Program-made: the position numbers and the translations under genes | From: Actinomycetota bacterium | GTDB lineage: Bacteria > Actinomycetota > Acidimicrobiia > Acidimicrobiales > Acidimicrobilacustridaceae | DNA: 64,000 nt | Direction of reading: 5' to 3' | Assembly: GCA_016185305.1 (NCBI GenBank) | Contig: JACPNV010000050.1 | Span: 7,040-71,039 of the forward strand | The notes under the pieces: model-generated | Databases searched by the model: none | The model's input: the letters and a program-made list of their open reading frames with translations, nothing else | Told to the model about the DNA's origin: nothing | Shown here: positions 1 through 64,000 of the stretch, piece by piece | How the letters are laid out: every line of letters begins with the position of its first letter | How positions within the stretch are numbered: the stretch's first letter is position 1

Positions 1-1194
1 GAGAGCGGAGAGGTCGGGGTCAGCGTCGCCGATCGAACCAACGAGCGCTGCGAGCACCTCGGTGGCCGTTGCCTCGCCCTCGCCTCGGACGGTTACGTCA
101 ACATGGGGATGCCGACGAAAGTAGTCCTCGATGTCCTCGTCGTACTTCGGCGTGTTCGGTCCGCCGTGGATCGTGATGCTGCCGGGGTGGCGCTCTTTGA
201 CGCGTCGAGAGACCGCGAGGCAGTCCGTATGTGACCAGAGGTAATTGCTGAGGAGAAAGACACCCGGCCTGTCGAGTAGGTGATCGAGTTGCCTGTGATC
301 AACCACCCAGTCGGGCCGCAGATCGTAGTAGTCATTCAGCCGACCGCCCTCGTATATCGACGAATTGGCTAGAATGAGCCCCAATGCAAGAGGAGGGATC
401 GTGCCGTTGAAAGCGACTGGCACCACCTTGACGTTGCCAGCCGGCGCGTCGACAGCGAGGTCCTCCGGGGCGGCATCGCCGCGCTCGCTGATGTTTCGCA
501 GGAGTTGATGCCGCGCCCGAAATGCGGTGACGAATAGTCGTTGGCCACGCTCGCTCGCCGGAACATCGTCGGGGTCGTCCGGGTCGAAGGTGCGCAGCAG
601 GCCGATCGAAAGGAGCCGTCCGGCGAGGTGACCGAACTGGTCGGAGGAGAGCGCCCACCTCCCGGCGTCGTCGCGATGGGTATCGAATGCCTGCTCGCGG
701 GTCGCCGGTCGCTTGCATGCGGCGCACGCCAACACTTCGACTGGAGTCAACGGCACGACGGCACCCCCGCGCAGGGCGACATGCACGAACGCGCCAGATG
801 TCGCCCAGAAGATGGCGGGTGTCTCGACGACGAGCAGCGCGCCGGGAGGTATGTTCGTCTCGACCGGAGTCGGGATCGTCGTGGACGGCTCCGTCGACCA
901 GGGGTGGGGTGCGCGCTCTTGCGCTATCAGGAGATCGCGCGCGTGGAGCTCGCCGACGAAATCGACCAGGCTGTCTTGGTCACATCCGAACTGCTCGGCG
1001 ATCCTGAGGATCACGTCGGCGATGCTCTTGCCCGAGCCGAGTTGTCCGATGAGCTCGAGACGCGGCAGATCAAGAGGGATGGCCACGTGGTCATCGAGGT
1101 TGGGCACACTCAGTCCCGACGGACGCAGTGTCACGGCGAGAACCTGTGACAGCGCCCGCCCCTCATAGGTGGGGGCGTCGCGGAGGACAGACAA
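1..1194 (-). CDS. Partial CDS (runs off the window start): N-terminal part of a cobalamin-binding, class B radical-SAM-type enzyme preceded by two PqqD/RRE-like segments
   Basis: Absent from the ORF track because it has no stop inside the window. My translation of the minus strand is stop-free from about 1194 down to 1. It contains VKVVPVAFNGTIPPLALGLILANS...FLLSNYLWSH...ITIHGGPNTPKYDED...VTVRGEGEATATEVLAAL, the B12-binding domain pattern of class B rSAM enzymes. Upstream lie LDLPRLELIGQLGSGKSIADVILRIAEQFGCDQDSLVDFVGELHARDLLI and a second similar segment, both PqqD-like. Start is uncertain (TTG 1194 or GTG 1134). The CxxxCxxC cluster would lie outside the window. Confidence 0.6.
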   Translation of the reverse strand, partial: MSVLRDAPTYEGRALSQVLAVTLRPSGLSVPNLDDHVAIPLDLPRLELIGQLGSGKSIADVILRIAEQFGCDQDSLVDFVGELHARDLLIAQERAPHPWSTEPSTTIPTPVETNIPPGALLVVETPAIFWATSGAFVHVALRGGAVVPLTPVEVLACAACKRPATREQAFDTHRDDAGRWALSSDQFGHLAGRLLSIGLLRTFDPDDPDDVPASERGQRLFVTAFRARHQLLRNISERGDAAPEDLAVDAPAGNVKVVPVAFNGTIPPLALGLILANSSIYEGGRLNDYYDLRPDWVVDHRQLDHLLDRPGVFLLSNYLWSHTDCLAVSRRVKERHPGSITIHGGPNTPKYDEDIEDYFRRHPHVDVTVRGEGEATATEVLAALVGSIGDADPDLSAL

Positions 1195-1338
1195 CGACTC
1201 GAACCTTCCCGTGTGAAGCAGACAGAAGTATAGGCAGGCGGCCCGAGACGATCGTGGTGGTGGACGTCGGCGCGCCATCGTGTTGGCTACCAGCGATCGG
1301 TTACTCTCGGGCACCTTGTCACCATCTGGAACCATCGA

Positions 1339-2313
1339 ATGCGCGTCGTCGTAACCGGCGGAGCAGGATTCATCGGAGCCAACCTCTGCCGACGCCTGGC
1401 TCGAGCGCACGACGTAATCGCGCTTGACGACCTCTCCACCGGCGATCGTGCGAACCTCGACACCGTCGACGCTCGGCTGATCGTCGGGTCCATCCTCGAT
1501 CCGGCGTCCCTCGACGACGCGTTCGATGGGGTCGAAGCGGTCGTGCACCTGGCGGCCCGACCGTCGGTGCCTCGGTCGCTGGCCGATCCCATGGCGAGCC
1601 ATCTGGCCAACGCGACAGGAACCGTCGAGGTGCTCGAGGCCGCCCGCCGCGCCGCAGGAACCAGCGGCCGCGGGGTGATGCCGCACGTGGTCCTCGCGTC
1701 ATCCTCCTCGGTGTACGGCGCCAACGAGACGCTCCCGAAGCATGAAGACCTCGCACCCGCCCCCTTGAGCCCGTACGCCGCCAGCAAGCTCGCAACGGAG
1801 TCGTACGCGCTCGCGTACCAGCACAGCTTCGGCCTCGATGCCCTGGCCTTTCGCTTCTTCAACGTCTTCGGGCCGCTCCAGAGTGCGGGCCACGCGTATG
1901 CGGCGGTGGTGCCCGCCTTCGTCGACGCCGCGCTCGCCGGCCAGCCGGTCACGATCCACGGCGACGGTCGCCAGAGCCGCGACTTCACGTTCGTCGACAC
2001 GGTCACCGACGTGATCGCCGACGCGGTCGAGCGGCGCGTGACGAGCAGGCGGCCGGTCAACTTGGCGTACGGCTCGCGCACCGACCTCCTGACTGTCGTC
2101 GCGCTGCTCGAGGAGATCCTCGGCGAGCCGTTGCCGGTCCGCCATGTCGACGCCCGTGCGGGCGACGTCCGGCATTCCCAGGCGGACTCGACCCAGCTCC
2201 AGAAGCTGTTCCCCGATGTGACGCCGGTGCCGCTCGAGGCCGGCCTGCGCGCCACGGTCGCCTGGTTCCGCAGCCTCTCCGACGACAGTGGTCCCGGCTT
2301 CGAGCGCCGCTGA
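1339..2313 (+). CDS. NAD-dependent epimerase/dehydratase (UDP-sugar 4-epimerase-like SDR)
   Basis: VVTGGAGFIGANL Rossmann motif; SPYAASKLATE (YxxxK) catalytic motif; 324 aa. Confidence 0.85.
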   Translation: MRVVVTGGAGFIGANLCRRLARAHDVIALDDLSTGDRANLDTVDARLIVGSILDPASLDDAFDGVEAVVHLAARPSVPRSLADPMASHLANATGTVEVLEAARRAAGTSGRGVMPHVVLASSSSVYGANETLPKHEDLAPAPLSPYAASKLATESYALAYQHSFGLDALAFRFFNVFGPLQSAGHAYAAVVPAFVDAALAGQPVTIHGDGRQSRDFTFVDTVTDVIADAVERRVTSRRPVNLAYGSRTDLLTVVALLEEILGEPLPVRHVDARAGDVRHSQADSTQLQKLFPDVTPVPLEAGLRATVAWFRSLSDDSGPGFERR

Positions 2314-2935
2314 CGGCTCGGGGCGCCGGCACCCGCCGTACCGAACCAAGCGTGTGCTCGACCTTGCGGTCCTGGCCGTCGTCGGGCTGCCCGCGGCGCT
2401 CGTCGGCGCCGTGTGCGCGCTCGCGATCAAGCTCACGTCGAAAGGTCCCGTGTTCTTCCGCCAGCTCCGTGTCGGCATGGGCGGCGAGCCGTTCGAGGTG
2501 TACAAGTTCCGCACGATGGTCGATGATGTCAACCCGGTGTTCCCCGATCCCGCCCGCATCACTCCGGTCGGTCGTGTTCTGCGCCGCCTCTCGCTCGACG
2601 AGCTGCCCCAGCTCCTCAACGTGGCGAGGGCAGAGATGAGCGTCATCGGCCCCCGGCCGACCCTTCCCTACCAGGTGGCGCGGTACGACGAGCGCCAAGC
2701 GCACCGGCTCGACGTCCGGCCGGGCCTCACGGGCCTGGCCCAGATCCGTGGACGCAACGCCCTCGACTGGTCGGTCCGCATCGACCACGACCTGGAGTAC
2801 GTCCGCACGCAGTCGCTCCGGCTCGACCTCCAGATCCTGTGGAAGACCGCGGCGGTGGTCGTGTCGGGCGAGGGCGCCGAAGGCCACCCCACCGATGATC
2901 CGCTGGCGACCACCGACGACGAGCCCGGCGAGTAG
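2288..2935 (+). CDS. Bacterial sugar transferase (polyprenyl-phosphate hexose-1-P transferase, WbaP/EpsL C-terminal type)
   Basis: KRVLDLAV TM helix, GPVFFRQLRVGMGGEPFEVYKFRTM, DELPQLLNV..MSVIGPRP motifs. Alternative GTG start at 2354. Confidence 0.85.
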   Translation: MVPASSAADGSGRRHPPYRTKRVLDLAVLAVVGLPAALVGAVCALAIKLTSKGPVFFRQLRVGMGGEPFEVYKFRTMVDDVNPVFPDPARITPVGRVLRRLSLDELPQLLNVARAEMSVIGPRPTLPYQVARYDERQAHRLDVRPGLTGLAQIRGRNALDWSVRIDHDLEYVRTQSLRLDLQILWKTAAVVVSGEGAEGHPTDDPLATTDDEPGE

Positions 2936-2960
2936 CGCATCTGGTGGCGGATGTCGTCCG

Positions 2961-4436
2961 TCAGCGGCGAGATCCGCCACCGGTTCGGTGGACGCGTCCC
3001 GCGACGTCGCGGAGGACCTGATCCCACTGCGCCGCGACCCCGCTGAGGTCGAACTGGTCGAGGCAGGCACGACGAGCGGCCGTCCCCATGTCGTCGCGGT
3101 TCACCACGGCGGTGGCGAGTGCGGCGGTGGTTCCGGGCACGTCGTCGAGCTCGACGAAGATGCCCGTCTCGCCCGCTCGGACGATGTGCGCGATCCCGCC
3201 CACCTTCGTCGTCACCACCGGGCGGCCAGCCAATCCCGCTTCGATCAAAACCGACGGCATGCCCTCGGTGCGGCTGGTGAGGGCGACGACATCGGCAGCG
3301 AGGAGCGCGTCGTCGGGACGGTCGCTGGTGCCGGCGAACACGGCGTCCGCACCCACCGTCGCGGCGAGTGCCTCCAGCCGGTTCCGGTCGGGCCCATCGC
3401 CCACGATGAGGACGGTTGCGTCGTGCATGCGAGCAGCTCCTTCGATGACCTGTCCGACGTTCTTCTGCGGCGACAGGGCTCCGAGGTACACGATCAACGG
3501 GCCGGTTCGGTCGGCCACGCCGAACCGCTGGCGGGCGGCCGCCACGTCCGTCGCGTCGACGACGGGGAAGCGGTCGGTGGGTGCTCCCTTCGGGATGATG
3601 ACGATCCGTTCCGGATCGACCGCGTAGGTGGAGACGAGTGCCGCGGCGATCTCCTCGTAGTACACCGCGACCCGAGCGGCACGACGGAGAGCTGCCCGCA
3701 CGCGAGCGCGCTGATCGGCGCGCTGGCCCCACAGCTGAGGCTCGCCGATGACCCGGTACACGAACGGCGTATCCCGCAGCGCGTGCACGACCGCGGCGGC
3801 GAACAGCGTCTGCCCCCCGTGGGCCACGATGACATCGCAGCGGGGGACGCGGGACACCAGCCGGCTGGTCGCGATGGCGAGACCGGCGCGGCCTGACGAC
3901 AGCGAAGGGACCGGGAAGGTGTGCGCGGCACTCGATCCAGTGATCGCTACCGTCTCGACGTCGACGCCGAACGCGCTGAGGCCGTCTGCGAGGTCGATCC
4001 CGAAGGTCTCGGCTCCGCGCCGGTGGTCGCTGTTCAAGAGGTTGAGAACCCGGAGTGGCGCCGGGCGCGGCGGAGCGGGTGCCGTGACTGACCGGGGGAC
4101 GTGGGGCGGAACCATGTGCACCCGCGCGACGATGTGGCGCGACACGAGCTCATCGAGGAAGGCCTCGATGTCGGCGCGGTGATCGCTCGCTTCGTGATCG
4201 AACCGCTCGTCGAGGGCGTCGACCAGATCGTCGAGCGTGCGCGGAGGCGAAAGCTCGCCGAGAACGGCGATCGCCATGGGGTCGAGCAACGACACGTCGG
4301 CACCCTCGCAGCTCAGCACCAGCCGACCGGTGAGGCTCTCACGCCAGAGCAGATCGGGGCGAACAGCCCAGCGAGCCGCCTCGGGCCGTTCCGCCGCCGG
4401 CCCGACGACATCGGTCTGTTCCACGGCGTAGATCAT
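2961..4436 (-). CDS. GT4-family glycosyltransferase with an N-terminal PqqD/RRE-like domain of about 105 aa
   Basis: N-terminus: WAVRPDLLWRESLTGRLVLSCEGADVSLLDPMAIAVLGELSPPRTLDDLVDALDERF...IEAFLDELVSRHIV (PqqD-family pattern). C-terminus: LIVGDGPDR...LTSRTEGMPSVLIEAGLAGRPVVTTKVGG (GT1/GT4 EX7E region). Confidence 0.75.
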   Translation of the reverse strand: MIYAVEQTDVVGPAAERPEAARWAVRPDLLWRESLTGRLVLSCEGADVSLLDPMAIAVLGELSPPRTLDDLVDALDERFDHEASDHRADIEAFLDELVSRHIVARVHMVPPHVPRSVTAPAPPRPAPLRVLNLLNSDHRRGAETFGIDLADGLSAFGVDVETVAITGSSAAHTFPVPSLSSGRAGLAIATSRLVSRVPRCDVIVAHGGQTLFAAAVVHALRDTPFVYRVIGEPQLWGQRADQRARVRAALRRAARVAVYYEEIAAALVSTYAVDPERIVIIPKGAPTDRFPVVDATDVAAARQRFGVADRTGPLIVYLGALSPQKNVGQVIEGAARMHDATVLIVGDGPDRNRLEALAATVGADAVFAGTSDRPDDALLAADVVALTSRTEGMPSVLIEAGLAGRPVVTTKVGGIAHIVRAGETGIFVELDDVPGTTAALATAVVNRDDMGTAARRACLDQFDLSGVAAQWDQVLRDVAGRVHRTGGGSRR

Positions 4437-4439
4437 GCT

Positions 4440-5297
4440 CTACGGCCGACCGCGTCCGTGCCACCGCATCGCGGCCTCGCCCCCGACCATGGCGGCGATC
4501 AGCAACGCGTACGTCAGCGTCGACACCTGGAGCAGCCGCACCATGCCGGATCGGACGACGCCGGCGCGTGCGATCGCGCCCGAGCCGAGCATGACCGCGG
4601 CTCCGACCACGAGCGCCGGCAACGCACGCGATCCTCGCGGCGCGCGGCTGGCGACCCGAGCCAAGGGCCACACCGCGACGGTTGCGCACATTGCCATCGC
4701 ACCGGCGAACACGACCGGACGACCCGGCGGGGCACCGGTGAGCGCAGCGCCCACGATGGGAACCGCCAGCGCCGCCGACGCCTGGGGAAGTGTCGAAGCC
4801 ATCTTCGGCCAGCCGATGGTGCCGAGCGCGACGAGCGTGACGAAGCTGCCGACGCCCAAGAGCGCGGCCTCGGTGTCGGGCTCGCCGAGCAACAGGCCAA
4901 CCATGACGCCCAGCGCGAGCGCGTAGACGTGCAGCGGCCCCGTGCTGCGGGATGCGAACCACAGCGATCCGGCGACGAGCATCGTCACGAGCCCGGCGAC
5001 CGCCCGCTCGTTCGTGCTCGCGTGCGCGGCGCTGGACAGGCTCATCAAGGTGCCCGCGGCTGCGATCGAGACGATGCCGAGCGCGGGGCGCCTCGGGAAG
5101 CACGTGGCGATGGCGAGGATCGCAACCGCGACGAGCGCGGCCAGTCCCAAGCCGAGGCGAACCAGGCCGACGGTGACGGCGATCGCGACGAGCGCCGGCG
5201 TGCGTTCCTTCACGAAAGGCGGCAACGGGGATCGACGTGATCTCGCGGCCACGGCGACCGTGCCGACAAGCAGCCCGAGGACCAGGTCGGGTCGCAC
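4440..5297 (-). CDS. Polytopic integral membrane protein of unknown function (possibly polymerase/ligase-like)
   Basis: 285 aa, about 8 hydrophobic segments. Sits 3 nt upstream of the GT4 start and downstream of capD-like on the same strand. No motif recognised. Confidence 0.5.
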   Translation of the reverse strand: MRPDLVLGLLVGTVAVAARSRRSPLPPFVKERTPALVAIAVTVGLVRLGLGLAALVAVAILAIATCFPRRPALGIVSIAAAGTLMSLSSAAHASTNERAVAGLVTMLVAGSLWFASRSTGPLHVYALALGVMVGLLLGEPDTEAALLGVGSFVTLVALGTIGWPKMASTLPQASAALAVPIVGAALTGAPPGRPVVFAGAMAMCATVAVWPLARVASRAPRGSRALPALVVGAAVMLGSGAIARAGVVRSGMVRLLQVSTLTYALLIAAMVGGEAAMRWHGRGRP

Positions 5298-5368
5298 GGT
5301 TGCCTCGACGAGCGCCGTCTTCGGCGAGCCGGCGAGCGGGGGAGACGCCAGCGCGGCGAGCGGAGCGC

Positions 5369-7306
5369 TCAGGCGTCGGTCTCCGGCGCCGCGGCCGGCT
5401 GCTCCTGCGCCGCGCCCGCGTCCGGCGTTTCGTGGCTCCCGTACGCCAGAGCCTTCAAGAGCGCGATGAGCTCGTCGCCGCCGGCGTCGCCAACAGTGGC
5501 CGCCACCGCGCCGATCTTGAGGGGTGGGACCGTGACATGGGCGATCAGCGGGTGCGCGGGGCGTTGGTCGATCTCGCCCTCGCCCAGCAGGACCTCGTGC
5601 AGCTTCTCGCCCGAGCGAAGGCCGGTGTACACGATCTCGACGGGCCGCTCGGCGGTGGCCGCGAAGCGGCGAGCGACATCATCGATCTTGACCGGCTCGC
5701 CCATGTCGAACACGAGCGCCTCGCCCGCTCGCCCGACCGCTCCCGCCTGGATGACGAGCTCGACCGCCTCCTCGACGGTCATGAAGAACCGCGTCACCTC
5801 CGGGTCGGTCACCGTGATGGGTCCGCCCGCATCGACCTGCGCCCTGAACGCGGTGAGCACGGAGCCTCTGCTGCCGAGCACGTTTCCGAAGCGCACGCTG
5901 AGATAGTTGCCGTCCGTGTCTGCCGATGACGCCGCGGTCAGCCGCTCGGCGATGCGCTTGCTGTAGCCGAGCACGCTCGTCGGGTCGGCCGCCTTATCAG
6001 TCGAGATGTTGACGAACCGCTCGACTCCGCAGGCCGTGGCCACGGTGAGCAGGTTCTCGGTGCCGTGGACGTTGGTCTTGACCGCCTCGCCCGGGTGGAG
6101 TTGCAGCAGGGGGAGATGCTTCAGGGCCGCGGTGTGGAACACCACCTGGGGTTGGTGGAGCTTGAAGACCTCCAGCACGCGATCGGCGTCGCGGATGTCG
6201 CAGACAACCAAGTTGGGGTCGTCGAGCAGCGCCCGGCCCTCGATCAGCATCTGGACACCATGCAAGGCCGACTCGTCGCGATCGAGCATCACGAGCTTGT
6301 CCGGCGCGAACTTCGCGAGCTGGTGGCAGAGCTCGCTGCCGATGGACCCGCCGGCGCCGGTGACGAGCACCCGCTTCCCTGTGATGTAGCCGGCGATCGA
6401 CTCGATGTCGGTGTTGATGACGTGCCGCCCGAGCAGGTCGGCCTCGGTCACCGGGCGAATGTCGGAGATGCCGATGACAGCGCCGAACATCTCGGAGAGG
6501 GGCGGGAGGACGGCCACCTTGAGCTTGGCTTGCAGCGCGAGATCGGTGAGCTCACGGAGCAGCTCGGGTGGTGCGCTCGGAATGGCGATGACCATCATCT
6601 CCGCGCTGTGCGCTTTGGCCGCCTCGGCGATGGAGCTGCGGTCACCTTCCACGGAGATGCCGAGGACGCGGAGCGAGCTCTTCGCGGGGTTGTCGTCGAG
6701 CAGCGCGACGGGGACGTAGGGGCTCTCGGGGTTGCGTTGCATCGAGGTGACCACCTGGACACCGCCCTCGCCCGCACCGAACACGAGCACAGGCGTGCCC
6801 TTGTCCTTGTTGGGGCGCAGGCGGCGATCGAGGAGGAGGCGCCAGACGTACCGCGAGCCTGCCATGAGCATGAGAGCGATGAACCCGCCGATGAAGACGA
6901 CGCTCGTCGGGATGAAGTACTGCGAGTTCAGGCGGTTCACGACCGCCAGGGCGATCGTCGTGACCATGACCGCCCGGACCAGGTTGGCCACCTCATCGAA
7001 GCTGCCGTACCGGAACCGGCCGCGGTACAAGCCGGTGGTGGCGCCGGTCAGGAGTTGGACGATCGCCGCGATGGTCGCGGCGGCGAACATGCCGCGGATG
7101 GTGAACCGCCCCCAGTCGTCGGCGGTCCAGTCGAACTCGAAGCGCAACACGTCCGCCAGGTAGATGCCGAGGAACCACGACGTGGTGTCGATGCCCCCCT
7201 GGATCACCGCACGATGGCGCTCGAGCTTGGACCCGGCCCGCGTCACGAGCGGTATCGCCTCTCGTCGGTTGGCTCGGCCTCCCATTGCTTCGAGTTCCTC
7301 CCCCAA
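5369..7306 (-). CDS. Polysaccharide biosynthesis protein, CapD/WbpM/PglF-type membrane-anchored NDP-sugar 4,6-dehydratase
   Basis: N-terminal TM helices, VLVFGAGEGG then VLVTGAGGSIGSEL Rossmann motifs, DKAADPTSVLGYSKR (YxxxK). Confidence 0.85.
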   Translation of the reverse strand: MGEELEAMGGRANRREAIPLVTRAGSKLERHRAVIQGGIDTTSWFLGIYLADVLRFEFDWTADDWGRFTIRGMFAAATIAAIVQLLTGATTGLYRGRFRYGSFDEVANLVRAVMVTTIALAVVNRLNSQYFIPTSVVFIGGFIALMLMAGSRYVWRLLLDRRLRPNKDKGTPVLVFGAGEGGVQVVTSMQRNPESPYVPVALLDDNPAKSSLRVLGISVEGDRSSIAEAAKAHSAEMMVIAIPSAPPELLRELTDLALQAKLKVAVLPPLSEMFGAVIGISDIRPVTEADLLGRHVINTDIESIAGYITGKRVLVTGAGGSIGSELCHQLAKFAPDKLVMLDRDESALHGVQMLIEGRALLDDPNLVVCDIRDADRVLEVFKLHQPQVVFHTAALKHLPLLQLHPGEAVKTNVHGTENLLTVATACGVERFVNISTDKAADPTSVLGYSKRIAERLTAASSADTDGNYLSVRFGNVLGSRGSVLTAFRAQVDAGGPITVTDPEVTRFFMTVEEAVELVIQAGAVGRAGEALVFDMGEPVKIDDVARRFAATAERPVEIVYTGLRSGEKLHEVLLGEGEIDQRPAHPLIAHVTVPPLKIGAVAATVGDAGGDELIALLKALAYGSHETPDAGAAQEQPAAAPETDA

Positions 7307-7517
7307 AGACGTCTCCCGATCTGGTGGTTCGGTTGTCGCAGCTCCAGAAGGGTGCGGCGCGGAACCCCGTTCCCGCCGAGGCGAGCACTCTAGCGCGCCT
7401 CATCCATATGAATGAGCGAAAGGGAGGCGGTCCGAATCTTCCGGCGGCGCCCACTAACATCTTGAGGTCGCGGCCGGGCCGACCGTTCCGCCATCATCGA
7501 GGTGTCACCTTGGAGCT

Positions 7518-9932
7518 TTGTTGGAGACCCTGAACACCAGCCGGGCCCGAAGCGGCAGGAACGGCCACAAGGGCGGCACGTCGTCGGCGGAGCAACGAAG
7601 GTCTCGTGCTGCGCGCTCGGGCCAGCACACCGCACGCGCCGAGCGGATCGCCATCTACTGCATCGCGGCGGCGGCGGCGGTCGGCGGTGCGCTCGCGGCC
7701 GGAGCTCCGACGGCCACGACCCTTCTCAACGTGCTGTTCCGTGCCGGCCTCGCGTTCGGGGTCACGCAAGCGGCGTCGCGGGCGCGGCGGTGGTCGTGGC
7801 TGGTGATGAGCGGGGTCGCGGTGATCGCCGCGGAAGGGGCGTGGCTCGCGGTGGCCGCGGTCGCGCTGGTGCTCGCCGTCGGATTCTGCTTCCTCGTCCG
7901 CCGCCGGGTCTACGGAGCGGCAGTCGGTGCGCTGGCCATCCAGTCGTTGCTCCGGTTGCCTCCGCTCGATGAGGCGGTCGGCTCCGCGTTGGTCGCGGCG
8001 GTGGCGGTCGTCCCGGTGCTTGCGTCGGCGTATCTCTCCTCCCCGCGCCGCATCCGGCGCCGGGCCAAGCGGGCCGTGCTGGCGGCGATCGCCGTGGCCG
8101 GGCTGGGCGCGGCGGTGTTGGGGATCGCCGTGCTCTTCGCCTATTCGTCCACGCGCTCGGCCGCCGCGCAGACCAAAGCTGGCGTCGCGAGCATCCGTGA
8201 CGGCAAGACGCCGCAGGCGACCCAGCAACTGCAATCGGCGGAGCAGAGCTTCGCCAGCGCGCATGGCGTGCTGTCGGGCTGGTGGATGTGGCCGGCGAAG
8301 GTCGTCCCGATCGTGTCCTTGCAGGCCGGCGCGTTCGACCAGGTGGCCGAGCAAGGAGCGGCGGTGGCGGGTGCGGCGTCGGAGGTGACGAGGACGGTCG
8401 ACTACGAGTCGCTTCGCCAGCAGAAGGGCCAGGTGAACGTGGCCAAGATCAAAGAGGCGCAGGCTCCGTTGGCGCAGGCGGCCTCCGCCCTCGACGGCGC
8501 GCTCGAGCGAACCCGAGCCGTGAGGAGCGCGTGGTTGGCGCCGCCGCTCGCGGGCGGGATCGACGAGTTCGAAGGTGAGCTCGTGAAGGTGCGGGGCGAG
8601 ACGGTCCTCGCCGCCCAGGCATCACAGGTGCTCCCCGGGATGCTCGGAGCCGACGGCACACGCCGGTACTTCGTCGCGTTCATCACGCCGGCTGAGGAGC
8701 GCGGGCTCGGTGGCTTCATGGGCAACTGGGCTGAGCTCACCGCGAGCGACGGCAAGATCGCGATCACGGCCAGTGGCCGCGCCGCCAACCTGAACAGCCG
8801 CTCGAACCCCGACGCGATGGTCGTCACGTCCGACGCGGACTACGCGGCGCGCTACGGGAAGTACCGGCCGGGCAGGTACATGCAGGACGTGACGCTCTCC
8901 CCCGACCTGCCCACCGTGACCAAGGTGATCGCCGAGCTCTACCCGAAGCTCGGCGGTTCGCAGATCGACGGTGTGCTCGCCATCGACCCGTATGGTCTGG
9001 CTGCCTTGCTCGAGCTCACCGGGCCGATCAAGGTGAAGGGCCTGGACACGCCGCTCAGCGCGAAGAACGCGGTGGAGATCCTCACCAAGCAGCAGTACTT
9101 CGACTTCGACTCGCGGGCCGAACGCACAGACTTCCTCGACGAGGCAGGCAAGCGGACGTTCACCGCGCTGTTCAAGGGCGACCTCCCGGGGCCGCGCAAG
9201 CTGTCCGACGTGCTGAGCCCGGCCGTCGACGCGCAGCGCGTCCGGTTCTGGAGCCTCCGCCCTGAGGACCAGCCGCTGCTGAAGGCCCTCGGCGTTGACG
9301 GCACCTTCAATCAGGGAAGCGGTGACGACTTCTTCTCGCTCCGCACCCAGAACAAGAGCAACAACAAGATCGACATCTTTCTGGAACGGAAGGTCCGCTA
9401 CGACGTGACGATCGATCCCGTCACGAGGACAGCCAGCGCCGACGTCACGATCACGCTCTACAACGGGGCGCCCGCCAGCGGCCTGCCGGACGCGATCATC
9501 GGAAGCAACGACCAGCAGCTTGCGAAGGGTACGAACGCGATCAACCTGTCGTTCTACTCACCACTCGGCCTGCGCGAGGCGCGCATCGACGACACACCAA
9601 CAGGGATGGAGTACCAGCGAGAGCTCGGTCTGTCGGTGTACTCGCGCTACCTCGAGCTCCCGCCGGGCGGCACGGCGACCATCAAGCTCTCGCTCTTCGG
9701 TTCGCTGCGCGGCGACGACGACGGCGCCTACCAGCTCGACGTGGCCGCGCAGCCGATGGTGAACGCCGACCAGGTCGTGGTCTCGGCCAAGGTGAACCGT
9801 CCGTACCGGTTCGCGGCCAAGACGATGGGGGACGGCCCCGGGCTTGCCGTCGACCAGGGCGGGGCTGACGCGTTCGCGGCCTTCACACCGGTTCGCGAGG
9901 TGGATCTGGCCGTCGATGTGGTCGAACGTTGA
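7518..9932 (+). CDS. DUF4012 domain-containing membrane protein
   Basis: N-terminal TM helices. GTRRYFVAFITPAEERGLGGFMGNWAELTASDGKI and DGVLAIDPYGLAALLELTGPI are typical of DUF4012 proteins in actinobacterial envelope loci. Start is uncertain (TTG). Confidence 0.7.
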   Translation: MLETLNTSRARSGRNGHKGGTSSAEQRRSRAARSGQHTARAERIAIYCIAAAAAVGGALAAGAPTATTLLNVLFRAGLAFGVTQAASRARRWSWLVMSGVAVIAAEGAWLAVAAVALVLAVGFCFLVRRRVYGAAVGALAIQSLLRLPPLDEAVGSALVAAVAVVPVLASAYLSSPRRIRRRAKRAVLAAIAVAGLGAAVLGIAVLFAYSSTRSAAAQTKAGVASIRDGKTPQATQQLQSAEQSFASAHGVLSGWWMWPAKVVPIVSLQAGAFDQVAEQGAAVAGAASEVTRTVDYESLRQQKGQVNVAKIKEAQAPLAQAASALDGALERTRAVRSAWLAPPLAGGIDEFEGELVKVRGETVLAAQASQVLPGMLGADGTRRYFVAFITPAEERGLGGFMGNWAELTASDGKIAITASGRAANLNSRSNPDAMVVTSDADYAARYGKYRPGRYMQDVTLSPDLPTVTKVIAELYPKLGGSQIDGVLAIDPYGLAALLELTGPIKVKGLDTPLSAKNAVEILTKQQYFDFDSRAERTDFLDEAGKRTFTALFKGDLPGPRKLSDVLSPAVDAQRVRFWSLRPEDQPLLKALGVDGTFNQGSGDDFFSLRTQNKSNNKIDIFLERKVRYDVTIDPVTRTASADVTITLYNGAPASGLPDAIIGSNDQQLAKGTNAINLSFYSPLGLREARIDDTPTGMEYQRELGLSVYSRYLELPPGGTATIKLSLFGSLRGDDDGAYQLDVAAQPMVNADQVVVSAKVNRPYRFAAKTMGDGPGLAVDQGGADAFAAFTPVREVDLAVDVVER

Positions 9933-10002
9933 CCAGTCAGTGCACTGGCCAGGTGCGGGGTGCTATGGTGACACGACCCAAGGAGCTGCGCACGTGGAAG
10001 GC

Positions 10003-10548
10003 ATGGAGGTCAACGTGATCCGGAAGGCGGCAGTCGTCGTAGTCTCCTTATTCACCCTTCTCGGCCTCGGCTTGGTCCTCGCCCCCGCGGCGTCGGCGCA
10101 GTACAACCCGAACCCGTGCGGGTTCATCATCACGCCGACCACGGTGGCCCCGGGCCAGACCATCAACATCGTCGGGCAGAACTTCCCGCCGAACCAGCCG
10201 GTCACCTTCACCCTCGCCCAGTTCACCATCGCGACCGCCACCGCTGACGCCAACGGCAACGTGAACGCCATCGGTACGATTCCGGCGGAGCTTCCCGACG
10301 GCACCTACACGATCTCGGTCGACTGTCTCGGCGTCAGCTCGACGCAATCGGTCAACGTGAGTTCGGCGAGCGCCGCGCAGAACCCGGGGGGCTCCACGGC
10401 CGGATCGCTGGCGGTCACGGGCGCCGATGTCCTGCCGTTCGTCAAGGCCGCGCTCGTCCTCCTGGCGCTGGGCGGGTTGCTCGTGATCGCGACCCGTCGA
10501 CGCGGTGGTCGCCACCATGACCGCGACGCCGAACGCGTCGCCGGCTGA
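10003..10548 (+). CDS. Secreted cell-wall-anchored surface protein with an LAXTG sorting signal
   Basis: Signal peptide ...LVLAPAASA/QY. C-terminal LAVTG + hydrophobic helix + RRRGGR tail. ATG 10003 (or GTG 9994) lies downstream of AAGGAG at 9980-9985. Confidence 0.75.
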   Translation: MEVNVIRKAAVVVVSLFTLLGLGLVLAPAASAQYNPNPCGFIITPTTVAPGQTINIVGQNFPPNQPVTFTLAQFTIATATADANGNVNAIGTIPAELPDGTYTISVDCLGVSSTQSVNVSSASAAQNPGGSTAGSLAVTGADVLPFVKAALVLLALGGLLVIATRRRGGRHHDRDAERVAG

Positions 10549-10786
10549 CCCGGGCTAGCCGGTTCCGACGGGGCGCTGTTCCGAAGATCGGTGGCGACCC
10601 GCCGATCGCGTGGGGTCGCATTGCCGCCGATGGGGCGACATGTGCCGCAGGACGTCGTGTCGGTCTGCGGGCCATCGGCCCGTTCGGAGGCCCTGCTCGC
10701 GTTGGCCCGGCTCGGTACCCTGGTAGTGCAGCGGCAGGCCAGCCGCGTGAGCTCGGGAGTCACCCACGACCACCTATTACGACGTC

Positions 10787-11488
10787 TTGGGCGTAGCGGT
10801 CGAGAGCAGCCACGAGGAGATCAAGCGCGCGTTCACGGAACGGGCGTTGCGGTACCGCCCCGACCGCCAGCCTGACCCAAACGCGGCCGAGCAGGCCGCG
10901 TTTCGTCGCTCAGAGATCAACGAGGCGTGGGCGACGTTGCGGAACCCGGCGGCCCGCGCTGCCTACGACGCAACGCTCAAGCGTGACGCAGAGACGAAGG
11001 TGGCGGCGCTGACGGGCGGGCTCGCGGGCACCGCCGACGGCTATGAGCGGGCGGCGCGCACCTTCCGCCCTGGTGCCGGCGACCGCTTCGACGGTACGTC
11101 GTGGTTCAGCGAGCCCGAGGTGGCCGACGTCGAGCCATTGGACGAAGCCACGGACGAACCGGCGACACAGGCGCGGAGGCAGCGTTGGCACCTCGGTCCG
11201 CTCGCGATCGGTGGCGTGGTGCTGATCGCCGTCCTCGTGCTGTTGCTGCGAACGAACAACTACGACGATCGACCGAACACGGTGCAGACCCGTGAGCGCT
11301 TCGCTCCCGGCGTGTGCGTCCTGGTCGTGCCGGGCGAGAACGGTGAGGCCCGGCCCACGGAAGTGCCGTGCTCGGCGCCGCGCACCGGCAAGGTCCGCCT
11401 AAAGGTCGAGTTCCCCCGGCAGTGCCCGATGCAGACCGTCAACGTCGTGATCGCGGCGGAGCAGATGTCGCTCTGCCTCGACCCGTGA
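10787..11488 (+). CDS. Membrane-anchored J-domain-like protein with degenerate HPD (RPD)
   Basis: LGVAVESSHEEIKRAFTERALRYRPDRQP...INEAWATLRNPAARAAYD; TM helix LAIGGVVLIAVLVLLL. An in-frame stop at 10748 limits the start to TTG 10787, clipping the usual YYDVLGV start. Confidence 0.6.
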   Translation: MGVAVESSHEEIKRAFTERALRYRPDRQPDPNAAEQAAFRRSEINEAWATLRNPAARAAYDATLKRDAETKVAALTGGLAGTADGYERAARTFRPGAGDRFDGTSWFSEPEVADVEPLDEATDEPATQARRQRWHLGPLAIGGVVLIAVLVLLLRTNNYDDRPNTVQTRERFAPGVCVLVVPGENGEARPTEVPCSAPRTGKVRLKVEFPRQCPMQTVNVVIAAEQMSLCLDP

Positions 11489-11625
11489 CGAAGTCGGCGA
11501 CGCCCGATCGCCGGCAACGCGTGTACGTGCGTGAGCGGGTCGGCCAGGTGGTCGATCGGCCCTTCGTAGCATGCACAGGGGCCGAACGTCCCGCCGGCTG
11601 ACGGGGTGATCGACTTGTTACGCTC

Positions 11626-13692
11626 GTGCCTCGCTACAGGAGCGGTGAAGAGACCACGATGACGGCCACGACCAAGAAGACTGCGGTTCCGCCCCCGGCG
11701 GGGCCGCCACCTCCCCTGTTCGTCCGCCGGTCCGACGTCGATGCGCTCAAGGCGCTCGCCACGCTGCTCGTGATCCTCAGCCTGGCGGGTGTACCGGGAC
11801 TCGGTGGTGGGTTCGTGGGGTACGACGTCTTCTTCGTCGTCGTCGGGTTCCTCGTGGTCCGGCGGTTGTACAGCGAGGTCATGGACGAGCGCGAGCTCGA
11901 CATCGTGGCGTTCTTCAAGGCGCGTTTCGGGCGGCTCTTCCCCACGATGGCCGCCGTCTCGGTGGCGGCGTTGGTCGTGTCGATCGTGGTCCTGTCCCGG
12001 TGGGTGCTTCGAGAGGTTGCCGCCGAGGCGCTGTCGTCGGTGGTCTTCCTCTCCAACGTGGTGATGGCCCGGCAAGCGGGTGGCTTCTTCGCTGCCGATG
12101 TGCGCGACAGCCCGCTGCTCGTGACCTGGAGCGTCAGCACTGTCGGCCAGTTCGTGGTGCTGGCCGGGCTCCTGTTCCTCTTGACGATGCCGCTGCTCGA
12201 GGAAGGCCGCAGCCGGGCCGTCGTGCGCCCTGTGCTGCTGTTCGTCTCGATGGTCGGCTTCGTCGTCTTCGGTGCCGTCGCCGGGTACCTCACCTATGCG
12301 TACCGTTCGTGGGCCTTCTTCACGCTTCCGGGGCGACTCTTCGAGTTCCTCGCAGGGGCCGTGCTGGCGATGCTTGCCCTACCCGAGCCGTTCCGCAGCC
12401 GTACGGCCCGGATGGCCATGACGATCGTGGGGCTCGTCGTCATCAGCGGAGCGGCCATCGTCGCGAGGAACAGTGCGCTCTACCCGTTTCCCTGGGGATT
12501 GGTGCCAGTTGCCGGGGCGGTCCTCGTACTCGCCGCTGGTGATGAGCGCGACGGACGATCGTCGCCCTTCACCGCTCTGCTCGACCATCTGCCGCTTCAG
12601 ACCGTCGCTCGGTTCAGCTACGGGTGGTACCTCACGTTCTTCCCCACCATCGTCCTGCTGGACGCCGCGCTGAACAACGACGGGTTGCCGGTCCGGCTGG
12701 CTGGTCTCGCCGGTTCCCTGGTCTTGTGCGCGGGGGCAACCCTGCTGGCTGGCCACACCCCGTGGGCCGGACGGGTTGTTCAGCTCTCTCCGAAGCGCGC
12801 GTTCCTGTCGGCCGGCGCGGTCGTCCTCGTCGTCGCGCTGATCGCCGCTGGCGCCGCGCTGATCGGTGAGCCTCCCGATGCGTACGCGTCGGTCCGGGGC
12901 CAGATCGAAGCGGCCGAGGCAGGCCCCACGTACGAGTGCTCGTCGGAAGCGACGACCTCGAGCGGCATCAAGTACTGCCGGAGTGGACAGCTCGACGCGC
13001 CGGTGTCGACCGTGATGCTGTTGGGTGATGGTCGGGTCAAGACGTGGAAGGGTGCGATGGCGGGTACCGCGTTCGACGCCACGGTGCAGCTCGTCGACCG
13101 CTACCTCGAGGGGTGCCCCGTCACCGATATGCGTGTCACTCGCAACGACGCCCAGGCCGAAGCATGTGCGGCCTTCCGGCGTGAATCGCTTCAGCTCATC
13201 CGCGATATCAAGCCCAGGGCCGTGTTCGTCGCCCAACGCCTGGATTACGGCAGCAACATCGTGGCCCCGGACGGCGCACCTCTGGGAAGAGCTCAAAGGC
13301 AGGACCAGTGGCGCGACAAGACGGGCGAGTTCTTCGCGGCAGTGGCGCGCGAAGGGGCCCGTCCGATCTCGATCGAGGAGCCTCCCGTCGTTCCAACCGA
13401 TCCGATCGCGTGCATGCGCGAGAACAAAGCGGTGACGCCGTGTGCGTTCTCCTTGACACAAGGCCGGCAGCCGATCAAGGACCTCCAGTTCGCGGAAGCA
13501 TCGGCTCGCAAGGCCAATGGTTCGGTCCCCCTCCTGAGCGTGACCGGCCAGTTCTGCTCTACGGAGACCGAGACCTGCGCGGTGGTGGCCAACGACACGC
13601 TGGTGTACGGCTCGGCAGACGAGTTGGCGCCCAGGTTCGTGGCCGAGCAGCGGGGCCAGATCAGCAAGCTGCTCGCGCGCGCGGGCGCTTGA
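11626..13692 (+). CDS. Acyltransferase family 3 (OafA/YrhL-type) membrane protein with a C-terminal SGNH-like domain
   Basis: About 10 TM helices with DALKALATLLV... and VTWSVSTVGQF patterns, then a soluble C-terminal domain of about 270 aa. 688 aa, typical of O-acetyltransferase fusions. Confidence 0.75.
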   Translation: MPRYRSGEETTMTATTKKTAVPPPAGPPPPLFVRRSDVDALKALATLLVILSLAGVPGLGGGFVGYDVFFVVVGFLVVRRLYSEVMDERELDIVAFFKARFGRLFPTMAAVSVAALVVSIVVLSRWVLREVAAEALSSVVFLSNVVMARQAGGFFAADVRDSPLLVTWSVSTVGQFVVLAGLLFLLTMPLLEEGRSRAVVRPVLLFVSMVGFVVFGAVAGYLTYAYRSWAFFTLPGRLFEFLAGAVLAMLALPEPFRSRTARMAMTIVGLVVISGAAIVARNSALYPFPWGLVPVAGAVLVLAAGDERDGRSSPFTALLDHLPLQTVARFSYGWYLTFFPTIVLLDAALNNDGLPVRLAGLAGSLVLCAGATLLAGHTPWAGRVVQLSPKRAFLSAGAVVLVVALIAAGAALIGEPPDAYASVRGQIEAAEAGPTYECSSEATTSSGIKYCRSGQLDAPVSTVMLLGDGRVKTWKGAMAGTAFDATVQLVDRYLEGCPVTDMRVTRNDAQAEACAAFRRESLQLIRDIKPRAVFVAQRLDYGSNIVAPDGAPLGRAQRQDQWRDKTGEFFAAVAREGARPISIEEPPVVPTDPIACMRENKAVTPCAFSLTQGRQPIKDLQFAEASARKANGSVPLLSVTGQFCSTETETCAVVANDTLVYGSADELAPRFVAEQRGQISKLLARAGA

Positions 13693-13729
13693 CTTGCTTC
13701 CCATCGCTCACGGCGACCGACGCCCTCGC

Positions 13730-13757
13730 CCCTCGCCGGTGGCTCAGCCGGCGAGGG
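13730..13757. terminator. Hairpin between convergent genes (10-bp stem CCCTCGCCGG/CCGGCGAGGG)
   Basis: Perfect 10-bp GC-rich inverted repeat with an 8-nt loop. It overlaps the stop of the minus-strand permease. No clear U-tract. Confidence 0.4.
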
Positions 13758-14805
13758 CGCGAGTTGCAGCCAGCGCGACGGCGCCGGCCGCCAGAGCCGG
13801 TAGCGCGATCGGCACCACGTTCTGCAGGGAGCTGCGCAACGAGATCGGCACGTCCTCGTCGCGCAGGATCCGCCACCACAGCACGTTCGCCAGGGCACCC
13901 ACGGGAAGCAGTGCCGCGCCGGTGTTCACGCCAGCGAGCCACGCCCACACGCCCCAGGTCATGGTGGCCGTGCTGTCGATCGCGACCAGCAGTGCGGGAA
14001 GGTTGTTGATCGCGTTCGCCCCGACCGATCCGGCCATCATCAGCCCCGCCAGCGCGGGTGGGCTGTCCGCAGCGAGCATCGCTCCGAACCGATCGGGCGA
14101 GACAATCACGGCCGCCAACGCCGCGACCGCTGCGATGCCCGCGGCAGTGACGATCGGGACGTCTCGCCAGGGCACCCACCTCGTCACGATCATCAGCACG
14201 GCGTCGGCCGCAGCCGCCGCCATCCACGGCTGCAAGCCCCATCTCGGTCCGATCACGAAGCCGGCCAGGAGTGCTGCCACCACGAGCGACCCGATGCCGA
14301 TGATGCGGCGATCAGCGGCGCCTGCCGTGCTTCCCGCGAGAGCGGTCGGGAAGCGGCGCCGATACAGCAGCCAACCGACCGTGCAGCCCACGATGCTGAC
14401 CGGGGCCAGGTGGCTCGCGACGTCGGCGACGGAGAGCCCGTAGCGATCAGCGGCGATCAGGTTGGTCAGGTTCGACACGGGGAGTGCCGACGACGCCAAG
14501 CTCGCGAGGAGGAGTGGCACCAGCGCCAACGGCAGCGGGTCGACGCCGCTGCGGCGGGCGAGGCGGATGTAGAGCGGGGTAAGCAGAACGACGGTGGTGT
14601 CGAGGTTGAGCACCACGGTCGTTGCCGCGGCCAGCCACCAGAGGACTGCGACGGGGATCCGGTCCCACCGATGTTCGATCTCGACGGCGACGGCCTCGAA
14701 GAAGCCGAGCCGGTCGAGCAACGCGGCGAGGGGCACGCCCGCGCACAGGAACAGCAACGCGGGGAGCATCGCCTGAACGTTGGCGGCGGCGCGATCCACC
14801 TGCAC
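13744..14805 (-). CDS. ArsB/NhaD-superfamily (ion transporter) permease
   Basis: LLFLCAGVPLAALLDRLGFFEAVA...VLNLDTTVVLLTPLY pattern; fully hydrophobic, 353 aa. Confidence 0.55.
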   Translation of the reverse strand: MQVDRAAANVQAMLPALLFLCAGVPLAALLDRLGFFEAVAVEIEHRWDRIPVAVLWWLAAATTVVLNLDTTVVLLTPLYIRLARRSGVDPLPLALVPLLLASLASSALPVSNLTNLIAADRYGLSVADVASHLAPVSIVGCTVGWLLYRRRFPTALAGSTAGAADRRIIGIGSLVVAALLAGFVIGPRWGLQPWMAAAAADAVLMIVTRWVPWRDVPIVTAAGIAAVAALAAVIVSPDRFGAMLAADSPPALAGLMMAGSVGANAINNLPALLVAIDSTATMTWGVWAWLAGVNTGAALLPVGALANVLWWRILRDEDVPISLRSSLQNVVPIALPALAAGAVALAATRALAG

Positions 14806-14880
14806 TTGCTACCTGGCGCCGGCCACGAGCACCATGCGAACGAGCGTGGCGTCGAGCAGCACCGCGCTTCGGGGCGAACG

Positions 14881-15123
14881 TCAGCCTTCGATCCGCAGCG
14901 TCTTGTCGCGCGAGCGGTGCCCCGCCACCACCTCCACCTTGCGCACGGGCACGCCGAGGTGCGTGGCGACCAGCTTGCACACCGCGACGTTGGCGCGGCC
15001 GTCGACAGGTGCTGCTGTCGTGCGCACGAGCAGCCGCCCCGCGCGCTCACCCCCGACCGCATCTTTCCGCGCTCGCGGGATCTCGCGGACTGCGAGCTCG
15101 CGGGTGGCGCCAGAAGCGGACAC
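14881..15123 (-). CDS. DUF167 (YggU-like) family protein
   Basis: LLVRTTAAPVDGRANVAVCKLVATHLGVPVRKVEVVAGHRSRDKTLRIEG matches the DUF167 pattern. Trimmed to GTG 15123 to avoid overlap with the upstream gene. Confidence 0.6.
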   Translation of the reverse strand: MSASGATRELAVREIPRARKDAVGGERAGRLLVRTTAAPVDGRANVAVCKLVATHLGVPVRKVEVVAGHRSRDKTLRIEG

Positions 15124-15145
15124 GCGGGAGAGCGTGTGCTCAGGC

Positions 15146-15613
15146 CTAGACGCCGCCTCGCAGGACGGTGCGGGCAAGGACGCCGAGCGTGGCTCGCAGA
15201 GCGGACTCGGGGATGATCGGGAAGATGCCCTTCCATGATTCGTCGGCCTCGGACCAGTCGTAGTACGACGTGACCAACGTGCCGTCATCGGTGGGCTCGA
15301 GCCGGTAGCCATAGGTGTGGCCGATCGGCGGCTTGATCACGCCGTCGACTGTCCAGGCAATCTCGCGGTCGGGCTCGAACACCGTGATGTTGATGGTCAC
15401 GTCGTACTCGCCCAGCGGGTAGTCGTTCAGCGCTTCGCGATCCATGTGGACCTCGAAGCTGTCGCCGACGGCGGTGACCGGCTGGCCGGTGGCTCCCATC
15501 AGCATTCCCGAGCTGTCGATCGCGACATGCCCTTGCGGGTTGCTCAGCACGGCGAAGATCGCGGCCGGCTCGGCGTTGATCTTTCGTTGGACTTCGATGC
15601 GCTCGCTCGTCAT
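15146..15613 (-). CDS. SRPBCC-family (polyketide cyclase/dehydrase-like) protein
   Basis: MTSERIEVQRKINAEPAAIFAVLSNPQGH...; about 155 aa. Trimmed from the 232-aa track ORF to the internal ATG. Confidence 0.6.
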   Translation of the reverse strand: MTSERIEVQRKINAEPAAIFAVLSNPQGHVAIDSSGMLMGATGQPVTAVGDSFEVHMDREALNDYPLGEYDVTINITVFEPDREIAWTVDGVIKPPIGHTYGYRLEPTDDGTLVTSYYDWSEADESWKGIFPIIPESALRATLGVLARTVLRGGV

Positions 15614-15831
15614 CTGAGCATCCTGCCATGCCGGCGCGCCGATTCCTCTGTGTGCCGGCCGGCGCGGCCGTGAGGTCGACATCAGGTGCGAACCCGAACC
15701 GGGCCGTCGCGCGCGCCGGTTACGTCGCGCCGGCCTGCCCGGTTCGGCCGTGCGGGCGGGCAGAGCTCGCCCTTCACGGTCGGATTCGTCCCAGCGTGCT
15801 GCGCGTGCCCACCCAGAAGTAGCTTGCCCCC

Positions 15832-17046
15832 GTGACCGACGCATCCCCGCCCGCCGGCGAAGCGCCAGCCGCGGGCAGCCGGCTCAGCCGGAACGTCTAC
15901 GTGGTGTCGCTGGTGTCGTTTTTCCAGGACACCGCGTCGGAGATCCTCTACCCCGTGCTGCCGTTCTTCGTGACCGGGGTGCTCGGCGCACCCCCGGCTG
16001 TGCTCGGCCTCATCGAGGGCCTCGCGGACGGCACCGCTTCGGCGATGAAGGCCGCATCCGGCCGGCTCGCCGATCTGCGCCAACGCCGGCCCCTCGTCGC
16101 GTCCGGCTACGGCATCTCCGCCTTCGGCAAGTTCCTTCTGGCCCTCGCGGGCGCGTGGCCGATGGTGCTCGCCGCCCGCTTCACCGATCGCGTCGGGAAG
16201 GGGCTGCGCGGCCCACCACGCGACGCCATCATCGCGGACGACACCACGGCCGAGAACCGGGGCAAGGCGTTCGGGTTCCACCGCGCCGCCGACACCTCCG
16301 GCGCCGTGGTCGGCCCGCTCATCGGCCTCGCCCTCTACCAAGCCGTCGGCCAGCAGTTCGGGCCGCTCCTGTGGATCGCGGTCGTTCCCGCCGTCATCAG
16401 CGCGGCCCTCGTGTTCCTCATCCGTGAGCGACCGCACCGCCATGACCGCACCGCCCGGCCCTTCACCATCCGCGGACTCCCGCCTCGATACTGGCGCCTC
16501 ATCGCGTTCGTCGCGCTGTTCGGGGCGGTGAACTTCCCCGACACGCTCTTGCTGCTCCGGGCCAAGGATCTCGGTTTCGGCTTCGCGGGGGTGGTCGCCC
16601 TCTACGTCACCTACAACCTCTCCTACGCTGTGCTCTCGTATCCGGCTGGTGTCATCTCCGATCGCCGCAGCCGCCGGGTCGTGTTCGCCACCGGTCTCGC
16701 CATCTTCGCGGCGGCCTACCTCGGCTTCGGGCTCACCGCCACCGCCGCGTGGGCCTGGGTGCTGTTCCCGCTCTACGGTGGCTACACCGCGCTCACCGAC
16801 GGCGTCAGCCGCGCCTGGGTCGCCGACCTTGCCACGCCCGAGACGCGCGGCACCGCGCTCGGCATCCATGCCGCGGTGTCTGGTGTCGGGCTGCTCGTCG
16901 CCGGCGTCTGGGCCGGGCTCGCCTGGAACGGCACGGGCCGGGTCCCGTTCATCATCTCCGGAATCGTCACCGCCATCGCCGCCATCGGGCTCTTTGCCGC
17001 TCGCCGCACCTTCGAGCGCGACCCGGCTCGCACCGCCGCGACCTGA
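15832..17046 (+). CDS. MFS transporter
   Basis: 12 predicted TM helices, DRVGKGLRGPPRDA loop motif, 404 aa. Confidence 0.8.
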   Translation: MTDASPPAGEAPAAGSRLSRNVYVVSLVSFFQDTASEILYPVLPFFVTGVLGAPPAVLGLIEGLADGTASAMKAASGRLADLRQRRPLVASGYGISAFGKFLLALAGAWPMVLAARFTDRVGKGLRGPPRDAIIADDTTAENRGKAFGFHRAADTSGAVVGPLIGLALYQAVGQQFGPLLWIAVVPAVISAALVFLIRERPHRHDRTARPFTIRGLPPRYWRLIAFVALFGAVNFPDTLLLLRAKDLGFGFAGVVALYVTYNLSYAVLSYPAGVISDRRSRRVVFATGLAIFAAAYLGFGLTATAAWAWVLFPLYGGYTALTDGVSRAWVADLATPETRGTALGIHAAVSGVGLLVAGVWAGLAWNGTGRVPFIISGIVTAIAAIGLFAARRTFERDPARTAAT

Positions 17047-17051
17047 GTCGC

Positions 17052-17873
17052 TCAGGTGTTGGCGGTGCCGGACACCTCAGCTTCGACCCTCCGACGAGCG
17101 AGCACGAGCGATCGCCAGTGCACGGCGACGAGCAGCGCGGCCGGGAGGAAGATGATGAAGGCAGACCCGGCGAGCGCGTCGGCCGTCTTCACGACGAGCG
17201 GATCGGAGCTCGTGCGCGCGACGATGAACGCGGTCGCGGCCATGAAGATCACCTGACCGAGGAACCCTCCGAGCGCGCCGAGCCTCGGGTGATCGAGCAG
17301 GCGACCCACGGGCTCAGTCGGCTCGTCGCGCAGCAACCACGTGAGCAGCCCGACGAGCAGACCGACGGTCACGGTGAATCCGAGCTGGCTGCCGAGCGGA
17401 AGGCCGAACCAGAAGCCGGGACCGTCGTAGGTGAAGAGCTCGCCGAGGAAGAAGTGGGCGCCGAGCCGGCTGACCGGGTCGACGACCCAGATCGCCCACA
17501 CGCCGAGCATGACTGCGGTGAGGTACTCGAGCACCGGCATCGGCGAGCGCGTGCGGTACGGGCCGCCCACGATCAGCCGGGCCGAGGCGAAGGCGAAGTA
17601 CGACATGAACGTGTAGCTCAACGAGACCATGAGCGGGACGTCGCCGACGAAGAGCTCTCTGCCTCGCAGATCGCCGTTGAACGAGTAGCGCGTGTACGGG
17701 ATGCCCCACCGCACCGAGCCGTTCTCGGCCACGATGCCGATGGCCAGGGCGCCGGCCGCGTAGATGCCGGTTCGTCTCCAGCCGAGATGGCGGCTTGCCA
17801 GCACCACGAAGGCGATGCCGAACAGCGTCACATACCAGCGACCGGCGATCGTCCCGATGATCTCCTGAACCAT
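17052..17873 (-). CDS. Membrane protein, carotenoid-biosynthesis-protein family (DUF422-like)
   Basis: GIPYTRYSFNGDLRGRELFVGDVPLMVSLSYTFMSYF resembles the PF04240 pattern. Multi-TM. Start assumed at MVQEII. Confidence 0.45.
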   Translation of the reverse strand: MVQEIIGTIAGRWYVTLFGIAFVVLASRHLGWRRTGIYAAGALAIGIVAENGSVRWGIPYTRYSFNGDLRGRELFVGDVPLMVSLSYTFMSYFAFASARLIVGGPYRTRSPMPVLEYLTAVMLGVWAIWVVDPVSRLGAHFFLGELFTYDGPGFWFGLPLGSQLGFTVTVGLLVGLLTWLLRDEPTEPVGRLLDHPRLGALGGFLGQVIFMAATAFIVARTSSDPLVVKTADALAGSAFIIFLPAALLVAVHWRSLVLARRRVEAEVSGTANT

Positions 17874-17943
17874 GCCTCGCTCCTGACCGTGCCTCTGAGC
17901 GGGATTCCAACGTACCATGATCTAACACTCATGTCAGGGAGGC

Positions 17944-19179
17944 GTGAGCGGTAGACGGCCCGACCGAGGAGTGCCGATGGCGAGCGATGAGGGGCGGCAG
18001 GACGAGGCATCGGCCGGGTCGCAGGCGACCATGGTGAACCCGCCGGCGTCCGCGTTCCGCGGCGAGCTCCGCGAGTGGTTGCACGACAACCTGACCGACG
18101 AGCTGCGCGCCGCGAACACCGGCATTGCCGATGCGTCGACCTTGCCCGTGCTGCGGCCGTGGAACGCCGCGCTGGCCGATGCGCGGTGGGCGGCGCCGGC
18201 CTGGCCGTCCGAGCACGGCGGCCGCGACGCGACGATCGACGAGCAGGTCGCCTACCTCGAGGAGATGAGCGTCGCCGACGCGCCTGGCCCGATCAACGTC
18301 ATCGGCATCTCGAACATCGCGCCGGCGATCATGATGTTCGGGACGCGCGAGCAGAAGGATCGGTTCCTCAGGCCGATGATCCGCGGCGAGGAGATCTGGT
18401 CGCAGGGGATGTCCGAGCCGGACGCCGGCTCTGACCTTGCTGCCTTGCGCACGTCGGCGGTGCTCGACGGTGACGACTTCGTCGTGAACGGGCAGAAGAC
18501 GTGGAACAGCTTGGGAAACCTGGCTGACTGGTGCCAGCTCTACGTCCGCACCGACCCGACCGCCAACAAGCACAAGGGCATCAGTTGCCTGCTCGTCGAT
18601 CTCCGCAGCCCGGGCATCGCGGCGCGACCGCTCAGGACGATCACTGGTGAGGAATCGTTCGCCGACCTGTTCTTCACCGACGTCCGGGTGCCCGCGAGCG
18701 CGTTGCTCGGGTCGCTGGACGAGGGCTGGAGCGTGGCGATGGCCACGCTGGCGCACGAGCGGGCCGGCGTGGCCCGCCTGCACCTGATGCTGGCACGCAA
18801 GCTCGACCGGCTGCGCGCTGATCCGAAGGCGAGCGGCACGCTCGGCGATCCACGGCTGCGGCAACGCCTCGCCGCCATCCACTCCGAGATCACGTGCATG
18901 CGACTCATGACAGACCGGGCGCTCGAAAGCGCCGGCACGTTCGCGTCAGGCGCCGGCGGCAGCCTCATCAAGCTGGCGTGGTCGCGTTGCGAACAAGCAC
19001 TGGCGAACCAGGCGGTCGACGCCGTGGGCATCGGCGGGCAGGCGTCCCTCGATGGGCCCGGCCCTTGGGCGCACGACCTGTTGTCGTCCCGCCAGTGCTC
19101 GATCGCGGGCGGCACGACCGAGATCAACCTGAACATCGTCGCCGAGCAGGTCTTGGGCCTGCCGCGCGACCCACGCTGA
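17944..19179 (+). CDS. Acyl-CoA dehydrogenase
   Basis: WSQGMSEPDAGSDLAALRT, GQKTWNS, C-terminal IAGGTTEINLNIVAEQVLGLPR. Start is uncertain (17944, 17977 or 18031). Confidence 0.85.
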   Translation: MSGRRPDRGVPMASDEGRQDEASAGSQATMVNPPASAFRGELREWLHDNLTDELRAANTGIADASTLPVLRPWNAALADARWAAPAWPSEHGGRDATIDEQVAYLEEMSVADAPGPINVIGISNIAPAIMMFGTREQKDRFLRPMIRGEEIWSQGMSEPDAGSDLAALRTSAVLDGDDFVVNGQKTWNSLGNLADWCQLYVRTDPTANKHKGISCLLVDLRSPGIAARPLRTITGEESFADLFFTDVRVPASALLGSLDEGWSVAMATLAHERAGVARLHLMLARKLDRLRADPKASGTLGDPRLRQRLAAIHSEITCMRLMTDRALESAGTFASGAGGSLIKLAWSRCEQALANQAVDAVGIGGQASLDGPGPWAHDLLSSRQCSIAGGTTEINLNIVAEQVLGLPRDPR

Positions 19180-20455
19180 CGCCTGGCCGTGGCGGCGTGA
19201 GCAGCCCGAGCTCGATGAGCGTGGCGAACAGCTCGAGGCGCTTGGTCGAGAACCGGCCCTGGACCATCGCGAACAGCAAGACGAGCAGTACCACGGCCTC
19301 GGTCTCCGCGTCGCCGAAGCCGCGGGCGTCGAGCCCGCGAGCGAGCGCGCTCCGGCCGCTCTCGATGGCCGCGACCGACGCGCGCGCCATCTCGTCGCCC
19401 CGCGACATGGCTTCGATCCACATGCCGATGATCGAAGCTTCGGCCGTGTAGCTCTTGGCGTACGTTCGCAGCCAGATGCGCAGGGGTTGGTGATCGGAGC
19501 CGGCCTCGATGGGGATGTCGCGGAACGCGCCATGGAGCCGTTCGACGGCTTGCTTGGCCAGGATCTGGAAGATGTCGGCCTTCGACTCGAAGTATCGGTA
19601 GAAGAGTCCGTGCGAGACGTTCGCCCCGGCCACGATGTCGGCCACGCGGGCGGCGTGGTAGCCCCGATCGGCGAACACCTTCACCGAGGCGTCGAGGATG
19701 GCATCCCGTCGCTTGCTCGCGACGGGCCCCAGCGGTTTGCGCCCGGCGCCACCGGCGGGCTCGCCACCTGTGGTGCCGGCCAGTCGCGGCCGTGCCCGCC
19801 GGGGCGCTCGATGGACGTTGATGGCTGCGTCCGGTTGGAAGAGCGCCCGATGGAAGATGTCGGCGAGCGCGACGTTCACGTCCGACCGCCGCCATCCGCG
19901 CCCGCCGGTCGACGCCTTCTCGAGCAGCGTCACCATGCGGTTGGCCGGGCTCACGGTGCTGAGCAAGGCGCGGACGATGCCGTCGACCTCCCGCGGTGGC
20001 CGGGGCGAACCCTGGATCAGCGCACGGATCGAGGCGGACGTGTGCGTCGCGACCCGGGCCGCGCCGTCGGCCACGGCGTCGTCGATCCGCACCGCGGACT
20101 GGAACGCCAGGAACACCGGCTCGTACCGCTCGTAGATCTTGGCGTACCGATCGAGCCAGTCATGGAGGGCGTCCCATCCGGCCTGGTCGCCCGTGAACGG
20201 TGCGACGGCCTCGACGGCGGCGGCCAGCTCGCGCGCAACCCTCCCGGCGAGGTGCCGGAAGAGGTCGTCCTTGCCGGAGAAGTACTGGTAGAAGGAGACG
20301 CGCGAGCAGCCCGACCGTGCGGTGATCTGCTCGATGCTGCACTCGTGATAGCCCGCCTCGCTGAACGCGTCGGCCGCGGCATCGAGGATGCGTTCCTGGG
20401 TGCGCTGGCCCCGCGCGCCGACGTTCGGGTTGGAGGCGTACGGTGCGCGCCGCAC
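19124..20455 (-). CDS. Tandem (double) TetR-family transcriptional regulator
   Basis: Two TetR HTH modules in one frame: RILDAAADAFSEAGYHECSIEQITARSGCSRVSFYQYFSGKDDLF and AILDASVKVFADRGYHAARVADIVAGANVSHGLFYRYFESKADIF. The track ORF (901 aa) was trimmed because its upstream part is antisense to the CoA-transferase gene. Start GTG 20455 is tentative. Confidence 0.7.
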   Translation of the reverse strand: MRRAPYASNPNVGARGQRTQERILDAAADAFSEAGYHECSIEQITARSGCSRVSFYQYFSGKDDLFRHLAGRVARELAAAVEAVAPFTGDQAGWDALHDWLDRYAKIYERYEPVFLAFQSAVRIDDAVADGAARVATHTSASIRALIQGSPRPPREVDGIVRALLSTVSPANRMVTLLEKASTGGRGWRRSDVNVALADIFHRALFQPDAAINVHRAPRRARPRLAGTTGGEPAGGAGRKPLGPVASKRRDAILDASVKVFADRGYHAARVADIVAGANVSHGLFYRYFESKADIFQILAKQAVERLHGAFRDIPIEAGSDHQPLRIWLRTYAKSYTAEASIIGMWIEAMSRGDEMARASVAAIESGRSALARGLDARGFGDAETEAVVLLVLLFAMVQGRFSTKRLELFATLIELGLLTPPRPGVSVGRAAGPRPARRRCSG

Positions 20456-20593
20456 GATCGCCTCGGCGTCGTCTGCTTCGGGGGCGTCGGTTCCCAACTC
20501 GCTCCTGGCGTCGGAAGTCCCGGCGAGGGCCTTCTCTTCTAACGATGACGTCAGTAGAGTAGTTCGGTACTTGTCGCAGACGGGGGAGGGCTG

Positions 20594-21811
20594 ATGGCCA
20601 ACACGCTCGCAGGGATACGGGTGCTGGAGGTCGCGTCGTGGACGTTCGTCCCCGCGGCTGGCGCCGTTCTGGCCGACTGGGGCGCCGACGTGATCAAGGT
20701 CGAGCATCCGGTGATGGGTGACCCGCAGCGCGGCTTGATCTCGATGGGCCTCATCCCCGGAGGCGACAGCGCGGTCAACTACATCATCGAGCAACCGAAC
20801 CGTGGCAAGCGGAGCGTCGGGCTCGACATCGGCACCGAGCACGGGCGCGACCTGCTCTACAAGTTGGCCGAGGGCAGCGACGTCTTCCTCACCAGCTTCC
20901 TGCCCTCCGTGCGCCAGAGGTTGAAGATCGACGTCGACGACATCCGGAGCGTCAACCCGAACATCGTGTACGCCCGCGGCACCGGGCAAGGCCCGAAGGG
21001 TCCCGACGCCGGCAAGGGTGGGTATGACGGTGCGGTGTACTGGGGTCGGGCCGGCATCTCCGAGGCGTTGACGCCCGCCTGCGCCGAGTTCCCGATCGGC
21101 GGGCGGGCTGCGTTCGGCGACCTCGCCGGCGCGGTCGCGATCGCTGGTGGCATCACGGCGGCGCTGTTGAAACGAGAGCGCACCGGCGAGGCGCCGCTCG
21201 TCGACGTGTCGCTGCTCGGGTTCGGGATGTGGCAGCTCTCGCCCGACATCGTGGCGTCGGGGCTGTACGGCGGCGATCCGATGCCCAAGTTCGACCACAA
21301 GACCTCGCCCAACCCGCTCGTCGGCACGTACAAGACGGCCGATGACCGGTTCGTCACGTTGATGCTGTTGCAGTCCGACCGGTTCTGGCCCGATCTGTGC
21401 GAGCACATCGGTCGCGCCGATCTCGTCGACGACGAACGGTTCGCCGATGCGGGCGCGCGGTTCAACAACCACCGTGAGCTGATCGACGTCCTCGACGAGA
21501 CGTTCGGTCGCCGCACCCTCGCGGACTGGACCGATGCCCTGCAGACCTTGAAGGGCGTGTGGGCGCCGATGCAACGCGCGAACGAGTTGGTCGACGATCC
21601 GCAGGTCGAGGCCAACGGGTACCTCGCCCGGGTCACGAAAGATGCGGGCGTCGAGTACGACCTCGTGGCCAACCCCGTCCAGTTCGACGAGACGGCTGAC
21701 GAGCTCGTGCCCGCGCCAGAGCACGGCCAGCACACCGAAGAGATCCTTCTCGAGTTGGGAATCGGTTGGGACGAGATCGCCGAGGGCAAGGGGAGCGGCG
21801 CGATCCTGTGA
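20594..21811 (+). CDS. Family III CoA-transferase (CaiB/BaiF type)
   Basis: LAGIRVLEVASWTFVPAAGAVLADWGADVIKVEHP... typical N-terminus; 405 aa. Confidence 0.85.
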   Translation: MANTLAGIRVLEVASWTFVPAAGAVLADWGADVIKVEHPVMGDPQRGLISMGLIPGGDSAVNYIIEQPNRGKRSVGLDIGTEHGRDLLYKLAEGSDVFLTSFLPSVRQRLKIDVDDIRSVNPNIVYARGTGQGPKGPDAGKGGYDGAVYWGRAGISEALTPACAEFPIGGRAAFGDLAGAVAIAGGITAALLKRERTGEAPLVDVSLLGFGMWQLSPDIVASGLYGGDPMPKFDHKTSPNPLVGTYKTADDRFVTLMLLQSDRFWPDLCEHIGRADLVDDERFADAGARFNNHRELIDVLDETFGRRTLADWTDALQTLKGVWAPMQRANELVDDPQVEANGYLARVTKDAGVEYDLVANPVQFDETADELVPAPEHGQHTEEILLELGIGWDEIAEGKGSGAIL

Positions 21812-23505
21812 GCACCGAGGTCGAACCATCCGCCGCCCGGGCTGGGGCGAGAGAGACCGCGGCGACGTACGTGTCGGACAGGACGGTTGCCGATCTGCTG
21901 CTCGCCCGCCAGGACGACGATCGCGAGGCGCTGCGCTTCGAAGGCCAGACGTGGACCTGGCGGCAGGTGGTGGACGAGTCCGCGCGGCGGGCTCACGCGT
22001 TGCGGTCCTTCCGTGCCGAGGGCCCCTTCCACGTCGGCGTGATGCTCGAGAACGTCCCGGAGTTCGTGTTCCTCCTCGGGGGCGCGGCGCTGGTGGGCGC
22101 AGTGATCGTCGGCATCAACCCGACCCGCCGCGGCGCCGAGCGGGCCGCCGACGTGCGCCACACCGATTGCCAGCTCGTGCTCACCGACGAGCGCCGGGCC
22201 GAGGTGATCGGTAACGGCGTGGATCTCGACGCCGCGAGGATCCTCGATGTCAACGAGCGCGAGTGGCTCGACGTGGTCGCGTCGTGCTCCGCCGAGCCGC
22301 CTCGCACGATCGAGGTCACCCCGGACTCGCTGTACCTGCTGATCTTCACCTCGGGGTCAACCGGTGCGCCGAAGGCGGTCAGGTGCACGCAAGGGCGGAT
22401 GGCATTCGTCGTGCCCGGGTTCGACAGCGACGCGGTGCTGTACTGCGCCATGCCTCTGTTCCACGGCAACGCCTTGATCTCGAACTGGGTGCCGGCGATG
22501 AGCTGTGGCGCGACCATCGTCCTCAAGCGCCGCTTCTCGGCATCGGCGTTCCTCGACGACATCCGCGAGCACGGCGTCACGTTCTTCAACACCGTCGGCC
22601 AGGCACTGGCCTACATCCTCGCCACGCCGCCTACACCGCACGATCGCGACCATCCGTCTCTCGTCGTGCTGGCTCCCGAGGCCTCTGCTCCCGACATGAA
22701 GGCCTTCCAAGAGCGGTTTGGCTGCTTCGTGGTCGAAGGCTACGGCTCCAGCGAAGGTGCCATCCGTTTGGCGCCGACGGCCGGTACGCCGCGAGGGTCG
22801 TTGGGCAAGCCGTTGGGGAACGCGGACATCGCGGTCGTCGATCCGGCGACCGGTGCGGAGTGCTCGCGGGCGGTGTACGGCGCCAACGGCGGGCTGGCGA
22901 ACCCGGAAGAGGCGATCGGCGAGCTCGTGCGGCGCGATCCAGAGACGAGCTTCGCCGGCTACTACAACAACGACGAGGCGCAGGCCGAGCGCCTTCGCGA
23001 CGGGTGGTTCTGGTCGGGTGATCTCGCCTATCGCGACGAGGACGGCTTCTTCTTCTTCGCCGGCCGGACCGCAGACTGGATCCGCGTCGACGGCGAGAAC
23101 TTCGCGACCGCACCGGTCGAGCGCATCCTTCGCCGCCATCCCGATGTCGCGGAGGTCGCGGTGTTCGGCGTCCCCGACCCGCGAGCCGGCGACCGGGTCA
23201 TGGCGACGGTCGTCCTGGCGCCCGGCCGGTCGTTCGACGCGCCGGCGTTCCACTCGTTCCTCGACGAGCAACCCGACCTCGGGACGAAGTGGGCGCCCCG
23301 GTTCGTGCGGATCGTCGACCGACTTCCGGTGACCGCGACGAGCAAGGTCGACAAGCGGTCGTTGCGGGCGACGTGCTGGTTCGAGGGTGAGGTCTGGTGG
23401 CAGCCGGGCCGCGAGCCGGTCTGGCGGCCGATGAGCGACATGGACCGCGACGGGTTGCGGGCCGAGTTCGCCTCCCACGGGCGCGAGGCATTCCTCGGGC
23501 GCTGA
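21808..23505 (+). CDS. AMP-dependent acyl-CoA synthetase/ligase
   Basis: LIFTSGSTGAPKAV AMP-binding motif, GYGSSEG, WFWSGDLAYRDEDGFFFFAGR. GTG start overlaps the upstream stop (GTGA). Confidence 0.85.
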   Translation: MSTEVEPSAARAGARETAATYVSDRTVADLLLARQDDDREALRFEGQTWTWRQVVDESARRAHALRSFRAEGPFHVGVMLENVPEFVFLLGGAALVGAVIVGINPTRRGAERAADVRHTDCQLVLTDERRAEVIGNGVDLDAARILDVNEREWLDVVASCSAEPPRTIEVTPDSLYLLIFTSGSTGAPKAVRCTQGRMAFVVPGFDSDAVLYCAMPLFHGNALISNWVPAMSCGATIVLKRRFSASAFLDDIREHGVTFFNTVGQALAYILATPPTPHDRDHPSLVVLAPEASAPDMKAFQERFGCFVVEGYGSSEGAIRLAPTAGTPRGSLGKPLGNADIAVVDPATGAECSRAVYGANGGLANPEEAIGELVRRDPETSFAGYYNNDEAQAERLRDGWFWSGDLAYRDEDGFFFFAGRTADWIRVDGENFATAPVERILRRHPDVAEVAVFGVPDPRAGDRVMATVVLAPGRSFDAPAFHSFLDEQPDLGTKWAPRFVRIVDRLPVTATSKVDKRSLRATCWFEGEVWWQPGREPVWRPMSDMDRDGLRAEFASHGREAFLGR

Positions 23506-23665
23506 GCAGGACTTCCGCGCTGGCGCGGGTGCTCGGAGCCGTAACGGTGCTCTACGACACCCGTTCCGCCCCACGCGCCAGCGTTCAGGTACGACGGCAG
23601 GTCGTCGTGGAGCCCGGGTTGCGCGGCGATTCCATCCGACAATGCACCGGCGAGCTTCGCCGAGC

Positions 23666-23803
23666 TCATCTTCGCGTCGAGTTCTTCCTTCGGTTCCCAC
23701 ATCCGCTCGAACGGATGCCCGGGCCCTTACACACCGCGACGTCGGACACATCGTCGCAGTCGACGTATTCATCAGTCGCACAGCACGTGCAGTTGGCGAT
23801 CAT
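23666..23803 (-). CDS. Hypothetical Cys-rich 45-aa ORF
   Basis: MIANCTCCATDEYVDCDDVSDVAVCKGPGIRSSGCGNRRKNSTRR. GAGGA lies 7 nt upstream of the ATG. It sits at the 3' end of a 263-aa track ORF that otherwise looks degraded. Confidence 0.25.
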   Translation of the reverse strand: MIANCTCCATDEYVDCDDVSDVAVCKGPGIRSSGCGNRRKNSTRR

Positions 23804-24498
23804 GGTTCGTTCCTCACTGCCGGGACTTGTTCGTTGTTGGGCTCTGCGTGGGAAAGTCAGTCGATCGCATCCTTGGCAAACGCAAACGCTGACTGAGTGA
23901 CAGGAAGCATCGTGTAGATCCCCGTGCCGCCGTCGTCTCGGTCGAACTCCCACATCGGACGGCGACCGACGCGACGGCACGACACAGCGATGTGCTTCAA
24001 CGCGCGGGAAGTCCGCGAGGCGACGAGTATCCGGCATTGGCGGCGAGCTCAGCTCCGGTGATGCCACACAGGGAGCGGCGACGAAGCCGAGAATCAGACG
24101 CTTTGTTCGAGAGCTGTTTGCCTCGAGGATCCAGCGGGCGCGGGCTTCGTCGTCGGCCTTCCAGAACTCGGGATCGTTCCACGCATCGGGATACCGCGCG
24201 ATCGCTGCGGTGGAGTCGAGTATTGCGAAAGGCTCGGTCGCGTCGTTGCCGTTGCGGGCAGGAGGTTCCGGTGCTGCGGTCGGCGGCGTCTGGTCTGAGC
24301 TGATCGCGGCGACTGCCTCCGCGGCCCATCGTTGGAAGGCGGGAGCGAATCGACGCTCCATGAACGTGGACACCTCAATGATCTCGTGGGCGTGTTCGAT
24401 GGTTTGATTTGCCAGTGGGGCCGATTGCTTAACAATTGGCCCGGATCTTTGCTCCACGAGGTAAGATTCGGGCTCAGATCTAAGTCAAGCTGAGGAAG

Positions 24499-25362
24499 AT
24501 GACTACCACCGATCGACCAGTACCGAAGTGGGCTGCCGGCCTCATCGCGGTGCTGTCACGCGATCGCCCGGCGGTGGTCACTACCAGAGCGCTCGAAACG
24601 TACCTGGAGCAGGTCGGCTCAGATCGACGCGTCGATGAGGTGGCGAGCGACCTCCAGCAGCTCGGGTGGCTCGCGACGCTGCACATCAAGGGGGCGTGGG
24701 CATTCGTTCCGGCTGGTGAGGCCCGAGGCACGGATCCCTATCTCGACCTGCGCGGATGGCGTGAGCGCGATCCAGATGCAGTCTTCGCACTCGCGGGCGA
24801 GGCGGCCGCGTGGCACCTGGGGTATCTGCCTCGCCAGTTCGTTGGATCGGTCGCACTTTGGCTCCCGAAAGGAGGGCGTGTTGCCCACGGCTTGCGCCCG
24901 TATGTACGAGCAGTCCGCATCGGGTGGGGAGCTGGCGATCTCGGTCGGCTTCGACCAACGCCGAAGTTGTTGCGGAGGAAGGGTCTCGATCTCACCCAGT
25001 GGTCGAACGGCCTGCCGGCGCTCGGTCCGGAGGCGCTGCTTGTGCAGCTTGCCGCTCGCCCATCGTCGTTTCAGAGTTGGGCCGACCTTGTGGGTCAGCT
25101 TGAAGTTCTCGCGAGTGATTGCGATTCGCACCGGGTCGTAGACCTGCTCGCTGCGCAGTCCGCATCGGCGTGGCAGCGTGCGGCGTACCTCCTCGAGCGC
25201 GGGGGAGAACCCGAAGAGGCGATCGACGTGTTCGACCGCCGTCCTCACCGATCCTCTCCAGCGGTTCAGCTCGGCGAGGGCCCGATCGTGGAGTGGTCAA
25301 ACACCTTCAAGGTGAACGATCGCCTGGTCGCTCCGCTCCAACGGCAACTGGGCAAGGCGTGA
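24499..25362 (+). CDS. abiEi: Type IV toxin-antitoxin system AbiEi-family antitoxin
   Basis: 287 aa, immediately (3 nt) upstream of an AbiEii-like gene. N-terminal winged-helix-like region (VVTTRALETYL...DEVASDLQQLGWLATLHIKGAWAFVP) and a C-terminal domain of AbiEi architecture. Confidence 0.65.
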   Translation: MTTTDRPVPKWAAGLIAVLSRDRPAVVTTRALETYLEQVGSDRRVDEVASDLQQLGWLATLHIKGAWAFVPAGEARGTDPYLDLRGWRERDPDAVFALAGEAAAWHLGYLPRQFVGSVALWLPKGGRVAHGLRPYVRAVRIGWGAGDLGRLRPTPKLLRRKGLDLTQWSNGLPALGPEALLVQLAARPSSFQSWADLVGQLEVLASDCDSHRVVDLLAAQSASAWQRAAYLLERGGEPEEAIDVFDRRPHRSSPAVQLGEGPIVEWSNTFKVNDRLVAPLQRQLGKA

Positions 25363-25365
25363 GCG

Positions 25366-26265
25366 GTGCCGGCTCCGACGCTCTCGCGAGCACTGGTTGG
25401 TTTACACGGCGCCGGTCGCGCTGACACGTATGGGGCGGCTCTCCTTGACGTCGCGCAGGATCACCTGCTTTGGCTCCTCGCCGAACTTGGCCACTTCGAC
25501 GACGGCGCGCTGGTGTTCAAGGGTGGAACGTCGCTTCGCAAGATGTGCGGCTTGGGGGCGTCGGCCGCTTCTCCACCGATCTCGACTTCGTCGCGCCGAA
25601 CGACGACACGGTCCTCGACGTGTGCGCGAGCATCGATGGCGCATCGGTCGGTGGCTTCCAGTACGCACTCCAGGCAACCAGAGGTGATGGTCGGCATTGG
25701 ACTCTTCAGGTGCGGCATCCCGAGCTCGGTCAGCCGGACGTCGCCGCGTCGGTCGAATTCGCACGTCGCCCGCTCGTCCTCGAGCCGGAGCAACTCGCCT
25801 TCCTCGAGCTGCCGGTGCATCGTGGGTACGACATCGAGCTCCCCGCGCTACCGGTCATCGCGGAACCAGAAGCTTGCGCCGAGAAGTTGGCGCGCTATCG
25901 CCGGGTCGCTCTGGGTCGCGACGCGTATGACCTGGCCCAGTTCGCCGGTCGCGCGCTCAACGAGCCGTTGGTGCGGCGACTGTGGGTGCTGAAGGTCTGG
26001 GGCGATGTCGTCGACGACGGGCGAGGCGATAAGCCGCTCGATCCGACGGACATCCTGACGCCGCGCTCCGAGGCCGACTTCGCTCCGGAGTCGATCGGCA
26101 AGCTCACGAGGCCGGTCGACCTGCCCTGGTTGAGAGCGACGCGTCCGCGAGCGATTTGGCTTCCTCGAAGACCTTGACGACGACGAACACCGCTGGTCGG
26201 CCTGCGACCCGCGGCATCGATTCGAGATCGAGGTTGCGTTGGCTGGGGGTGGGTCCTCGATCTGA
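25366..26265 (+). pseudogene. abiEii: AbiEii/AbiGii-family nucleotidyltransferase toxin, disrupted by two compensating frameshifts
   Basis: LVFKGGTSLRKMCGLG (frame 1) continues as GGVGRFSTDLDFVAPN... in frame 0 after a G5 run at 25554-25558. It returns to frame 1 at about 26133 (WL|ERRVRERFGFLEDLDDDEHRW...), with the stop at 26263-26265. Confidence 0.7.
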
Positions 26266-26391
26266 CCGGATCGTCGGCGGCCCAGGGATCGGCCTTTCCG
26301 AACCGACTGCTCCTCAACGATGCGCGATCGCTCGACGGCGTCCGGGTCGATTGGCGTTCGGTCGAGCGGCCCCGGCGAACGCGTGGGACGG

Positions 26392-27092
26392 TTCGGCTAC
26401 CTCGCCGGGGAGCTTTCGTTTCGCCTGATCGCCGCTCGGCATCCCGTCGCAACGTCAAGCCAGTCCTCGGACCATCGCCGCCCACCGCGACACGTTCCGC
26501 CTGCTGCTGGGCTTCGCGCAACAACGCACCGGCAAGGTGCCGTCCCGGCTGGAGATCGACGACCTCGACGCCCCGCTCATCGCCGCGTTCTTGGATCACC
26601 TCGAAACCGAACGACACAACACGGTCCGAACCCGCAATGCCCGACGCGCCGCCATCAGGTCACTGTTCGACTACGCCGCGGTCTGTCACCCCGAACATGC
26701 TGCGGTCGTCCAACGGGTCTTGGCCGTCCCCCAGAAGATCACCGACGACAAGACCATCGCGTTCCTTCATGACGACGAGATCGAAGCGCTCGTCGCCGCA
26801 CCGGACCGCGGCACCTGGGAAGGGCGACGAGAACACGCGCTGGTCTACCTGGCCATCCACACCGGTCTCCGTGTCTCCGAGCTCACCGGCCTCAACTGTG
26901 CCGATGTCCATCTCGGCACCGGGCCACACCTGCGCTGCGACGGCAAAGGACGCAAGCAGCGTGCCGTGCCGTTACCTTCACGCCGAAATCGCCATCAAAG
27001 AACGAGCGCTCGCCAAGACCACCCCCGCCCACACTCCACCAGGCCGCTACCGCCCGAAAGACGACCCGCTTGCCTTCATCGAAGTCCTGTGA
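26392..27092 (+). pseudogene. Tyrosine recombinase/integrase remnant (N-terminally truncated, frameshifted, internal deletion)
   Basis: ELSFRLIAAR | ASPRTIAAHRDTFRLLLGFAQQRTGK...LAIHTGLRVSELTGL...GKGRKQRAVPL, then a direct jump at about 26970 to YLHAEIAIKERALAKTTPAHTPPGRYRPKDDPLAFIEVL* in another frame. The HxxR box region is missing. Confidence 0.7.
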
Positions 27093-27620
27093 TTATCCGA
27101 ACCACACCCCGACCACCGCTTCGCCCCAGGCCCAACCGCAGGCTTCCCGGCGGTGATGGGGAGTGCGTGGGGGCGCAGCCCCCAGGCAACTGGGGGTTTG
27201 GGTTGGGACGTGCGTTGTGAGGCTGGATGTGCCACCGCTTGGCACGGATGGGCGGCTCGGCGGCACGCCTTCTGTATGAACACGAACAGAACCAAGACAC
27301 GCCGCACCCGGTCCCTGCACCCTCTGGGGGAGGACGCATCACCGAGGGCCCATCTGGACAGGGCCTTCGACGGGACCGCCGGGGGAGGCGAACCGGAGGC
27401 TTCGGGGGGAGCCTCCGTGCCAGAGGGAGGCGGCCAGCCCACGGCCCTGGGGCTGGCCGCCTCCGCGCGTCCGAGGGTCAGCCGTCCAGGACGACGACTG
27501 GGGCAGACGACTGGGTCGAACGGCTGGGTGCGTTCTGGGTTGGTGCCCGGCTCTCGGCGACCCGTGGTGCTCGCGCTGTCCGAGGCAGCCCATCGCTTCC
27601 GCGCCGTATCCTCGACGGGC

Positions 27621-28349
27621 ATGAGCGACCCGACGAGCAAGAGTCCCGCATCGACCGCAACGGACACCGTCCCGAGCGTCGAGGAAGCGCTCGGGCGGCT
27701 GCAGATGCCGCTGGTCGAAGCGATGATGACCCAGCGCGCCGTGCGCCGCGTGCTGCCCGATCCGGTGGACGATGCCGTGATCCTCGAGTGCATCGGGCTG
27801 GCGTTGCGCGCACCCACCGGATCGACCGGCCAGAACTGGGAGTTCGTCGTCGTCAAGGACCAACGCGTCAAGGAGCAACTCGCCGCGCGCTATCGCCAGG
27901 CATGGTCGCTCTACGGCGGCATCGGCAAGCGCCTCGCCGGCGAGGACGAGTCGATGCTGAAGATCCTGCGGGCCGTGCAATGGCAGGTGGACAACTTCAC
28001 CGAGATCCCCGTGCTTGTCGTGGCCTGCCTGCGGGCCGGCGTGCGCGAGGGGAGGATCCCGTACATGCCCACACCGCACGTCGGCGCATCATCGTTCTTC
28101 GGATCCATCTACCCCAGCGTGCAGAACCTCCTGCTGGCGGCGCGGGCGATGGGCTTGGGAGCTTCGTTGATCACCCTGCCGCTGTGGAGCGTGACATCAG
28201 CCCGATCGATCCTCGGCCTGCCCTTGTCGGTCACGCCGTGCTGCATCGTCCCGCTCGGGTGGCCGAGAGGTCGCTACGGGCCGACGACGCGGCGGCCCGT
28301 CGAGGACGTGGTGCATCTCGACTCCTACGGCAACCGCGCCTGGCGGTAG
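27621..28349 (+). CDS. Nitroreductase-family protein
   Basis: MTQRAVRRVLPDPVDDAVILECIGLALRAPTGSTGQNWEFVVV... Trimmed from the 398-aa track ORF to ATG 27621. Confidence 0.8.
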   Translation: MSDPTSKSPASTATDTVPSVEEALGRLQMPLVEAMMTQRAVRRVLPDPVDDAVILECIGLALRAPTGSTGQNWEFVVVKDQRVKEQLAARYRQAWSLYGGIGKRLAGEDESMLKILRAVQWQVDNFTEIPVLVVACLRAGVREGRIPYMPTPHVGASSFFGSIYPSVQNLLLAARAMGLGASLITLPLWSVTSARSILGLPLSVTPCCIVPLGWPRGRYGPTTRRPVEDVVHLDSYGNRAWR

Positions 28350-28363
28350 CGGCGCGCGCGAAA

Positions 28364-28390
28364 GGCCCCGAACCGGAAGGGTTCGGGGCC
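28364..28390. terminator. Bidirectional stem-loop between convergent nitroreductase and lanA genes
   Basis: Perfect 11-bp stem GGCCCCGAACC / GGTTCGGGGCC with a 5-nt loop. On the minus-strand transcript it is followed by UUUCG. Confidence 0.6.
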
Positions 28391-28419
28391 GAACGCAGAT
28401 GGCAGTGCTTGCGTTGCGA

Positions 28420-28584
28420 TCAGACGCGTGCGCGGAGGCCGAGCAGGTTGGTGCCGCACCACGCGACGCTGACCGAGCTGTTGTCCTTCTTGCCGCACTT
28501 GTAGACGCTGATCGAGCTGCGGGCTTCGAGCGGGCTGCCGGCGCCAGCGCCGGACATCGCCTGGAGTTCGAGAACGGATGCCAT
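28420..28584 (-). CDS. lanA: Class III lanthipeptide precursor peptide (54 aa)
   Basis: MASVLELQAMSGAGAGSPLEARSSISVYKCGKKDNSSVSVAWCGTNLLGLRARV. Has a VLELQ leader motif and two S-x2-S-x3-C motifs (SSISVYKC, SSVSVAWC). AAGGAGG lies 8 nt upstream of the ATG, which sits 5 nt after the LanKC stop. It is hidden inside track ORF 28420..28659. Confidence 0.8.
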   Translation of the reverse strand: MASVLELQAMSGAGAGSPLEARSSISVYKCGKKDNSSVSVAWCGTNLLGLRARV

Positions 28585-28589
28585 GGGAT

Positions 28590-31193
28590 TCACCTCCTTT
28601 CGAGGGCTCGGGGCGAGGCCGGTGAGACCAGCAACGACACGTCGTCGCGCGGGGCCCACGGCTCAGACCGGAGGAACGGGAGACTGAGAGGACGCTCGCC
28701 GAGAGCTGACCCGAGGGCCAGCAGCACGCCGGCAGAGCCGGTGGCGAGATCCATCGAGAGACGGGCGAGACCGTCACCCACGAACGCCACGTGGCCTTCG
28801 TAGGGGGCGGCGTGCCATGCCATGCAGGCAACATGCGCTTCCACATCTGCGGCCGGCACGGGTTGCAGGGAGCGCAGGAAGAGCAGGAGCCCGGCGCGAC
28901 CGTTGAAGAGCCCGGACTGGATGACGACATCGCCGGTGGCGGCCAGGCGGATGCCGTCGAGCTGCTGGGCCAGCGTCTCGTCGGGAACGCGGTCGAGGAG
29001 CTCGCGCAGCACGATGCCGATGCCGGCGCTGCCGACGTCGAGGTACGGGAGGACGCGCCAACCGTCATCGACCTGGACAGTTCCGCCGTCTGTTCGTGTG
29101 CAGCGATCGAGATCGGCGCGCACGGCACGTTCGGCCGCATCGAGCAAGGCGGGGTCGGCCGTGTGCTCGTGCAAGCGCAGCATGAACAGCGCCAGGCCCG
29201 ACCATCCCCGCATGAGCCCGGCCGGCTGGGCACGATAGGACTCATCGTCCAGCCGGCTGATGCCGTGCGTGGCCAGCTCGATCGCCAGATCGAGGTAGCG
29301 AGGCTCGTGGGCGGTGCGGTGGAAGTGCAGGAGCGCGAGCCCGATGCCAGCGATGCCGCTGTAGAGGCTCAGGTCATCAGGGTCCAGCGGTTGCTCGAAC
29401 ACCCGTGCCAGCGCGTCGAGCGCTTCGGTGTGACGGCCGCACCGGTCGAGTGCGTAGGCGATGCCGGTTGCGCCGTCATAGAAGCCGGGTCGCAGGTCGT
29501 CCGCGGCCATGGTGGTTCGCACCAGCCAGTCGAGATGGGCGGAATCGACGGGCGCACTCGTCTCGTGCAACGCCCACACCACACCCGCGGCACCGAACGC
29601 CATGGCGAGCCCGCCGCCGTCACCCGCGAACTGTTGCGGGTCGCCGGGGAACAGCCGGTCGGTTCGGTCAGGTGTCGCGCTGGCGTTGATGGCGCGTGCC
29701 ATCGACGTGCGGAGCTGCTCCCACCTCGGGAGGCCCTGGCGGGGCCAGATCTCGTCGCGCCACGCACGATCCACGTTGGTCACGACGATCTCGCCGAGGT
29801 CGCGCCGGACGGCCTCGCCGAAGCCGGAGGGAACCGGGAACCGGGCTTCGACGGCTCCGATCAGCTCGTCGAGCTTCGCGGGATCCCACGGGACGAGCTC
29901 GACGAACGGCAAGAAGAGCGCGAGCCGCAGGGCGCCGAGCGCGAAACGATCGATGGCGAAACCGGTGCGGTCCGCCGGAGCGGCATAGCCGGCGGCGCCG
30001 AGCGTGCGATCGAAGTCCTCGTCCACCCGGTGGCCGAGCTCGAAGTCGACGAGGCACACACGCCCGTCGGGTCGCACGATCACGTTGCGCGGGTGGAGAT
30101 CGCCGATCACGACGCCGCGCGCGTGGACGGCACGGACGGCGGCATCGACAGCGTCGACGGCGGAGACCGCCCATTCGCAGTAGGCGGAGATGGCGTCGCC
30201 GTCTGGCCGGGCCGAGATCATCGGGTGGCGTTGGGAGAGCTCGTCCGCGAGCATCGTGCCTTCCACGTACTCCTCAACCAGGAAGTGGTGCTCCCACAGG
30301 GTGCGGCGTTCGTGCACTGCCGGCACGCAGTCGAGGCCGGCGAGCGTGCTCAGGATGCGGTGCTCGCGTTCGAGGCGAGCCACCGCATCGGTGCCGGCGC
30401 CGTCGAGCCCGGCGAGCGGCCGGGCCTCTTTGAGCACGAGGCGGGCGCCGGTCTCCGGATCGCTCGCGAGGTAGACGCCACCGCCGTTCGAGAAGTGCAT
30501 CGCCTGCTCGATCCGATACGGCAGTGGCTCGCCCGAGTCGCTGGTTCGCTCCGAGATCGCATCCATGAGGAACGACGGCACGGCGACCCAGCCGGGTGCC
30601 GAGAATCGCGGCGCGCGGACGTCGGGGACGAGGTTGCCGTCCGGATCCTCGATGGCGGGCACGATCTCGCCGGTTGCGGTGGTGCACTCCATCGAGACGA
30701 AGCCGCCATAGCGGACGTACAGCGGCCCCTCGTTCCACCGGACATCGCTCAGGATGTACGGACCGGGCTCGCCCGACAGCTCGGCGCCCAACTCGGCGAG
30801 GCAGCGCTCGAGGTCTTGCTCGTTGACCGGGTAGATCGTGATGAACTTCCCCGAACCCGACCGGTCGGCGTACTTGGCGTTCTTGGCGAGGAACGCGGCC
30901 TGGGTGCTGAGGAACTTGAAGCACAGCCCCCGCTCGACGCAGTGGTCCCACGTTGTCGTCAACACGTCGAGGGCGTTGGTCACGGATGCCGACACGTGGA
31001 TCTTCCATCCTTGCTTCGGAAGCTCGATGGCTTCGTGATGGATGACCGTCCACACGCCTGCGGTCGAAGCGTCCCAGCCGTCCGGCGCGGTGCGCTCGAT
31101 CGCCGCCAGCAACGAACCGTCGGCGCCGCCGGCGGCGGGGGCGTCGTAGAAGACCGGGTCGGTCAGGCAGAAGGCTTCATGGTCAGCGTTCAC
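28590..31193 (-). CDS. lanKC: Class III lanthipeptide synthetase (LanKC: lyase + Ser/Thr kinase + Zn-ligand-less cyclase domains)
   Basis: Lyase GWKIHVSA. Kinase VLKEARP, IGDLHPRNVIV, LVDFELG. The C-terminal LanC-like repeats carry GWSGLALF and DLATGSAGV where class I/II/IV enzymes have WCxG and CHG, so there are no Zn ligands. Start GTG 31193 (VNADHEAFCLTDPVFYDAP) has GGAG 8 nt upstream; the track ORF extends to 31337. Confidence 0.85.
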   Translation of the reverse strand: MNADHEAFCLTDPVFYDAPAAGGADGSLLAAIERTAPDGWDASTAGVWTVIHHEAIELPKQGWKIHVSASVTNALDVLTTTWDHCVERGLCFKFLSTQAAFLAKNAKYADRSGSGKFITIYPVNEQDLERCLAELGAELSGEPGPYILSDVRWNEGPLYVRYGGFVSMECTTATGEIVPAIEDPDGNLVPDVRAPRFSAPGWVAVPSFLMDAISERTSDSGEPLPYRIEQAMHFSNGGGVYLASDPETGARLVLKEARPLAGLDGAGTDAVARLEREHRILSTLAGLDCVPAVHERRTLWEHHFLVEEYVEGTMLADELSQRHPMISARPDGDAISAYCEWAVSAVDAVDAAVRAVHARGVVIGDLHPRNVIVRPDGRVCLVDFELGHRVDEDFDRTLGAAGYAAPADRTGFAIDRFALGALRLALFLPFVELVPWDPAKLDELIGAVEARFPVPSGFGEAVRRDLGEIVVTNVDRAWRDEIWPRQGLPRWEQLRTSMARAINASATPDRTDRLFPGDPQQFAGDGGGLAMAFGAAGVVWALHETSAPVDSAHLDWLVRTTMAADDLRPGFYDGATGIAYALDRCGRHTEALDALARVFEQPLDPDDLSLYSGIAGIGLALLHFHRTAHEPRYLDLAIELATHGISRLDDESYRAQPAGLMRGWSGLALFMLRLHEHTADPALLDAAERAVRADLDRCTRTDGGTVQVDDGWRVLPYLDVGSAGIGIVLRELLDRVPDETLAQQLDGIRLAATGDVVIQSGLFNGRAGLLLFLRSLQPVPAADVEAHVACMAWHAAPYEGHVAFVGDGLARLSMDLATGSAGVLLALGSALGERPLSLPFLRSEPWAPRDDVSLLVSPASPRALERR
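28593..28599 (-). promoter_or_regulatory. Shine-Dalgarno AAGGAGG for lanA, immediately upstream of the lanKC stop codon
   Basis: Minus strand reads ...GAA AGG AGG TGA atccc ATG. Perfect SD with an 8-nt spacer. Confidence 0.6.
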
Positions 31194-31297
31194 GGTGGGC
31201 TCCGGTTGCGGGATGCGACTCACGAATGAGGCGTGCCGCCGCCGTTCCACTCGATGGCACACCTCGGCCGGCGCCGGGCGATCGATCTCGGTGCGCG

Positions 31298-32536
31298 TCA
31301 GGCGCGAGGCCACAGACCGACGCCGTCGGGGAACCACAGGTTCGCGGCGATGGTCTCAGGCGGGTCCGGTGCTCCGCTGGTGAAGGTGATGCGGCGGACC
31401 GACCCGGCCCCGTCGCCCGGCCCGAAGCCGTAGGTACCGCCGGTGACGATCCCGATGTCGGCGTAGTACAACGTGCCGTCTGGTCCCGAGGAGATGCCGA
31501 TCGGGGTCCCGGTCGAGAACGGCGTCGCTCCGAGCTGCTCGCCGGCTGGCGGCTGGAGGACGGTCTGGACGAACTGCCAGTCTTGGTCGTACTCGTTGAT
31601 GCTGCCGGTGATCACGCTTGCCACGAAGAAGTGGCCGTCGACGCCGCGGGTGATGCCCGAAGGTGAGATCAACCCATGATCGCCCGACGACAGCACGCGG
31701 GCCTTCGTGACCGCGTCGGCCAGGGGCGAGCCGAGGTTGTCGGTCTTTCCGCACCCGCCCGCAGCGGTTGCCGACGTCGGGAACGGTCCCGGGTACCGGA
31801 ACACGCCGCCCGCGGTCGCCTCGGGGTCTTGCGACGGCCGCGGCGAGTTGAGGTACAGCGCGTCGTCCTGATCGACGTAGATCCCCTGCCCGGTGGCGAG
31901 TCGGAGGTCGAGCTTGCAGTACGCGACCCGATCGCTGTCGTAGGGCGGGAACCAGATCGTGAGCTGGCCATTGGCCGCGTCGGTGGCCTCGTTGCCGATG
32001 TCGGTGGTGACGATGCGGCCGTCGGAGAGCACGCCGCATCCGTAGTTGTCGGGGTCGTCGGGCGTCGGTTGGTAGGTCGGGACGAGCCGGGCTACTCGCT
32101 TCACCGCAAGCTCGCCGACGCGAGCGCCCGTCAGCTCGAAGACGCCCCATCCTGGCGGTGGTTGGGGTTGGCGAGTGTCCTCGCCGGTGACGAGGTACTG
32201 CTTGCCGTCCCTGGTGAACGCGCACATCTGCCCGTTGATGTCCCACCCGTTCGGATCGGTCGGGGCGCCACCGAAGCTCTTGTTGGCAGTGTTGACCTTC
32301 TGCGAACGAAACGGCGGGTCGGTCTCGTACGCCCAGAGGTTGTTGCCCTCGGCGCTGAACAGGATGCTCCCGGGCGCGGGACGGGCCGCAGCGAGGGGTG
32401 TGGTCGCGGTCGTGCCGGCTGGTCCGGCCGTCGGCACGGTGCTCGACGTGGGGGACGCGCACGCGGCCAGCGTGACGACGACCACGACGGTCGCGGCGAG
32501 AGCGGCGCGCCGTGCCGGGTGATCGGTCCCTTCCAT
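31298..32536 (-). CDS. Lipoprotein, probable beta-propeller fold, unknown function
   Basis: MEGTDHPARRAALAATVVVVVTLAAC lipobox, then repeated strand-like segments (LWAYE, YLVTGED, RIVTTDIG, ALYLNS, HFFVASV, TLYYADIG). Same strand as lanKC and 104 nt upstream of it. Confidence 0.55.
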   Translation of the reverse strand: MEGTDHPARRAALAATVVVVVTLAACASPTSSTVPTAGPAGTTATTPLAAARPAPGSILFSAEGNNLWAYETDPPFRSQKVNTANKSFGGAPTDPNGWDINGQMCAFTRDGKQYLVTGEDTRQPQPPPGWGVFELTGARVGELAVKRVARLVPTYQPTPDDPDNYGCGVLSDGRIVTTDIGNEATDAANGQLTIWFPPYDSDRVAYCKLDLRLATGQGIYVDQDDALYLNSPRPSQDPEATAGGVFRYPGPFPTSATAAGGCGKTDNLGSPLADAVTKARVLSSGDHGLISPSGITRGVDGHFFVASVITGSINEYDQDWQFVQTVLQPPAGEQLGATPFSTGTPIGISSGPDGTLYYADIGIVTGGTYGFGPGDGAGSVRRITFTSGAPDPPETIAANLWFPDGVGLWPRA

Positions 32537-32616
32537 GACCGCCCAGTATTGCGAGCATCGGCGATCTCGGGACGGCGGAAGCTGCCCATGGCGACACCGC
32601 AGGGAATAATGAGCGA

Positions 32617-35600
32617 GTGGCCGCACCTCTCGGCTCGGATGCGATGGTCGGACGGGCAGACGTCCTCGAGCGATTGCTCCAGACCTGTGCGAAGGCCACC
32701 GACGGGTACAGCGCGGTCGTCGTGATCACCGGCGAGGCGGGCGTCGGCAAGTCGCGGCTGTGTGCCGAGGTCGCCGGCCGCGCCCGGACGGTGGGGTTCG
32801 AGGTTGCCGAGGCGCGGTGCTGGTCGCACGGCGGCGCCCCGCCCTTGTGGCCGTGGCGCGACCTCTTGAAGCAGGCCGATCCCGCGGGCGCGCCGCTCGG
32901 GTCGGGCGAGCGCCGGGTGACGTTGACGGGTTGGCCCGGCCTGACCGCGGGCTTCGATGTGTTCGAAGGTGCTGCCGACCGGCTGGGTCGGGCCTGCCGG
33001 CGCAACCCGTGGCTGCTCGTGCTCGACGACCTTCACGAAGCCGACGAAGGCACGCTCCTGCTCACGCGGTTCCTCGCGTCGCAGCTCCGGTCGTCGCGAC
33101 TTGTCGTGCTGGTCACGCTCCGGTCGGGGGCGACTGTTCGCGGATCGCGGGAGGAGTTCCTCGTGAGCGAGGTCGAGCGCGAATCGGCGGTGATCGATCT
33201 CGCCGGCCTCGACCGCGACGCGCTCGCGGAACTGGTTGCCGGGTCCGGGCATCCGGCCGACGAGCGCACGGTCGATGTGCTGCTCCAGATCACCAAGGGC
33301 AACCCGCTCGTCGCGCATTCCGTGCTCCGCGCCGCGCCGCCCGGTCCGCTTGACAGCACGCTCTCGCTGGGTGTGGCCGAGGCGTTCCAGCGCCGCCTCC
33401 GATCGGTCGACCCGGCCGTCACCGCGGTGCTGGGTCGCGCTGCCCTCCTCGGCACGACGGCCGCAGTTGACGAGATCGCGCTCGTCGCCGAGCGGTCGCC
33501 TGACGACGTGCGCGCCGCGGCAATCATCGGTCAGCAGCTCCAGGTGCTGCTGGCATCGTCGCCCGCGACGATCGAGTTCACCCACGACCTCGTCCGCGCC
33601 GCCGTTGAGGCGACGCTTGCTCCGGCCGAGCGGCTGGAGACCCACGCCCGCGCGGTCGAGGCCGTCCTCCGGAGCGAGCGGTCCGCCGATGGAGTCCTCC
33701 GCGCGGTGCGCCACGCGCTGGCCGCGTGTTCGCGTTCAGACGCGGACGCGGCGCGGGCCGTCGAGCTTGCCCAACAGGCCGCGGCGATCCTCATGGATCG
33801 GCACGCCTTCAGCGACGCGGCCGGCCTGCTGGGTCAGGCAATCGATGCACTGGAGCAGACCGGTCAGAAGGTGCCGGCCGGGCTGCGCATCGAGCGTGCT
33901 CACGCCATGCTCGCCGCCGGCCGGGTCGGCGAAGCGCACCACTTGGCGGTGATCGCGACCCAGTCGGCCGAGGCTGAAGGCGATCCGGTGGACTTCGCCG
34001 AGGCGGCGGCAGGGTTGGGTGGGATCTGGATCAACAACGTCCGCTCGCCGGTCGAGCAGGCGCGGATGCTCGCGATGCAGCGGGCCGCGCTGGCGGGGGT
34101 GCCACCCGAACATCATCGGCTCGCGGTTCGTCTCTACAGCCGAGCGCTCAGCGGCGCCATGTTCTGGGAGGGGGCTCCGATCGATCCTGTCCTCGAGGTC
34201 ATCGCGATGGCGCGTCAGGTGCGAGATCCTGCCGTGCCGTTGGAGGTCTTCTCCAACGTGCACACCGCGCTGCTCGGTCCGGATTGGAGCGAGCTGCGAC
34301 TCGAGCTGGCCGAAGAGATGGTGCGTCTGGCCGGCGATGTCAACGGCGGCATCTATGCGCTCATGGCGTACTGCTGGCGGGCGGTCGACCTGTTCCTCGT
34401 CGGGTCCGATCAAGCCGACGGCGCGCTCGCCGACCTTCGTGGACCCGCTGAGGCATTGCAGTGCCTGTCGGTGCTGTACGTCGTGCGCCTGGTCGAGACG
34501 ATGCAGCTGATCATGGCCGGCCGTGTCGAAGAAGCCGAGCAGGCGGCGCTGGCCGCGCTCGAGCTGGGCCAGCGGGCGGAGGACGCCGACGCTCTCGGCT
34601 ACTTCGGTGTGCAACTCCTCGCGATCCGCTGGTTGCAGAGCCGGGATGCCGAGATGCTCACGATGCTCGAGACGATCGCCGGCTCCGAGAACGTGATCCG
34701 CGGTGATCAGGGATTCAACGCGGCCGTCGCTGCGGTCGCGGCGCGCGCCGGTCAGATGGACGTCGCTCGGCGCTACCTCGCCCGGGTGTTGGAGGGGCCG
34801 GGCGTGGACGGCATCCCGAAGTTCAGCACCTGGCTCGCCACCCTGGCGGCCGTGGTCGAGGCGGCGTCGGCACTCGGTGATGAGGGTGTGTCCGCCGCGA
34901 CCTACGACTTGCTGGTGCCGTATGGGGGACTGCCGGTCCGCCCGTCGCTCGCCGTCGTCTGTTTCGGTTCGACACAGCATGTGCTGGGGCAGGCAGCGCG
35001 GACCGCGGGACGGCTCGACGCGGCCATCTCGCACTTCGAGGCGGCCATCGACGCCAACGTCAAGCTGGGCAACCTGCCGCGCGCGGCGATGTCTCGCATG
35101 GAGCTTGCGGCAGCGCTCGGTCGGCGCGACGGGCCGGGCGATCGCGACCAGGCTCGCACTCGGAGGCGGGAAGCGATCGCGGCGGCCGCCCGGCTCGGGC
35201 TGGACGAGCTGGCGCGGCAGTGGAGCGATCGGGAAGGCGAGGACGCGCACGAGGTTCGCGCCGGGCCGATCGCAGCGCCTGCGACGCAGGGCGCGCCGGG
35301 AAGCGGGGCGCTCACGATCCGCCGCGATGACCGCCGGTTCGTGGTGGAGCACGACGGCGACAAGGTCGCGTTCGCTGACCGGGTGGGCATGCGCTACCTC
35401 GCGCAGCTCGTGGCCAACCCTGGCCAGTCGATCACCGCGCATGCCCTGATGACCGGCGAGGAGGAACGAACGGTCGCGCGGCAGGCCGTGCTCGATCGTG
35501 CGGCGCGCGACTCGCTCGAAGCCCGTGCCCGTGAGTTGGCCGCCCTGATCGCCACGGCTCGTGCCGATGGCGATGTCGTGGTGCAGGGGCAGCTCGAGGA

Positions 35601-35817
35601 CGAGTTCGACGTCATCACCGACGAGCTTCGCAAGGCGACCGCTCTGGGCCAGCGCGACCGCTTCTTCGGCGACGACGCCGAGCGGGCGCGCACCGCGGTC
35701 CGCAAGGCGATCGTGCGAGCCGTGAACGAGATCGAGGCCGCGCTGCCCACGGCGGGCGAGCTGCTGCGCTCCTCGATCACCACCGGCATCGAGTGCCGCT
35801 ACGACCCGCCTCGGTAG
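32617..35817 (+). CDS. Large STAND/AAA_16 ATPase with TPR-like repeat region and a conserved C-terminal module; no LuxR HTH seen
   Basis: Walker A ITGEAGVGKSRL, Walker B LLVLDDLHEADE, and a long helical repeat region. C-terminus: FVVEHDGDKVAFADRVGMRYLAQLVANPGQSITAHAL ... ERARTAVRKAIVRAVNEIEAALPTAGELLRSSITTGIECRYDP. Divergent from the lipoprotein-lanKC-lanA unit. Confidence 0.7.
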   Translation: MAAPLGSDAMVGRADVLERLLQTCAKATDGYSAVVVITGEAGVGKSRLCAEVAGRARTVGFEVAEARCWSHGGAPPLWPWRDLLKQADPAGAPLGSGERRVTLTGWPGLTAGFDVFEGAADRLGRACRRNPWLLVLDDLHEADEGTLLLTRFLASQLRSSRLVVLVTLRSGATVRGSREEFLVSEVERESAVIDLAGLDRDALAELVAGSGHPADERTVDVLLQITKGNPLVAHSVLRAAPPGPLDSTLSLGVAEAFQRRLRSVDPAVTAVLGRAALLGTTAAVDEIALVAERSPDDVRAAAIIGQQLQVLLASSPATIEFTHDLVRAAVEATLAPAERLETHARAVEAVLRSERSADGVLRAVRHALAACSRSDADAARAVELAQQAAAILMDRHAFSDAAGLLGQAIDALEQTGQKVPAGLRIERAHAMLAAGRVGEAHHLAVIATQSAEAEGDPVDFAEAAAGLGGIWINNVRSPVEQARMLAMQRAALAGVPPEHHRLAVRLYSRALSGAMFWEGAPIDPVLEVIAMARQVRDPAVPLEVFSNVHTALLGPDWSELRLELAEEMVRLAGDVNGGIYALMAYCWRAVDLFLVGSDQADGALADLRGPAEALQCLSVLYVVRLVETMQLIMAGRVEEAEQAALAALELGQRAEDADALGYFGVQLLAIRWLQSRDAEMLTMLETIAGSENVIRGDQGFNAAVAAVAARAGQMDVARRYLARVLEGPGVDGIPKFSTWLATLAAVVEAASALGDEGVSAATYDLLVPYGGLPVRPSLAVVCFGSTQHVLGQAARTAGRLDAAISHFEAAIDANVKLGNLPRAAMSRMELAAALGRRDGPGDRDQARTRRREAIAAAARLGLDELARQWSDREGEDAHEVRAGPIAAPATQGAPGSGALTIRRDDRRFVVEHDGDKVAFADRVGMRYLAQLVANPGQSITAHALMTGEEERTVARQAVLDRAARDSLEARARELAALIATARADGDVVVQGQLEDEFDVITDELRKATALGQRDRFFGDDAERARTAVRKAIVRAVNEIEAALPTAGELLRSSITTGIECRYDPPR

Positions 35818-35922
35818 CGCCGAGGACGAGGGTGGGCGCCCGGCCCGGCGATCTGCCAAGCTGCCAGGACCTCACACGCGGGCCGGCACCGGCCCGACGA
35901 CGACTTGGGAGCGCGCTTTCTG

Positions 35923-36315
35923 ATGATGGATCTCGTGATCGAGGTGGACAACGAGCCCGGATCGCTGGCGCGGGTGGCGGCCGCCATCAGCGACGCGGGG
36001 GTGAACATCTCCGCCGCCACCTGCACCGGGCCCGGAGACAAGGCCGCCATGCACATCCTGGTGCCGCACGCCGAAGCCGCCAAGCATGCGCTCGCGACCG
36101 CCAACATCACCGTGACCAGCCAGCGCGAGGTGGTCGTGGTCGACGCCGAAGATCGCCCCGGCGTGCTCGCCGACATGGCTCGCATGATCGCCGAGGCCGG
36201 CATCGACCTCGACCTGGTCTACGTGGCCACCCGAACCCGCCTGGTGTTCGGCTCGCCCGACCTCGACGCCCTGAAGGACATCCTCGGCGTTGAAGCCAGA
36301 GCATCTGTCTCCTGA
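35923..36315 (+). CDS. ACT-domain protein (two ACT-like repeats)
   Basis: LVIEVDNEPGSLARVAAAISDAGVNI and VVVVDAEDRPGVLADMARMIAEAGIDL. Confidence 0.65.
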   Translation: MMDLVIEVDNEPGSLARVAAAISDAGVNISAATCTGPGDKAAMHILVPHAEAAKHALATANITVTSQREVVVVDAEDRPGVLADMARMIAEAGIDLDLVYVATRTRLVFGSPDLDALKDILGVEARASVS

Positions 36316-36650
36316 CAGGTCCCTGGCGGTCGCCGGCGCTTGCCACATCCACGCAAAATTGGGCTCTGTTGTCGTTTCCGTGGGTCCTCGGCGGTCTGCT
36401 GCCATCGCAGCGATGGGCGCTGGCCCACCCCTCGGCACCCTCTGCCCGCCAGGAGAAACCCGCGGCTACGGCGTGGCCGCCGATCGTTCGGAGCAGTTCA
36501 CGGGCATCGCCGATCCAGCGTGCGCATCTTCCCGCCCGCCGAGCGGAACCATGCCCAACCTGGTGACCGGCTCTCCGCTGGCGCTCCGAGCGCTCCCCAT
36601 CGCCGGCGGGCTCCCTGGCGGTCGCGCCGCCGGCCGGCGCCGCGAGCGCC

Positions 36651-37739
36651 TCACGCACCTGAGTCCGAACGGGGGAAGGTCGCGCCGCGGTGCTCGTCGA
36701 GCGCCGGCGCGGGAGTGGCGCGGCGGGCCGGGTGGTGCTCGAAGCGGACGGGGTGGCCGGCGGCGAGACCGCCCCAGGGATCGGTCGTGACGGCGCCTCG
36801 CTCGCGGAGATGCTCGAGGGCGATCATGCCGGCTCTATCGAGCACCGGCGCCACGGGCACGCCGGCGGCGATCATCTCGGCGACGAGCTCGTCTCGCTCA
36901 CGTCGCCAGATGGCGGCCGCGATCGCGGCGTCGAGCTCGTCGGCCCTCGCCGCCCGATCCGCGAAGCCGAGGGCCGCCAGCTCATCGAGCGCCAGCACCT
37001 CGCACACCCCTCGCCAGAAGTGGTCTTCGGTGACGACACCGAGCGCAACGTGGTTCCCGTCTGCGGTCCGGTAGGTGCCGTAGCCGGCCAGGCCGGCCGA
37101 CCGCGGCGCACGATCGTCAGCGACGGCGTCGACGACACCCGTCCACGTCGCGAGCACCTCGACCATCGCGACATCGATCAGTTCGCCCTCGCCGGTGCGC
37201 ATCCGGTTGACGAGGGCCGCGCAGATCGCGTAGGCGGCCGACAGGCCGCCGGCCAGATCGGCGATGGGGATGGCGGGCTCGGCGGGTTCGCCGCCGCGGG
37301 GCGCCAATGCCCCCGCCCACGCGACGTAGTTCAGATCGTGCCCAGGCACGTCACGAAGCGGCCCGGACTGGCCGAAGCCGGACACCGAGCAGTAGATGAT
37401 CGACGGGTTCACGGCGTGGATCGCCTCGTACCCGATGCCGAGCCGATCGGCCACGCCGGGGCGGTAGCCCTCGACGACCACGTCCGCCCGACCCGCCAGC
37501 TCGAGCGCCCGCGCCTGATCTCCAGGCGCCTTCAGGTCGAGGACGATGCTGCGCTTGTTCGCGTGGAGGCCGGCGAACAGGTCGCCGTAGGTTCGCATCG
37601 GATCGCCACCCGGCGGCTCGACCTTCAGCACGTCGGCACCGGCTTCGGCCAGGAGTTGCGTGGCGTAGGGCCCCGGTCGCCAGATCGAGAAGTCGAGAAC
37701 GGCTGTGCCCGAGAGCAGACCGCTGTCGTGGTGTCCCAT
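36651..37739 (-). CDS. Family III CoA-transferase (CaiB/BaiF type)
   Basis: LSGTAVLDFSIWRPGPYATQLLAEAGADVLKVEPPGGDP... Trimmed from the 639-aa track ORF to ATG 37739. Confidence 0.8.
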   Translation of the reverse strand: MGHHDSGLLSGTAVLDFSIWRPGPYATQLLAEAGADVLKVEPPGGDPMRTYGDLFAGLHANKRSIVLDLKAPGDQARALELAGRADVVVEGYRPGVADRLGIGYEAIHAVNPSIIYCSVSGFGQSGPLRDVPGHDLNYVAWAGALAPRGGEPAEPAIPIADLAGGLSAAYAICAALVNRMRTGEGELIDVAMVEVLATWTGVVDAVADDRAPRSAGLAGYGTYRTADGNHVALGVVTEDHFWRGVCEVLALDELAALGFADRAARADELDAAIAAAIWRRERDELVAEMIAAGVPVAPVLDRAGMIALEHLRERGAVTTDPWGGLAAGHPVRFEHHPARRATPAPALDEHRGATFPRSDSGA

Positions 37740-37904
37740 GGGCACCCGCGCAGTTTGGCGCTCCGCGCCGCTGGCGGCAACGGTGGGTTCAGTTGCCGTG
37801 ATATCTGCCGATGACAACAGGGGGATGCCCGGCAGCCGTGTGGCAACACGGTTTGACGGGCGGCACCGGCGAGCGCAACTGACCCTGAACCCTCGAAAGG
37901 TCAC

Positions 37905-40289
37905 GTGAGCCCGCAACGAACCGTGACGACTGAGTCCGGGCTGCCGGCCCGGCGTGGCCGTAGCCGCGGCCTGGCTCGCGAGCCGTTGTCGGCGTCCGAA
38001 GCCGATCTCCTTCGGCGGGCGCGTGATGCGTTCCGGCACGCGCGCGAGGCCAGGGAGGTGATCGATATCGCCCCGAAGCGTCAGCACTGTCCCGATGACC
38101 ACCCGACCGGGGACTCGAAGCCTCGTGGTGACCAGCCCGAGACCATCGAAGGTGCAGATGAAGTCGACGAGCTGCTGGATTGGCTGTGGCGCGAGGCGAT
38201 CCGCGAGGAGGGGCCGGCGACGGGAGCCGGCGGCGTGGGGGAGATCCTGCGCGATTCGCTGGCGCAGGTGGTCGATCCGGTCGGCGTGTTCGCGTGGCCT
38301 GGCGGCACCGTGCGATGGGCCAACCACGCCTTGATCACCCGCTCGACGCGCGGTGGCCCACCGGAGTGGAGCTTGCTCCACCTTCTCGACGAGTGGTCTC
38401 AGGCGCACTTCCTCGTGCGTGCCTTGCCGGTCCTGTTGACCGAAGGGCGCTGGCGTGGCGAGCTCCGCTACATCGACCGCGAGAGCAACGCCGCGGCGCC
38501 GATGGCGACAACGCTCGTCGCCCATCGCGGGGCGTTCGGGGAGATCGATTCCATCATCCTTCTTGCGCACGAAGAGCCCGTCGCGGCGCCCTCAACCAGT
38601 GCGGAGACGTTCACGACCGGGCCCCTCGCCGCGTTGCTGCCGCACATCAGCGACCTGCTGGTGGTGATGGATCCCGAAGGGTCGCTCACCTATGCGAGCC
38701 CTGCCGCCGTGAACTTGCTGGCGCTTCCGGGCGGCGCCGACGGCTCGCCTCTGGGTCACGTGCTCGAGCTGATCCATCCCGACGACCGCCCTGCCGATCT
38801 GCGCCGCCTGGTCGCTGCGCCGAGTCGCATCCGGGTCCGCGCCGCCGATGGCGGGTGGCGGCATCTCGAAGCCGTGGTCACCGATCTTCGCCACAACCGA
38901 ACGGTTGGGGGCTTCGTGCTCACCGCGCGCGACGTCACCGACGTGGTGGATGCTCGACGGCAGGCAGCCGAGCAGGCCTACACCGATGAGCTCACCGGAT
39001 TGGCGAACCGAGTGCGCCTTCTCGATCGCCTGGACGGGTTCGCGTCCGGCACCGGTGCGGCGCGACCGGTGGCGCTGTTGTTGTTGGACCTCGATCGCCT
39101 CGCCGCGACGAACCAGCGCTATGGGCGGGCCACCGGTGATCGTGTGCTCGTCGAGGTGGCGCGGCGTGTCAAGGCGTGGGTCGACAGTGCGTGGGTCGAC
39201 GGTGCGTCGAGCGACGGTCTCGATGGGTCCGGCGCCCTCGTCGCTCGGCTGCGGAGCGACGAGCTGGTCGTGGTGGTGCCAGGTCTCACCGAACCCGATC
39301 GGGCCGAGGCCATCGGTGACGACCTCCGCGCCGCGGTTGCGGCTCCGCTCGATGTCCACGGTGAGATGCTGTCGGTGACCACATCGGTCGGGGTGGCGTT
39401 CCGCCGGCCGGGCGAACCGGTGGAGGCGATGCTCGCGGACGCAGACCGCGCCGTACGCCGGGCCAAGTCGGCCGGGCGGGATCGCACCGTGGTACACGAT
39501 GCCGACGCGGTTCGGGCCGACCAGCATCGCCGGACGTTCGATCATCAGCTTCGACAGGTGCTCGCGGCCGACGGTCTGCTCCTCCACTACCAACCGATCG
39601 TCGCCGTCGAGCGAGACGAGATCGTCGGTGCGGAGGCGCTGCTGCGCCTGCGAGGGAGCACGGGTGAGCTCTTGAATCCGGGAACGTTCGTGGATGCAGC
39701 CGAGTCGACCGGCCTGATCGCCCGCCTCGGTGCCGAGGTGCTGCGGACCACGAGTCGCGAGCTTGCGTCCTCAGGACTCGATGTGTCGGTCAACGTCTCG
39801 CCTCGCCAGATCTCGGCCGCGGGCTTTGCCGACGCGGTCGTCGCCATCCTCGCCGATTCCGACCTCGCCCTCGGCCGCCTGTGCCTGGAGATCACCGAGG
39901 GCGCGATCTTGTCGCAGAGCGATCAGACCGAAGCCAACATCATGGCGCTGCGTGAGCGAGGCGTTCGCGTCGGGATCGACGAGATGGGAAGCGGCCGAAC
40001 GTCGATCGCCGCGCTCCGTCGGTTCCCCCTCGACTTCGTCAAGCTCGATCGAAGCCTCGTGGCCGGGCTCGGCGCGAACTACGTGGACGGCGCCATCGTG
40101 CGGTCGACCGTCGAGCTCGCGCACCAGCTCGGCCTGGCCGTGGTCGCCGTCGGGGTGGAGTCCGAGCAGCAGCTCGAGTGTCTCCGCCTGCTCGGCTGCG
40201 ACCTGGTGCAGGGCCACCTCTTCGCGGCGGCGCTGGAGATCGAGCAGCTCTTGGCGCGCGTGCGTTTGGCTACGCCGCCGCATCCGTGA
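37905..40289 (+). CDS. PAS - degenerate GGDEF - EAL signalling protein (probable c-di-GMP phosphodiesterase)
   Basis: PAS (LVVMDPEGSLTYASPAAVNLL...FVLTARDVTD). GGDEF domain with RSDEL in place of GGDEF. EAL domain with EALLRL, NVSP, EITE, DEMGSG, KLDRS, GVES, QG. Confidence 0.8.
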   Translation: MSPQRTVTTESGLPARRGRSRGLAREPLSASEADLLRRARDAFRHAREAREVIDIAPKRQHCPDDHPTGDSKPRGDQPETIEGADEVDELLDWLWREAIREEGPATGAGGVGEILRDSLAQVVDPVGVFAWPGGTVRWANHALITRSTRGGPPEWSLLHLLDEWSQAHFLVRALPVLLTEGRWRGELRYIDRESNAAAPMATTLVAHRGAFGEIDSIILLAHEEPVAAPSTSAETFTTGPLAALLPHISDLLVVMDPEGSLTYASPAAVNLLALPGGADGSPLGHVLELIHPDDRPADLRRLVAAPSRIRVRAADGGWRHLEAVVTDLRHNRTVGGFVLTARDVTDVVDARRQAAEQAYTDELTGLANRVRLLDRLDGFASGTGAARPVALLLLDLDRLAATNQRYGRATGDRVLVEVARRVKAWVDSAWVDGASSDGLDGSGALVARLRSDELVVVVPGLTEPDRAEAIGDDLRAAVAAPLDVHGEMLSVTTSVGVAFRRPGEPVEAMLADADRAVRRAKSAGRDRTVVHDADAVRADQHRRTFDHQLRQVLAADGLLLHYQPIVAVERDEIVGAEALLRLRGSTGELLNPGTFVDAAESTGLIARLGAEVLRTTSRELASSGLDVSVNVSPRQISAAGFADAVVAILADSDLALGRLCLEITEGAILSQSDQTEANIMALRERGVRVGIDEMGSGRTSIAALRRFPLDFVKLDRSLVAGLGANYVDGAIVRSTVELAHQLGLAVVAVGVESEQQLECLRLLGCDLVQGHLFAAALEIEQLLARVRLATPPHP

Positions 40290-40653
40290 CCGCCGCGACG
40301 ACCTGGTCGGCTGAGCTGCCGGGACCGATCACCTTGGCGACGCCCCTCTCGGTGAGGAACGGGATGTCGACGTCGGGGACGATGCCCCCGACCACCACGG
40401 GCACGTCAAGACCCGCGGACCTGAGGGCCTCTACGACTTTGGGCGCGAGCGAGCGGTGAGCAGCGTTGTGCATCGAGAGGCCGACCACGTCGACGTCCTC
40501 TTGCTGCGCGATCGCCGCGATCGTCGCCGGGGTCTGGCGCAGCCCGCCGTAGATGACCTCCATGCCCGCGTCCCGAAGGATCCGGGCGACGACCTTGACG
40601 CCGCGATCATGGCCGTCGAGGCCGACCTTGGCGACGAGCACTCGCAACGGCAT
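40270..40653 (-). CDS. B12-binding small subunit of a split acyl-CoA mutase (IcmB-like)
   Basis: VLVAKVGLDGHDRGVKVVARILRDAGMEVIY (DxHxxG cobalamin-binding motif); 127 aa. Confidence 0.85.
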   Translation of the reverse strand: MPLRVLVAKVGLDGHDRGVKVVARILRDAGMEVIYGGLRQTPATIAAIAQQEDVDVVGLSMHNAAHRSLAPKVVEALRSAGLDVPVVVGGIVPDVDIPFLTERGVAKVIGPGSSADQVVAAVTDAAA

Positions 40654-40670
40654 GCACAGATCGTAAGCGG

Positions 40671-42356
40671 TCAGAGCGAGTTCGGTTCGGTCCACGTTCC
40701 GAAGACGTTCTCGAGCGCATGCACGATCTCGCCGACTGTCGCGTAGGCACGGACGCCTTCGATGAACGCGGGCATGAGGTTGATGGACGGATCGGCAGCC
40801 TCGGTCGAGATCCGCGCCAGTGCAGCCGCTACGGCTGCGTCGTCGCGTCCGCGCTTCACCTCGGCCAGCCGCTTCAACTGGCGATCCTCGACCTCGTCGT
40901 CGATGTAGAGCGTCGCCGTCTCGCTGTCGTCGCCCTCGGTGTAACCGTTGGCGCCGACCAGGATCCACCGGCCCGACTGGAGCTTGCGCTCGAACTGGTA
41001 GCTCGCCTCGGCGATCTCTCCCTGGAACCAGCCTTCCTCGATCGCCTCGATCGTGCCTTCGAGCATCGACCCGTGACCGAGCTCCCCGACGTAATCGATC
41101 AACGCGAGCGCCTGGCGCTCCATCTCGTCGGTCAGCTCTTCCACGAACCACGAGCCGCCGAGCGGGTCGGCCACGTTGGCCACGCCGGTCTCGTGCGCGA
41201 TGACCTGTTGTGTACGCAGCGCGATGCGCGCTGCCTTCTCGGTCGGCAGCGCGAGCGCTTCGTCGAACGAGTCGGTGTGCAGGCTCTGCGTGCCGCCGAG
41301 CACGCCCGCAAGTGCTTCGATCGCGACGCGCGCCACGTTCACCTCGGGCTGCTGCGCCGTGAGCGATACCCCAGCGGTCTGGGTGTGGAACCGCAGCGTC
41401 AGCGATCGCTCGCTCGTCGCGCCGTAGCGGTCTCGGAGCCACCGCGCCCAGATGCGCCGCGCGGCCCGGTACTTGGCGATCTCCTCGAAGAAGTCGATGT
41501 GCGCGTTGAAGAAGAAGCTCAGGCGCGGCGCGAACTCGTCGATGGCGAGGCCGGAAGCGAGCGCGGACTCGACGTACGCGAAGCCGTTGCCGAGCGTGAA
41601 CGCGAGCTCTTGGGCGGCTGTCGAGCCGGCCTCGCGGATGTGGTAGCCGGAGATCGAGATCGGGTGCCATCGCGGGAGCTCTACCGAGCAGAAGCGGACG
41701 ACGTCAGAGACCAGGCGCATGGATGGGCGCGGCGGGAAGACGTACTCCTTCTGCGCCTGGTACTCCTTCAAGATGTCGTTTTGCAGCGTGCCGCTCAGCG
41801 ACGGACGAGCCACGCCCGTCTCGTCGGCCACGCCGATGTACATCGCGAGCACGATCGGCGCCGGCGAGTTGATCGTCATCGACGTGCTGACCGCGCTGAG
41901 ATCGATGCCGCCGAAGAGCTCTTCCATGTCGGCGAGCGTGTCGACGGCGACGCCGGCCCGGCCGACCTCCCCCTCGGCCAGCGCGTCGTCGGAGTCGCGC
42001 CCCATCAACGTGGGCATGTCGAACGCCGTGGACAGGCCGCTGCCGCCGGCGCGCAGGAGCTCCTTGAACCGCACGTTGGTGTCTTCGGCGGTGCCGAACC
42101 CGGCGAACTGCCGCATGGTCCAGAGCTTCGAGCGGTACATCGATGCGTACGGCCCACGCGTGTACGGGAACTGCCCGGGAAACTCGCCATTTTCGGGGCC
42201 ATAGACCGGTTCGAGCGTGATGCCCGACATGGTCTCGAAGTCGACATCGCGGTGGGACGAGCGCTCGTAGGCCGCCTTCCAGGCGTCACGGCTGGAGGAT
42301 GTGCCCTTGGATGATGTGCCCTTGGAGGATGTGCGCTTGGATGATCTGCTCTGCAT
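40671..42356 (-). CDS. Acyl-CoA mutase large (substrate-binding) subunit, isobutyryl-CoA-mutase-like
   Basis: FPYTRGPYASMYRSKLWTMRQFAGFGTAEDTN and TLQNDILKEYQAQKEYVFPP. It has Phe and Gln at the positions that are Tyr89 and Arg207 in methylmalonyl-CoA mutase. N-terminal SSK(R/G)T repeat. Confidence 0.8.
   Translation of the reverse strand: MQSRSSKRTSSKGTSSKGTSSSRDAWKAAYERSSHRDVDFETMSGITLEPVYGPENGEFPGQFPYTRGPYASMYRSKLWTMRQFAGFGTAEDTNVRFKELLRAGGSGLSTAFDMPTLMGRDSDDALAEGEVGRAGVAVDTLADMEELFGGIDLSAVSTSMTINSPAPIVLAMYIGVADETGVARPSLSGTLQNDILKEYQAQKEYVFPPRPSMRLVSDVVRFCSVELPRWHPISISGYHIREAGSTAAQELAFTLGNGFAYVESALASGLAIDEFAPRLSFFFNAHIDFFEEIAKYRAARRIWARWLRDRYGATSERSLTLRFHTQTAGVSLTAQQPEVNVARVAIEALAGVLGGTQSLHTDSFDEALALPTEKAARIALRTQQVIAHETGVANVADPLGGSWFVEELTDEMERQALALIDYVGELGHGSMLEGTIEAIEEGWFQGEIAEASYQFERKLQSGRWILVGANGYTEGDDSETATLYIDDEVEDRQLKRLAEVKRGRDDAAVAAALARISTEAADPSINLMPAFIEGVRAYATVGEIVHALENVFGTWTEPNSL
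42294..42346. repeat. 15-nt tandem repeat (about 3.5 copies) encoding SSK(R/G)T at the mutase N-terminus
   Basis: Plus strand: GGAGGATGTGCCCTT GGATGATGTGCCCTT GGAGGATGTGCGCTT GGATGATCT... Confidence 0.8.
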
Positions 42357-42407
42357 GTGGGAACCCCCGACTCGAAACCGAACGGTACTTGGACTTCCAA
42401 GTACCGT

Positions 42408-42914
42408 TCAACCTTCCCGGAAATCACCGGCCGCGGCCCGGACGCGGCGCAGGACCCGGTACAGCATGGTCTCGTCGCGGTCGGTGAGGCCGAGGTCGGC
42501 GAACACCAGCTCGTTGAGGTCGTCGGTGGCGCGGCGGGCGATCCGCCGGCCGGCCGCCGACAGCTCGGCCAGCGTGCCCCGGCCGTCGCTCGGGTTGGGG
42601 ACGCGCCGGACGAAGCCTTGACGCTCGAGTCGGTCGATAGCGTTCGTCACGCTCGATCCGTGCACCTGCAGTCGCTCGCCGATCTTGCTCAGCGGTAGCC
42701 GGCCCTTCCGGCTGAACGTCAGCAGCATGAGCACCTCGTACCGAGAGAACGTCAACTCGTAGGGCCGAAGCACCTCTTCGGCCCGTTGCAAGAAGATCTG
42801 CTGCACGCGCATGACCGAGGTGATCACCGCCATGCCTGGTGACGCTTGCTTCCATCCGTGGTCTTCCCAGTGTCGTTTCGCTTCGTCGATCGGATCGAAC
42901 CGCAACGGCTGCAT
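42408..42914 (-). CDS. MarR-family transcriptional regulator
   Basis: LTFSRYEVLMLLTFSRKGRLPLSKIGERLQVHGSSVTNAIDRLERQGFVRRVPNPSDGR winged helix; 51 nt upstream of the mutase gene. Confidence 0.85.
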   Translation of the reverse strand: MQPLRFDPIDEAKRHWEDHGWKQASPGMAVITSVMRVQQIFLQRAEEVLRPYELTFSRYEVLMLLTFSRKGRLPLSKIGERLQVHGSSVTNAIDRLERQGFVRRVPNPSDGRGTLAELSAAGRRIARRATDDLNELVFADLGLTDRDETMLYRVLRRVRAAAGDFREG

Positions 42915-42967
42915 GAGTCACGAACCTACTTGCAGCGCTCGCGGCACCCCAGGCGGGAGCCCGCACG

Positions 42968-43360
42968 GTGGCGCGCGTGGCGACCGGCCCCGTTGTTGTG
43001 AGCGCCATGCCGCTGTACGGTCAGGTCGTGCCCTTGGAAGAGCCGGAGATCGTCATCGATGTCCGTCAAACAGAAGCGCGAATCGAGGTCCGAGTCGCAG
43101 GCGACCTCGACATAGCGACCAGTCCCGAGCTGCAACGGCAGCTCGAAGCCCTCATCCTGGCCCGACCGGGCGCGGACATGGTCATCGATCTGCGGGACGT
43201 GCCGTTCATCGACTCGTCCGGTGTGCGAACCCTCGCCATCGCCTACAAGCGGCTGACCGAGTCCGGCGGCCACCTCGTCGCCAGAGCACCTTCGGCGATG
43301 ACCGAGCACGTTCTCCACGTGACTGGTCTCGACCACTACCTCGAGGTCGACGAGCCCTGA
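42968..43360 (+). CDS. STAS-domain anti-sigma-factor antagonist
   Basis: VRVAGDLDIATSPELQRQLE...IDLRDVPFIDSSGVRTLAIAYKRL. Confidence 0.75.
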   Translation: MARVATGPVVVSAMPLYGQVVPLEEPEIVIDVRQTEARIEVRVAGDLDIATSPELQRQLEALILARPGADMVIDLRDVPFIDSSGVRTLAIAYKRLTESGGHLVARAPSAMTEHVLHVTGLDHYLEVDEP

Positions 43361-43377
43361 TCTGCGAAGCTCGTGGC

Positions 43378-44526
43378 ATGCGCTACCGGCGGATGCCCAT
43401 CGAGATCGAGTCGCCCGAGCAGTTGGGTTACGACACGATCACCAACAACCTCTCGGAGAGCTCGGTCGCCGATCGCCGCCTTTCCGACCTCGGTCTCGAC
43501 CTCGACCTCGACGAGCTCCTGCTCTGCTATGGCGATCATCTCGGCGACCCCGAGCTGCGGCGGCTCGTCGCCGCCGGCGGCGATGGCTTGCACGCAGATG
43601 ACGTCATCGCCACGCCGGGCGCGGCGGCTGCGCTGTTCGCCGTCGCGACCGTGGTGCTCGAGCGTGGTTCGCACGCCGTCGTGGTTCGCACCAACTACGC
43701 GACGAACATCGAGACGCCTCGAGCGATCGGTGCAGAGCTCGATCTCGTCGACCTGTCCTTCGACACTGGTTGGAGCCTCGACGTGGCTGAGGTCGCAGCG
43801 CGCGTGCGGCCCGGGTCGACCCGATTGATCAGCGTCACGTGCCCCCACAACCCGACGGGAACCATGGTGGATCTCGCCACCTTGCAGGCGCTGGTGGAGT
43901 TGGCCGAGCGCACTGGCGCGATCCTGCTCGTCGACGAGACCTATCGCGACCTGACCCACGGTGTGCGGCTTCCGATCGCGGCCACGCTGTCACCCCGAGC
44001 CATCAGCGTGGCGTCGATGTCGAAGGCCTATGGGCTGCCCGGCCTGCGCGTCGGTTGGGCCATCTGTCGCGAACCACGGCTTCACGAAGCGCTGCTGGCC
44101 GCCAAGGAGCAGATCGTGATCTGCGGCGCGACATTGGACGAAGCCGTCGCGGCGCACGTGCTCGCCGCTCGCGATCGTGTCCTGCCGCCGATCCTCGACG
44201 ACGTGCGCGCTCGGTTGCACATCGTGCGCGAGTGGCTGAGCGGGCATGCCGTGTTCGAGTGGGTGGAGCCGACCGGCGGAGTCGTGGGGCTCGTGCGGGT
44301 GCGTCCCGGTGTCGAGCTGGACACTGATCGCTTCTACCACGTGCTGCTCGCCGAGCATGGCACCTACGTCGGCCCTGGTCATTGGTTCGAGGTCGACGAC
44401 CGCTGCTTCCGGCTCGGGTTCGGCTGGCCGACGCGCCACGAGCTGCGAGCGGGACTGCGCGGCCTGACCTCGGCTGCGGGCGAAGCCATGCGCTGCCAGC
44501 CAGACGTGGTCAGCGGACAGAGCTGA
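43378..44526 (+). CDS. PLP-dependent aminotransferase, class I/II
   Basis: PHNPTGTM, LLVDETYRDL, SMSKAYGLPGLRVGW (PLP lysine motif). Trimmed from the 571-aa track ORF. Confidence 0.8.
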   Translation: MRYRRMPIEIESPEQLGYDTITNNLSESSVADRRLSDLGLDLDLDELLLCYGDHLGDPELRRLVAAGGDGLHADDVIATPGAAAALFAVATVVLERGSHAVVVRTNYATNIETPRAIGAELDLVDLSFDTGWSLDVAEVAARVRPGSTRLISVTCPHNPTGTMVDLATLQALVELAERTGAILLVDETYRDLTHGVRLPIAATLSPRAISVASMSKAYGLPGLRVGWAICREPRLHEALLAAKEQIVICGATLDEAVAAHVLAARDRVLPPILDDVRARLHIVREWLSGHAVFEWVEPTGGVVGLVRVRPGVELDTDRFYHVLLAEHGTYVGPGHWFEVDDRCFRLGFGWPTRHELRAGLRGLTSAAGEAMRCQPDVVSGQS

Positions 44527-44600
44527 ACAAGAACGCCGCCTCGTGGGTTTCGCGTGAGTCGGCGGAGTTGGGTGCCGCAACGTCGAGTACCGTTCGTGTC

Positions 44601-44987
44601 ATGCCGAGCGATCAACTGTCACACGACGATCTTGTCGAGGCGACGGCAGACGCGGAGCGGACCATGCGGCCCCAGCCTGTGCCGGTGAACGTGTACGAGA
44701 CCCATGGCGCGTTGGTGGTCGTGGCGCCGTTGCCGGCGGTGACGGCGGATGACGTGACGATCGAGCTGCGACCGGGAACGGTTCGCTTCTGGGCCCATCT
44801 GCGGAGCGCCGCGCCGCGGGAGTACCTGACCCGTGAATGGGACTACGGGGGCTACGAGCGCGAGGTCGAGCTCCCCGACGGCTTCGGCGGTGGGCTCGAA
44901 GCGTCGCTCGCGAACGGTCAGCTGGCGGTCCGCGTGTTGCGCGGGCAGGCCCACGCGACGGTGAGCATCAAGCCCACCGCGCTGTAG
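44601..44987 (+). CDS. Hsp20/alpha-crystallin family protein
   Basis: VNVYETHGALVVVAPLPAVTADDVTIEL...YEREVELPDGF...ASLANGQLAVRV. Confidence 0.7.
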   Translation: MPSDQLSHDDLVEATADAERTMRPQPVPVNVYETHGALVVVAPLPAVTADDVTIELRPGTVRFWAHLRSAAPREYLTREWDYGGYEREVELPDGFGGGLEASLANGQLAVRVLRGQAHATVSIKPTAL

Positions 44988-45033
44988 CGACTCGCGGCGC
45001 AGGAGGCAGGAGGCGCTGCTCGCGGGTTCACGT

Positions 45034-45549
45034 TCATGCTGTTGCCGACGAGGAGGCCAAGACCTCGTCGATGCGCGCTTCGGCGCTGTCGTGGTCGACG
45101 TTCCACGACACCGAGAGCTCGGAGATCAAGATGTGGCGGGCGCGCACCTGCATCGACTTCTCCGCGGTGGACAGCGAGCCGCCGTTCTCGCGTTGCGACA
45201 GGTTCCGCACGACCTCCGCGCACTGGTAGACGTCGCCCGACTTCAACTTCTCCTGATGGTTCTTGAAGCGGCGCGACCAGTTGGTCGGCACGCGAGCGTT
45301 GGCGACCGCGAGCACCTCGAGCACCTCTTCGGCTTCCTCGGCGGAGATGGCATCCCGGACGCCGAGCTCGGCCGCCTTGTCCTCGGGCACGAGCACCTTC
45401 ATGTCGCCGGAGACCCCGAACCCGCGCTCGGGGATCTTCAGCTCGAGGTACTTGACCTTCTTGCCGCCGAACTCCCGCGTGGTGCGGCCGACGATTTCGG
45501 CGGTGCCGTGGGCGGGGTAGATGACTTTGCTGCCGATCTTGAATTTCAA
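45034..45549 (-). CDS. carD: CarD-family RNA-polymerase-binding transcriptional regulator
   Basis: KFKIGSKVIYPAHGTAEIVGRTTREFGGKKVKYLELKI...NWSRRFKNHQEKLKSGD...VVRNL. TTG start at 45549. Confidence 0.85.
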   Translation of the reverse strand: MKFKIGSKVIYPAHGTAEIVGRTTREFGGKKVKYLELKIPERGFGVSGDMKVLVPEDKAAELGVRDAISAEEAEEVLEVLAVANARVPTNWSRRFKNHQEKLKSGDVYQCAEVVRNLSQRENGGSLSTAEKSMQVRARHILISELSVSWNVDHDSAEARIDEVLASSSATA

Positions 45550-45913
45550 GGAAGGAGTGCTCCAGGGGGACGTGCACGAGCGGGTCGCACAGTGTGCCTG
45601 TTTTTTGCCCCGACTTCCAAGCTGAGTGGAAGACATCCAGTTCAGAGGGTTGGGCGGGGAAGGCGAAGAGCGTCCTTCGCGCGCACAGTGGCGCGTAGCC
45701 GGAGGGGCGGAACGCGACGAACTCCAGACGCGACGAAGCCCGCCGGGAACAAGAGTTCCGCACAGCGGGCTTCGTCACGCTGGTGTTGGGAGCATCAATA
45801 TAGCCGCGTTTGTGGGAGGAGGGGGAAATCCGGCAGTTTTTTTCCGAACAGCAACATTTTCAGGGGCTGAGGCCGTCGATGCCGGGCCGGGCTCCAGGGC
45901 TACCCTCGCACCC

Positions 45914-46579
45914 GTGCCGATCGGTGGATCGAGGGGAACGGGGTCGTTCGCGATCGCTTCGGTTGCCTTGGCCTTCGCGCTTGTCGCCGCGGGGTGCCGA
46001 GGCACCGAGGTCGACAACGGCTCGGCGCCGGAGGGCACCTCGGCGCGGACCGGTGCCACCGCGCCTGCGACGACCGCGCCCGGCACGACCCAGCCGGTGG
46101 GGACGACGATGGCGCCAACCACGACCACCACCCCCGTGCCCCCGACGTCGGCCGCGCCGACCTCGACGACGACCGGCGGCGCGGCGCCGTCCTCAACCTC
46201 CGTCATCACCGTTCCGTATCCCCAGTCGTCGCAGTCGATCCCCGCGGGCGCGTCTGCCGCCGACAAGGCGTGGTGCGCGCAGGCCAAGCCGATCTCGGTG
46301 GCGCTGCTGGCCATCTACAGCCTCACCGTGAGCCAGCTCGAAGACTTGGTCAACCAGGCGCGGGCGTTGCAGGCGAGCGCGCCTGCGCCGTTGCAGGCAC
46401 CGCTCGGCACCCTGGACGAGATCGGCAGCAGGTTCCTCGCCGCGGTGAAGGCGGGCAAGTACACGATCTCGGTGGAAGGCATCGCCAACTTTGCCAGCCA
46501 GAACCTCACCGCCGACCAGCAGAAGGGCTTCGTGACGGCGGTCGGCGACATCAACAGCTGGATCAGCCGCACCTGCTGA
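45914..46579 (+). CDS. Lipoprotein with Thr/Pro-rich linker, unknown function
   Basis: AIASVALAFALVAAGC lipobox, TTAPGTTQPVGTTMAPTTTTTPVPPTSAAPTSTTT linker, helical C-terminal domain. GTG start is tentative. Confidence 0.5.
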   Translation: MPIGGSRGTGSFAIASVALAFALVAAGCRGTEVDNGSAPEGTSARTGATAPATTAPGTTQPVGTTMAPTTTTTPVPPTSAAPTSTTTGGAAPSSTSVITVPYPQSSQSIPAGASAADKAWCAQAKPISVALLAIYSLTVSQLEDLVNQARALQASAPAPLQAPLGTLDEIGSRFLAAVKAGKYTISVEGIANFASQNLTADQQKGFVTAVGDINSWISRTC

Positions 46580-46644
46580 GGCCCGATCCCGACGGGCCAC
46601 ATGTGGCCCTTTCGGTACCGCAGAACCGTTGGTATCGATGGACC

Positions 46645-47460
46645 ATGGCCGCGCGGAGAAGCAGATCGAAACGGTCGGCTCGCCGCCGATCGGCGCTGGA
46701 AGCGATCGCGGTCGGAGCAGCGTCGAGCGCGGGGCCACGGCCGGACAACCAGGATCGCTTCCTCGCGAGGGCTGGCCTCGGGATCCTGAGCGACGGGGTC
46801 GGTGGGTATGCCGGCGGCTCTCGCGCCGCGGAGCTGTCGGTGGCGGCGACCCGGTCCGTGTTGGAGGTTGCGAGGTCGTGTGGCCAAGAGGTCGATGCCA
46901 ACGTGCTGGGTGAGGCGTTCGCCCGCGCCAATCTCGATGTGCGGCGTGCGCGCGCCCGCGACCCTCAGCACTGCCACATGGGCGCGACGCTCACCGTCGC
47001 CATCAGGTCAGCCGATGCCGGCGCCGCGAGCCGGTGGCGCATCGCCCACTCCGGCGACTCGCCGGTCTTCCGTGTCACGCCGGCGGGGGCCACCGCGGTC
47101 ACGGCGGACCACACGGTTCCCGGCCTGCTCCTGGCGCAACGGTCGATCACCTCGGCAGAGGCGGCCGACCACCCGTAACGGAACATGCTCTTGCGAGCGG
47201 TCGGCCTCGAGGACGAACTGCGACCTGACCTCACCGAGGTCGGGCTGGGGCCGGGCGACGCGCTGGCGTTGGTGTCGGACGGATGCTCCGACGTCGTCGC
47301 AGCGGAGGTGATTGGCCGGTTGGTCAATGACGCGCCGACCGCGCTGGCGGCGGCCGAGCGCTTGGTTTCCGAAGCCATCGACCGGTGCACGACCGACAAC
47401 GTCACCGCGATCGTGTTGCGCCACGTGCCATCCTCCTCCCGTGAGGGACGGGCGATCTGA
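46645..47460 (+). pseudogene. PP2C-family Ser/Thr phosphatase interrupted by an in-frame TAA (47176-47178)
   Basis: RPDNQDRFL, ILSDGVGGYAGG, MGATLTV, HSGDSPVF, AADHP*RNMLLRAVG, LVSDGCSD, TDNVTAIVL. Both halves are in the same frame; the stop sits inside the conserved HPxxN.L.R.LG motif. Confidence 0.75.
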
Positions 47461-47478
47461 GACTGCGAGAACGCAAGC

Positions 47479-48240
47479 GTGACGATCGAGGTGCGTGTGC
47501 ACCCCACCCCATGGAAGGCGACCTTCCCGCTCGATCAGGTCGTCCGGCTCGGCCGGGACCGGTCCAACGATGTTGTCGTCGGTCGCGAACGCGTCCACGG
47601 GCGAGCCACGGTCTCGAAGGTGCATGCCCACGTGCAATGGGACGGCACGCGATGGAGCACGTTGAACGTGAGCGACAAGACCGGCCTGCTGTCGGTCTAC
47701 GAGCCCGGCTACGAGGAGGTGCCGCTCGAGCCGGGCCGGCCATGGGTGCCGGTGCGGCACCGCTGGAGCCTGAGCTTCGGTCGCCCCGATCATCTCTTCA
47801 CCGTGGTGTTCTCGACCGGTGACCATCACGGCCCCGGAGTGGCAGCCTTGGGTAGCGACGGACTCCACACGCTCGAGCCCGATTCGGCCATGAGCGAAGA
47901 AGACGAGCCCACTGCCGCGCTCGACAGCATGGTGAGCCCCGCGTTCACACCGCTCGAGATCGATGCGCTGCTCGCGTACTACTCGGCGTTCTTGCTGCTG
48001 CCGAGGCCCGCGGTGCTGGCCCCTCGATCACACGACGAAGCGGCTCGCCGCCTTGGCCGCTCCAAGGACTCGACGCGCAAGGCGATCGCGCGGGCCAACG
48101 AGAAGATCGGCTCGGTGGCCGGGGCGCCGGCCATCGCCAGCGGCCGGAACGTATCCGAAGAGATCGGGCGCTGGCTGGCGCGAGCGGGTCTGATCGACCT
48201 CGAACATCACCTCGAACATCACCTCGAACATCGGAGTTGA
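47479..48240 (+). CDS. FHA-domain protein with a C-terminal HTH-like region and a LEHH repeat tail
   Basis: VVRLGRDRSNDVVV...VSKVHAHVQWDGTRWSTLNVSDKTGL (FHA-like). C-terminus: DEAARRLGRSKDSTRKAIARANEKI. Ends LEHHLEHHLEHRS. Confidence 0.6.
   Translation: MTIEVRVHPTPWKATFPLDQVVRLGRDRSNDVVVGRERVHGRATVSKVHAHVQWDGTRWSTLNVSDKTGLLSVYEPGYEEVPLEPGRPWVPVRHRWSLSFGRPDHLFTVVFSTGDHHGPGVAALGSDGLHTLEPDSAMSEEDEPTAALDSMVSPAFTPLEIDALLAYYSAFLLLPRPAVLAPRSHDEAARRLGRSKDSTRKAIARANEKIGSVAGAPAIASGRNVSEEIGRWLARAGLIDLEHHLEHHLEHRS
48199..48234. repeat. 12-nt tandem repeat x3 (CTCGAACATCAC) encoding LEHH
   Basis: Two perfect copies plus a third matching 10/12, at the 3' end of the FHA gene. Confidence 0.85.
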
Positions 48241-48325
48241 GCCGGCCGTTGCCGGGGGGACGCACGGCGAGGCAGCGGTCGGTTCAGTAGGGTGTCGGCT
48301 TCATGGTGCCACTGCGGGTCAGCAC

Positions 48326-48355
48326 GCCGCGGCCGCGGCCGCGGCCGCGGCCGCG
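48326..48355. repeat. Hexanucleotide microsatellite (GCCGCG)x5, self-complementary
   Basis: Five perfect copies read directly, upstream of the probable esterase start. Confidence 0.9.
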
Positions 48356-48410
48356 GGTTCGGGAGGGCGGCGGCGAGACGGGGGCGCGACCGGTCAGACG
48401 ACGCCGGCGG

Positions 48411-49493
48411 ATGCGGACCGCCGCATCTCGGGCGGCGATCGTGGCGTCGGTCGCCGGGCTGGTGGCCACGGCATGCTCAGGAGCCGCCACGACGACGGGC
48501 GCCGAGTCGCCCGGTGCGAGTGTCGCCGCCGCGGCAGCGCCCGCCACCACCGCCGCGCCGGCGGTCACGCCGATCGGCGCGCCGGTGCCCTCGCCGGGCT
48601 GCGGGCGGAGCACCCAGGCGGCCACCGACCTCGAGAAGCGCACGATCCCTGTTGGCGGTGCCGAGCGGTGGTACCTCCTCACGACACCCGCGAAGCACGA
48701 CGGCAAGACGCCGCTGCCACTGGTCGTCGACTTCCACGGTCTGCTCGAAGGCGCGCAGATCCATGCCGCGATGAGCAAGTTCGGCGACCTCGGCAAGAGC
48801 GAGGGGTTCGTGGTTGCCACGCCGAACGGCAGTGGTGAGCCGGTGCGCTGGGACGTGTCTCCGGGCTCGTCCAACCAAGACCTGGCCTTCATCGATGCCC
48901 TGCTCGTCCGGCTCGGCACCGAGCTCTGCATCGACACGTCGCGCGTGTACGCGACCGGCCTCTCGTACGGGGCGATCATGACGTCCTTCCTCACCTGCCA
49001 GCGATCGGACAAGTTCGCGGCCGTCGCACCGGTGGCCGGCCTCATGGTGCCGGCGCCGTGCGACCAGACGCGCAAGGTGCCGATCCTCACCATCCACGGC
49101 ACGGCCGACCCGATCCTGCTGTTCAACGGCGGCGCGGGAAGCCGGCTCGGCAGCCTCGTGGGCCGCGGCGATTCCACGACGCCGGACACGACACCGCCAC
49201 CCGACCTCAACGGCCCGGGTTACCCGGCCAACGCGGCGACGTGGGCGGAACGCAACGGGTGCCAGCCGGCGCCGACCGACACCAAGGTCACCGAGAACGT
49301 GATCCGCCGCGTCTACGACTGCCCGAAGGATGCGCCGGTCGAGTTCCTCATCGTGCTCGGCGGCGGCCACGCCTGGCCCGGCAGCGAGTTCAGCAAGAGC
49401 ATCGAGAAGGTCGTCGGCCCCACCACCTTCGAGATCGACGCCACCGTCGAGGCCTGGAAGTTCTTCCAGCGCTACCAGCTTCCGCAACCCTGA
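48411..49493 (+). CDS. Secreted esterase, PHB-depolymerase/LpqC-like alpha/beta hydrolase lipoprotein
   Basis: Lipobox LVATAC, PLVVDFHG, GLSYGA (GxSxG), ILTIHGTADP. Start moved to ATG 48411. Confidence 0.7.
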   Translation: MRTAASRAAIVASVAGLVATACSGAATTTGAESPGASVAAAAAPATTAAPAVTPIGAPVPSPGCGRSTQAATDLEKRTIPVGGAERWYLLTTPAKHDGKTPLPLVVDFHGLLEGAQIHAAMSKFGDLGKSEGFVVATPNGSGEPVRWDVSPGSSNQDLAFIDALLVRLGTELCIDTSRVYATGLSYGAIMTSFLTCQRSDKFAAVAPVAGLMVPAPCDQTRKVPILTIHGTADPILLFNGGAGSRLGSLVGRGDSTTPDTTPPPDLNGPGYPANAATWAERNGCQPAPTDTKVTENVIRRVYDCPKDAPVEFLIVLGGGHAWPGSEFSKSIEKVVGPTTFEIDATVEAWKFFQRYQLPQP

Positions 49494-49523
49494 CTCCCGG
49501 CCCGAAGGCCGTCCGCCGGCTCG

Positions 49524-51299
49524 CTACTCGTACAGCTCGTCGAAGTCGGCGACGTACTCGCGGTACACGACGTTGCGCTTCAGCTTGAGCGTCGGTGTCA
49601 GCTCGCCGGTCTCCTGCGAGAAGTCGTGGTCGAGGATGCGGAACCGCTTGATCTGCTCGACCTTGGCGTAGTTCGCGTTCACGCGGTCGACCTCGCTCTG
49701 GATCATCGCCCGCACCTCGTCACGGTCGGCGAGCGAGGCGATGTCGGTGGGCAGACCCTGGCCTTCCGCCCACGGCACGATGGTCTCGGGGTCCAGGGTG
49801 ATGAGTGCGACCGGATAGGGGCGGCGATCGGCGTACATCACGGCTTGGGAGATCCACGGGGACTGGCGCAGGTCGCCTTCGAGGTTGGCCGGGGTCAGGT
49901 TCTTCCCGCCGGCCGTGATGATGATGTCCTTCTTGCGGCCGGTGATCGTGAAGTAGCCCTCGTCGTCGACGTGGCCGAGGTCGCCGGTGTGCATCCAGCC
50001 GTCGTGGTCGATCGTCTCGGCGGTCGCCGCGGGGTTGTTCCAGTACTCCTTGAACACGACGGGCCCGCGGATGAGGATCTCGCCGTCGTCGGCGATCTTC
50101 ATCTCGACGCCGGGTTGCGGCCGGCCGATGGTGCCGAACTTGTACGCGTCGGGAAGGTTGATCGTTCCGAGCGACGACGTCTCGGTCATGCCCCAGCCCT
50201 CATAGACCGGGGCGCCCGCGGCGTAGAAGAACCGGAGGATCTCGGGCGCTATGGGCGCCGCCCCCGAGATGGCGAACTTCAACTCGCCGCCGAACAGCGA
50301 GCGCACGAGCCCGAACATCACCTCGTCTGCTGCCGCCACGGTCTGCTTGTCTGCCTCGCTCGGCTCGTCGCCTCGGTGCTCGGCCTCGCGCAGCCGAACG
50401 CCGGCATCGACGGCTCGCTGAAAGTCGTCGCGCGCGTCGTCGGTGACCATCTGGGTCGCCATCGTGTAGATCTTCTCGAAGATGCGCGGCACCGAGGGCA
50501 GCACGGTCGGTTTCACGACCGACAGCTCGCTGACGATCTGGGTGGTGTCGCCGCCGAAGTATCCGATCGTCGCGCCGACCTCGAGCACGTCGGCCTGGAT
50601 CAGCTGCGCGAACACGTGCGCCAGCGGGAGGTAGAGGTACACGACGTCGCCGGGCCCGACGAGGCCGAGCTCGGTGACGATGCGCCGGCCCTCGGCGAAC
50701 CCGCCGTGGGTCAGGACGACCCCTTTCGGCCGGCCCGTGGTTCCCGACGTGTAGATGATCAGGTACGGATCGTCCAAGGTCACGGCGTCGATGCGAGCGC
50801 GCAGCTCGGAGTCGTCGTGGTCCTGGCCATCGGCCGCGAGGGAGTCGAGCGTGGGAAGACCGCTGCCGTCGCCGTCGATGAGCACGACGTGCTCGAGTGC
50901 AGGAAGTCCGTCGCGGACGGTTTCGATCTTCGCGACTTGGTTGGCATCCTCGGCGATCACCATCCTCGCCCCCGAGTCGCCGGCGACCCATTGGCACTCG
51001 TCGGGCGAGCTCGTGGGATAGATCGGCACCACGATCGCTCCTGTGGCCGAGACCGCGAGGTTCGCCACGGTCCACTCGAACCTCGTGTTGGAGAGGATGC
51101 ACACCCGGTCGCCCGGGCCGACGCCGGCTCTGAGCAGACCCTTGGCCAAGGGCCGAACCATCTCGCCGAGCTGGGCGTAGGTCGTTCCGGTCCAACCATC
51201 GCCGCTGCGGTGGCGGGCCGCGACGTGGTCGGGGTAGCGGGCCGCGGCGTCATCGGCGAGCGAGGCCATGGTCGCTGCCGCCTTGTTGGTCGATGTCAT
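49524..51299 (-). CDS. Long-chain fatty-acid-CoA ligase (AMP-forming)
   Basis: IIYTSGTTGRPKGVVLTH, EGWGMTET, HTGDLG, TLKLKRNVVYREY C-terminus. Confidence 0.85.
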   Translation of the reverse strand: MTSTNKAAATMASLADDAAARYPDHVAARHRSGDGWTGTTYAQLGEMVRPLAKGLLRAGVGPGDRVCILSNTRFEWTVANLAVSATGAIVVPIYPTSSPDECQWVAGDSGARMVIAEDANQVAKIETVRDGLPALEHVVLIDGDGSGLPTLDSLAADGQDHDDSELRARIDAVTLDDPYLIIYTSGTTGRPKGVVLTHGGFAEGRRIVTELGLVGPGDVVYLYLPLAHVFAQLIQADVLEVGATIGYFGGDTTQIVSELSVVKPTVLPSVPRIFEKIYTMATQMVTDDARDDFQRAVDAGVRLREAEHRGDEPSEADKQTVAAADEVMFGLVRSLFGGELKFAISGAAPIAPEILRFFYAAGAPVYEGWGMTETSSLGTINLPDAYKFGTIGRPQPGVEMKIADDGEILIRGPVVFKEYWNNPAATAETIDHDGWMHTGDLGHVDDEGYFTITGRKKDIIITAGGKNLTPANLEGDLRQSPWISQAVMYADRRPYPVALITLDPETIVPWAEGQGLPTDIASLADRDEVRAMIQSEVDRVNANYAKVEQIKRFRILDHDFSQETGELTPTLKLKRNVVYREYVADFDELYE

Positions 51300-51501
51300 G
51301 GTGTCCCCCGAGGGTGAAGGTGCGGTGTCCGCACCCCGAACCGTACCGAGTCGAGCCGGCCGTCGACCGCCGACGTCGGAACCCGCACGCCCTCTCGGCT
51401 TTCGTGCTCAGAGCACTTTCTATAGGATGGTAGGCAGTCCTAATAGCGGGCTCGCCGGAACGACCCCGCTCGCCGCGTGAGCCGATGCGAAGGAGCACTG
51501 C

Positions 51502-51969
51502 ATGTCTCGACCCCGCAAGCTTGCGACCACCACGATCCTCGCGAGCGCCTTCTTTGTGGCGGGGTGCGGCAGCCCCGGCAACGCGAGTGCGGGCTCGGCC
51601 GGTGCGTCATCGACCGGTGGTGTCGACGGCCAGCCCGGTGCCACGGCGCGCGCCGGGTCCAGCTACGCCATCGTGCCGGCCGCGGAGGTGACGGCGGGGC
51701 TCGCCGATGTGCAGAAGTTGGCCGCGGACGCGAAGGCCCAGCTCACCTCCGACCCGGCCGCAGCCAAACAGAGCACGAAGGCGATGTACGACAGGTGGTA
51801 CGACTTCGAAGGCACCGTTCGCAAGAACGACAAGAGCCTCTACCTGCCGATGGAGGACGGGCTGGCCGCGATCAAGGCGGGCGTCGAGCAGAACGACCCG
51901 ACCAAGGTCGACAGAGGCATCAACGATCTGCAGACCAGCGCATCTCAGTACCTCGCGAAGTTCCCATGA
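51502..51969 (+). CDS. Lipoprotein, helical; possible accessory to the FTR1 permease
   Basis: LASAFFVAGC lipobox. Stop overlaps the FTR1 start (ATGA). Confidence 0.5.
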   Translation: MSRPRKLATTTILASAFFVAGCGSPGNASAGSAGASSTGGVDGQPGATARAGSSYAIVPAAEVTAGLADVQKLAADAKAQLTSDPAAAKQSTKAMYDRWYDFEGTVRKNDKSLYLPMEDGLAAIKAGVEQNDPTKVDRGINDLQTSASQYLAKFP

Positions 51970-53324
51970 CTTCATCGAGCGACGTGTCCGTCTTCGCTCG
52001 CCGGCTGTTCCGGGCCGCCATCGCCGCGCTTGCTCTGACCCTGGCCGTCGGGTTGTTCTCGTCCGGCGCTTCGGCACAGGCGACCAACGTCAGCCGGGAG
52101 GACGCGATCCGCCAGCTCGACGACGTGCGCGCGACCATCGACCGCACGCTTGCACTTCTCGACAACGGCCAGCGCGACGCGGCCTACGAACAAGCAATAA
52201 CCGGCTACCTCGATCACTACGAGCTCGTCGAGGTTCTGCTGCGCGTCGCGGATCCAGAGCTGACCGTGCAAGCCGAGGGCGTGTTCGCCGAGACTCGCGG
52301 GCTGATCCGCAGCGGTGCGGCGCCCTCCGAGGTCCGGGCCAAGCTGATCGAGCTCCGCTCCTACATCGACGAGTCCGAGCGCCGGCTGACCGACGCGGGG
52401 ATGAGCGCGCCCGCCCTCGTGTTCGGCCAGGCGTTCCTCATCATCTTCCGTGAAGGCCTGGAAGTGGTGCTGCTGCTGGCCGTGCTGCTCGGCTACCTCG
52501 AGTCGTCCAGAGTCGGCCAGTACCGGCGGCCCGTGGTGACGGGTGTCGGCCTTGCCGTGCTCGCCACCGTGGTCACGTTCGTCGCGTTCTCCACGGTGCT
52601 GTCTCGGCTTCCGCTTGGGCGCGAGTTGCTGGAAGCGATCACGTCGTTGGTCGCGGTTGCCGTGTTGTTCTGGGTCTCGTTCTGGTTGCTGTCTCGACTC
52701 GATCATCGGCGTTGGATGGAGTTCTTGAAGGCCCGGGTCTGGCGGGCAGTGTCGGTCGGGTCGACGGTGTCGCTCATCCTGTTGGGCTTCACCGCGGTCT
52801 ACCGCGAGGGCTTCGAGAGCGTGCTCTTCTACCAGGCGCTGCTCTCGTTCGGCGCCGGGCTCGTGGGGTGGGTCGTTGCCGGCTTGCTCGCGGGCATCGC
52901 CGCCCTGGCGGTCGTGGCCATGTTGGTCTTCCGGCTGGGCCGCAACCTTCCGGTCGCGACGTTCTTGAAGGTCGCCGTCGTCCTCGTGATGGTGACGTCG
53001 ATCATGTTCCTCGGCAACGCGGTTCGTGCTCTGCAGGAGGCGTTCGTGATCCCGCGGACGCCGATCGAGGTTCCTCGGTTCCCGATCTTCCTCGCCGAGG
53101 CGACGGGCTGGTGGCCGACGCTCCAGACGGTCGTCGCCCAGATCGCGCTCCTGCTCGTGTACACGATCGGCGCGACCTATGCGTTCGTGATCAAGCCCCG
53201 ACGTGATCGGGCCCGCCCTGAGGAGTCCCCTATGCTGCCCGCGCCGAGCGCAGCGCTCGATGACGGCGACTTGGCTCCGGCCGGCGTGCCGTCGCCCTCT
53301 GTCTCGGCAGACGTTCGTAGCTGA
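51966..53324 (+). CDS. FTR1-family iron permease with an N-terminal extracytoplasmic helical domain
   Basis: Two REXXE motifs (FREGLEVVLL, YREGFESVLF); 7 TM helices. Trimmed from track ORF 51477..53324. Confidence 0.8.
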   Translation: MTSSSDVSVFARRLFRAAIAALALTLAVGLFSSGASAQATNVSREDAIRQLDDVRATIDRTLALLDNGQRDAAYEQAITGYLDHYELVEVLLRVADPELTVQAEGVFAETRGLIRSGAAPSEVRAKLIELRSYIDESERRLTDAGMSAPALVFGQAFLIIFREGLEVVLLLAVLLGYLESSRVGQYRRPVVTGVGLAVLATVVTFVAFSTVLSRLPLGRELLEAITSLVAVAVLFWVSFWLLSRLDHRRWMEFLKARVWRAVSVGSTVSLILLGFTAVYREGFESVLFYQALLSFGAGLVGWVVAGLLAGIAALAVVAMLVFRLGRNLPVATFLKVAVVLVMVTSIMFLGNAVRALQEAFVIPRTPIEVPRFPIFLAEATGWWPTLQTVVAQIALLLVYTIGATYAFVIKPRRDRARPEESPMLPAPSAALDDGDLAPAGVPSPSVSADVRS

Positions 53325-53341
53325 TCGGCAGACGATCCAGC

Positions 53342-55412
53342 ATGGGTGTACGAGTAGGCGTCGATGTCGGGGGGACGTTCACCAAGGCGATCGCGTTCGA
53401 CCTCGCGCAGACCAAGGTCGTGGCCGAGGCGGCGGTGCCCACGACACACGGAGATGAACACGGTGTCGCCCAGGGCGTGGTCCAGGTCGTGGCGTCGATC
53501 GCCGATGACGTCGGCGCGCCGAACATCGAGCTCGTGGTGCACTCGACCACGCAGGCAGTCAACGCGTTGCTGGAGGGCGACACCGAGCCAGTCGGTGTGA
53601 TCGGGCTGGGGCGGCGTCCCGAGCTCAACCGCACTCGAAAGCGCACCGAGCTGCGCAACATCGAGCTTGCACCCGGCAAGCTCCTCTGCACGATGCCCAG
53701 GTTCTTCGATGTGACCAACGGGCTTGACGAGGAAGCGATCGAGAAGGCCTTGGTCGAGTTGAAGGAGCTCGGCGCGGGCACCGTCTGCGTCGCGGAGGCG
53801 TTCGCGCCGGATGACACGGCGAACGAGGAGCGAGTGGCGGCGCTGGCGGCCAAGGCCGGGCTCCCCGCCTGCATGTCGACTGAGCTGTCGGGCTTGTACG
53901 GGCTCGAGTTGCGCGCGGTGACGGCCGCGATCAACGCATCCGTCCTCACGATCGCCGCAGCCACGGCGGCCTACGTCGAGGAGGGCCTTGCTTCGGCGGG
54001 CGTTCACGCGCCGCTGCTCGTCATGCGGGGCGACGGGGGCGCGACCGACATGAACGGCTTCCGCCTTCATCCGGCGCGGACGCTCTACTCCGGGCCGGCG
54101 GCGACGGTGGCCGGTGCGCTGCGCTTCACCGAGGCGACCGAAGCGGTCGTCGTAGAGATAGGCGGGACATCCACGAACGTCGCCGCCATCCACGATGGGC
54201 AACCCGCGCTCTCGTACGTCCGGGTGGCGAGCCACGCGACCGCGCTGCGATCGATCGATGTGCGGGTGATCGGCGCTGCCGGCGGGTCGATGCTGCGTGT
54301 GCGTCGCGGGAAGGTTTACGGCGTTGGTCCGCGCAGTGCGCACATCGCCAGTCTGGGCTACTGCTCGTACGCGCCGACTGGCACGTTCACCAGAGACGGT
54401 TGCCGGGTCGTCGAGATCGCCCCGCGCCGCGGGGACCCGATGGGCCCTGACCAACACCTGCGCTGCGGTCGCGCTCGGCATCACGCGACCGAACGACTAC
54501 GCGCACGCTGGGCCCGGAGAAGCGAACGCCGCCTTCGCTCTCGCGGGCCGCCACCTTCGCATCGACGGCCGCAAGGTCGCGTCGAGGATGCTCGAAGCGT
54601 CGGGGGAGGCGATCTGCGAGCTGATCGCGTCTGTCGCCGCGGAGGTGCACCTCGCCTTCCCACCACCAGTCGTGGCCGTCGGTGGCGGCGCGGGCGGGCT
54701 CGGCCGCCATGTGGCCGCGATGTTGCAGACCTCGTGCGTCGTACCGCCTCGTGCCGAGGTGATCTCGTCGATCGGCGCTGGCCTGTCGATCGTCCGGGCC
54801 GAGCGTGAGCGCACGGCGAGCGCGACGGATGCATCGATCATCGACCAGCTCGCGGCTGAGGTGGAAGACGAGGTCGCGACCGCGGGCGCCTCACCGTCGT
54901 CGATCGAAGTCCGTGTCGACGAACAGTCGGAGAAGGGCACGGTCCGTGCCGTCGCGACCGGAGCGGTCGCACTGGCGTCGGGCGCGCTGCCGGGCCGTGA
55001 GCCCATCGACGGTGAGCAAGCGCGCCGGCTCGTCGAGCAGCACGGCGCGATGGTTGCGTCACTGGCGCGAATCGCGTCGTTCTGGGTGGCGACTGCACCG
55101 GGCGGCAAGGCGCGTGAGGCGCCGCGTGTCGTCGTGCTCGACCGGTGGGGTGATCCGGTGATCGACACGAGCGGGGACGTGCTGCACGACGCCGAGAAGC
55201 CGTCGTTAGAAGCGGCGGTGGCGCGGCACACGCGGCAGCGCGGTCCGGTCAAGATCGAGCCCACCGTGTGGGTGCTCAAAGGCAACCGGGTGACAGCGAT
55301 CGAGTCGGGCGATCGCGCGAGCACAGCGGCTGACCTCGCGCAGACGTCCGCGGTGAGCGTGCCGCCGGCCGAGAACGACCACACCTTCGTCGTCATCATC
55401 GGGAGCAAGTGA
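53342..55412 (+). pseudogene. Hydantoinase/oxoprolinase-family (ASKHA) protein, split by one frameshift near 54438-54442
   Basis: VGVDVGGTFTKAI N-terminus, VVEIGGTSTNVAAI. Frame 2 (...EIAPRRGDP) continues in frame 0 (WALTNTCAAVALGITRP...VVAVGGGAGG...). The two track ORFs 53342..54808 and 54297..55412 overlap. Confidence 0.65.
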
Positions 55413-55870
55413 TGGCCCTCTACATTCCGGCCGGCCGTCGCCGGCGCCGTCTGATCGTCGCCACCGTGCTCAGTCTGGTCCTCGGTATCACGGCGGGCTG
55501 GAGCCTTGGCCGCGCGACCGCGCCGTCACCAGCCGACGGGGCGGCTCAAGCCAAGCAACTCGTTGGCAAGGGCGCTGGCCAGCTTTCGGCCCTTCCCCTC
55601 GAGTACGAGAAGCGGTCTCGCGGCGAGATCGACAAGGAGGTGTTTGCGGCTTCGCTCAAACGCGGACTTGACGCTACCGGCACGAACCTCGACGCGGCGC
55701 TCGCGGCGGCGCCATGGCTCGATGAACGGGTCAAGCAACAGCTCCGGGCCGATGTCGAGCGGGTGCGTAGCGTCGCCGACAGAGATGCTCCACCCGCCGA
55801 GTTCGACGCGGCCGTGAACAAGGCGGTCGCGGACATCAACACGGCGTTTGGCTCCGAGCCTCCCGGGTGA
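55409..55870 (+). CDS. Single-pass membrane-anchored helical protein, unknown function
   Basis: RRRRRLIVATVLSLVLGITAGW anchor. Start overlaps the upstream stop (GTGATG). Confidence 0.45.
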   Translation: MMALYIPAGRRRRRLIVATVLSLVLGITAGWSLGRATAPSPADGAAQAKQLVGKGAGQLSALPLEYEKRSRGEIDKEVFAASLKRGLDATGTNLDAALAAAPWLDERVKQQLRADVERVRSVADRDAPPAEFDAAVNKAVADINTAFGSEPPG

Positions 55871-55916
55871 ACCGAGCGCCTACACTCCAGGGGACCTTGG
55901 ACAGACTGCGAGAGCG

Positions 55917-56597
55917 ATGACGCCATATGAGATCTTGGGGGTTGAGCAGGACGCGCCTATCGACGAGGTCGAGACGTCGTACCGGCTCATGTTGCGGCGG
56001 TTCCATCCGCAGTCGCTCGCGACCGCCGATCCCGCCACGAAGGCAGACGCGGCCATTCGCACTCGCGAGTTGCACTCCGCGATGGCGCAGGTGCGCAAGG
56101 ATCTCCGCGGTGGCGGCCCGCGGACGTGGGGGCTCGAGGAAGCCCTCGACGACGAGGCGCAGGTCGGTTTGGTCGAAAGCGGTGGGCCAGGAGGCGAGAC
56201 AGCCGTGCGGCGCGGGGCGTCGAAGACCGACCCCGATTGGATGCACGACGACCTCCTCGAGCTCGTGCCGTGCCCCTATTGCGGGCAGGGGTTCCTCGAT
56301 CTCGACCCGTTCCGTCAGCACCTCGCAGAGAGCCACGCGTTGCGCCTGAAGAAGCGAAAGCGAGGCCGGCTCGGCCCGTCGGTGCTCGAAGTTCTCGGCG
56401 TTGGACGCTGCGTGGTAGCGATCGTCCTCCTCTTGGCGTCGCTCGCCGTGCTGCTCATCGGGGGACCGGTGTGGCTCGGCATCTTGGGCATCATCATCGT
56501 GTTCTTCGTCCTGCTGTCGGCGGCCCTGCCGAAGAGCTCGAGCGGTGCCTACGGCAAGAAGCGCGTCAAGCAGCACAAGGCGATCCGCTGGTTCTGA
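55917..56597 (+). CDS. J-like domain protein (HPQ instead of HPD) with a C2H2-type zinc-finger motif and C-terminal TM helices
   Basis: MTPYEILGVEQDAPIDEVETSYRLMLRRFHPQS; CPYCGQGFLDLDPFRQHLAESH; IVLLLASLAVLLIGGPVWLGILGIIIVFFVLL. Confidence 0.55.
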   Translation: MTPYEILGVEQDAPIDEVETSYRLMLRRFHPQSLATADPATKADAAIRTRELHSAMAQVRKDLRGGGPRTWGLEEALDDEAQVGLVESGGPGGETAVRRGASKTDPDWMHDDLLELVPCPYCGQGFLDLDPFRQHLAESHALRLKKRKRGRLGPSVLEVLGVGRCVVAIVLLLASLAVLLIGGPVWLGILGIIIVFFVLLSAALPKSSSGAYGKKRVKQHKAIRWF

Positions 56598-56663
56598 CGA
56601 CCGACCTGGCCGTCGGGCCGCTCGTGCGCTCGATCCGCCGGGGATGCTCCACGGGACACGGGC

Positions 56664-57335
56664 TCAGGACGGGCGGTGCGCTGCACTCGCGTCCGCGGCG
56701 GCAAGCGGGTTCGGGGTTGGTGGCGCCACCCGACGCAAGCTGTTGCGGTCGATGTGGTGGAAGGGTTCGTCCGCGCCCGGGATCTCCATGACCCCTTCCT
56801 CCTCGTAGGACCACGAACCGTCGTGATCGATGGTCACGTGGATGCGATAGCTAACGGTGCGGAACGCCCGGTCGAGGAAGGGGTTGGACAGGATGCCGAA
56901 CCGCTCCGAGCCGAGCTCGGCTGTCAGTTCGAGCTCGGTGGCATCGGGTTCGGCGTGCCCGCCGGCGAGGAGAACTTGGGCCCGGGGGATCGCCAGGGTG
57001 AGGATGACGAGGTTCGCGCTCGGCTCCCACAGCCAGTACCCGACCTGGTCGTGAAAGGTCTCGACCTCACCCGGCTTGACGATGTGGATGTGGTAGCGCA
57101 AGCCGTAGAACAGCTGCGGGCCGTTGGTCTGGGGATCGATCGGCTGCAGCTCGTAGCGCTCGACGAAGCCATCGCGGCCCGTGCCGTAGGACTCCGGGTG
57201 CTCATCGGAGCCAGACGTGCCCTCGAAGACCCCGGCCATCGGCGCCAGCGGCCCAAGGTTGGCGAGCGTGTCGGGATCGGCGTCGGGCTCGGTGTAGATG
57301 TCGTCTCCGTAGACGTCGCGGCCAAAGCCAGCCAT
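56664..57335 (-). CDS. Heme-binding beta-barrel (nitrobindin/DUF1794-like) domain protein
   Basis: LAPMAGVFEGTSG...FHDQVGYWLWEPSANLVILTLAIPRAQVLLAGG...YRIHVTIDHDGSWSYEE pattern. Confidence 0.5.
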   Translation of the reverse strand: MAGFGRDVYGDDIYTEPDADPDTLANLGPLAPMAGVFEGTSGSDEHPESYGTGRDGFVERYELQPIDPQTNGPQLFYGLRYHIHIVKPGEVETFHDQVGYWLWEPSANLVILTLAIPRAQVLLAGGHAEPDATELELTAELGSERFGILSNPFLDRAFRTVSYRIHVTIDHDGSWSYEEEGVMEIPGADEPFHHIDRNSLRRVAPPTPNPLAAADASAAHRPS

Positions 57336-57433
57336 GGTTGCTCCGTGTCCTTTGCGGTGTGGGCGATCGACACCTTAGAGGCCCGGCGCATAGATGCGAC
57401 CTGCTCGGCCCGCGGCAGCCAACCAGCAGCCGA

Positions 57434-58669
57434 CTACTCGATTCGCATGCCGCTCATCGCCCTCGCGATCACGAGCTGCTGGATCTGCTCGGTGCCTTCG
57501 AAGATGTCGAAGATCTTGGCGTCGCGGTGCCAGCGCTCTACGGGGTACTCCTTGACGTAGCCGTAGCCGCCGAGGATCTGGATGGCACGCTCGGTGACCC
57601 ACACGGCGGTGCGACCGGCCTTGAGCTTGGACATCGAACCTTCGGCCCACCGGTAGGTGCCGTTGTTCGCCATCCACGCCGCACGCCAGACGAGCAGGCG
57701 GGCGGCGTCGACTTCGGTGGCCATGTCGGCGAGCATGAACGCGATGCCCTGATGCTGGATGATCGGCTTGCCGAACGCGCTGCGCACTGTCGCGTACTCG
57801 AGCGCGTACTCGACGGCGGCACGGGCGACGCCGATGGCCTGGGCGCCGACGGACGGGCGGGTGGCCTCGAAGGTCTTCATCGCGGGTTGCCCGCCACGCT
57901 CACCGGCCGGCTGCGGGTTCTTCAGGGCCTCTCGCGCCCGAGCCATGCGATCGTCGAGCTTCTCCTTGCCGCCGAGCAGGCAGCTCCCGGGGATGCGAAC
58001 GTCGTCGAGCACGACCTCGGCGGTATGTGACGCCCGGATGCCCAGCTTCGAGTACTTCTGGCCTTGCGACAGGCCCTTGGTGCCCGGCGGCACGATGAAG
58101 CTCGCCTGCCCCCGCCCCTTGAGCTCAGCGTCGACGGATGCGACGACGACGTGCACGTCGGCGATGCCGCCGTTCGTGATCCACGACTTGGTGCCATTGA
58201 GCACCCATTCATCGGTCGCCTCGTCGTAGACCGCCCTGGTGCGCAGCGATGACACGTCGGAACCCGCGTCGGGTTCCGAGACGCAGAACGCACCGAGCTT
58301 CACGTCGTCGGGCGTTCCGTAGCACTGCGGCACCCACTCCATCAGTTGCTCGGGCGTGCCGTTGCCGGCGATGGCGGCGGCGGCCAGACCGGTGCCCATG
58401 AGCGCGAGGCCGATGCCCGCGTCGCCCCAGAACATCTCCTCGATGGCGACGGGCAGGGTGAGACCGGTGGGATCGCCTACGGTGGCGCTGGCCACGAAGT
58501 CGAAGCTGTAGAGGCCGATCTTGGCGGCCTCTTGCACGACGGGCCAGGGGAACGCCTCCTTCTCGTCGAACTCCGGCGCCGCCGGCCGGATCACGTTCTC
58601 CGCGAAGTCGTGTACCCATTTCTGGATCTGCACCTGGTCTTCGTTGAGTTGGAGGGAGAAGTCAGCCAT
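57434..58669 (-). CDS. Acyl-CoA dehydrogenase
   Basis: CVSEPDAGSDVSSLRT, GTKSWITNG, IFEGTEQIQQLVIARAM. Start at MADFSLQ. Confidence 0.85.
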   Translation of the reverse strand: MADFSLQLNEDQVQIQKWVHDFAENVIRPAAPEFDEKEAFPWPVVQEAAKIGLYSFDFVASATVGDPTGLTLPVAIEEMFWGDAGIGLALMGTGLAAAAIAGNGTPEQLMEWVPQCYGTPDDVKLGAFCVSEPDAGSDVSSLRTRAVYDEATDEWVLNGTKSWITNGGIADVHVVVASVDAELKGRGQASFIVPPGTKGLSQGQKYSKLGIRASHTAEVVLDDVRIPGSCLLGGKEKLDDRMARAREALKNPQPAGERGGQPAMKTFEATRPSVGAQAIGVARAAVEYALEYATVRSAFGKPIIQHQGIAFMLADMATEVDAARLLVWRAAWMANNGTYRWAEGSMSKLKAGRTAVWVTERAIQILGGYGYVKEYPVERWHRDAKIFDIFEGTEQIQQLVIARAMSGMRIE

Positions 58670-58797
58670 CGCATCTCTCTTCGTGAGTCGGCCATCCTTG
58701 CGCCAGCAAACGGCCGTCAACTGATCGGTTCGCTCGCTGGCGCCGAGGGTCGAGGGTTGTCTTCAGCGCTGTAGGATATTTCTCTGGTGAACGAGTG

Positions 58798-59499
58798 TCA
58801 ACCGACTGCTCGACCGGCTGGCGCTCGGCCCCGTGGCTCCCGTGGCTTCCAGTTGGGCACACCGACGATCGCCAGCCGCATCTGGCGCAACGTCTGCTGG
58901 ATGATCTCTTCGCGTTCGTCGGCGCGCGTGTCGAGCAGTTCGATCGACATCCGGACGACGAGCTCGGTCAGCAAGCCCGCAAGCACGCGGCGGTCGTCCA
59001 TGCTCCAGCGCGCGAGCGCGTCGTAGCCCGCGAGATCGACGGCCAGCTCATCGGTGAACAGCTGGATCTCGCGCCGGATCTCTCGCCGCAGCCGCCGCCG
59101 ACCGCCCCACCGCTCGCGGGCGATGAATCGCAGGTGGAGCTGGTGAGCCAGCACATACTCGGCGATAGCCCGCACCGTCTTGGCGAGCTCGAGACTCTGC
59201 TCGCTCGCCTCGGCTCGCAGCTCACGGATCACGACACGGAGGGTTCCGAGCGATTCCTCGACCAGCACGAGGCCGAGCTCTTCCATGTCTTCGAAGTGGC
59301 GGTAGAAGGCGGTCGGCGACACGCCGGCTTCGCGCGTGACCTCGCGAAGGCTGATGCTGTCGAAGCTGTGCTGCGACAGCAGCTTCAGCGCGGCGGCGAG
59401 CAGCGCCTGGCGCGTCTGCTCCTTCGTCTGCTGACGGGAGACCGGAGCGGCTCGTCGTCGCGGAGTTGACGATCGCTCACCTGACAGGGTTTGAGCCAC
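58798..59499 (-). CDS. TetR-family transcriptional regulator (FadR-like)
   Basis: ALLAAALKLLSQHSFDSISLREVTREAGVSPTAFYRHFEDMEELG; upstream of the ACAD on the same strand. Confidence 0.8.
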   Translation of the reverse strand: MAQTLSGERSSTPRRRAAPVSRQQTKEQTRQALLAAALKLLSQHSFDSISLREVTREAGVSPTAFYRHFEDMEELGLVLVEESLGTLRVVIRELRAEASEQSLELAKTVRAIAEYVLAHQLHLRFIARERWGGRRRLRREIRREIQLFTDELAVDLAGYDALARWSMDDRRVLAGLLTELVVRMSIELLDTRADEREEIIQQTLRQMRLAIVGVPNWKPREPRGRAPAGRAVG

Positions 59500-59603
59500 T
59501 TGGTCGAGTGTACGGCGCTGCCGGTGGCTCCGACAAGTGGGGGCGCATTACCAAGTTGACGCCTGTTCGCTCAAACCTCAGCAGGCCGCGTTCGAACCTA
59601 GAC

Positions 59604-60812
59604 CTAGAAGGTCGCGCCCTGGGGTCGCTTGCGTGCTCGCTTCACCCGATACATGGCGTCGTCGGCGTGTGAGAGCAGCTCGGCGAAGGTCTGCCCGTGC
59701 TCGGGCGCGCGCGAGATCCCGACGCTGCCCGCCAGCCACAACAGCTCGCCGCCGACCGGGTACGGGTTGTCGAACACCGCCAAGACCTTGCGCGCGAGAC
59801 GCTCGACCACGTCGACGTCGCGCACTTCGGGGAACAGGACGAGGAACTCATCGCCCCCGATCCGGCACACCAGGTCAGATGTGCGGACTGCGCCCTGCAT
59901 GCGTGCACCGAGCTGCACCAGCAGCTCATCTCCAACGGCGTGCCCGTAGGTGTCGTTGATCGCCTTGAACCCGTCGAGGTCGACGAACAGCAGCGTCAGG
60001 AAGTCGAGCGCGCCGCGGGCCTCGAGCTCTTCCTCGACACGCATCTCCAAGGCGGCGCGGTTGGCGAGCCCGGTGAGGGGGTCGGCCAGAGCTTTGCGCC
60101 GGATCTCCTCGAGCAGCACCGCCGCTTCGAGCGCCTCGGGCGCGTGGTCGATGTTGTCGTTCGCGAGGTCGACCGCCCACTGCTGGAGCCGGTGCACGCG
60201 GTCTGCCCACGGGTCCGAGCCCGGCGATGGGTCGGCCGCGGCGCGCCACCGAACCTGGAACTCGCAGAGCTCGTCGCCCCGGTGTACGCATCTCGCCTCC
60301 ACGACCGCGCCGATGGCGTTGCGCAGGCTGGGGATGGATGCATAGAGGCCGAGAAGGGTCCGGCAGAGGAACCGTGTGCGGCCCTCCTTTCTCGTCGTCA
60401 CCTCGATCCGGGCCAGGCCTTCGGTGCACTCGACCACCGTCGCGTGGCGGAGCTCGGTCGCGGTGTTGAGGCTTGCGACCACGTCAGGGAAGACCTCTTC
60501 GAGCGAGGCGCCCGCGGGCAACACGAGCAGGGCCCGTTCCTGCAACACCCGGAACAGCTCTTCACCCGTTCGCCGCCCGATGTCGGGCTCGTGGCACAGC
60601 TCGGCCACGGCGATGGCCACCGCGAGCACGACTTCGAACTCGACCCACTCCTCCCAGCTCTCGACGAGCGAGAGCACCTTCTCCGCGCCGACCCGATCCA
60701 TCACCTCACGAACGCCAGCCGGCCCGAGGGCGCGGTCGACGTACAGGACGAGCACCGCGCCGAGCAGGCCGGAGAGATCACCTGACTCGAGACCCCGCTC
60801 GTCTGGCACCAC
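59604..60812 (-). CDS. Diguanylate cyclase (intact GGDEF) with an N-terminal sensor domain of uncertain family
   Basis: DPLTGLANRAAL, DLDGFKAINDTYGHAVGDELL, RIGGDEFLVLF. The N-terminal domain ends ...EARCVHRGDELCEFQVRW (V4R-like pattern, tentative). Start GTG 60812/60809 was chosen to avoid overlap with the divergent gene. Confidence 0.75.
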   Translation of the reverse strand: MVPDERGLESGDLSGLLGAVLVLYVDRALGPAGVREVMDRVGAEKVLSLVESWEEWVEFEVVLAVAIAVAELCHEPDIGRRTGEELFRVLQERALLVLPAGASLEEVFPDVVASLNTATELRHATVVECTEGLARIEVTTRKEGRTRFLCRTLLGLYASIPSLRNAIGAVVEARCVHRGDELCEFQVRWRAAADPSPGSDPWADRVHRLQQWAVDLANDNIDHAPEALEAAVLLEEIRRKALADPLTGLANRAALEMRVEEELEARGALDFLTLLFVDLDGFKAINDTYGHAVGDELLVQLGARMQGAVRTSDLVCRIGGDEFLVLFPEVRDVDVVERLARKVLAVFDNPYPVGGELLWLAGSVGISRAPEHGQTFAELLSHADDAMYRVKRARKRPQGATF

Positions 60813-60944
60813 CTTCTCATCGGCACGAGGCCACCCAGGATGAACCACTGCGGACCGGGCCAAATGGCCCAGCCTGCTGGTAGCCCGAGGTCGGCCTGAA
60901 TCGCATCGAACCGACAAACACGTGCGCTCTGCCAGGATGAGCAC

Positions 60945-61541
60945 GTGCTGAGCCCGTGGTTCGTCCTCGTCGCGGCGGCATTCAACCTCATCGGCATCTT
61001 CTCGTACCTCAAAGCGACGATGCAGGGAGACGCTCGTCCCAACCGTGTGACCTGGCTGCTGTGGGCGCTCGCGCCGCTGATCGGGTTCGCCGCCATGCTC
61101 GACGAAGGTGTCGGGCTGCAGTCGCTGATGACGTTCATGATCGGCTTCGGCCCCCTGCTCGTCTTCGTTGCGTCGTTCGTCAACCCGCGGAGCTACTGGA
61201 AGATCACCCGGCCCGACTATCTCTGCGGGGCGCTCTCGGCGGCTGCGCTCGTCGCCTGGCTGGCGATCCGGGAAGGGAACGTGGCGATCTTGCTCGCGTT
61301 GCTCGCGGACTTCGCCGCGGCGCTACCGACGGTCGAGAAGGCGTACCGCGATCCCGACAGCGAGCACGACATGGTGTTCCTGTGTGGCGCCATCAGCGCG
61401 GCGATCACGCTCTTGACGGTGGACTCGCTCACGTTCGCTGAGGTCGCGTTCCCCGCGTACATCTTGGCGATGTCGGGACTTCTCTTCGTGCTCGTCAGGT
61501 TCCAACCCCGGCGAGCGTCGCGCACGAGCAACGCGTCGTGA
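60945..61541 (+). CDS. Integral membrane protein, unknown function
   Basis: 198 aa, about 6 hydrophobic helices, no recognised motif. Confidence 0.45.
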   Translation: MLSPWFVLVAAAFNLIGIFSYLKATMQGDARPNRVTWLLWALAPLIGFAAMLDEGVGLQSLMTFMIGFGPLLVFVASFVNPRSYWKITRPDYLCGALSAAALVAWLAIREGNVAILLALLADFAAALPTVEKAYRDPDSEHDMVFLCGAISAAITLLTVDSLTFAEVAFPAYILAMSGLLFVLVRFQPRRASRTSNAS

Positions 61542-61586
61542 GACGCGCCGAACTCGTACCGGAGGCTCCTGGTGCCTGCGGTCGGT

Positions 61587-63482
61587 TCAGCGGTTGCTAC
61601 GGAGGTCGCGATAGGGAGGCTCGAGCCCGGCCTTGTCGATGATGGTGCGGGCGGCCTCTGGCCAGACCGTCAGGCCTTCCTGGTTGCCGGCGAGGACGAT
61701 GTTCTCTCCCTCGTTCAAGAGCTCGCGCGTGTCCGAGAAGTTGTCCACGACGACGTTGTCTCGGATCGAACCCGCCCAGATGTGGAGCCAGCGCGGCGAC
61801 GTGGCGATGACGTTCGCGGTCACGGTGAACAACCGTGTCCCCTCGTCGAGGTAGATCGCACCGAACGGGTTCACCTGGTCGTGGATGTAGTTGCGGTCGA
61901 TCACCGAGCCGGGCTGGGCGCTGAGGGTGTAGACGCCGCCGCCGTCCCGTAGCACGCGCAGGAAGTCGGCGATGTTGTTGCCGCGGACGACGTTGCGGCG
62001 CGCGTAGGAGTCGGTGCCCCAGCCCCAGCCGAGCGAGATCGCGGTGTAGGGAAGATGCATCACGTCGTTCTGCAGGATCGAGACGTTCGAGGCGTACGTG
62101 ACGAGGATGCCGACGGCATCGACGTACTCCGCGCCGGCTCGCTGCACGAGGTTGTTGCTGATGTCGAGCCGGTCGAGCCGGTCGCGCTCGTCGCTGGGCC
62201 GGTCGGCGAAGATTGCGGCTTCCCCGACTTGGATCGCATGGCTGGAGATGTCATCGAAGGTGTTGCCGACCACACCGACGGCCTGGCTTCCGGCTCGGAA
62301 GTCGAGGGCCGCGCTGCCGAGACGAGCGAACGAGTTGCGTTCGAAGCGGATGTCGGTCGCGTAGGCGACGCGCACCGCGCCTTCGGTCCGGGCCACGTCG
62401 CGCTCGTCGGGTGGGTCGGAGTCACCGGCGAGGTACCAGCCGGCTTGCGTCATCGGGTAGCCCGTCGGGCTCGACGGCGTGAGCCACGTGTTGTAGCTGA
62501 ACGTGAGCCCGCGAATCGCGACGTTGCGAACAGGGTTGTCGATCGATCCGCTGATGGCGAGGAGTGCCTTCGTGGTCGGCAAGACGGCGGTCGCGGTCTG
62601 AAGGTCTTCGCCGGGTCGCGGCTTGTAGAAGAGGCGCCCCGCCGGCCGGTCGAGATACCACTCGCCGGGCTCGTCGAGCAGCTCGTAGGCGTTCTCGACC
62701 CAGGTCACGTCGACCATCGTGTTGGGATCGCGGGCGTTGACGTTCTTCCAGCAGGGCTGGGCCATCGTCAGCTCGCGGCCAGCGATGGACGCGACCGGGC
62801 AACGCATGTCCTTCCACTCGCGAAAGCTCACGATCTCGAGGTTGTTGGGGTTGCGCCACGCCGCCATGGACTCATCCGGCGCGCGGAATCCCGCGGTGGT
62901 TCGTTGCCAGCCCTGGGGTGACTGCGGTCCGCGGGCACGCGTGGCGCGCGCACCGTTGACGAAGAACTGCCGTGAGTCGAGGGCCGGGTCGACGATCGCC
63001 GCGTAGATCCCGTTCGCCGTGTCCACAAGGGCCCAGTCGCGAACGTCTGTGCCGCCGCTGAGCGTGGGCCGGGCACCGGCGGCCGCTTCGTAGGAGACGC
63101 GGAAGCCATCCCGCCCAGAGTCATTCGAGTCGAGGACGAACGGTTCGGCCAGCGGGTAAGTGCCGTCGGCCAGCCGCACCACGATGTCGCGGCGCTCGCT
63201 GGCTGCCAGCTCGCGGGCGCGTGCTCGGGCGTCGAGCAGAGCGCAGGGCGCGTCGGCCGAGCAGGTCGAGCCGGTTCCGTCCGGCGAGGCAAGCAGCTCC
63301 AGCGGCGGGTTGCTCGGGTCCGGTGCCGGCCAGCTCTGGCGCCACGGCCCGATCGAGGGCCCGCTTGGCGGTCGTGGCGGCGAGGGCTTGGGGCTGCGGG
63401 TGACCCAGATGGTGAGGCCGGCAGCGAGGAGGGCGAGCACGGCCGCCACCACCAAGACGGCGGGCTGGGGCATTCGACGCAC
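61587..63482 (-). CDS. Membrane-anchored right-handed parallel beta-helix repeat protein (pectate-lyase-fold)
   Basis: N-terminal TM (AVLVVAAVLALLAAGLTIWV). Repeated N.I/V..N motifs (VGNTFDDISSHAIQVGE, ISNNLVQRAG, ILQNDVMHLPYTAISLG, VRGNNIADF, IDRNYIHDQ). Confidence 0.6.
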   Translation of the reverse strand: MRRMPQPAVLVVAAVLALLAAGLTIWVTRSPKPSPPRPPSGPSIGPWRQSWPAPDPSNPPLELLASPDGTGSTCSADAPCALLDARARARELAASERRDIVVRLADGTYPLAEPFVLDSNDSGRDGFRVSYEAAAGARPTLSGGTDVRDWALVDTANGIYAAIVDPALDSRQFFVNGARATRARGPQSPQGWQRTTAGFRAPDESMAAWRNPNNLEIVSFREWKDMRCPVASIAGRELTMAQPCWKNVNARDPNTMVDVTWVENAYELLDEPGEWYLDRPAGRLFYKPRPGEDLQTATAVLPTTKALLAISGSIDNPVRNVAIRGLTFSYNTWLTPSSPTGYPMTQAGWYLAGDSDPPDERDVARTEGAVRVAYATDIRFERNSFARLGSAALDFRAGSQAVGVVGNTFDDISSHAIQVGEAAIFADRPSDERDRLDRLDISNNLVQRAGAEYVDAVGILVTYASNVSILQNDVMHLPYTAISLGWGWGTDSYARRNVVRGNNIADFLRVLRDGGGVYTLSAQPGSVIDRNYIHDQVNPFGAIYLDEGTRLFTVTANVIATSPRWLHIWAGSIRDNVVVDNFSDTRELLNEGENIVLAGNQEGLTVWPEAARTIIDKAGLEPPYRDLRSNR

Positions 63483-63558
63483 GCTTCATGTTGGCGTGCC
63501 GACGCTGGCAACGCCTGGTCACGGGCCGGGCGGCGCCGGTGCCGGTAGGGTCCCGGCC

Positions 63559-64000
63559 GTGGAGCCGGAGACGATCCCTGCGCTGCTCGACGCCGCCGCG
63601 GCCGCCCATGGCGACCTGGTCTGGCTGCTCGCCGGCGACGGGTCGTACTCCTTCGCTACCACCAAGGAGCGAGCAGACGCGGTCGGCGCGGCCGCGGCAC
63701 GGCGAGGCATCGGGAAGGGCGACCTCGTGCTGCTGCTGGCGCACAACCAGCCCGCTGACGTGTTCTGCTGGCTCGGGCTGTTGCAGCGCGGCGCCATCGT
63801 CGTCGCGGTCAACCCGAAGAGCACCGCGGGTGAGCTCGCCGGGTTCCTAGCGCAGACGCGTCCGGTGGCGATCGTCCGCGACCGGGCGGTCGATCACGCG
63901 GTCGATCGTGCGGTCGACTCGGTGGCTCGTGGTTCGACCGTGATCGACATCGCCGATCTGCTCGCCGAACCGGCAACCGGCGATCGCCATCGTGTCGCCC
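63559..64000 (+). CDS. AMP-dependent synthetase/ligase, N-terminal fragment (continues beyond the window)
   Basis: My translation: VEPETIPALLDAAAAAHGDLVWLL...ERADAVGAAAARRGIGKGDLVLLLAHNQPADVFCWLGLLQRGAIVVAVNPKSTAGELAGFLAQTRP. Stop-free to the window end, so it is absent from the ORF track. Confidence 0.6.
   Translation, partial: MEPETIPALLDAAAAAHGDLVWLLAGDGSYSFATTKERADAVGAAAARRGIGKGDLVLLLAHNQPADVFCWLGLLQRGAIVVAVNPKSTAGELAGFLAQTRPVAIVRDRAVDHAVDRAVDSVARGSTVIDIADLLAEPATGDRHRVA

What the first reader, a model, noticed from the sequence alone, without database searches (positions are those of the whole stretch)
1..4436. PqqD/RRE-like peptide-binding domains fused to a GT4 glycosyltransferase and to a B12-type radical-SAM N-terminus inside a glycan locus
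The GT4 enzyme (2961-4436) begins with a PqqD-family-like domain of about 105 aa: WAVRPDLLWRESLTGRLVLS...LLDPMAIAVLGEL...LDDLVDALDERF...IEAFLDELVSRHIV.

The partial minus-strand gene at 1-1194 is not in the ORF track. It has two such segments followed by a cobalamin-binding domain typical of class B radical SAM enzymes.

PqqD-type RiPP recognition elements normally dock a peptide substrate. Two fusions in a locus otherwise made of sugar-nucleotide and envelope-polysaccharide genes suggest peptide- or protein-directed glycosylation/alkylation, or a RiPP-like glycopeptide pathway. An alternative is a repurposed PqqD fold, as in the HPr-rel-A exopolysaccharide systems. No obvious precursor ORF is visible in the window. 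The co-located LAXTG surface protein or something upstream of the window could be the target.
Basis: partly seen in the sequence, partly recalled or inferred. Interest (0 to 1): 0.7.

Follow-up and report, generated by a model that had tools for sequence, protein, structure and literature searches.

The report
Peptide-docking domains fused to glycan enzymes
Two enzymes at the edge of a cell-envelope sugar-polymer locus, a glycosyltransferase and a vitamin-B12 radical-SAM methylase, really do carry the small docking domains that normally hold peptide substrates, but no peptide substrate is visible and the two fusions look like independent events, so a hidden glycopeptide pathway remains unproven.

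Summary
The GT4 gene (2961-4436, minus) has a Pfam-significant PqqD domain (41.7 bits against a cutoff of 23.4), then a proline-rich linker and a GT-B catalytic domain.

The partial gene at 1-1194 (minus) encodes two tandem beta3-alpha3 modules. Pfam does not detect them. Profile-profile comparison, an AlphaFold model and Foldseek all relate them to PqqD/RRE domains. A cobalamin-binding domain follows and aligns to TokK.

Full-length relatives are 860-930 aa. All carry both modules, and 24 of 25 open frames have a CxxxCxxC motif. Their closest solved relatives are the iterative C-methylases TokK and CysS.

The RiPP reading is only partly supported:
- The PqqD-GT4 fusion is a singleton among 1.84 billion representative proteins.
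- The rSAM family occurs in Acidimicrobiia, Microthrixaceae, Halioglobus/Haliea-type Gammaproteobacteria and Binatia, with no conserved neighbour, no nearby PqqD gene and no conserved small ORF.
- It often forms tandem arrays of 2-6 copies, sometimes beside glycan-tailoring genes.
- The window leaves no room for a precursor within 1-14 kb.

The nearest stand-alone PqqD relative that could be placed in its genomic context lies in an HPr-rel-A-like cassette inside a polysaccharide-type locus.

Verdict: a real and unusual architecture of unknown function, and a new variant of known kinds. Interest is moderate.

The parts
1..1194 (-). First 398 codons of a class-B (cobalamin-dependent) radical SAM enzyme. 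The gene runs off the left end of the window. Relatives are 860-930 aa.
   Evidence: Translation. Homologues. Full-length family. TokK and CysS are the closest solved structures. KedN5-family NCBIfam scores of 230-280 bits fall below the cutoff of 700.
910..1146 (-). RRE/PqqD-like module 1 of the rSAM (aa 17-95)
   Evidence: AF2 strands 19-24 and 27-30, helices 43-51, 58-69 and 73-85. hhalign against the PqqD family gives 94.7% probability, E 5.6e-8. No Pfam hit.
580..843 (-). RRE/PqqD-like module 2 of the rSAM (aa 118-205)
   Evidence: AF2 strands 120-149 and helices 151-196. hhalign against module 1 gives 92%, E 5.8e-7. Against PqqD it gives only 34%, E 4e-4. Foldseek RRE hits.
1..432 (-). 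Cobalamin-binding Rossmann domain of the rSAM (aa 255-398, cut by the window edge)
   Evidence: phmmer against TokK 7kdx residues 24-138, E 1.7e-11. Weak PF02310 match.
1339..2313 (+). NAD-dependent sugar-nucleotide epimerase/dehydratase (TviC/GalE-like), transcribed divergently from the rSAM
   Evidence: PF01370 at 188 bits. TviC model at 162 bits, below its cutoff.
2288..2935 (+). Polyprenyl-phosphate glycosyl-phosphotransferase (small Bac_transf type)
   Evidence: PF02397 at 190.7 bits. TIGR03025 at 239.7 bits, below its 295.55-bit cutoff.
2961..4436 (-). PqqD-GT4 fusion glycosyltransferase, 491 aa
   Evidence: Pfam PqqD plus Glyco_transf_4 plus Glycos_transf_1. The GT-B part is modelled at pLDDT above 95. 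BshA, MshA, PimB and WaaG are the closest solved structures.
4122..4373 (-). PqqD domain of the GT4 (aa 22-105). A proline-rich linker follows (aa 106-127, nt 4056-4121).
   Evidence: PF05402 at 41.7 bits. 36% identity over 88 aa to the stand-alone PqqD P0139. NCBIfam PqqD-type chaperone models all score below cutoff.
4440..5297 (-). Multi-pass membrane protein of unknown family, immediately upstream of the GT4 in the same operon (possible polymerase or ligase)
   Evidence: Hydrophobic translation. No Pfam or NCBIfam hit.
5369..7306 (-). Membrane-anchored PglF/CapD-type UDP-sugar 4,6-dehydratase
   Evidence: PF02719 at 325 bits.
7518..9932 (+). DUF4012 protein
   Evidence: PF13196 at 126.5 bits.
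10003..10548 (+). Small LAVTG sortase-substrate surface protein with an Ig-like domain. No evidence links it to the fusions.
   Evidence: Motif scan. Translation. NF058582 at 28.9 bits against a cutoff of 27.
11626..13692 (+). Putative acyltransferase with a C-terminal SGNH domain of the AT3-fused type. Last glycan-type gene before unrelated metabolism genes.
   Evidence: Only PF19040 SGNH, 53.5 bits, at aa 446-669 was matched. No AT3 domain (PF01757) was detected, so the acyltransferase call is an inference.

Best explanation
The left 14 kb of the window is the right-hand end of a cell-envelope glycan locus of a high-GC actinobacterium. Judging from the best relatives, it is Acidimicrobiia-like.

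Two enzymes in the locus have independently acquired PqqD/RRE-type winged-helix modules:
(i) A retaining-type GT4 glycosyltransferase has one N-terminal PqqD domain on a proline-rich tether.
(ii) A TokK/CysS/KedN5-like cobalamin-dependent radical SAM enzyme has an invariant N-terminal pair of RRE-like modules.

Inferred mechanism:
- The modules act as docking domains that hold an extended polypeptide segment by beta-strand addition, the only binding mode documented for this fold.
- The partner is a protein (an acceptor or carrier protein, or another pathway component) that is not a classical short precursor encoded next door.
- The GT4 transfers a sugar from an NDP-sugar.
- The rSAM uses 5'-deoxyadenosyl radical H-abstraction and methyl-cobalamin to methylate an unactivated carbon, possibly iteratively as in TokK and CysS. 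In some relatives' loci O-methylated sugars are a plausible kind of substrate.

Shown: domain architectures, family membership at superfamily level, distribution and genomic contexts.
Inferred: what the modules bind, what the enzymes modify, and whether the two fusions cooperate.
For: - PqqD domain in the GT4 above Pfam's threshold.
- Two RRE-like modules in the rSAM, supported by AF2, Foldseek and hhalign.
- Among the ORFs of the 28 loci searched, the module HMMs' top-scoring hits are all members of this rSAM family.
- The core is homologous to TokK (E 4e-72) and CysS (E 3e-63), with a CxxxCxxC motif in 24 of 25 relatives.
- Glycan genes surround both fusions in the window.
- Relatives' islands contain PhyH dioxygenases, TylF and class-I methyltransferases, a sulfatase, a GT2 fused to a rhamnosyl-O-methyltransferase-like domain, MBOAT and a carrier protein.
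- No conserved small ORF or neighbour.
- The RRE modules are the fastest-evolving part of the protein: about 30-35% identity between paralogues of one array against 61% for the core. This fits diversified partners rather than one shared leader.
- A stand-alone relative of the GT4's PqqD domain lies in a polysaccharide-type HPr-rel-A-like cassette.
Against: - No binding partner is identified.
- Every characterised PqqD/RRE binds a short precursor peptide, so the absence of one may only mean it lies left of the window or is too small or divergent to detect.
- Foldseek E-values are weak (0.04 or worse), and module 2 relates to PqqD only through module 1.
- The PqqD part of the GT4 was modelled with low confidence in the full-length prediction, probably because the alignment was poor there.
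- RRE modules can be vestigial; my recollection, not checked here, is that the ThcOx modules are such a case.
- The O-methyl-sugar substrate idea rests on analogy alone.
Confidence: 0.45

Rival explanations
1. Classical RiPP or glycopeptide pathway. A short precursor peptide, encoded left of the window or elsewhere, is bound through its leader by both RRE-bearing enzymes. It is C-methylated by the rSAM and glycosylated by the GT4. The surrounding sugar genes supply the NDP-sugar.
For: - All characterised PqqD-family proteins are peptide chaperones (NCBIfam names them so; RRE literature PMC7470986, PMC12710340).
- Two RRE-bearing enzymes within 3 kb follows typical RiPP logic.
- RRE-glycosyltransferase fusions have been listed as candidate new RiPP clusters.
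- The cluster is cut by the window edge, so a precursor could be off-window.
- Mycofactocin is a precedent for a PqqD-like chaperone, an rSAM and a glycosyltransferase working together in actinobacteria (PMC3023750).
Against: - No room for a precursor in window 1-14 kb.
- No conserved small ORF in or around 25 rSAM loci, several of which have the rSAM flush against its neighbours.
- No protease or exporter typical of RiPPs next to the fusions.
- The closest rSAM relatives sit among housekeeping genes.
- The catalytic core is closest to small-molecule methylases (TokK, CysS, KedN5), and RiPP methylase models score much lower.
- The GT4 lies in an operon with a PglF-like dehydratase and a membrane protein, as in ordinary glycan assembly.
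Confidence: 0.2
2. Repurposed or vestigial fold with no polypeptide ligand. The modules serve as structural, oligomerisation or membrane-proximal adaptor domains, or bind a non-peptide ligand. Both enzymes act directly on lipid-linked or polymeric glycan, or on a small molecule.
For: - Glycan-type contexts and lack of precursors.
- PqqD genes recur in polysaccharide-type loci without visible precursors (L086).
- By my recollection, not checked here, the double N-terminal RRE-like modules of ThcOx are dispensable; ThcOx is the top Foldseek hit.
- Low sequence conservation of the modules.
Against: - Both modules are retained in every family member detected across several phyla. That argues for function, although it does not say which.
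- No non-peptide ligand is documented for this fold.
Confidence: 0.25
3. The PqqD-GT4 modifies the class III lanthipeptide encoded about 24 kb away in the same window (precursor 28420-28584, LanKC 28590-31337).
For: - A bona fide RiPP precursor with an LELQ-type leader and two SxxSxxxC motifs lies beside a RamC-like synthetase in the window.
- Glycosylated class III lanthipeptides exist (NAI-112, from my own knowledge, not checked here).
Against: - Fourteen kilobases of unrelated genes separate the two regions: a transporter, an MFS protein, acyl-CoA dehydrogenase, a TetR regulator and an AMP-ligase.
- Class III leaders are recognised by LanKC itself, not by PqqD-type RREs (my own knowledge, not checked here).
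- The GT4 is in an operon with glycan-assembly genes.
Confidence: 0.05

Closest known systems
TokK / ThnK / CysS / KedN5 clade of cobalamin-dependent radical SAM C-methyltransferases
   Same: The B12-binding Rossmann domain plus the radical SAM core are homologous. An L027 family member aligns to TokK 7kdx at E 4e-72 over residues 255-663, and to CysS 9n1b at E 3e-63. The window copy aligns to TokK residues 24-138. KedN5 is the best NCBIfam model. The CxxxCxxC motif is present in relatives.
   Different: This family has an extra N-terminal region of about 250 aa with two RRE-like modules. It scores 230-280 bits against a KedN5 cutoff of 700, so it is not a member. It is not found in carbapenem-, cystobactamid- or enediyne-type clusters. 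It forms tandem arrays of up to six copies. A 2026 review of B12-rSAM structures does not mention RRE domains.
PqqD / RiPP recognition elements (PqqD, lasso B1 proteins such as TbiB1, MftB)
   Same: The GT4 N-terminus passes the Pfam PqqD threshold. The rSAM modules share the beta3-alpha3 topology and have profile-level similarity.
   Different: No cognate precursor peptide and no RiPP core enzymes are nearby. The domain is fused to a GT4 and to a class-B rSAM. All specific NCBIfam chaperone models score below cutoff.
ThcOx (cyanobactin oxidase), which has two N-terminal RRE-like domains
   Same: It has a tandem pair of RRE-like modules ahead of a catalytic domain. It is the top Foldseek hit, aligning across both modules over 218 columns.
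   Different: The match is very weak (E 0.04, rmsd 15 A). The catalytic domain is unrelated (an FMN oxidase). ThcOx lies in a canonical RiPP cluster.
RRE-glycosyltransferase fusions reported by RRE-Finder and the 2025 structure-based RRE survey
   Same: An RRE-type domain is fused to a glycosyltransferase, and this was flagged as a possible new RiPP architecture.
   Different: The glycosyltransferase family named in the 2025 survey is GT2 (PF00535). Here the partner is GT4 (PF00534/PF13439) inside a glycan-assembly operon. No other example of this particular fusion was found.
HPr-rel-A system (TIGR04352 HprK-related kinase A, TIGR04353 PqqD family chaperone, NTP_transf_5)
   Same: The stand-alone relative P0139 of the GT4's PqqD domain (36% identity) lies in such a cassette. 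The gene order there is Wzc-like tyrosine kinase, PqqD, NTP_transf_5, HprK_rel_A-like, a second PqqD fusion, a methyltransferase and UDP-glucose dehydrogenase, with sulfotransferases nearby.
   Different: The window contains no HprK-like or NTP_transf_5 gene. TIGR04353 scores only 19.7 bits against a cutoff of 35. The system itself is uncharacterised, and no paper was found on it.
Mycofactocin pathway (MftB PqqD-like chaperone, MftC rSAM, MftF glycosyltransferase)
   Same: It is an actinobacterial precedent for a PqqD-type chaperone, a radical SAM enzyme and a glycosyltransferase acting on one peptide-derived product (PMC3023750).
   Different: MftC is an rSAM-SPASM enzyme, not a B12 enzyme. 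MftF is a GT2. MftB is a separate protein. A precursor, MftA, is always adjacent. None of these signatures is present here.

Membership tests
PqqD family (Pfam PF05402), GT4 N-terminus | Score above Pfam's gathering threshold over most of the 67-position model | tested here: met
   41.7 bits against 23.4, model positions 5-67, aa 41-103. 38 bits on the isolated N-terminus.
PqqD family (Pfam PF05402), rSAM N-terminal modules | Detectable by the Pfam or a PqqD-family HMM | tested here: not met
   No Pfam hit at E 10. A custom PqqD HMM does not hit the family at E 1. Only profile-profile and fold similarity were found.
RiPP recognition element (structural definition) | Three-stranded beta-sheet followed by three helices (winged helix), similar to solved RREs | tested here: inconclusive
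   The AF2 topology fits both rSAM modules, with pLDDT of about 90 or more over most of their folded parts. The best Foldseek hits are mostly RRE proteins, but all have E of 0.04 or worse. The GT4 PqqD part was poorly modelled.
RiPP recognition element (functional definition) | Binds the leader of a precursor peptide | not testable with these tools
   No candidate precursor was identified. A binding assay is needed.
RiPP biosynthetic gene cluster | A short precursor gene co-located with the modifying enzymes | tested here: not met
   None in window 1-14 kb. None conserved in or around 25 family loci. The off-window left flank is unseen.
Class B (cobalamin-dependent) radical SAM enzymes | N-terminal cobalamin-binding Rossmann domain | tested here: met
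   Window aa 268-385 align to TokK residues 24-138, E 1.7e-11. PF02310 alone is below threshold at 23.9 bits against 32.1.
Class B (cobalamin-dependent) radical SAM enzymes | CxxxCxxC radical SAM cluster motif | tested here: inconclusive
   The motif lies beyond the window edge for this gene. It is present in 24 of 25 homologous open frames and in P0003, P0004, P0005, P0008 and P0009.
KedN5 family (NCBIfam NF033712) | Score at or above the curated cutoff of 700 bits | tested here: not met
   188-278 bits for the longer relatives, partial model coverage.
GT4 glycosyltransferases | Glyco_transf_4 N-domain plus Glycos_transf_1 C-domain (GT-B fold) | tested here: met
   PF13439 at 41.3 bits, PF00534 at 88.2 bits and PF13692 at 89.9 bits, all above cutoff. 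The AF2 GT-B part has pLDDT above 95.
HPr-rel-A system | PqqD-type protein together with HprK-related kinase A and an NTP_transf_5 nucleotidyltransferase | tested here: not met
   tblastn of the L086 cassette proteins against the window finds only the PqqD domain. TIGR04353 is below cutoff.

The most novel reading that the evidence does not exclude
RRE-type docking modules are used outside RiPP biosynthesis to recruit tailoring enzymes to a protein-anchored or protein-templated envelope glycan. Here those enzymes are a GT4 and arrays of TokK/CysS-like B12 radical SAM methylases. Alternatively, the modules recruit the enzymes to specific cellular proteins. Either case would define a new class of protein-directed C-alkylation and glycosylation in Acidimicrobiia, Microthrixaceae, Halioglobus/Haliea-type Gammaproteobacteria and Binatia.
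Probability: 0.15. Interest if true: 0.8.

Novelty: new variant of a known kind. Interest (0 to 1): 0.5.

Why it matters
RRE/PqqD domains are the main class-independent handle for mining ribosomal peptide natural products. Cobalamin radical SAM enzymes perform some of the hardest alkylations known.

A conserved family of about 870 residues joins a tandem RRE-like pair to a TokK/CysS-like core. It occurs without visible precursors and forms arrays of up to six copies, sometimes in glycan-tailoring islands. There are two possible readings:
- It is a blind spot of RiPP mining, with precursors encoded elsewhere or protein substrates.
- The RRE fold has a second life in envelope-polymer biosynthesis.

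Either result would change how RRE hits in polysaccharide loci are interpreted. It would also point to new alkylated glycans or proteins. The single PqqD-GT4 fusion is less weighty on its own.

Tried and rejected
Attempts to get the sequence left of the window:
- Exact look-up of the GT4 from the window reference failed.
- The identical protein P0016 sits on a 5.9-kb contig that ends inside the sugar-transferase gene.
- The first genome-contig scan with the single protein found nothing.
- The source genome therefore appears absent from the collections, and the rSAM gene could not be completed.

Searches that gave nothing useful:
- A word-indexed search with the N-terminal alignment A2 returned nothing, not even its own members. 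I treat this as a sensitivity failure, not as evidence.
- Pfam on the isolated rSAM modules gave no hit.
- A custom PqqD HMM against all ORFs of 28 loci hit only the window GT4.
- RRE-module HMMs gave top hits only in the rSAM family.
- No Rfam family, including the cobalamin riboswitch, reaches its gathering score in 1-32 kb.
- No promoter or terminator signal above background in 1-7.6 kb.
- Literature searches for HPr-rel-A, and for NTP_transf_5 with PqqD, returned nothing.

Structure and small-ORF checks:
- Full-length AF2 of the GT4 fusion gave pLDDT of 26-72 for the PqqD part, because the global alignment scattered the short PqqD sequences. It adds nothing on domain packing.
- The small ORF 10555-10773 (minus) was rejected as a precursor. 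It has an arginine-rich, non-coding-like composition and partly overlaps the DnaJ gene.
- Small-ORF clusters c15 and c16 in relatives' loci turned out to be antisense frames of further rSAM copies.

Ideas considered and rejected:
- The rSAM-SPASM neighbours are not sulfatase maturases. Only generic rSAM/SPASM models match.
- The 387-aa PqqD fusion of L086 is not a GT4 relative.

Full report
**What is in the sequence**

The window has a high G+C content of 65-72%. Its first 14 kb is the end of an envelope-glycan locus.

Gene order in this stretch:
- A partial gene on the minus strand at 1-1194. It starts at a TTG at 1194, 8 nt after GGAAGG.
- A sugar-nucleotide epimerase/dehydratase at 1339-2313 (plus), transcribed divergently.
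- A small Bac_transf phosphoglycosyl transferase at 2288-2935 (plus).
- A minus-strand operon that converges on them. It contains a PglF/CapD-like 4,6-dehydratase (5369-7306), a multi-pass membrane protein with no family match (4440-5297) and the GT4 (2961-4436).
- A DUF4012 protein at 7518-9932.
- A small LAVTG sortase-substrate protein at about 10003-10548.
- A DnaJ-domain protein.
- A putative acyltransferase at 11626-13692; only its C-terminal SGNH domain of the AT3-fused type (PF19040) was matched.

From 13.7 kb onward the genes are unrelated metabolism and transport.

**Checking the observation: the GT4**

- The 491-aa protein matches Pfam PqqD at residues 41-103 (E 1.5e-10, 41.7 bits against a gathering score of 23.4). 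It also matches the two GT4 halves.
- The isolated N-terminus still scores 38 bits.
- The PqqD part aligns over 88 residues at 36% identity with a stand-alone 97-aa PqqD protein.
- A proline-rich stretch of about 22 residues links it to a GT-B domain that AlphaFold models at pLDDT above 95.
- Third-position G+C is the same in both parts, 0.82 and 0.84.
- An identical protein is called on a 5.9-kb contig in another public assembly (Logan, SRR12113392). If that data set is not the window's own source, which I could not check, this argues that the fusion is real and not an assembly artefact.

**Checking the observation: the partial rSAM**

- Residues 268-385 align to the cobalamin-binding domain of TokK (E 1.7e-11).
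- Pfam sees nothing in the first 250 residues.
- An AlphaFold model on eight homologues has mean pLDDT 74.6, with about 90 or more over most of the folded parts of both modules. It gives two modules, each with strands followed by three helices, at residues 19-85 and 120-203.
- Foldseek's best PDB matches are mostly RRE-bearing RiPP proteins: ThcOx, MibB, TbiB1, TbtB, TigE, PqqD and MccB. The E-values are weak, 0.04 or worse.
- I cut both modules out of a 23-sequence family alignment for profile-profile comparison:
  - Module 1 against a PqqD-family alignment: 94.7% probability, E 5.6e-8.
  - Module 1 against module 2: 92%, E 5.8e-7.
  - Module 2 against PqqD: only 34%, E 4e-4.
- The "two PqqD-like segments" are therefore real as a fold-level and profile-level relationship. 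They are not members of Pfam PqqD.

**The off-window part**

I could not retrieve it. A second genome scan with the family alignment gave 25 loci that cover the N-terminal region.
- Their open frames are 860-930 aa.
- 24 of 25 carry one CxxxCxxC motif at about residue 445-575, for example NRGCPYGCTFCDWGS.
- The window copy stops at residue 398.
- A full-length member matches TokK (E 4e-72, residues 255-663) and CysS (E 3e-63). These are the only solved relatives.
- The best NCBIfam model is KedN5, at 188-278 bits, far below its cutoff of 700. RiPP methylase models score 50-65 bits.

**How common are the fusions, and do they travel together?**

The GT4 fusion:
- An exhaustive phmmer search with the GT4's first 125 residues against 1.84 billion representatives gave 32 hits.
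- Apart from the protein itself, 28 are stand-alone proteins of 86-146 aa. The other three are long proteins with short, fragmentary matches.
- Among the 120 best GT4 relatives, only the identical protein carries PF05402.
- The closest GT4, at 59% identity, lies in an ordinary glycan locus with no PqqD.
- The PqqD-GT4 fusion is thus a singleton.

The rSAM family is a coherent group found in Acidimicrobiia and Acidimicrobiales, Microthrixaceae, Halioglobus/Haliea-type Gammaproteobacteria, Binatia and others.
- Among the ORFs of these loci, HMMs of modules 1 and 2 give top hits only in this family.
- A PqqD HMM finds no PqqD gene in 28 loci.
- Clustering all neighbours shows no conserved partner.
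- The three closest relatives sit among acyl-CoA dehydrogenase, aquaporin, H+-pyrophosphatase, DnaJ, metallo-beta-lactamase and lipase genes.
- Other loci are tailoring islands with PhyH dioxygenases, TylF and class-I methyltransferases, a sulfatase, rSAM-SPASM proteins, a GT2 fused to a rhamnosyl-O-methyltransferase-like domain, MBOAT, a phosphopantetheine carrier protein and an acyltransferase_3.
- No conserved small ORF flanks the gene, and in several loci it abuts its neighbours.
- The family forms tandem arrays: six copies in L021, four in L010, three in L009 and two in several others.
- Between paralogues of one array, the RRE modules are 30-35% identical against 61% for the core.

**Where the GT4's PqqD domain may come from**

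Its stand-alone relative P0139, from an Acidimicrobiia MAG, is the closest one I could place in a genomic context (several better-scoring hits sit on contigs too short to show neighbours). The gene order there is a Wzc-like tyrosine autokinase, PqqD, NTP_transf_5, a 503-aa protein, an HprK-related-kinase-A-like protein (106 bits), a 387-aa protein with a second PqqD domain, a methyltransferase and UDP-glucose dehydrogenase, with sulfotransferases nearby.

This is an HPr-rel-A-type cassette inside a polysaccharide-type locus, again without an obvious precursor. The window has none of the other cassette genes. A second relative, P0143, precedes a 2321-aa FG-GAP/Big_13 protein and a ScmC / rSAM-SPASM / NTP_transf_5 set.

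**Interpretation**

The architecture is established. The function is not.

I favour a docking role for the modules on a polypeptide partner that is not a classical adjacent precursor. The GT4 would carry out ordinary NDP-sugar transfer. The rSAM would carry out TokK/CysS-like cobalamin-dependent C-methylation, possibly iterative. My confidence in this is 0.45.

The rivals are:
- A true RiPP or glycopeptide pathway with its precursor beyond the window edge (0.2).
- A repurposed or vestigial fold with no polypeptide ligand (0.25).
- Modification of the class III lanthipeptide encoded at 28.4 kb (0.05).

The adjacency of the two fusions may be coincidental, because neither fusion is found with the other anywhere else.

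**Comparison with what is known**

- RRE-glycosyltransferase fusions have already been listed as candidate new RiPP architectures (PMC7470986). The 2025 survey names GT2, PF00535 (PMC12710340).
- A 2026 review of B12 radical SAM structures does not mention RRE domains.
- Tandem RRE-like modules are known from ThcOx, the top Foldseek hit.
- Mycofactocin is the actinobacterial precedent for a PqqD-like chaperone, an rSAM and a glycosyltransferase, but it differs in every component.

I therefore rate this as a new variant of known kinds: a rare GT4 fusion, and an unannotated family of double-RRE TokK/CysS-like enzymes.

**Verdict**

- Observation: confirmed.
- Interpretation: partly supported.
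- Interest: 0.5.
- The most valuable follow-up is the rSAM family rather than the single GT4 fusion.

Noticed in passing
window 28420-31337 (minus strand): A class III lanthipeptide cluster. A RamC-like LanKC (RamC_N at 248.9 bits, plus a kinase domain and LANC_like) is followed by a roughly 54-aa precursor, MASVLELQAMSGAGAGSPLEARSSISVYKCGKKDNSSVSVAWCGTNLLGLRARV. The precursor has an LELQ-type leader motif and two SxxSxxxC motifs. A large AAA_16 regulator-like gene lies at 32617-35817.
   Followed up: partly
L021:5358-20056; L010:7608-17633; L009:3841-12613: The double-RRE B12 radical SAM family forms same-strand tandem arrays of six copies (L021) and four copies (L010); L009 has three adjacent copies, two on one strand and one divergent. 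Copies within an array are about 60% identical in the core and about 30% identical in the RRE modules. The window shows only the first copy at its edge, so more copies may lie to the left.
   Followed up: partly
L086:8032-17086: An Acidimicrobiia HPr-rel-A-like cassette lies inside a polysaccharide-type locus. Its gene order is a Wzc-like tyrosine kinase, PqqD, NTP_transf_5, an HprK_rel_A-like protein, a 387-aa protein with a second PqqD domain, a methyltransferase and UDP-glucose dehydrogenase, with sulfotransferases nearby. No precursor-sized gene is visible.
   Followed up: partly
window 1-1194 against 1339-9932: The rSAM fragment has a lower third-position G+C (0.76) than the neighbouring glycan genes (0.84-0.90). 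The first 2 kb has 65.9% G+C against about 71% next door. This hints that the rSAM gene was acquired more recently.
   Followed up: no
L002:10001-12585; L003:10001-12562; L029:9965-12399; L049:10512-12591: Several relatives of the rSAM are split into two or three frames in their assemblies. The out-of-frame C-termini of P0001, P0002 and P0005 are examples. These may be sequencing-error frameshifts or real pseudogenes; I did not distinguish the two.
   Followed up: no
window 10751-11488 and L008:1749-2381: A DnaJ-domain protein with a C-terminal membrane segment lies in the window's glycan locus. Another DnaJ-domain protein lies just upstream of one of the closest rSAM relatives. This may be coincidence.
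   Followed up: no
window 37905-40289 and 59604-60944: Two c-di-GMP signalling genes are present: a PAS-GGDEF-EAL protein and a GGDEF protein. Such genes often regulate exopolysaccharide production, but no link to the locus was examined.
   Followed up: no

Follow-up and report, generated by a model that had tools for sequence, protein, structure and literature searches.

The closest described counterparts of the locus analysed here are SapB (RamS/RamC) of Streptomyces coelicolor and AmfS of S. griseus. Their precursors have an N-terminal leader with an xLxLQ motif and a core with two S-x2-S-x3-C units in tandem, and the precursor gene lies directly after the gene of a RamC-type class III synthetase (LanKC). 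In SapB and AmfS, a GD linker joins the two units and one or two residues follow the last Cys, and the net charge of SapB is about 0. Two more general features of such systems are of interest here: prolyl-oligopeptidase-family enzymes trim the leaders in some class III systems, and changes at variable positions over a fixed ring scaffold are the usual pattern in the cores of RiPPs.

The NCBI annotation class 'SapB/AmfS family' contains more than 4,000 sequences (2026 paper, PMC13380574). One of them is durhapeptin (DurA/DurKC) from Streptomyces durhamensis, which was made by co-expression in Escherichia coli and is described in the same paper as a highly hydrophobic peptide with two labionins, an LLDLQ-type leader, two SXXSXXXC motifs, a LanKC partner and a transporter gene in its cluster (PMC13380574). 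Labyrinthopeptins, catenulipeptin and curvopeptin likewise combine an ILELQ-type leader recognition motif with dehydration and cyclisation in C-to-N direction and the conversion of S-x2-S-x3-C units to lanthionine or labionin (PMC8341899, PMC7268733). Here, the ILELQ motif is essential for processing by LabKC, and class III processing in general runs from C to N (PMC8341899). Depending on the peptide, the Sx2Sx3C unit becomes lanthionine or labionin (PMC7268733), a choice that is not predictable from the sequence of the synthetase (PMC13380574).

A comparable gene pair is encoded on the minus strand of the 64-kb window, the whole stretch of DNA that was analysed and to which all coordinates refer. 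The precursor gene lanA occupies 28420..28584, a span that takes in the TGA stop, and translation of 28584..28420 yields an ATG ORF of 54 codons plus TGA with the product MASVLELQAMSGAGAGSPLEARSSISVYKCGKKDNSSVSVAWCGTNLLGLRARV. At the junction of the two genes, the lanKC stop codon TGA (28592..28590) is followed by a 5-nt spacer, atccc (28589..28585), and the lanA start codon ATG (28584..28582). A Shine-Dalgarno sequence, AAGGAGG, can be read on the same strand at 28593..28599, within the last lanKC codons and 8 nt 5' of the ATG, and the relative L086 carries the same stretch, AAAGGAGGTGAATCCCATG. lanA and lanKC, directly upstream of it, are probably transcribed together, with translational coupling between the two. 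The first-pass annotation of this DNA had proposed a shorter ORF within 28420..28659 that starts 5 nt past the LanKC stop and is preceded by AAGGAGG, and we found each of these elements in the sequence. Its description of the gene as hidden applies to the mechanical ORF list, in which a 79-aa GTG ORF takes up the whole of 28420..28659, but not to the public record: a database search returned an exact match to the peptide, GenBank MBI2705712.1, annotated as 'SapB/AmfS family lantipeptide' on a 78-kb contig of an Actinomycetota MAG.

The translated precursor starts with a leader whose recognition motif VLELQ (residues 4-8; 28561..28575, on the minus strand like the other elements of lanA) fits the pattern (I/L/V)(L/F)(D/E)LQ. 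Further downstream, ring unit 1, SSISVYKC, with S23, S26 and C30 in S-x2-S-x3-C spacing (residues 23-30; 28495..28518), and ring unit 2, SSVSVAWC, with S36, S39 and C43 in the same spacing (residues 36-43; 28456..28479), are joined by the five-residue basic linker GKKDN (residues 31-35; 28480..28494). The last Cys is followed by an 11-residue C-terminal tail, GTNLLGLRARV (residues 44-54; 28423..28455). From Ala21 onward, the computed net charge of the peptide is about +5. The leader motif, the two ring units and the residues after the last Cys had all been recognized in the first-pass annotation, and all three are borne out by the translation.

Profile searches place the peptide in the SapB/AmfS family, in both cases by a narrow pass: it scored 27.9 bits with the Pfam model RamS (PF19402; cut-off 24.3, E-value 3.2e-6) and 26.1 bits with the NCBIfam model SapB_AmfS_lanti (NF033212; cut-off 25). 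As both matches span residues 1-43 only, neither extends into the tail, which the known family model does not cover. Together with the equivalog match of the neighbouring LanKC, these scores uphold the original assignment as a class III precursor adjoining LanKC. The accompanying term 'labyrinthopeptin-type' signature is right in that the S-x2-S-x3-C pattern is present, but the profile files the peptide with SapB/AmfS. Whether the rings would contain lanthionine or labionin is not readable from the sequence.

The adjacent gene lanKC (28590..31193, minus strand) encodes an 867-aa class III lanthionine synthetase (lyase-kinase-cyclase). Its start was taken from the public gene call, and the resulting product corresponds exactly to GenBank MBI2705713.1. 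Pfam analysis revealed a RamC_N domain (3.4e-74) together with Pkinase and LANC_like domains. With the equivalog model for class III LanKC (NF038151), the protein reached 1008.9 bits at a cut-off of 575, whereas its score with the class IV LanL model (NF038150) was 371.6 bits and below the cut-off of 650. Both the GWKIH lyase motif and the DFE kinase motif are kept. A motif-level check of the cyclase part found no CHG-type zinc-ligand motif, with GSAG or GRAG at the repeat positions. Taken together, the domains, the NF038151 score, the two catalytic motifs and the absence of CHG indicate that the enzyme is an intact class III lanthionine synthetase.

Thus defined, the locus resembles SapB and AmfS in the xLxLQ motif near the N-terminus, the two tandem S-x2-S-x3-C units, the position of lanA directly after a RamC-type LanKC and the passed cut-offs of the family models, and relatives of the peptide keep a ramCSAB-like gene order. 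It differs from them in several respects. The core is only about 32 % identical to a SapB-like precursor, the peptide has a five-residue GKKDN linker, an 11-residue tail and a charge of about +5, neither an ABC pair nor a RamR-type regulator was found in the window, and a streptomycete host is improbable. Durhapeptin shares the NCBI annotation class, the leader type, the two ring motifs and the LanKC partner with the window peptide, which in contrast is cationic and tailed and has no transporter gene in the window. In the case of labyrinthopeptins, catenulipeptin and curvopeptin, the likeness lies in the motifs, beyond which there is no significant sequence relation; the NCBIfam model lanthi_III_b stayed below its cut-off for the peptide (23.9 vs 30).

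To place linker and tail, the peptide was compared with its relatives. A word-indexed search returned 9 proteins. With a profile, searched exhaustively against 1.84 billion representatives (E <= 0.001), 10 representative proteins were obtained, among them a repetitive 1,751-aa protein that was left out of the family count. A profile search of a 5.8-billion set gave 41 homologous clusters, and 39 sequences were examined. Nearly all hits are from metagenome assemblies and carry no informative names. The same architecture was observed in 39 of 39 family sequences, namely S..S...C, a linker, a second S..S...C and a tail of 6-11 residues. The linker is exactly five residues long in every one of them and mostly follows G-K-x-x-x, with GKKDN itself present in 8. 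In an alignment of 16 sequences, S23, S26, C30, G31, S36, S39 and C43 are invariant and K32 of the linker is at least 90 % conserved; in the leader, L5 and Q8 are invariant, while V4 and L7 are conserved to at least 90 %. A close subclade is characterized by CGKKD(N/S/T)S and CGT(N/S)(L/I), with G44 and T45 invariant.

As a contrast set, 80 LanKC homologues in GTDB genomes (40-49 % LanKC identity) were inspected for small ORFs on their downstream side, which gave 29 distinct precursor types. The great majority of these (27/29) end 0-2 residues past the last Cys, and GKKDN is absent from all 29. LanKC identity tracks the relatedness of the peptides, with 50-86 % within the family vs 40-49 % for the GTDB loci. 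An inspection of small ORFs downstream of LanKC homologues had been proposed as a check in the first-pass annotation, and in every relative with context a conserved precursor directly follows LanKC. The statement that linker and tail are unusual holds in comparison with the precursors beside other LanKC genes, but the two traits are not unique, being shared by the 39 members. Both the basic linker and the tail are conserved, and together they mark off a small, mostly metagenomic subfamily, which is likely to come from Acidimicrobiia.

Long tails were found in two of the 29 types: L001 (Micromonosporaceae MAG, 8646..) ends in QTIGDYH, 7 residues past the last Cys, and L005 (Streptomyces sp. NPDC000594, 8669..) in PGVVASFDDRLH, 12 residues past it. 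Their LanKCs rank with the nearest GTDB homologues (47-49 % identity), but their linkers and tails are unrelated, the tails are acidic or neutral, and both peptides are outside the MASVL...CGK...CGTN family. A tail may be a recurrent feature of class III precursors.

The closest relative, L086, comes from another sample, with 89 % identity to the window for LanA and 86 % for LanKC. A Nei-Gojobori comparison of the two lanA genes counted 3 synonymous and 6 non-synonymous differences, which are few; the six amino-acid changes are all off the ring residues. Informative with respect to selection is the comparison with L082 (69 % identity): within the first 8 codons of the leader, there are 4 synonymous and no non-synonymous differences, and dN/dS is about 0.2 for the core plus four tail codons. 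Among more distant members, saturation has been reached at the variable core positions (dN/dS about 1), and the ring scaffold is fixed.

Downstream of lanA, RNA folding revealed a G+C-rich hairpin with a perfect 11-bp stem, GGCCCCGAACC-CUUCC-GGUUCGGGGCC, followed by UUU (28364..28390, minus strand). It lies 30 nt past the lanA stop, forms the centroid structure and has a z-score of -2.77 (81-nt stretch); the stem is kept in L086, with a different loop. Beyond the hairpin, a nitroreductase-family gene converges on lanA, and the hairpin is a probable bidirectional terminator between the two. A consensus promoter and terminator scan of 27900..33000 made no calls, the hairpin included. L086 shares this ABC-less end, with the same hairpin stem and the same convergent gene end. 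Downstream context is available for six relatives (L083, L087, L088, L089, L091 and the JGI contig carrying P0005), and all of them show the gene order lanKC-lanA-ABC-ABC, which is ramCSAB-like. A tblastn search with transporters of relatives detected no RamAB-type ABC exporter in the 64-kb window. Likewise, we found no response-regulator or RamR-type gene beside the lan genes in the window, and neither a protease gene nor a DNA-binding regulator adjoining them.

Upstream of lanKC, at a distance of 104 nt, a 412-aa predicted lipoprotein with the lipobox LAAC is encoded on the same strand (31298..32536). It has a signal peptide and weak Pfam matches to NHL and Vgb_lyase (virginiamycin-B-lyase-like) beta-propellers. 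We considered the lipoprotein as a conserved partner and rejected it, as no homologue flanks the 80 other LanKC loci. The plus-strand gene 32644..35817, divergent from lipoprotein, lanKC and lanA, encodes a large STAND-type AAA_16 ATPase that has TPR repeats; no helix-turn-helix domain was detected in it, and it was therefore rejected as a LuxR-type regulator.

On the other side, an AbiEi antitoxin-like gene (24499..25362, plus strand) precedes an ORF that faintly matches AbiEii (25366..25992, plus strand), and the GC content in 23500..26600 is 0.63-0.67 vs 0.69 around it. This AbiE-like stretch lies 2-4 kb away from lanKC-lanA and could represent a small islet of mobile or defence genes. Genes of acyl-CoA metabolism flank the lan genes on both sides (17926..23505 and 36651..42917), including two family III CoA-transferases, an acyl-CoA dehydrogenase and an AMP-dependent ligase. 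The flanks also encode a PAS-GGDEF-EAL protein (37857..40289) as well as a methylmalonyl-CoA mutase accompanied by a MarR regulator. In the clusters of the relatives, none of the genes named for the two flanks was seen. For the mutase, the best relatives with a name (75-79 % identity) come without exception from Acidimicrobiales/Acidimicrobiia MAGs, and this single protein marker tentatively suggests a host within the Acidimicrobiia. An ORF at 48291..49493 (plus strand), 20 kb from the lan genes, has a weak Peptidase_S9 (prolyl-oligopeptidase-family) match, and nothing links the two. The one tRNA call in the window, ARAGORN 'tRNA-???' at 48365..48457, lies inside this ORF and is probably false. 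An Rfam scan of the window gave no matches.

Three other readings of the locus have to be weighed against a functional precursor gene. The real gene could be the 79-aa GTG ORF, or the short ORF could be a chance frame in G+C-rich DNA. The long form is what the mechanical ORF list gives, and high GC breeds spurious ORFs, with 160 ORFs (>= 30 aa) overlapping 20000..37000. However, the 25 extra codons of the GTG form overlap the 3' end of lanKC, and a start with M-A/S-S-V-L is common to nearly all homologues, so that the ATG is the correct start and the 79-aa ORF was rejected as the true gene; the ATG, moreover, has a perfect Shine-Dalgarno sequence. With respect to chance, a six-frame translation of the 64-kb window contains 150 single [ST]xx[ST]xxxC matches but only one double S..S...C unit, and the two ring motifs of lanA are the only ones within an ORF having an upstream xLxLQ leader motif, which makes a chance origin unlikely. 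The matches to two curated HMMs and the conserved position after LanKC argue in the same direction, and we consider this reading exceedingly improbable in either form.

A second possibility is that lanKC-lanA is an orphaned or decaying remnant, which has lost the pair of ABC exporter genes and whose peptide is no longer usefully made or exported. Since no RamAB-type exporter was found in the window and each of the six relatives whose downstream side is known carries the ABC pair after lanA, the product may possibly be poorly exported or the locus decaying; in the window, the place of the pair is taken by the hairpin and the convergent nitroreductase-family gene. The AbiE-like toxin-antitoxin pair and the GC dip 2-4 kb off suggest local rearrangement. 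On the other hand, both ORFs are intact, the Shine-Dalgarno sequence is perfect and the catalytic motifs are kept. The same ABC-less layout is present in L086, from a second sample, where the changes in LanA spare the ring residues, and the visible DNA is 64 kb of a genome in which an exporter could lie elsewhere. Decay is a quite unlikely explanation. The locus could also encode a true functional orthologue of SapB/AmfS, a secreted surfactant morphogen that raises the aerial hyphae of a filamentous actinomycete. The Pfam and NCBIfam assignments and the LanKC-LanA-ABC-ABC order in relatives are in favour of it, and so is the critical role of hydrophobicity in the morphogen activity of related peptides, as stated in the durhapeptin paper (PMC13380574). 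Against it stand the low identity of the core to the SapB-like precursor and the closest relatives of the methylmalonyl-CoA mutase, which are Acidimicrobiales/Acidimicrobiia MAGs. Acidimicrobiia are not known for aerial mycelium. The charge of about +5 vs about 0 for SapB and the lack of both a RamR-type response regulator and the ABC pair in the window argue in the same way. A morphogen role just like that of SapB seems less likely in view of the charge, the likely host and the absence of ram-type genes, and we rate a true orthologue as rather unlikely.

We therefore favour the reading of lanA as a genuine gene for a class III precursor of the SapB/AmfS (RamS) family, which is very probably correct; the gene is probably coupled with lanKC, and ring formation would be guided by the leader. 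The following steps are modelled on characterised class III systems. LanKC would dock on the N-terminal leader via VLELQ, its kinase domain would phosphorylate Ser residues of the core, and perhaps Thr45, and the N-terminal lyase domain would eliminate the phosphate to leave dehydroalanine. The zinc-free cyclase would then add Cys43 and after that Cys30, each within its own S-x2-S-x3-C unit, leading to two non-overlapping rings. These could be lanthionines (Ser23-Cys30 and Ser36-Cys43) or labionins (Ser23/Ser26/Cys30 and Ser36/Ser39/Cys43). As no protease gene was found near the lan genes, the leader would probably be trimmed by proteases encoded elsewhere. The predicted product consists of two rings joined by the five-residue basic linker and ends in 11 hydrophobic-cationic residues outside the rings; its predicted charge is about +5.

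Going one step further, we can tentatively propose a distinct class III subfamily with the pattern MASVL...S..S...C-GKxxx-S..S...C-G(T/N)N..., encoded by uncultured, probably non-mycelial Acidimicrobiia. Fixed basic linker and conserved ring-free tail would make the product a cationic amphiphile, which might act as an antimicrobial or membrane-active signal and not as a SapB-type developmental surfactant, and which in the lineage of the window would do so with no dedicated ABC exporter. This is a possibility suggested by sequence features, and we hold it with considerably less confidence than the identity of the gene itself.

What is new about the locus is limited to its membership in an unstudied, tailed branch with a basic linker: the gene was already annotated, and no new chemistry is implied. 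In the searchable literature, which leaves aside figures and most supplements, no paper contained the diagnostic sequence strings of the family, and the searchable supplements of Walker et al. (2020), a large RODEO survey, contain none of these strings. A literature search found no paper joining lanthipeptide, class III and Acidimicrobiia. A mention of a 'C-terminal tail' in the class III literature concerned lasso peptides.

The locus reveals neither new enzymology nor a new type of system and is an ordinary uncharacterised lanthipeptide locus, in a lineage without a characterised lanthipeptide in the searchable literature. Its practical value is modest and lies in a two-gene cluster of lanKC and lanA that is directly co-expressible. 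The locus nevertheless raises the question of whether a LanKC tolerates and ignores a long C-terminal extension, which bears on the C-to-N processing model. It also raises the questions of whether a basic linker biases the rings to lanthionine or labionin, and of what role SapB-like peptides play in actinobacteria without aerial hyphae.

A variation in gene number was seen in the relative L089, on a 596-kb metagenomic contig. Here, a single LanKC gene is followed by two tandem precursor paralogues, both members of the family, one at 5775..5924 (…CGKKGWSTLSGANCGNNIAAFR) and the other at 6001..6147 (…CGKKGWSTLSGSYCGNLTAFR).
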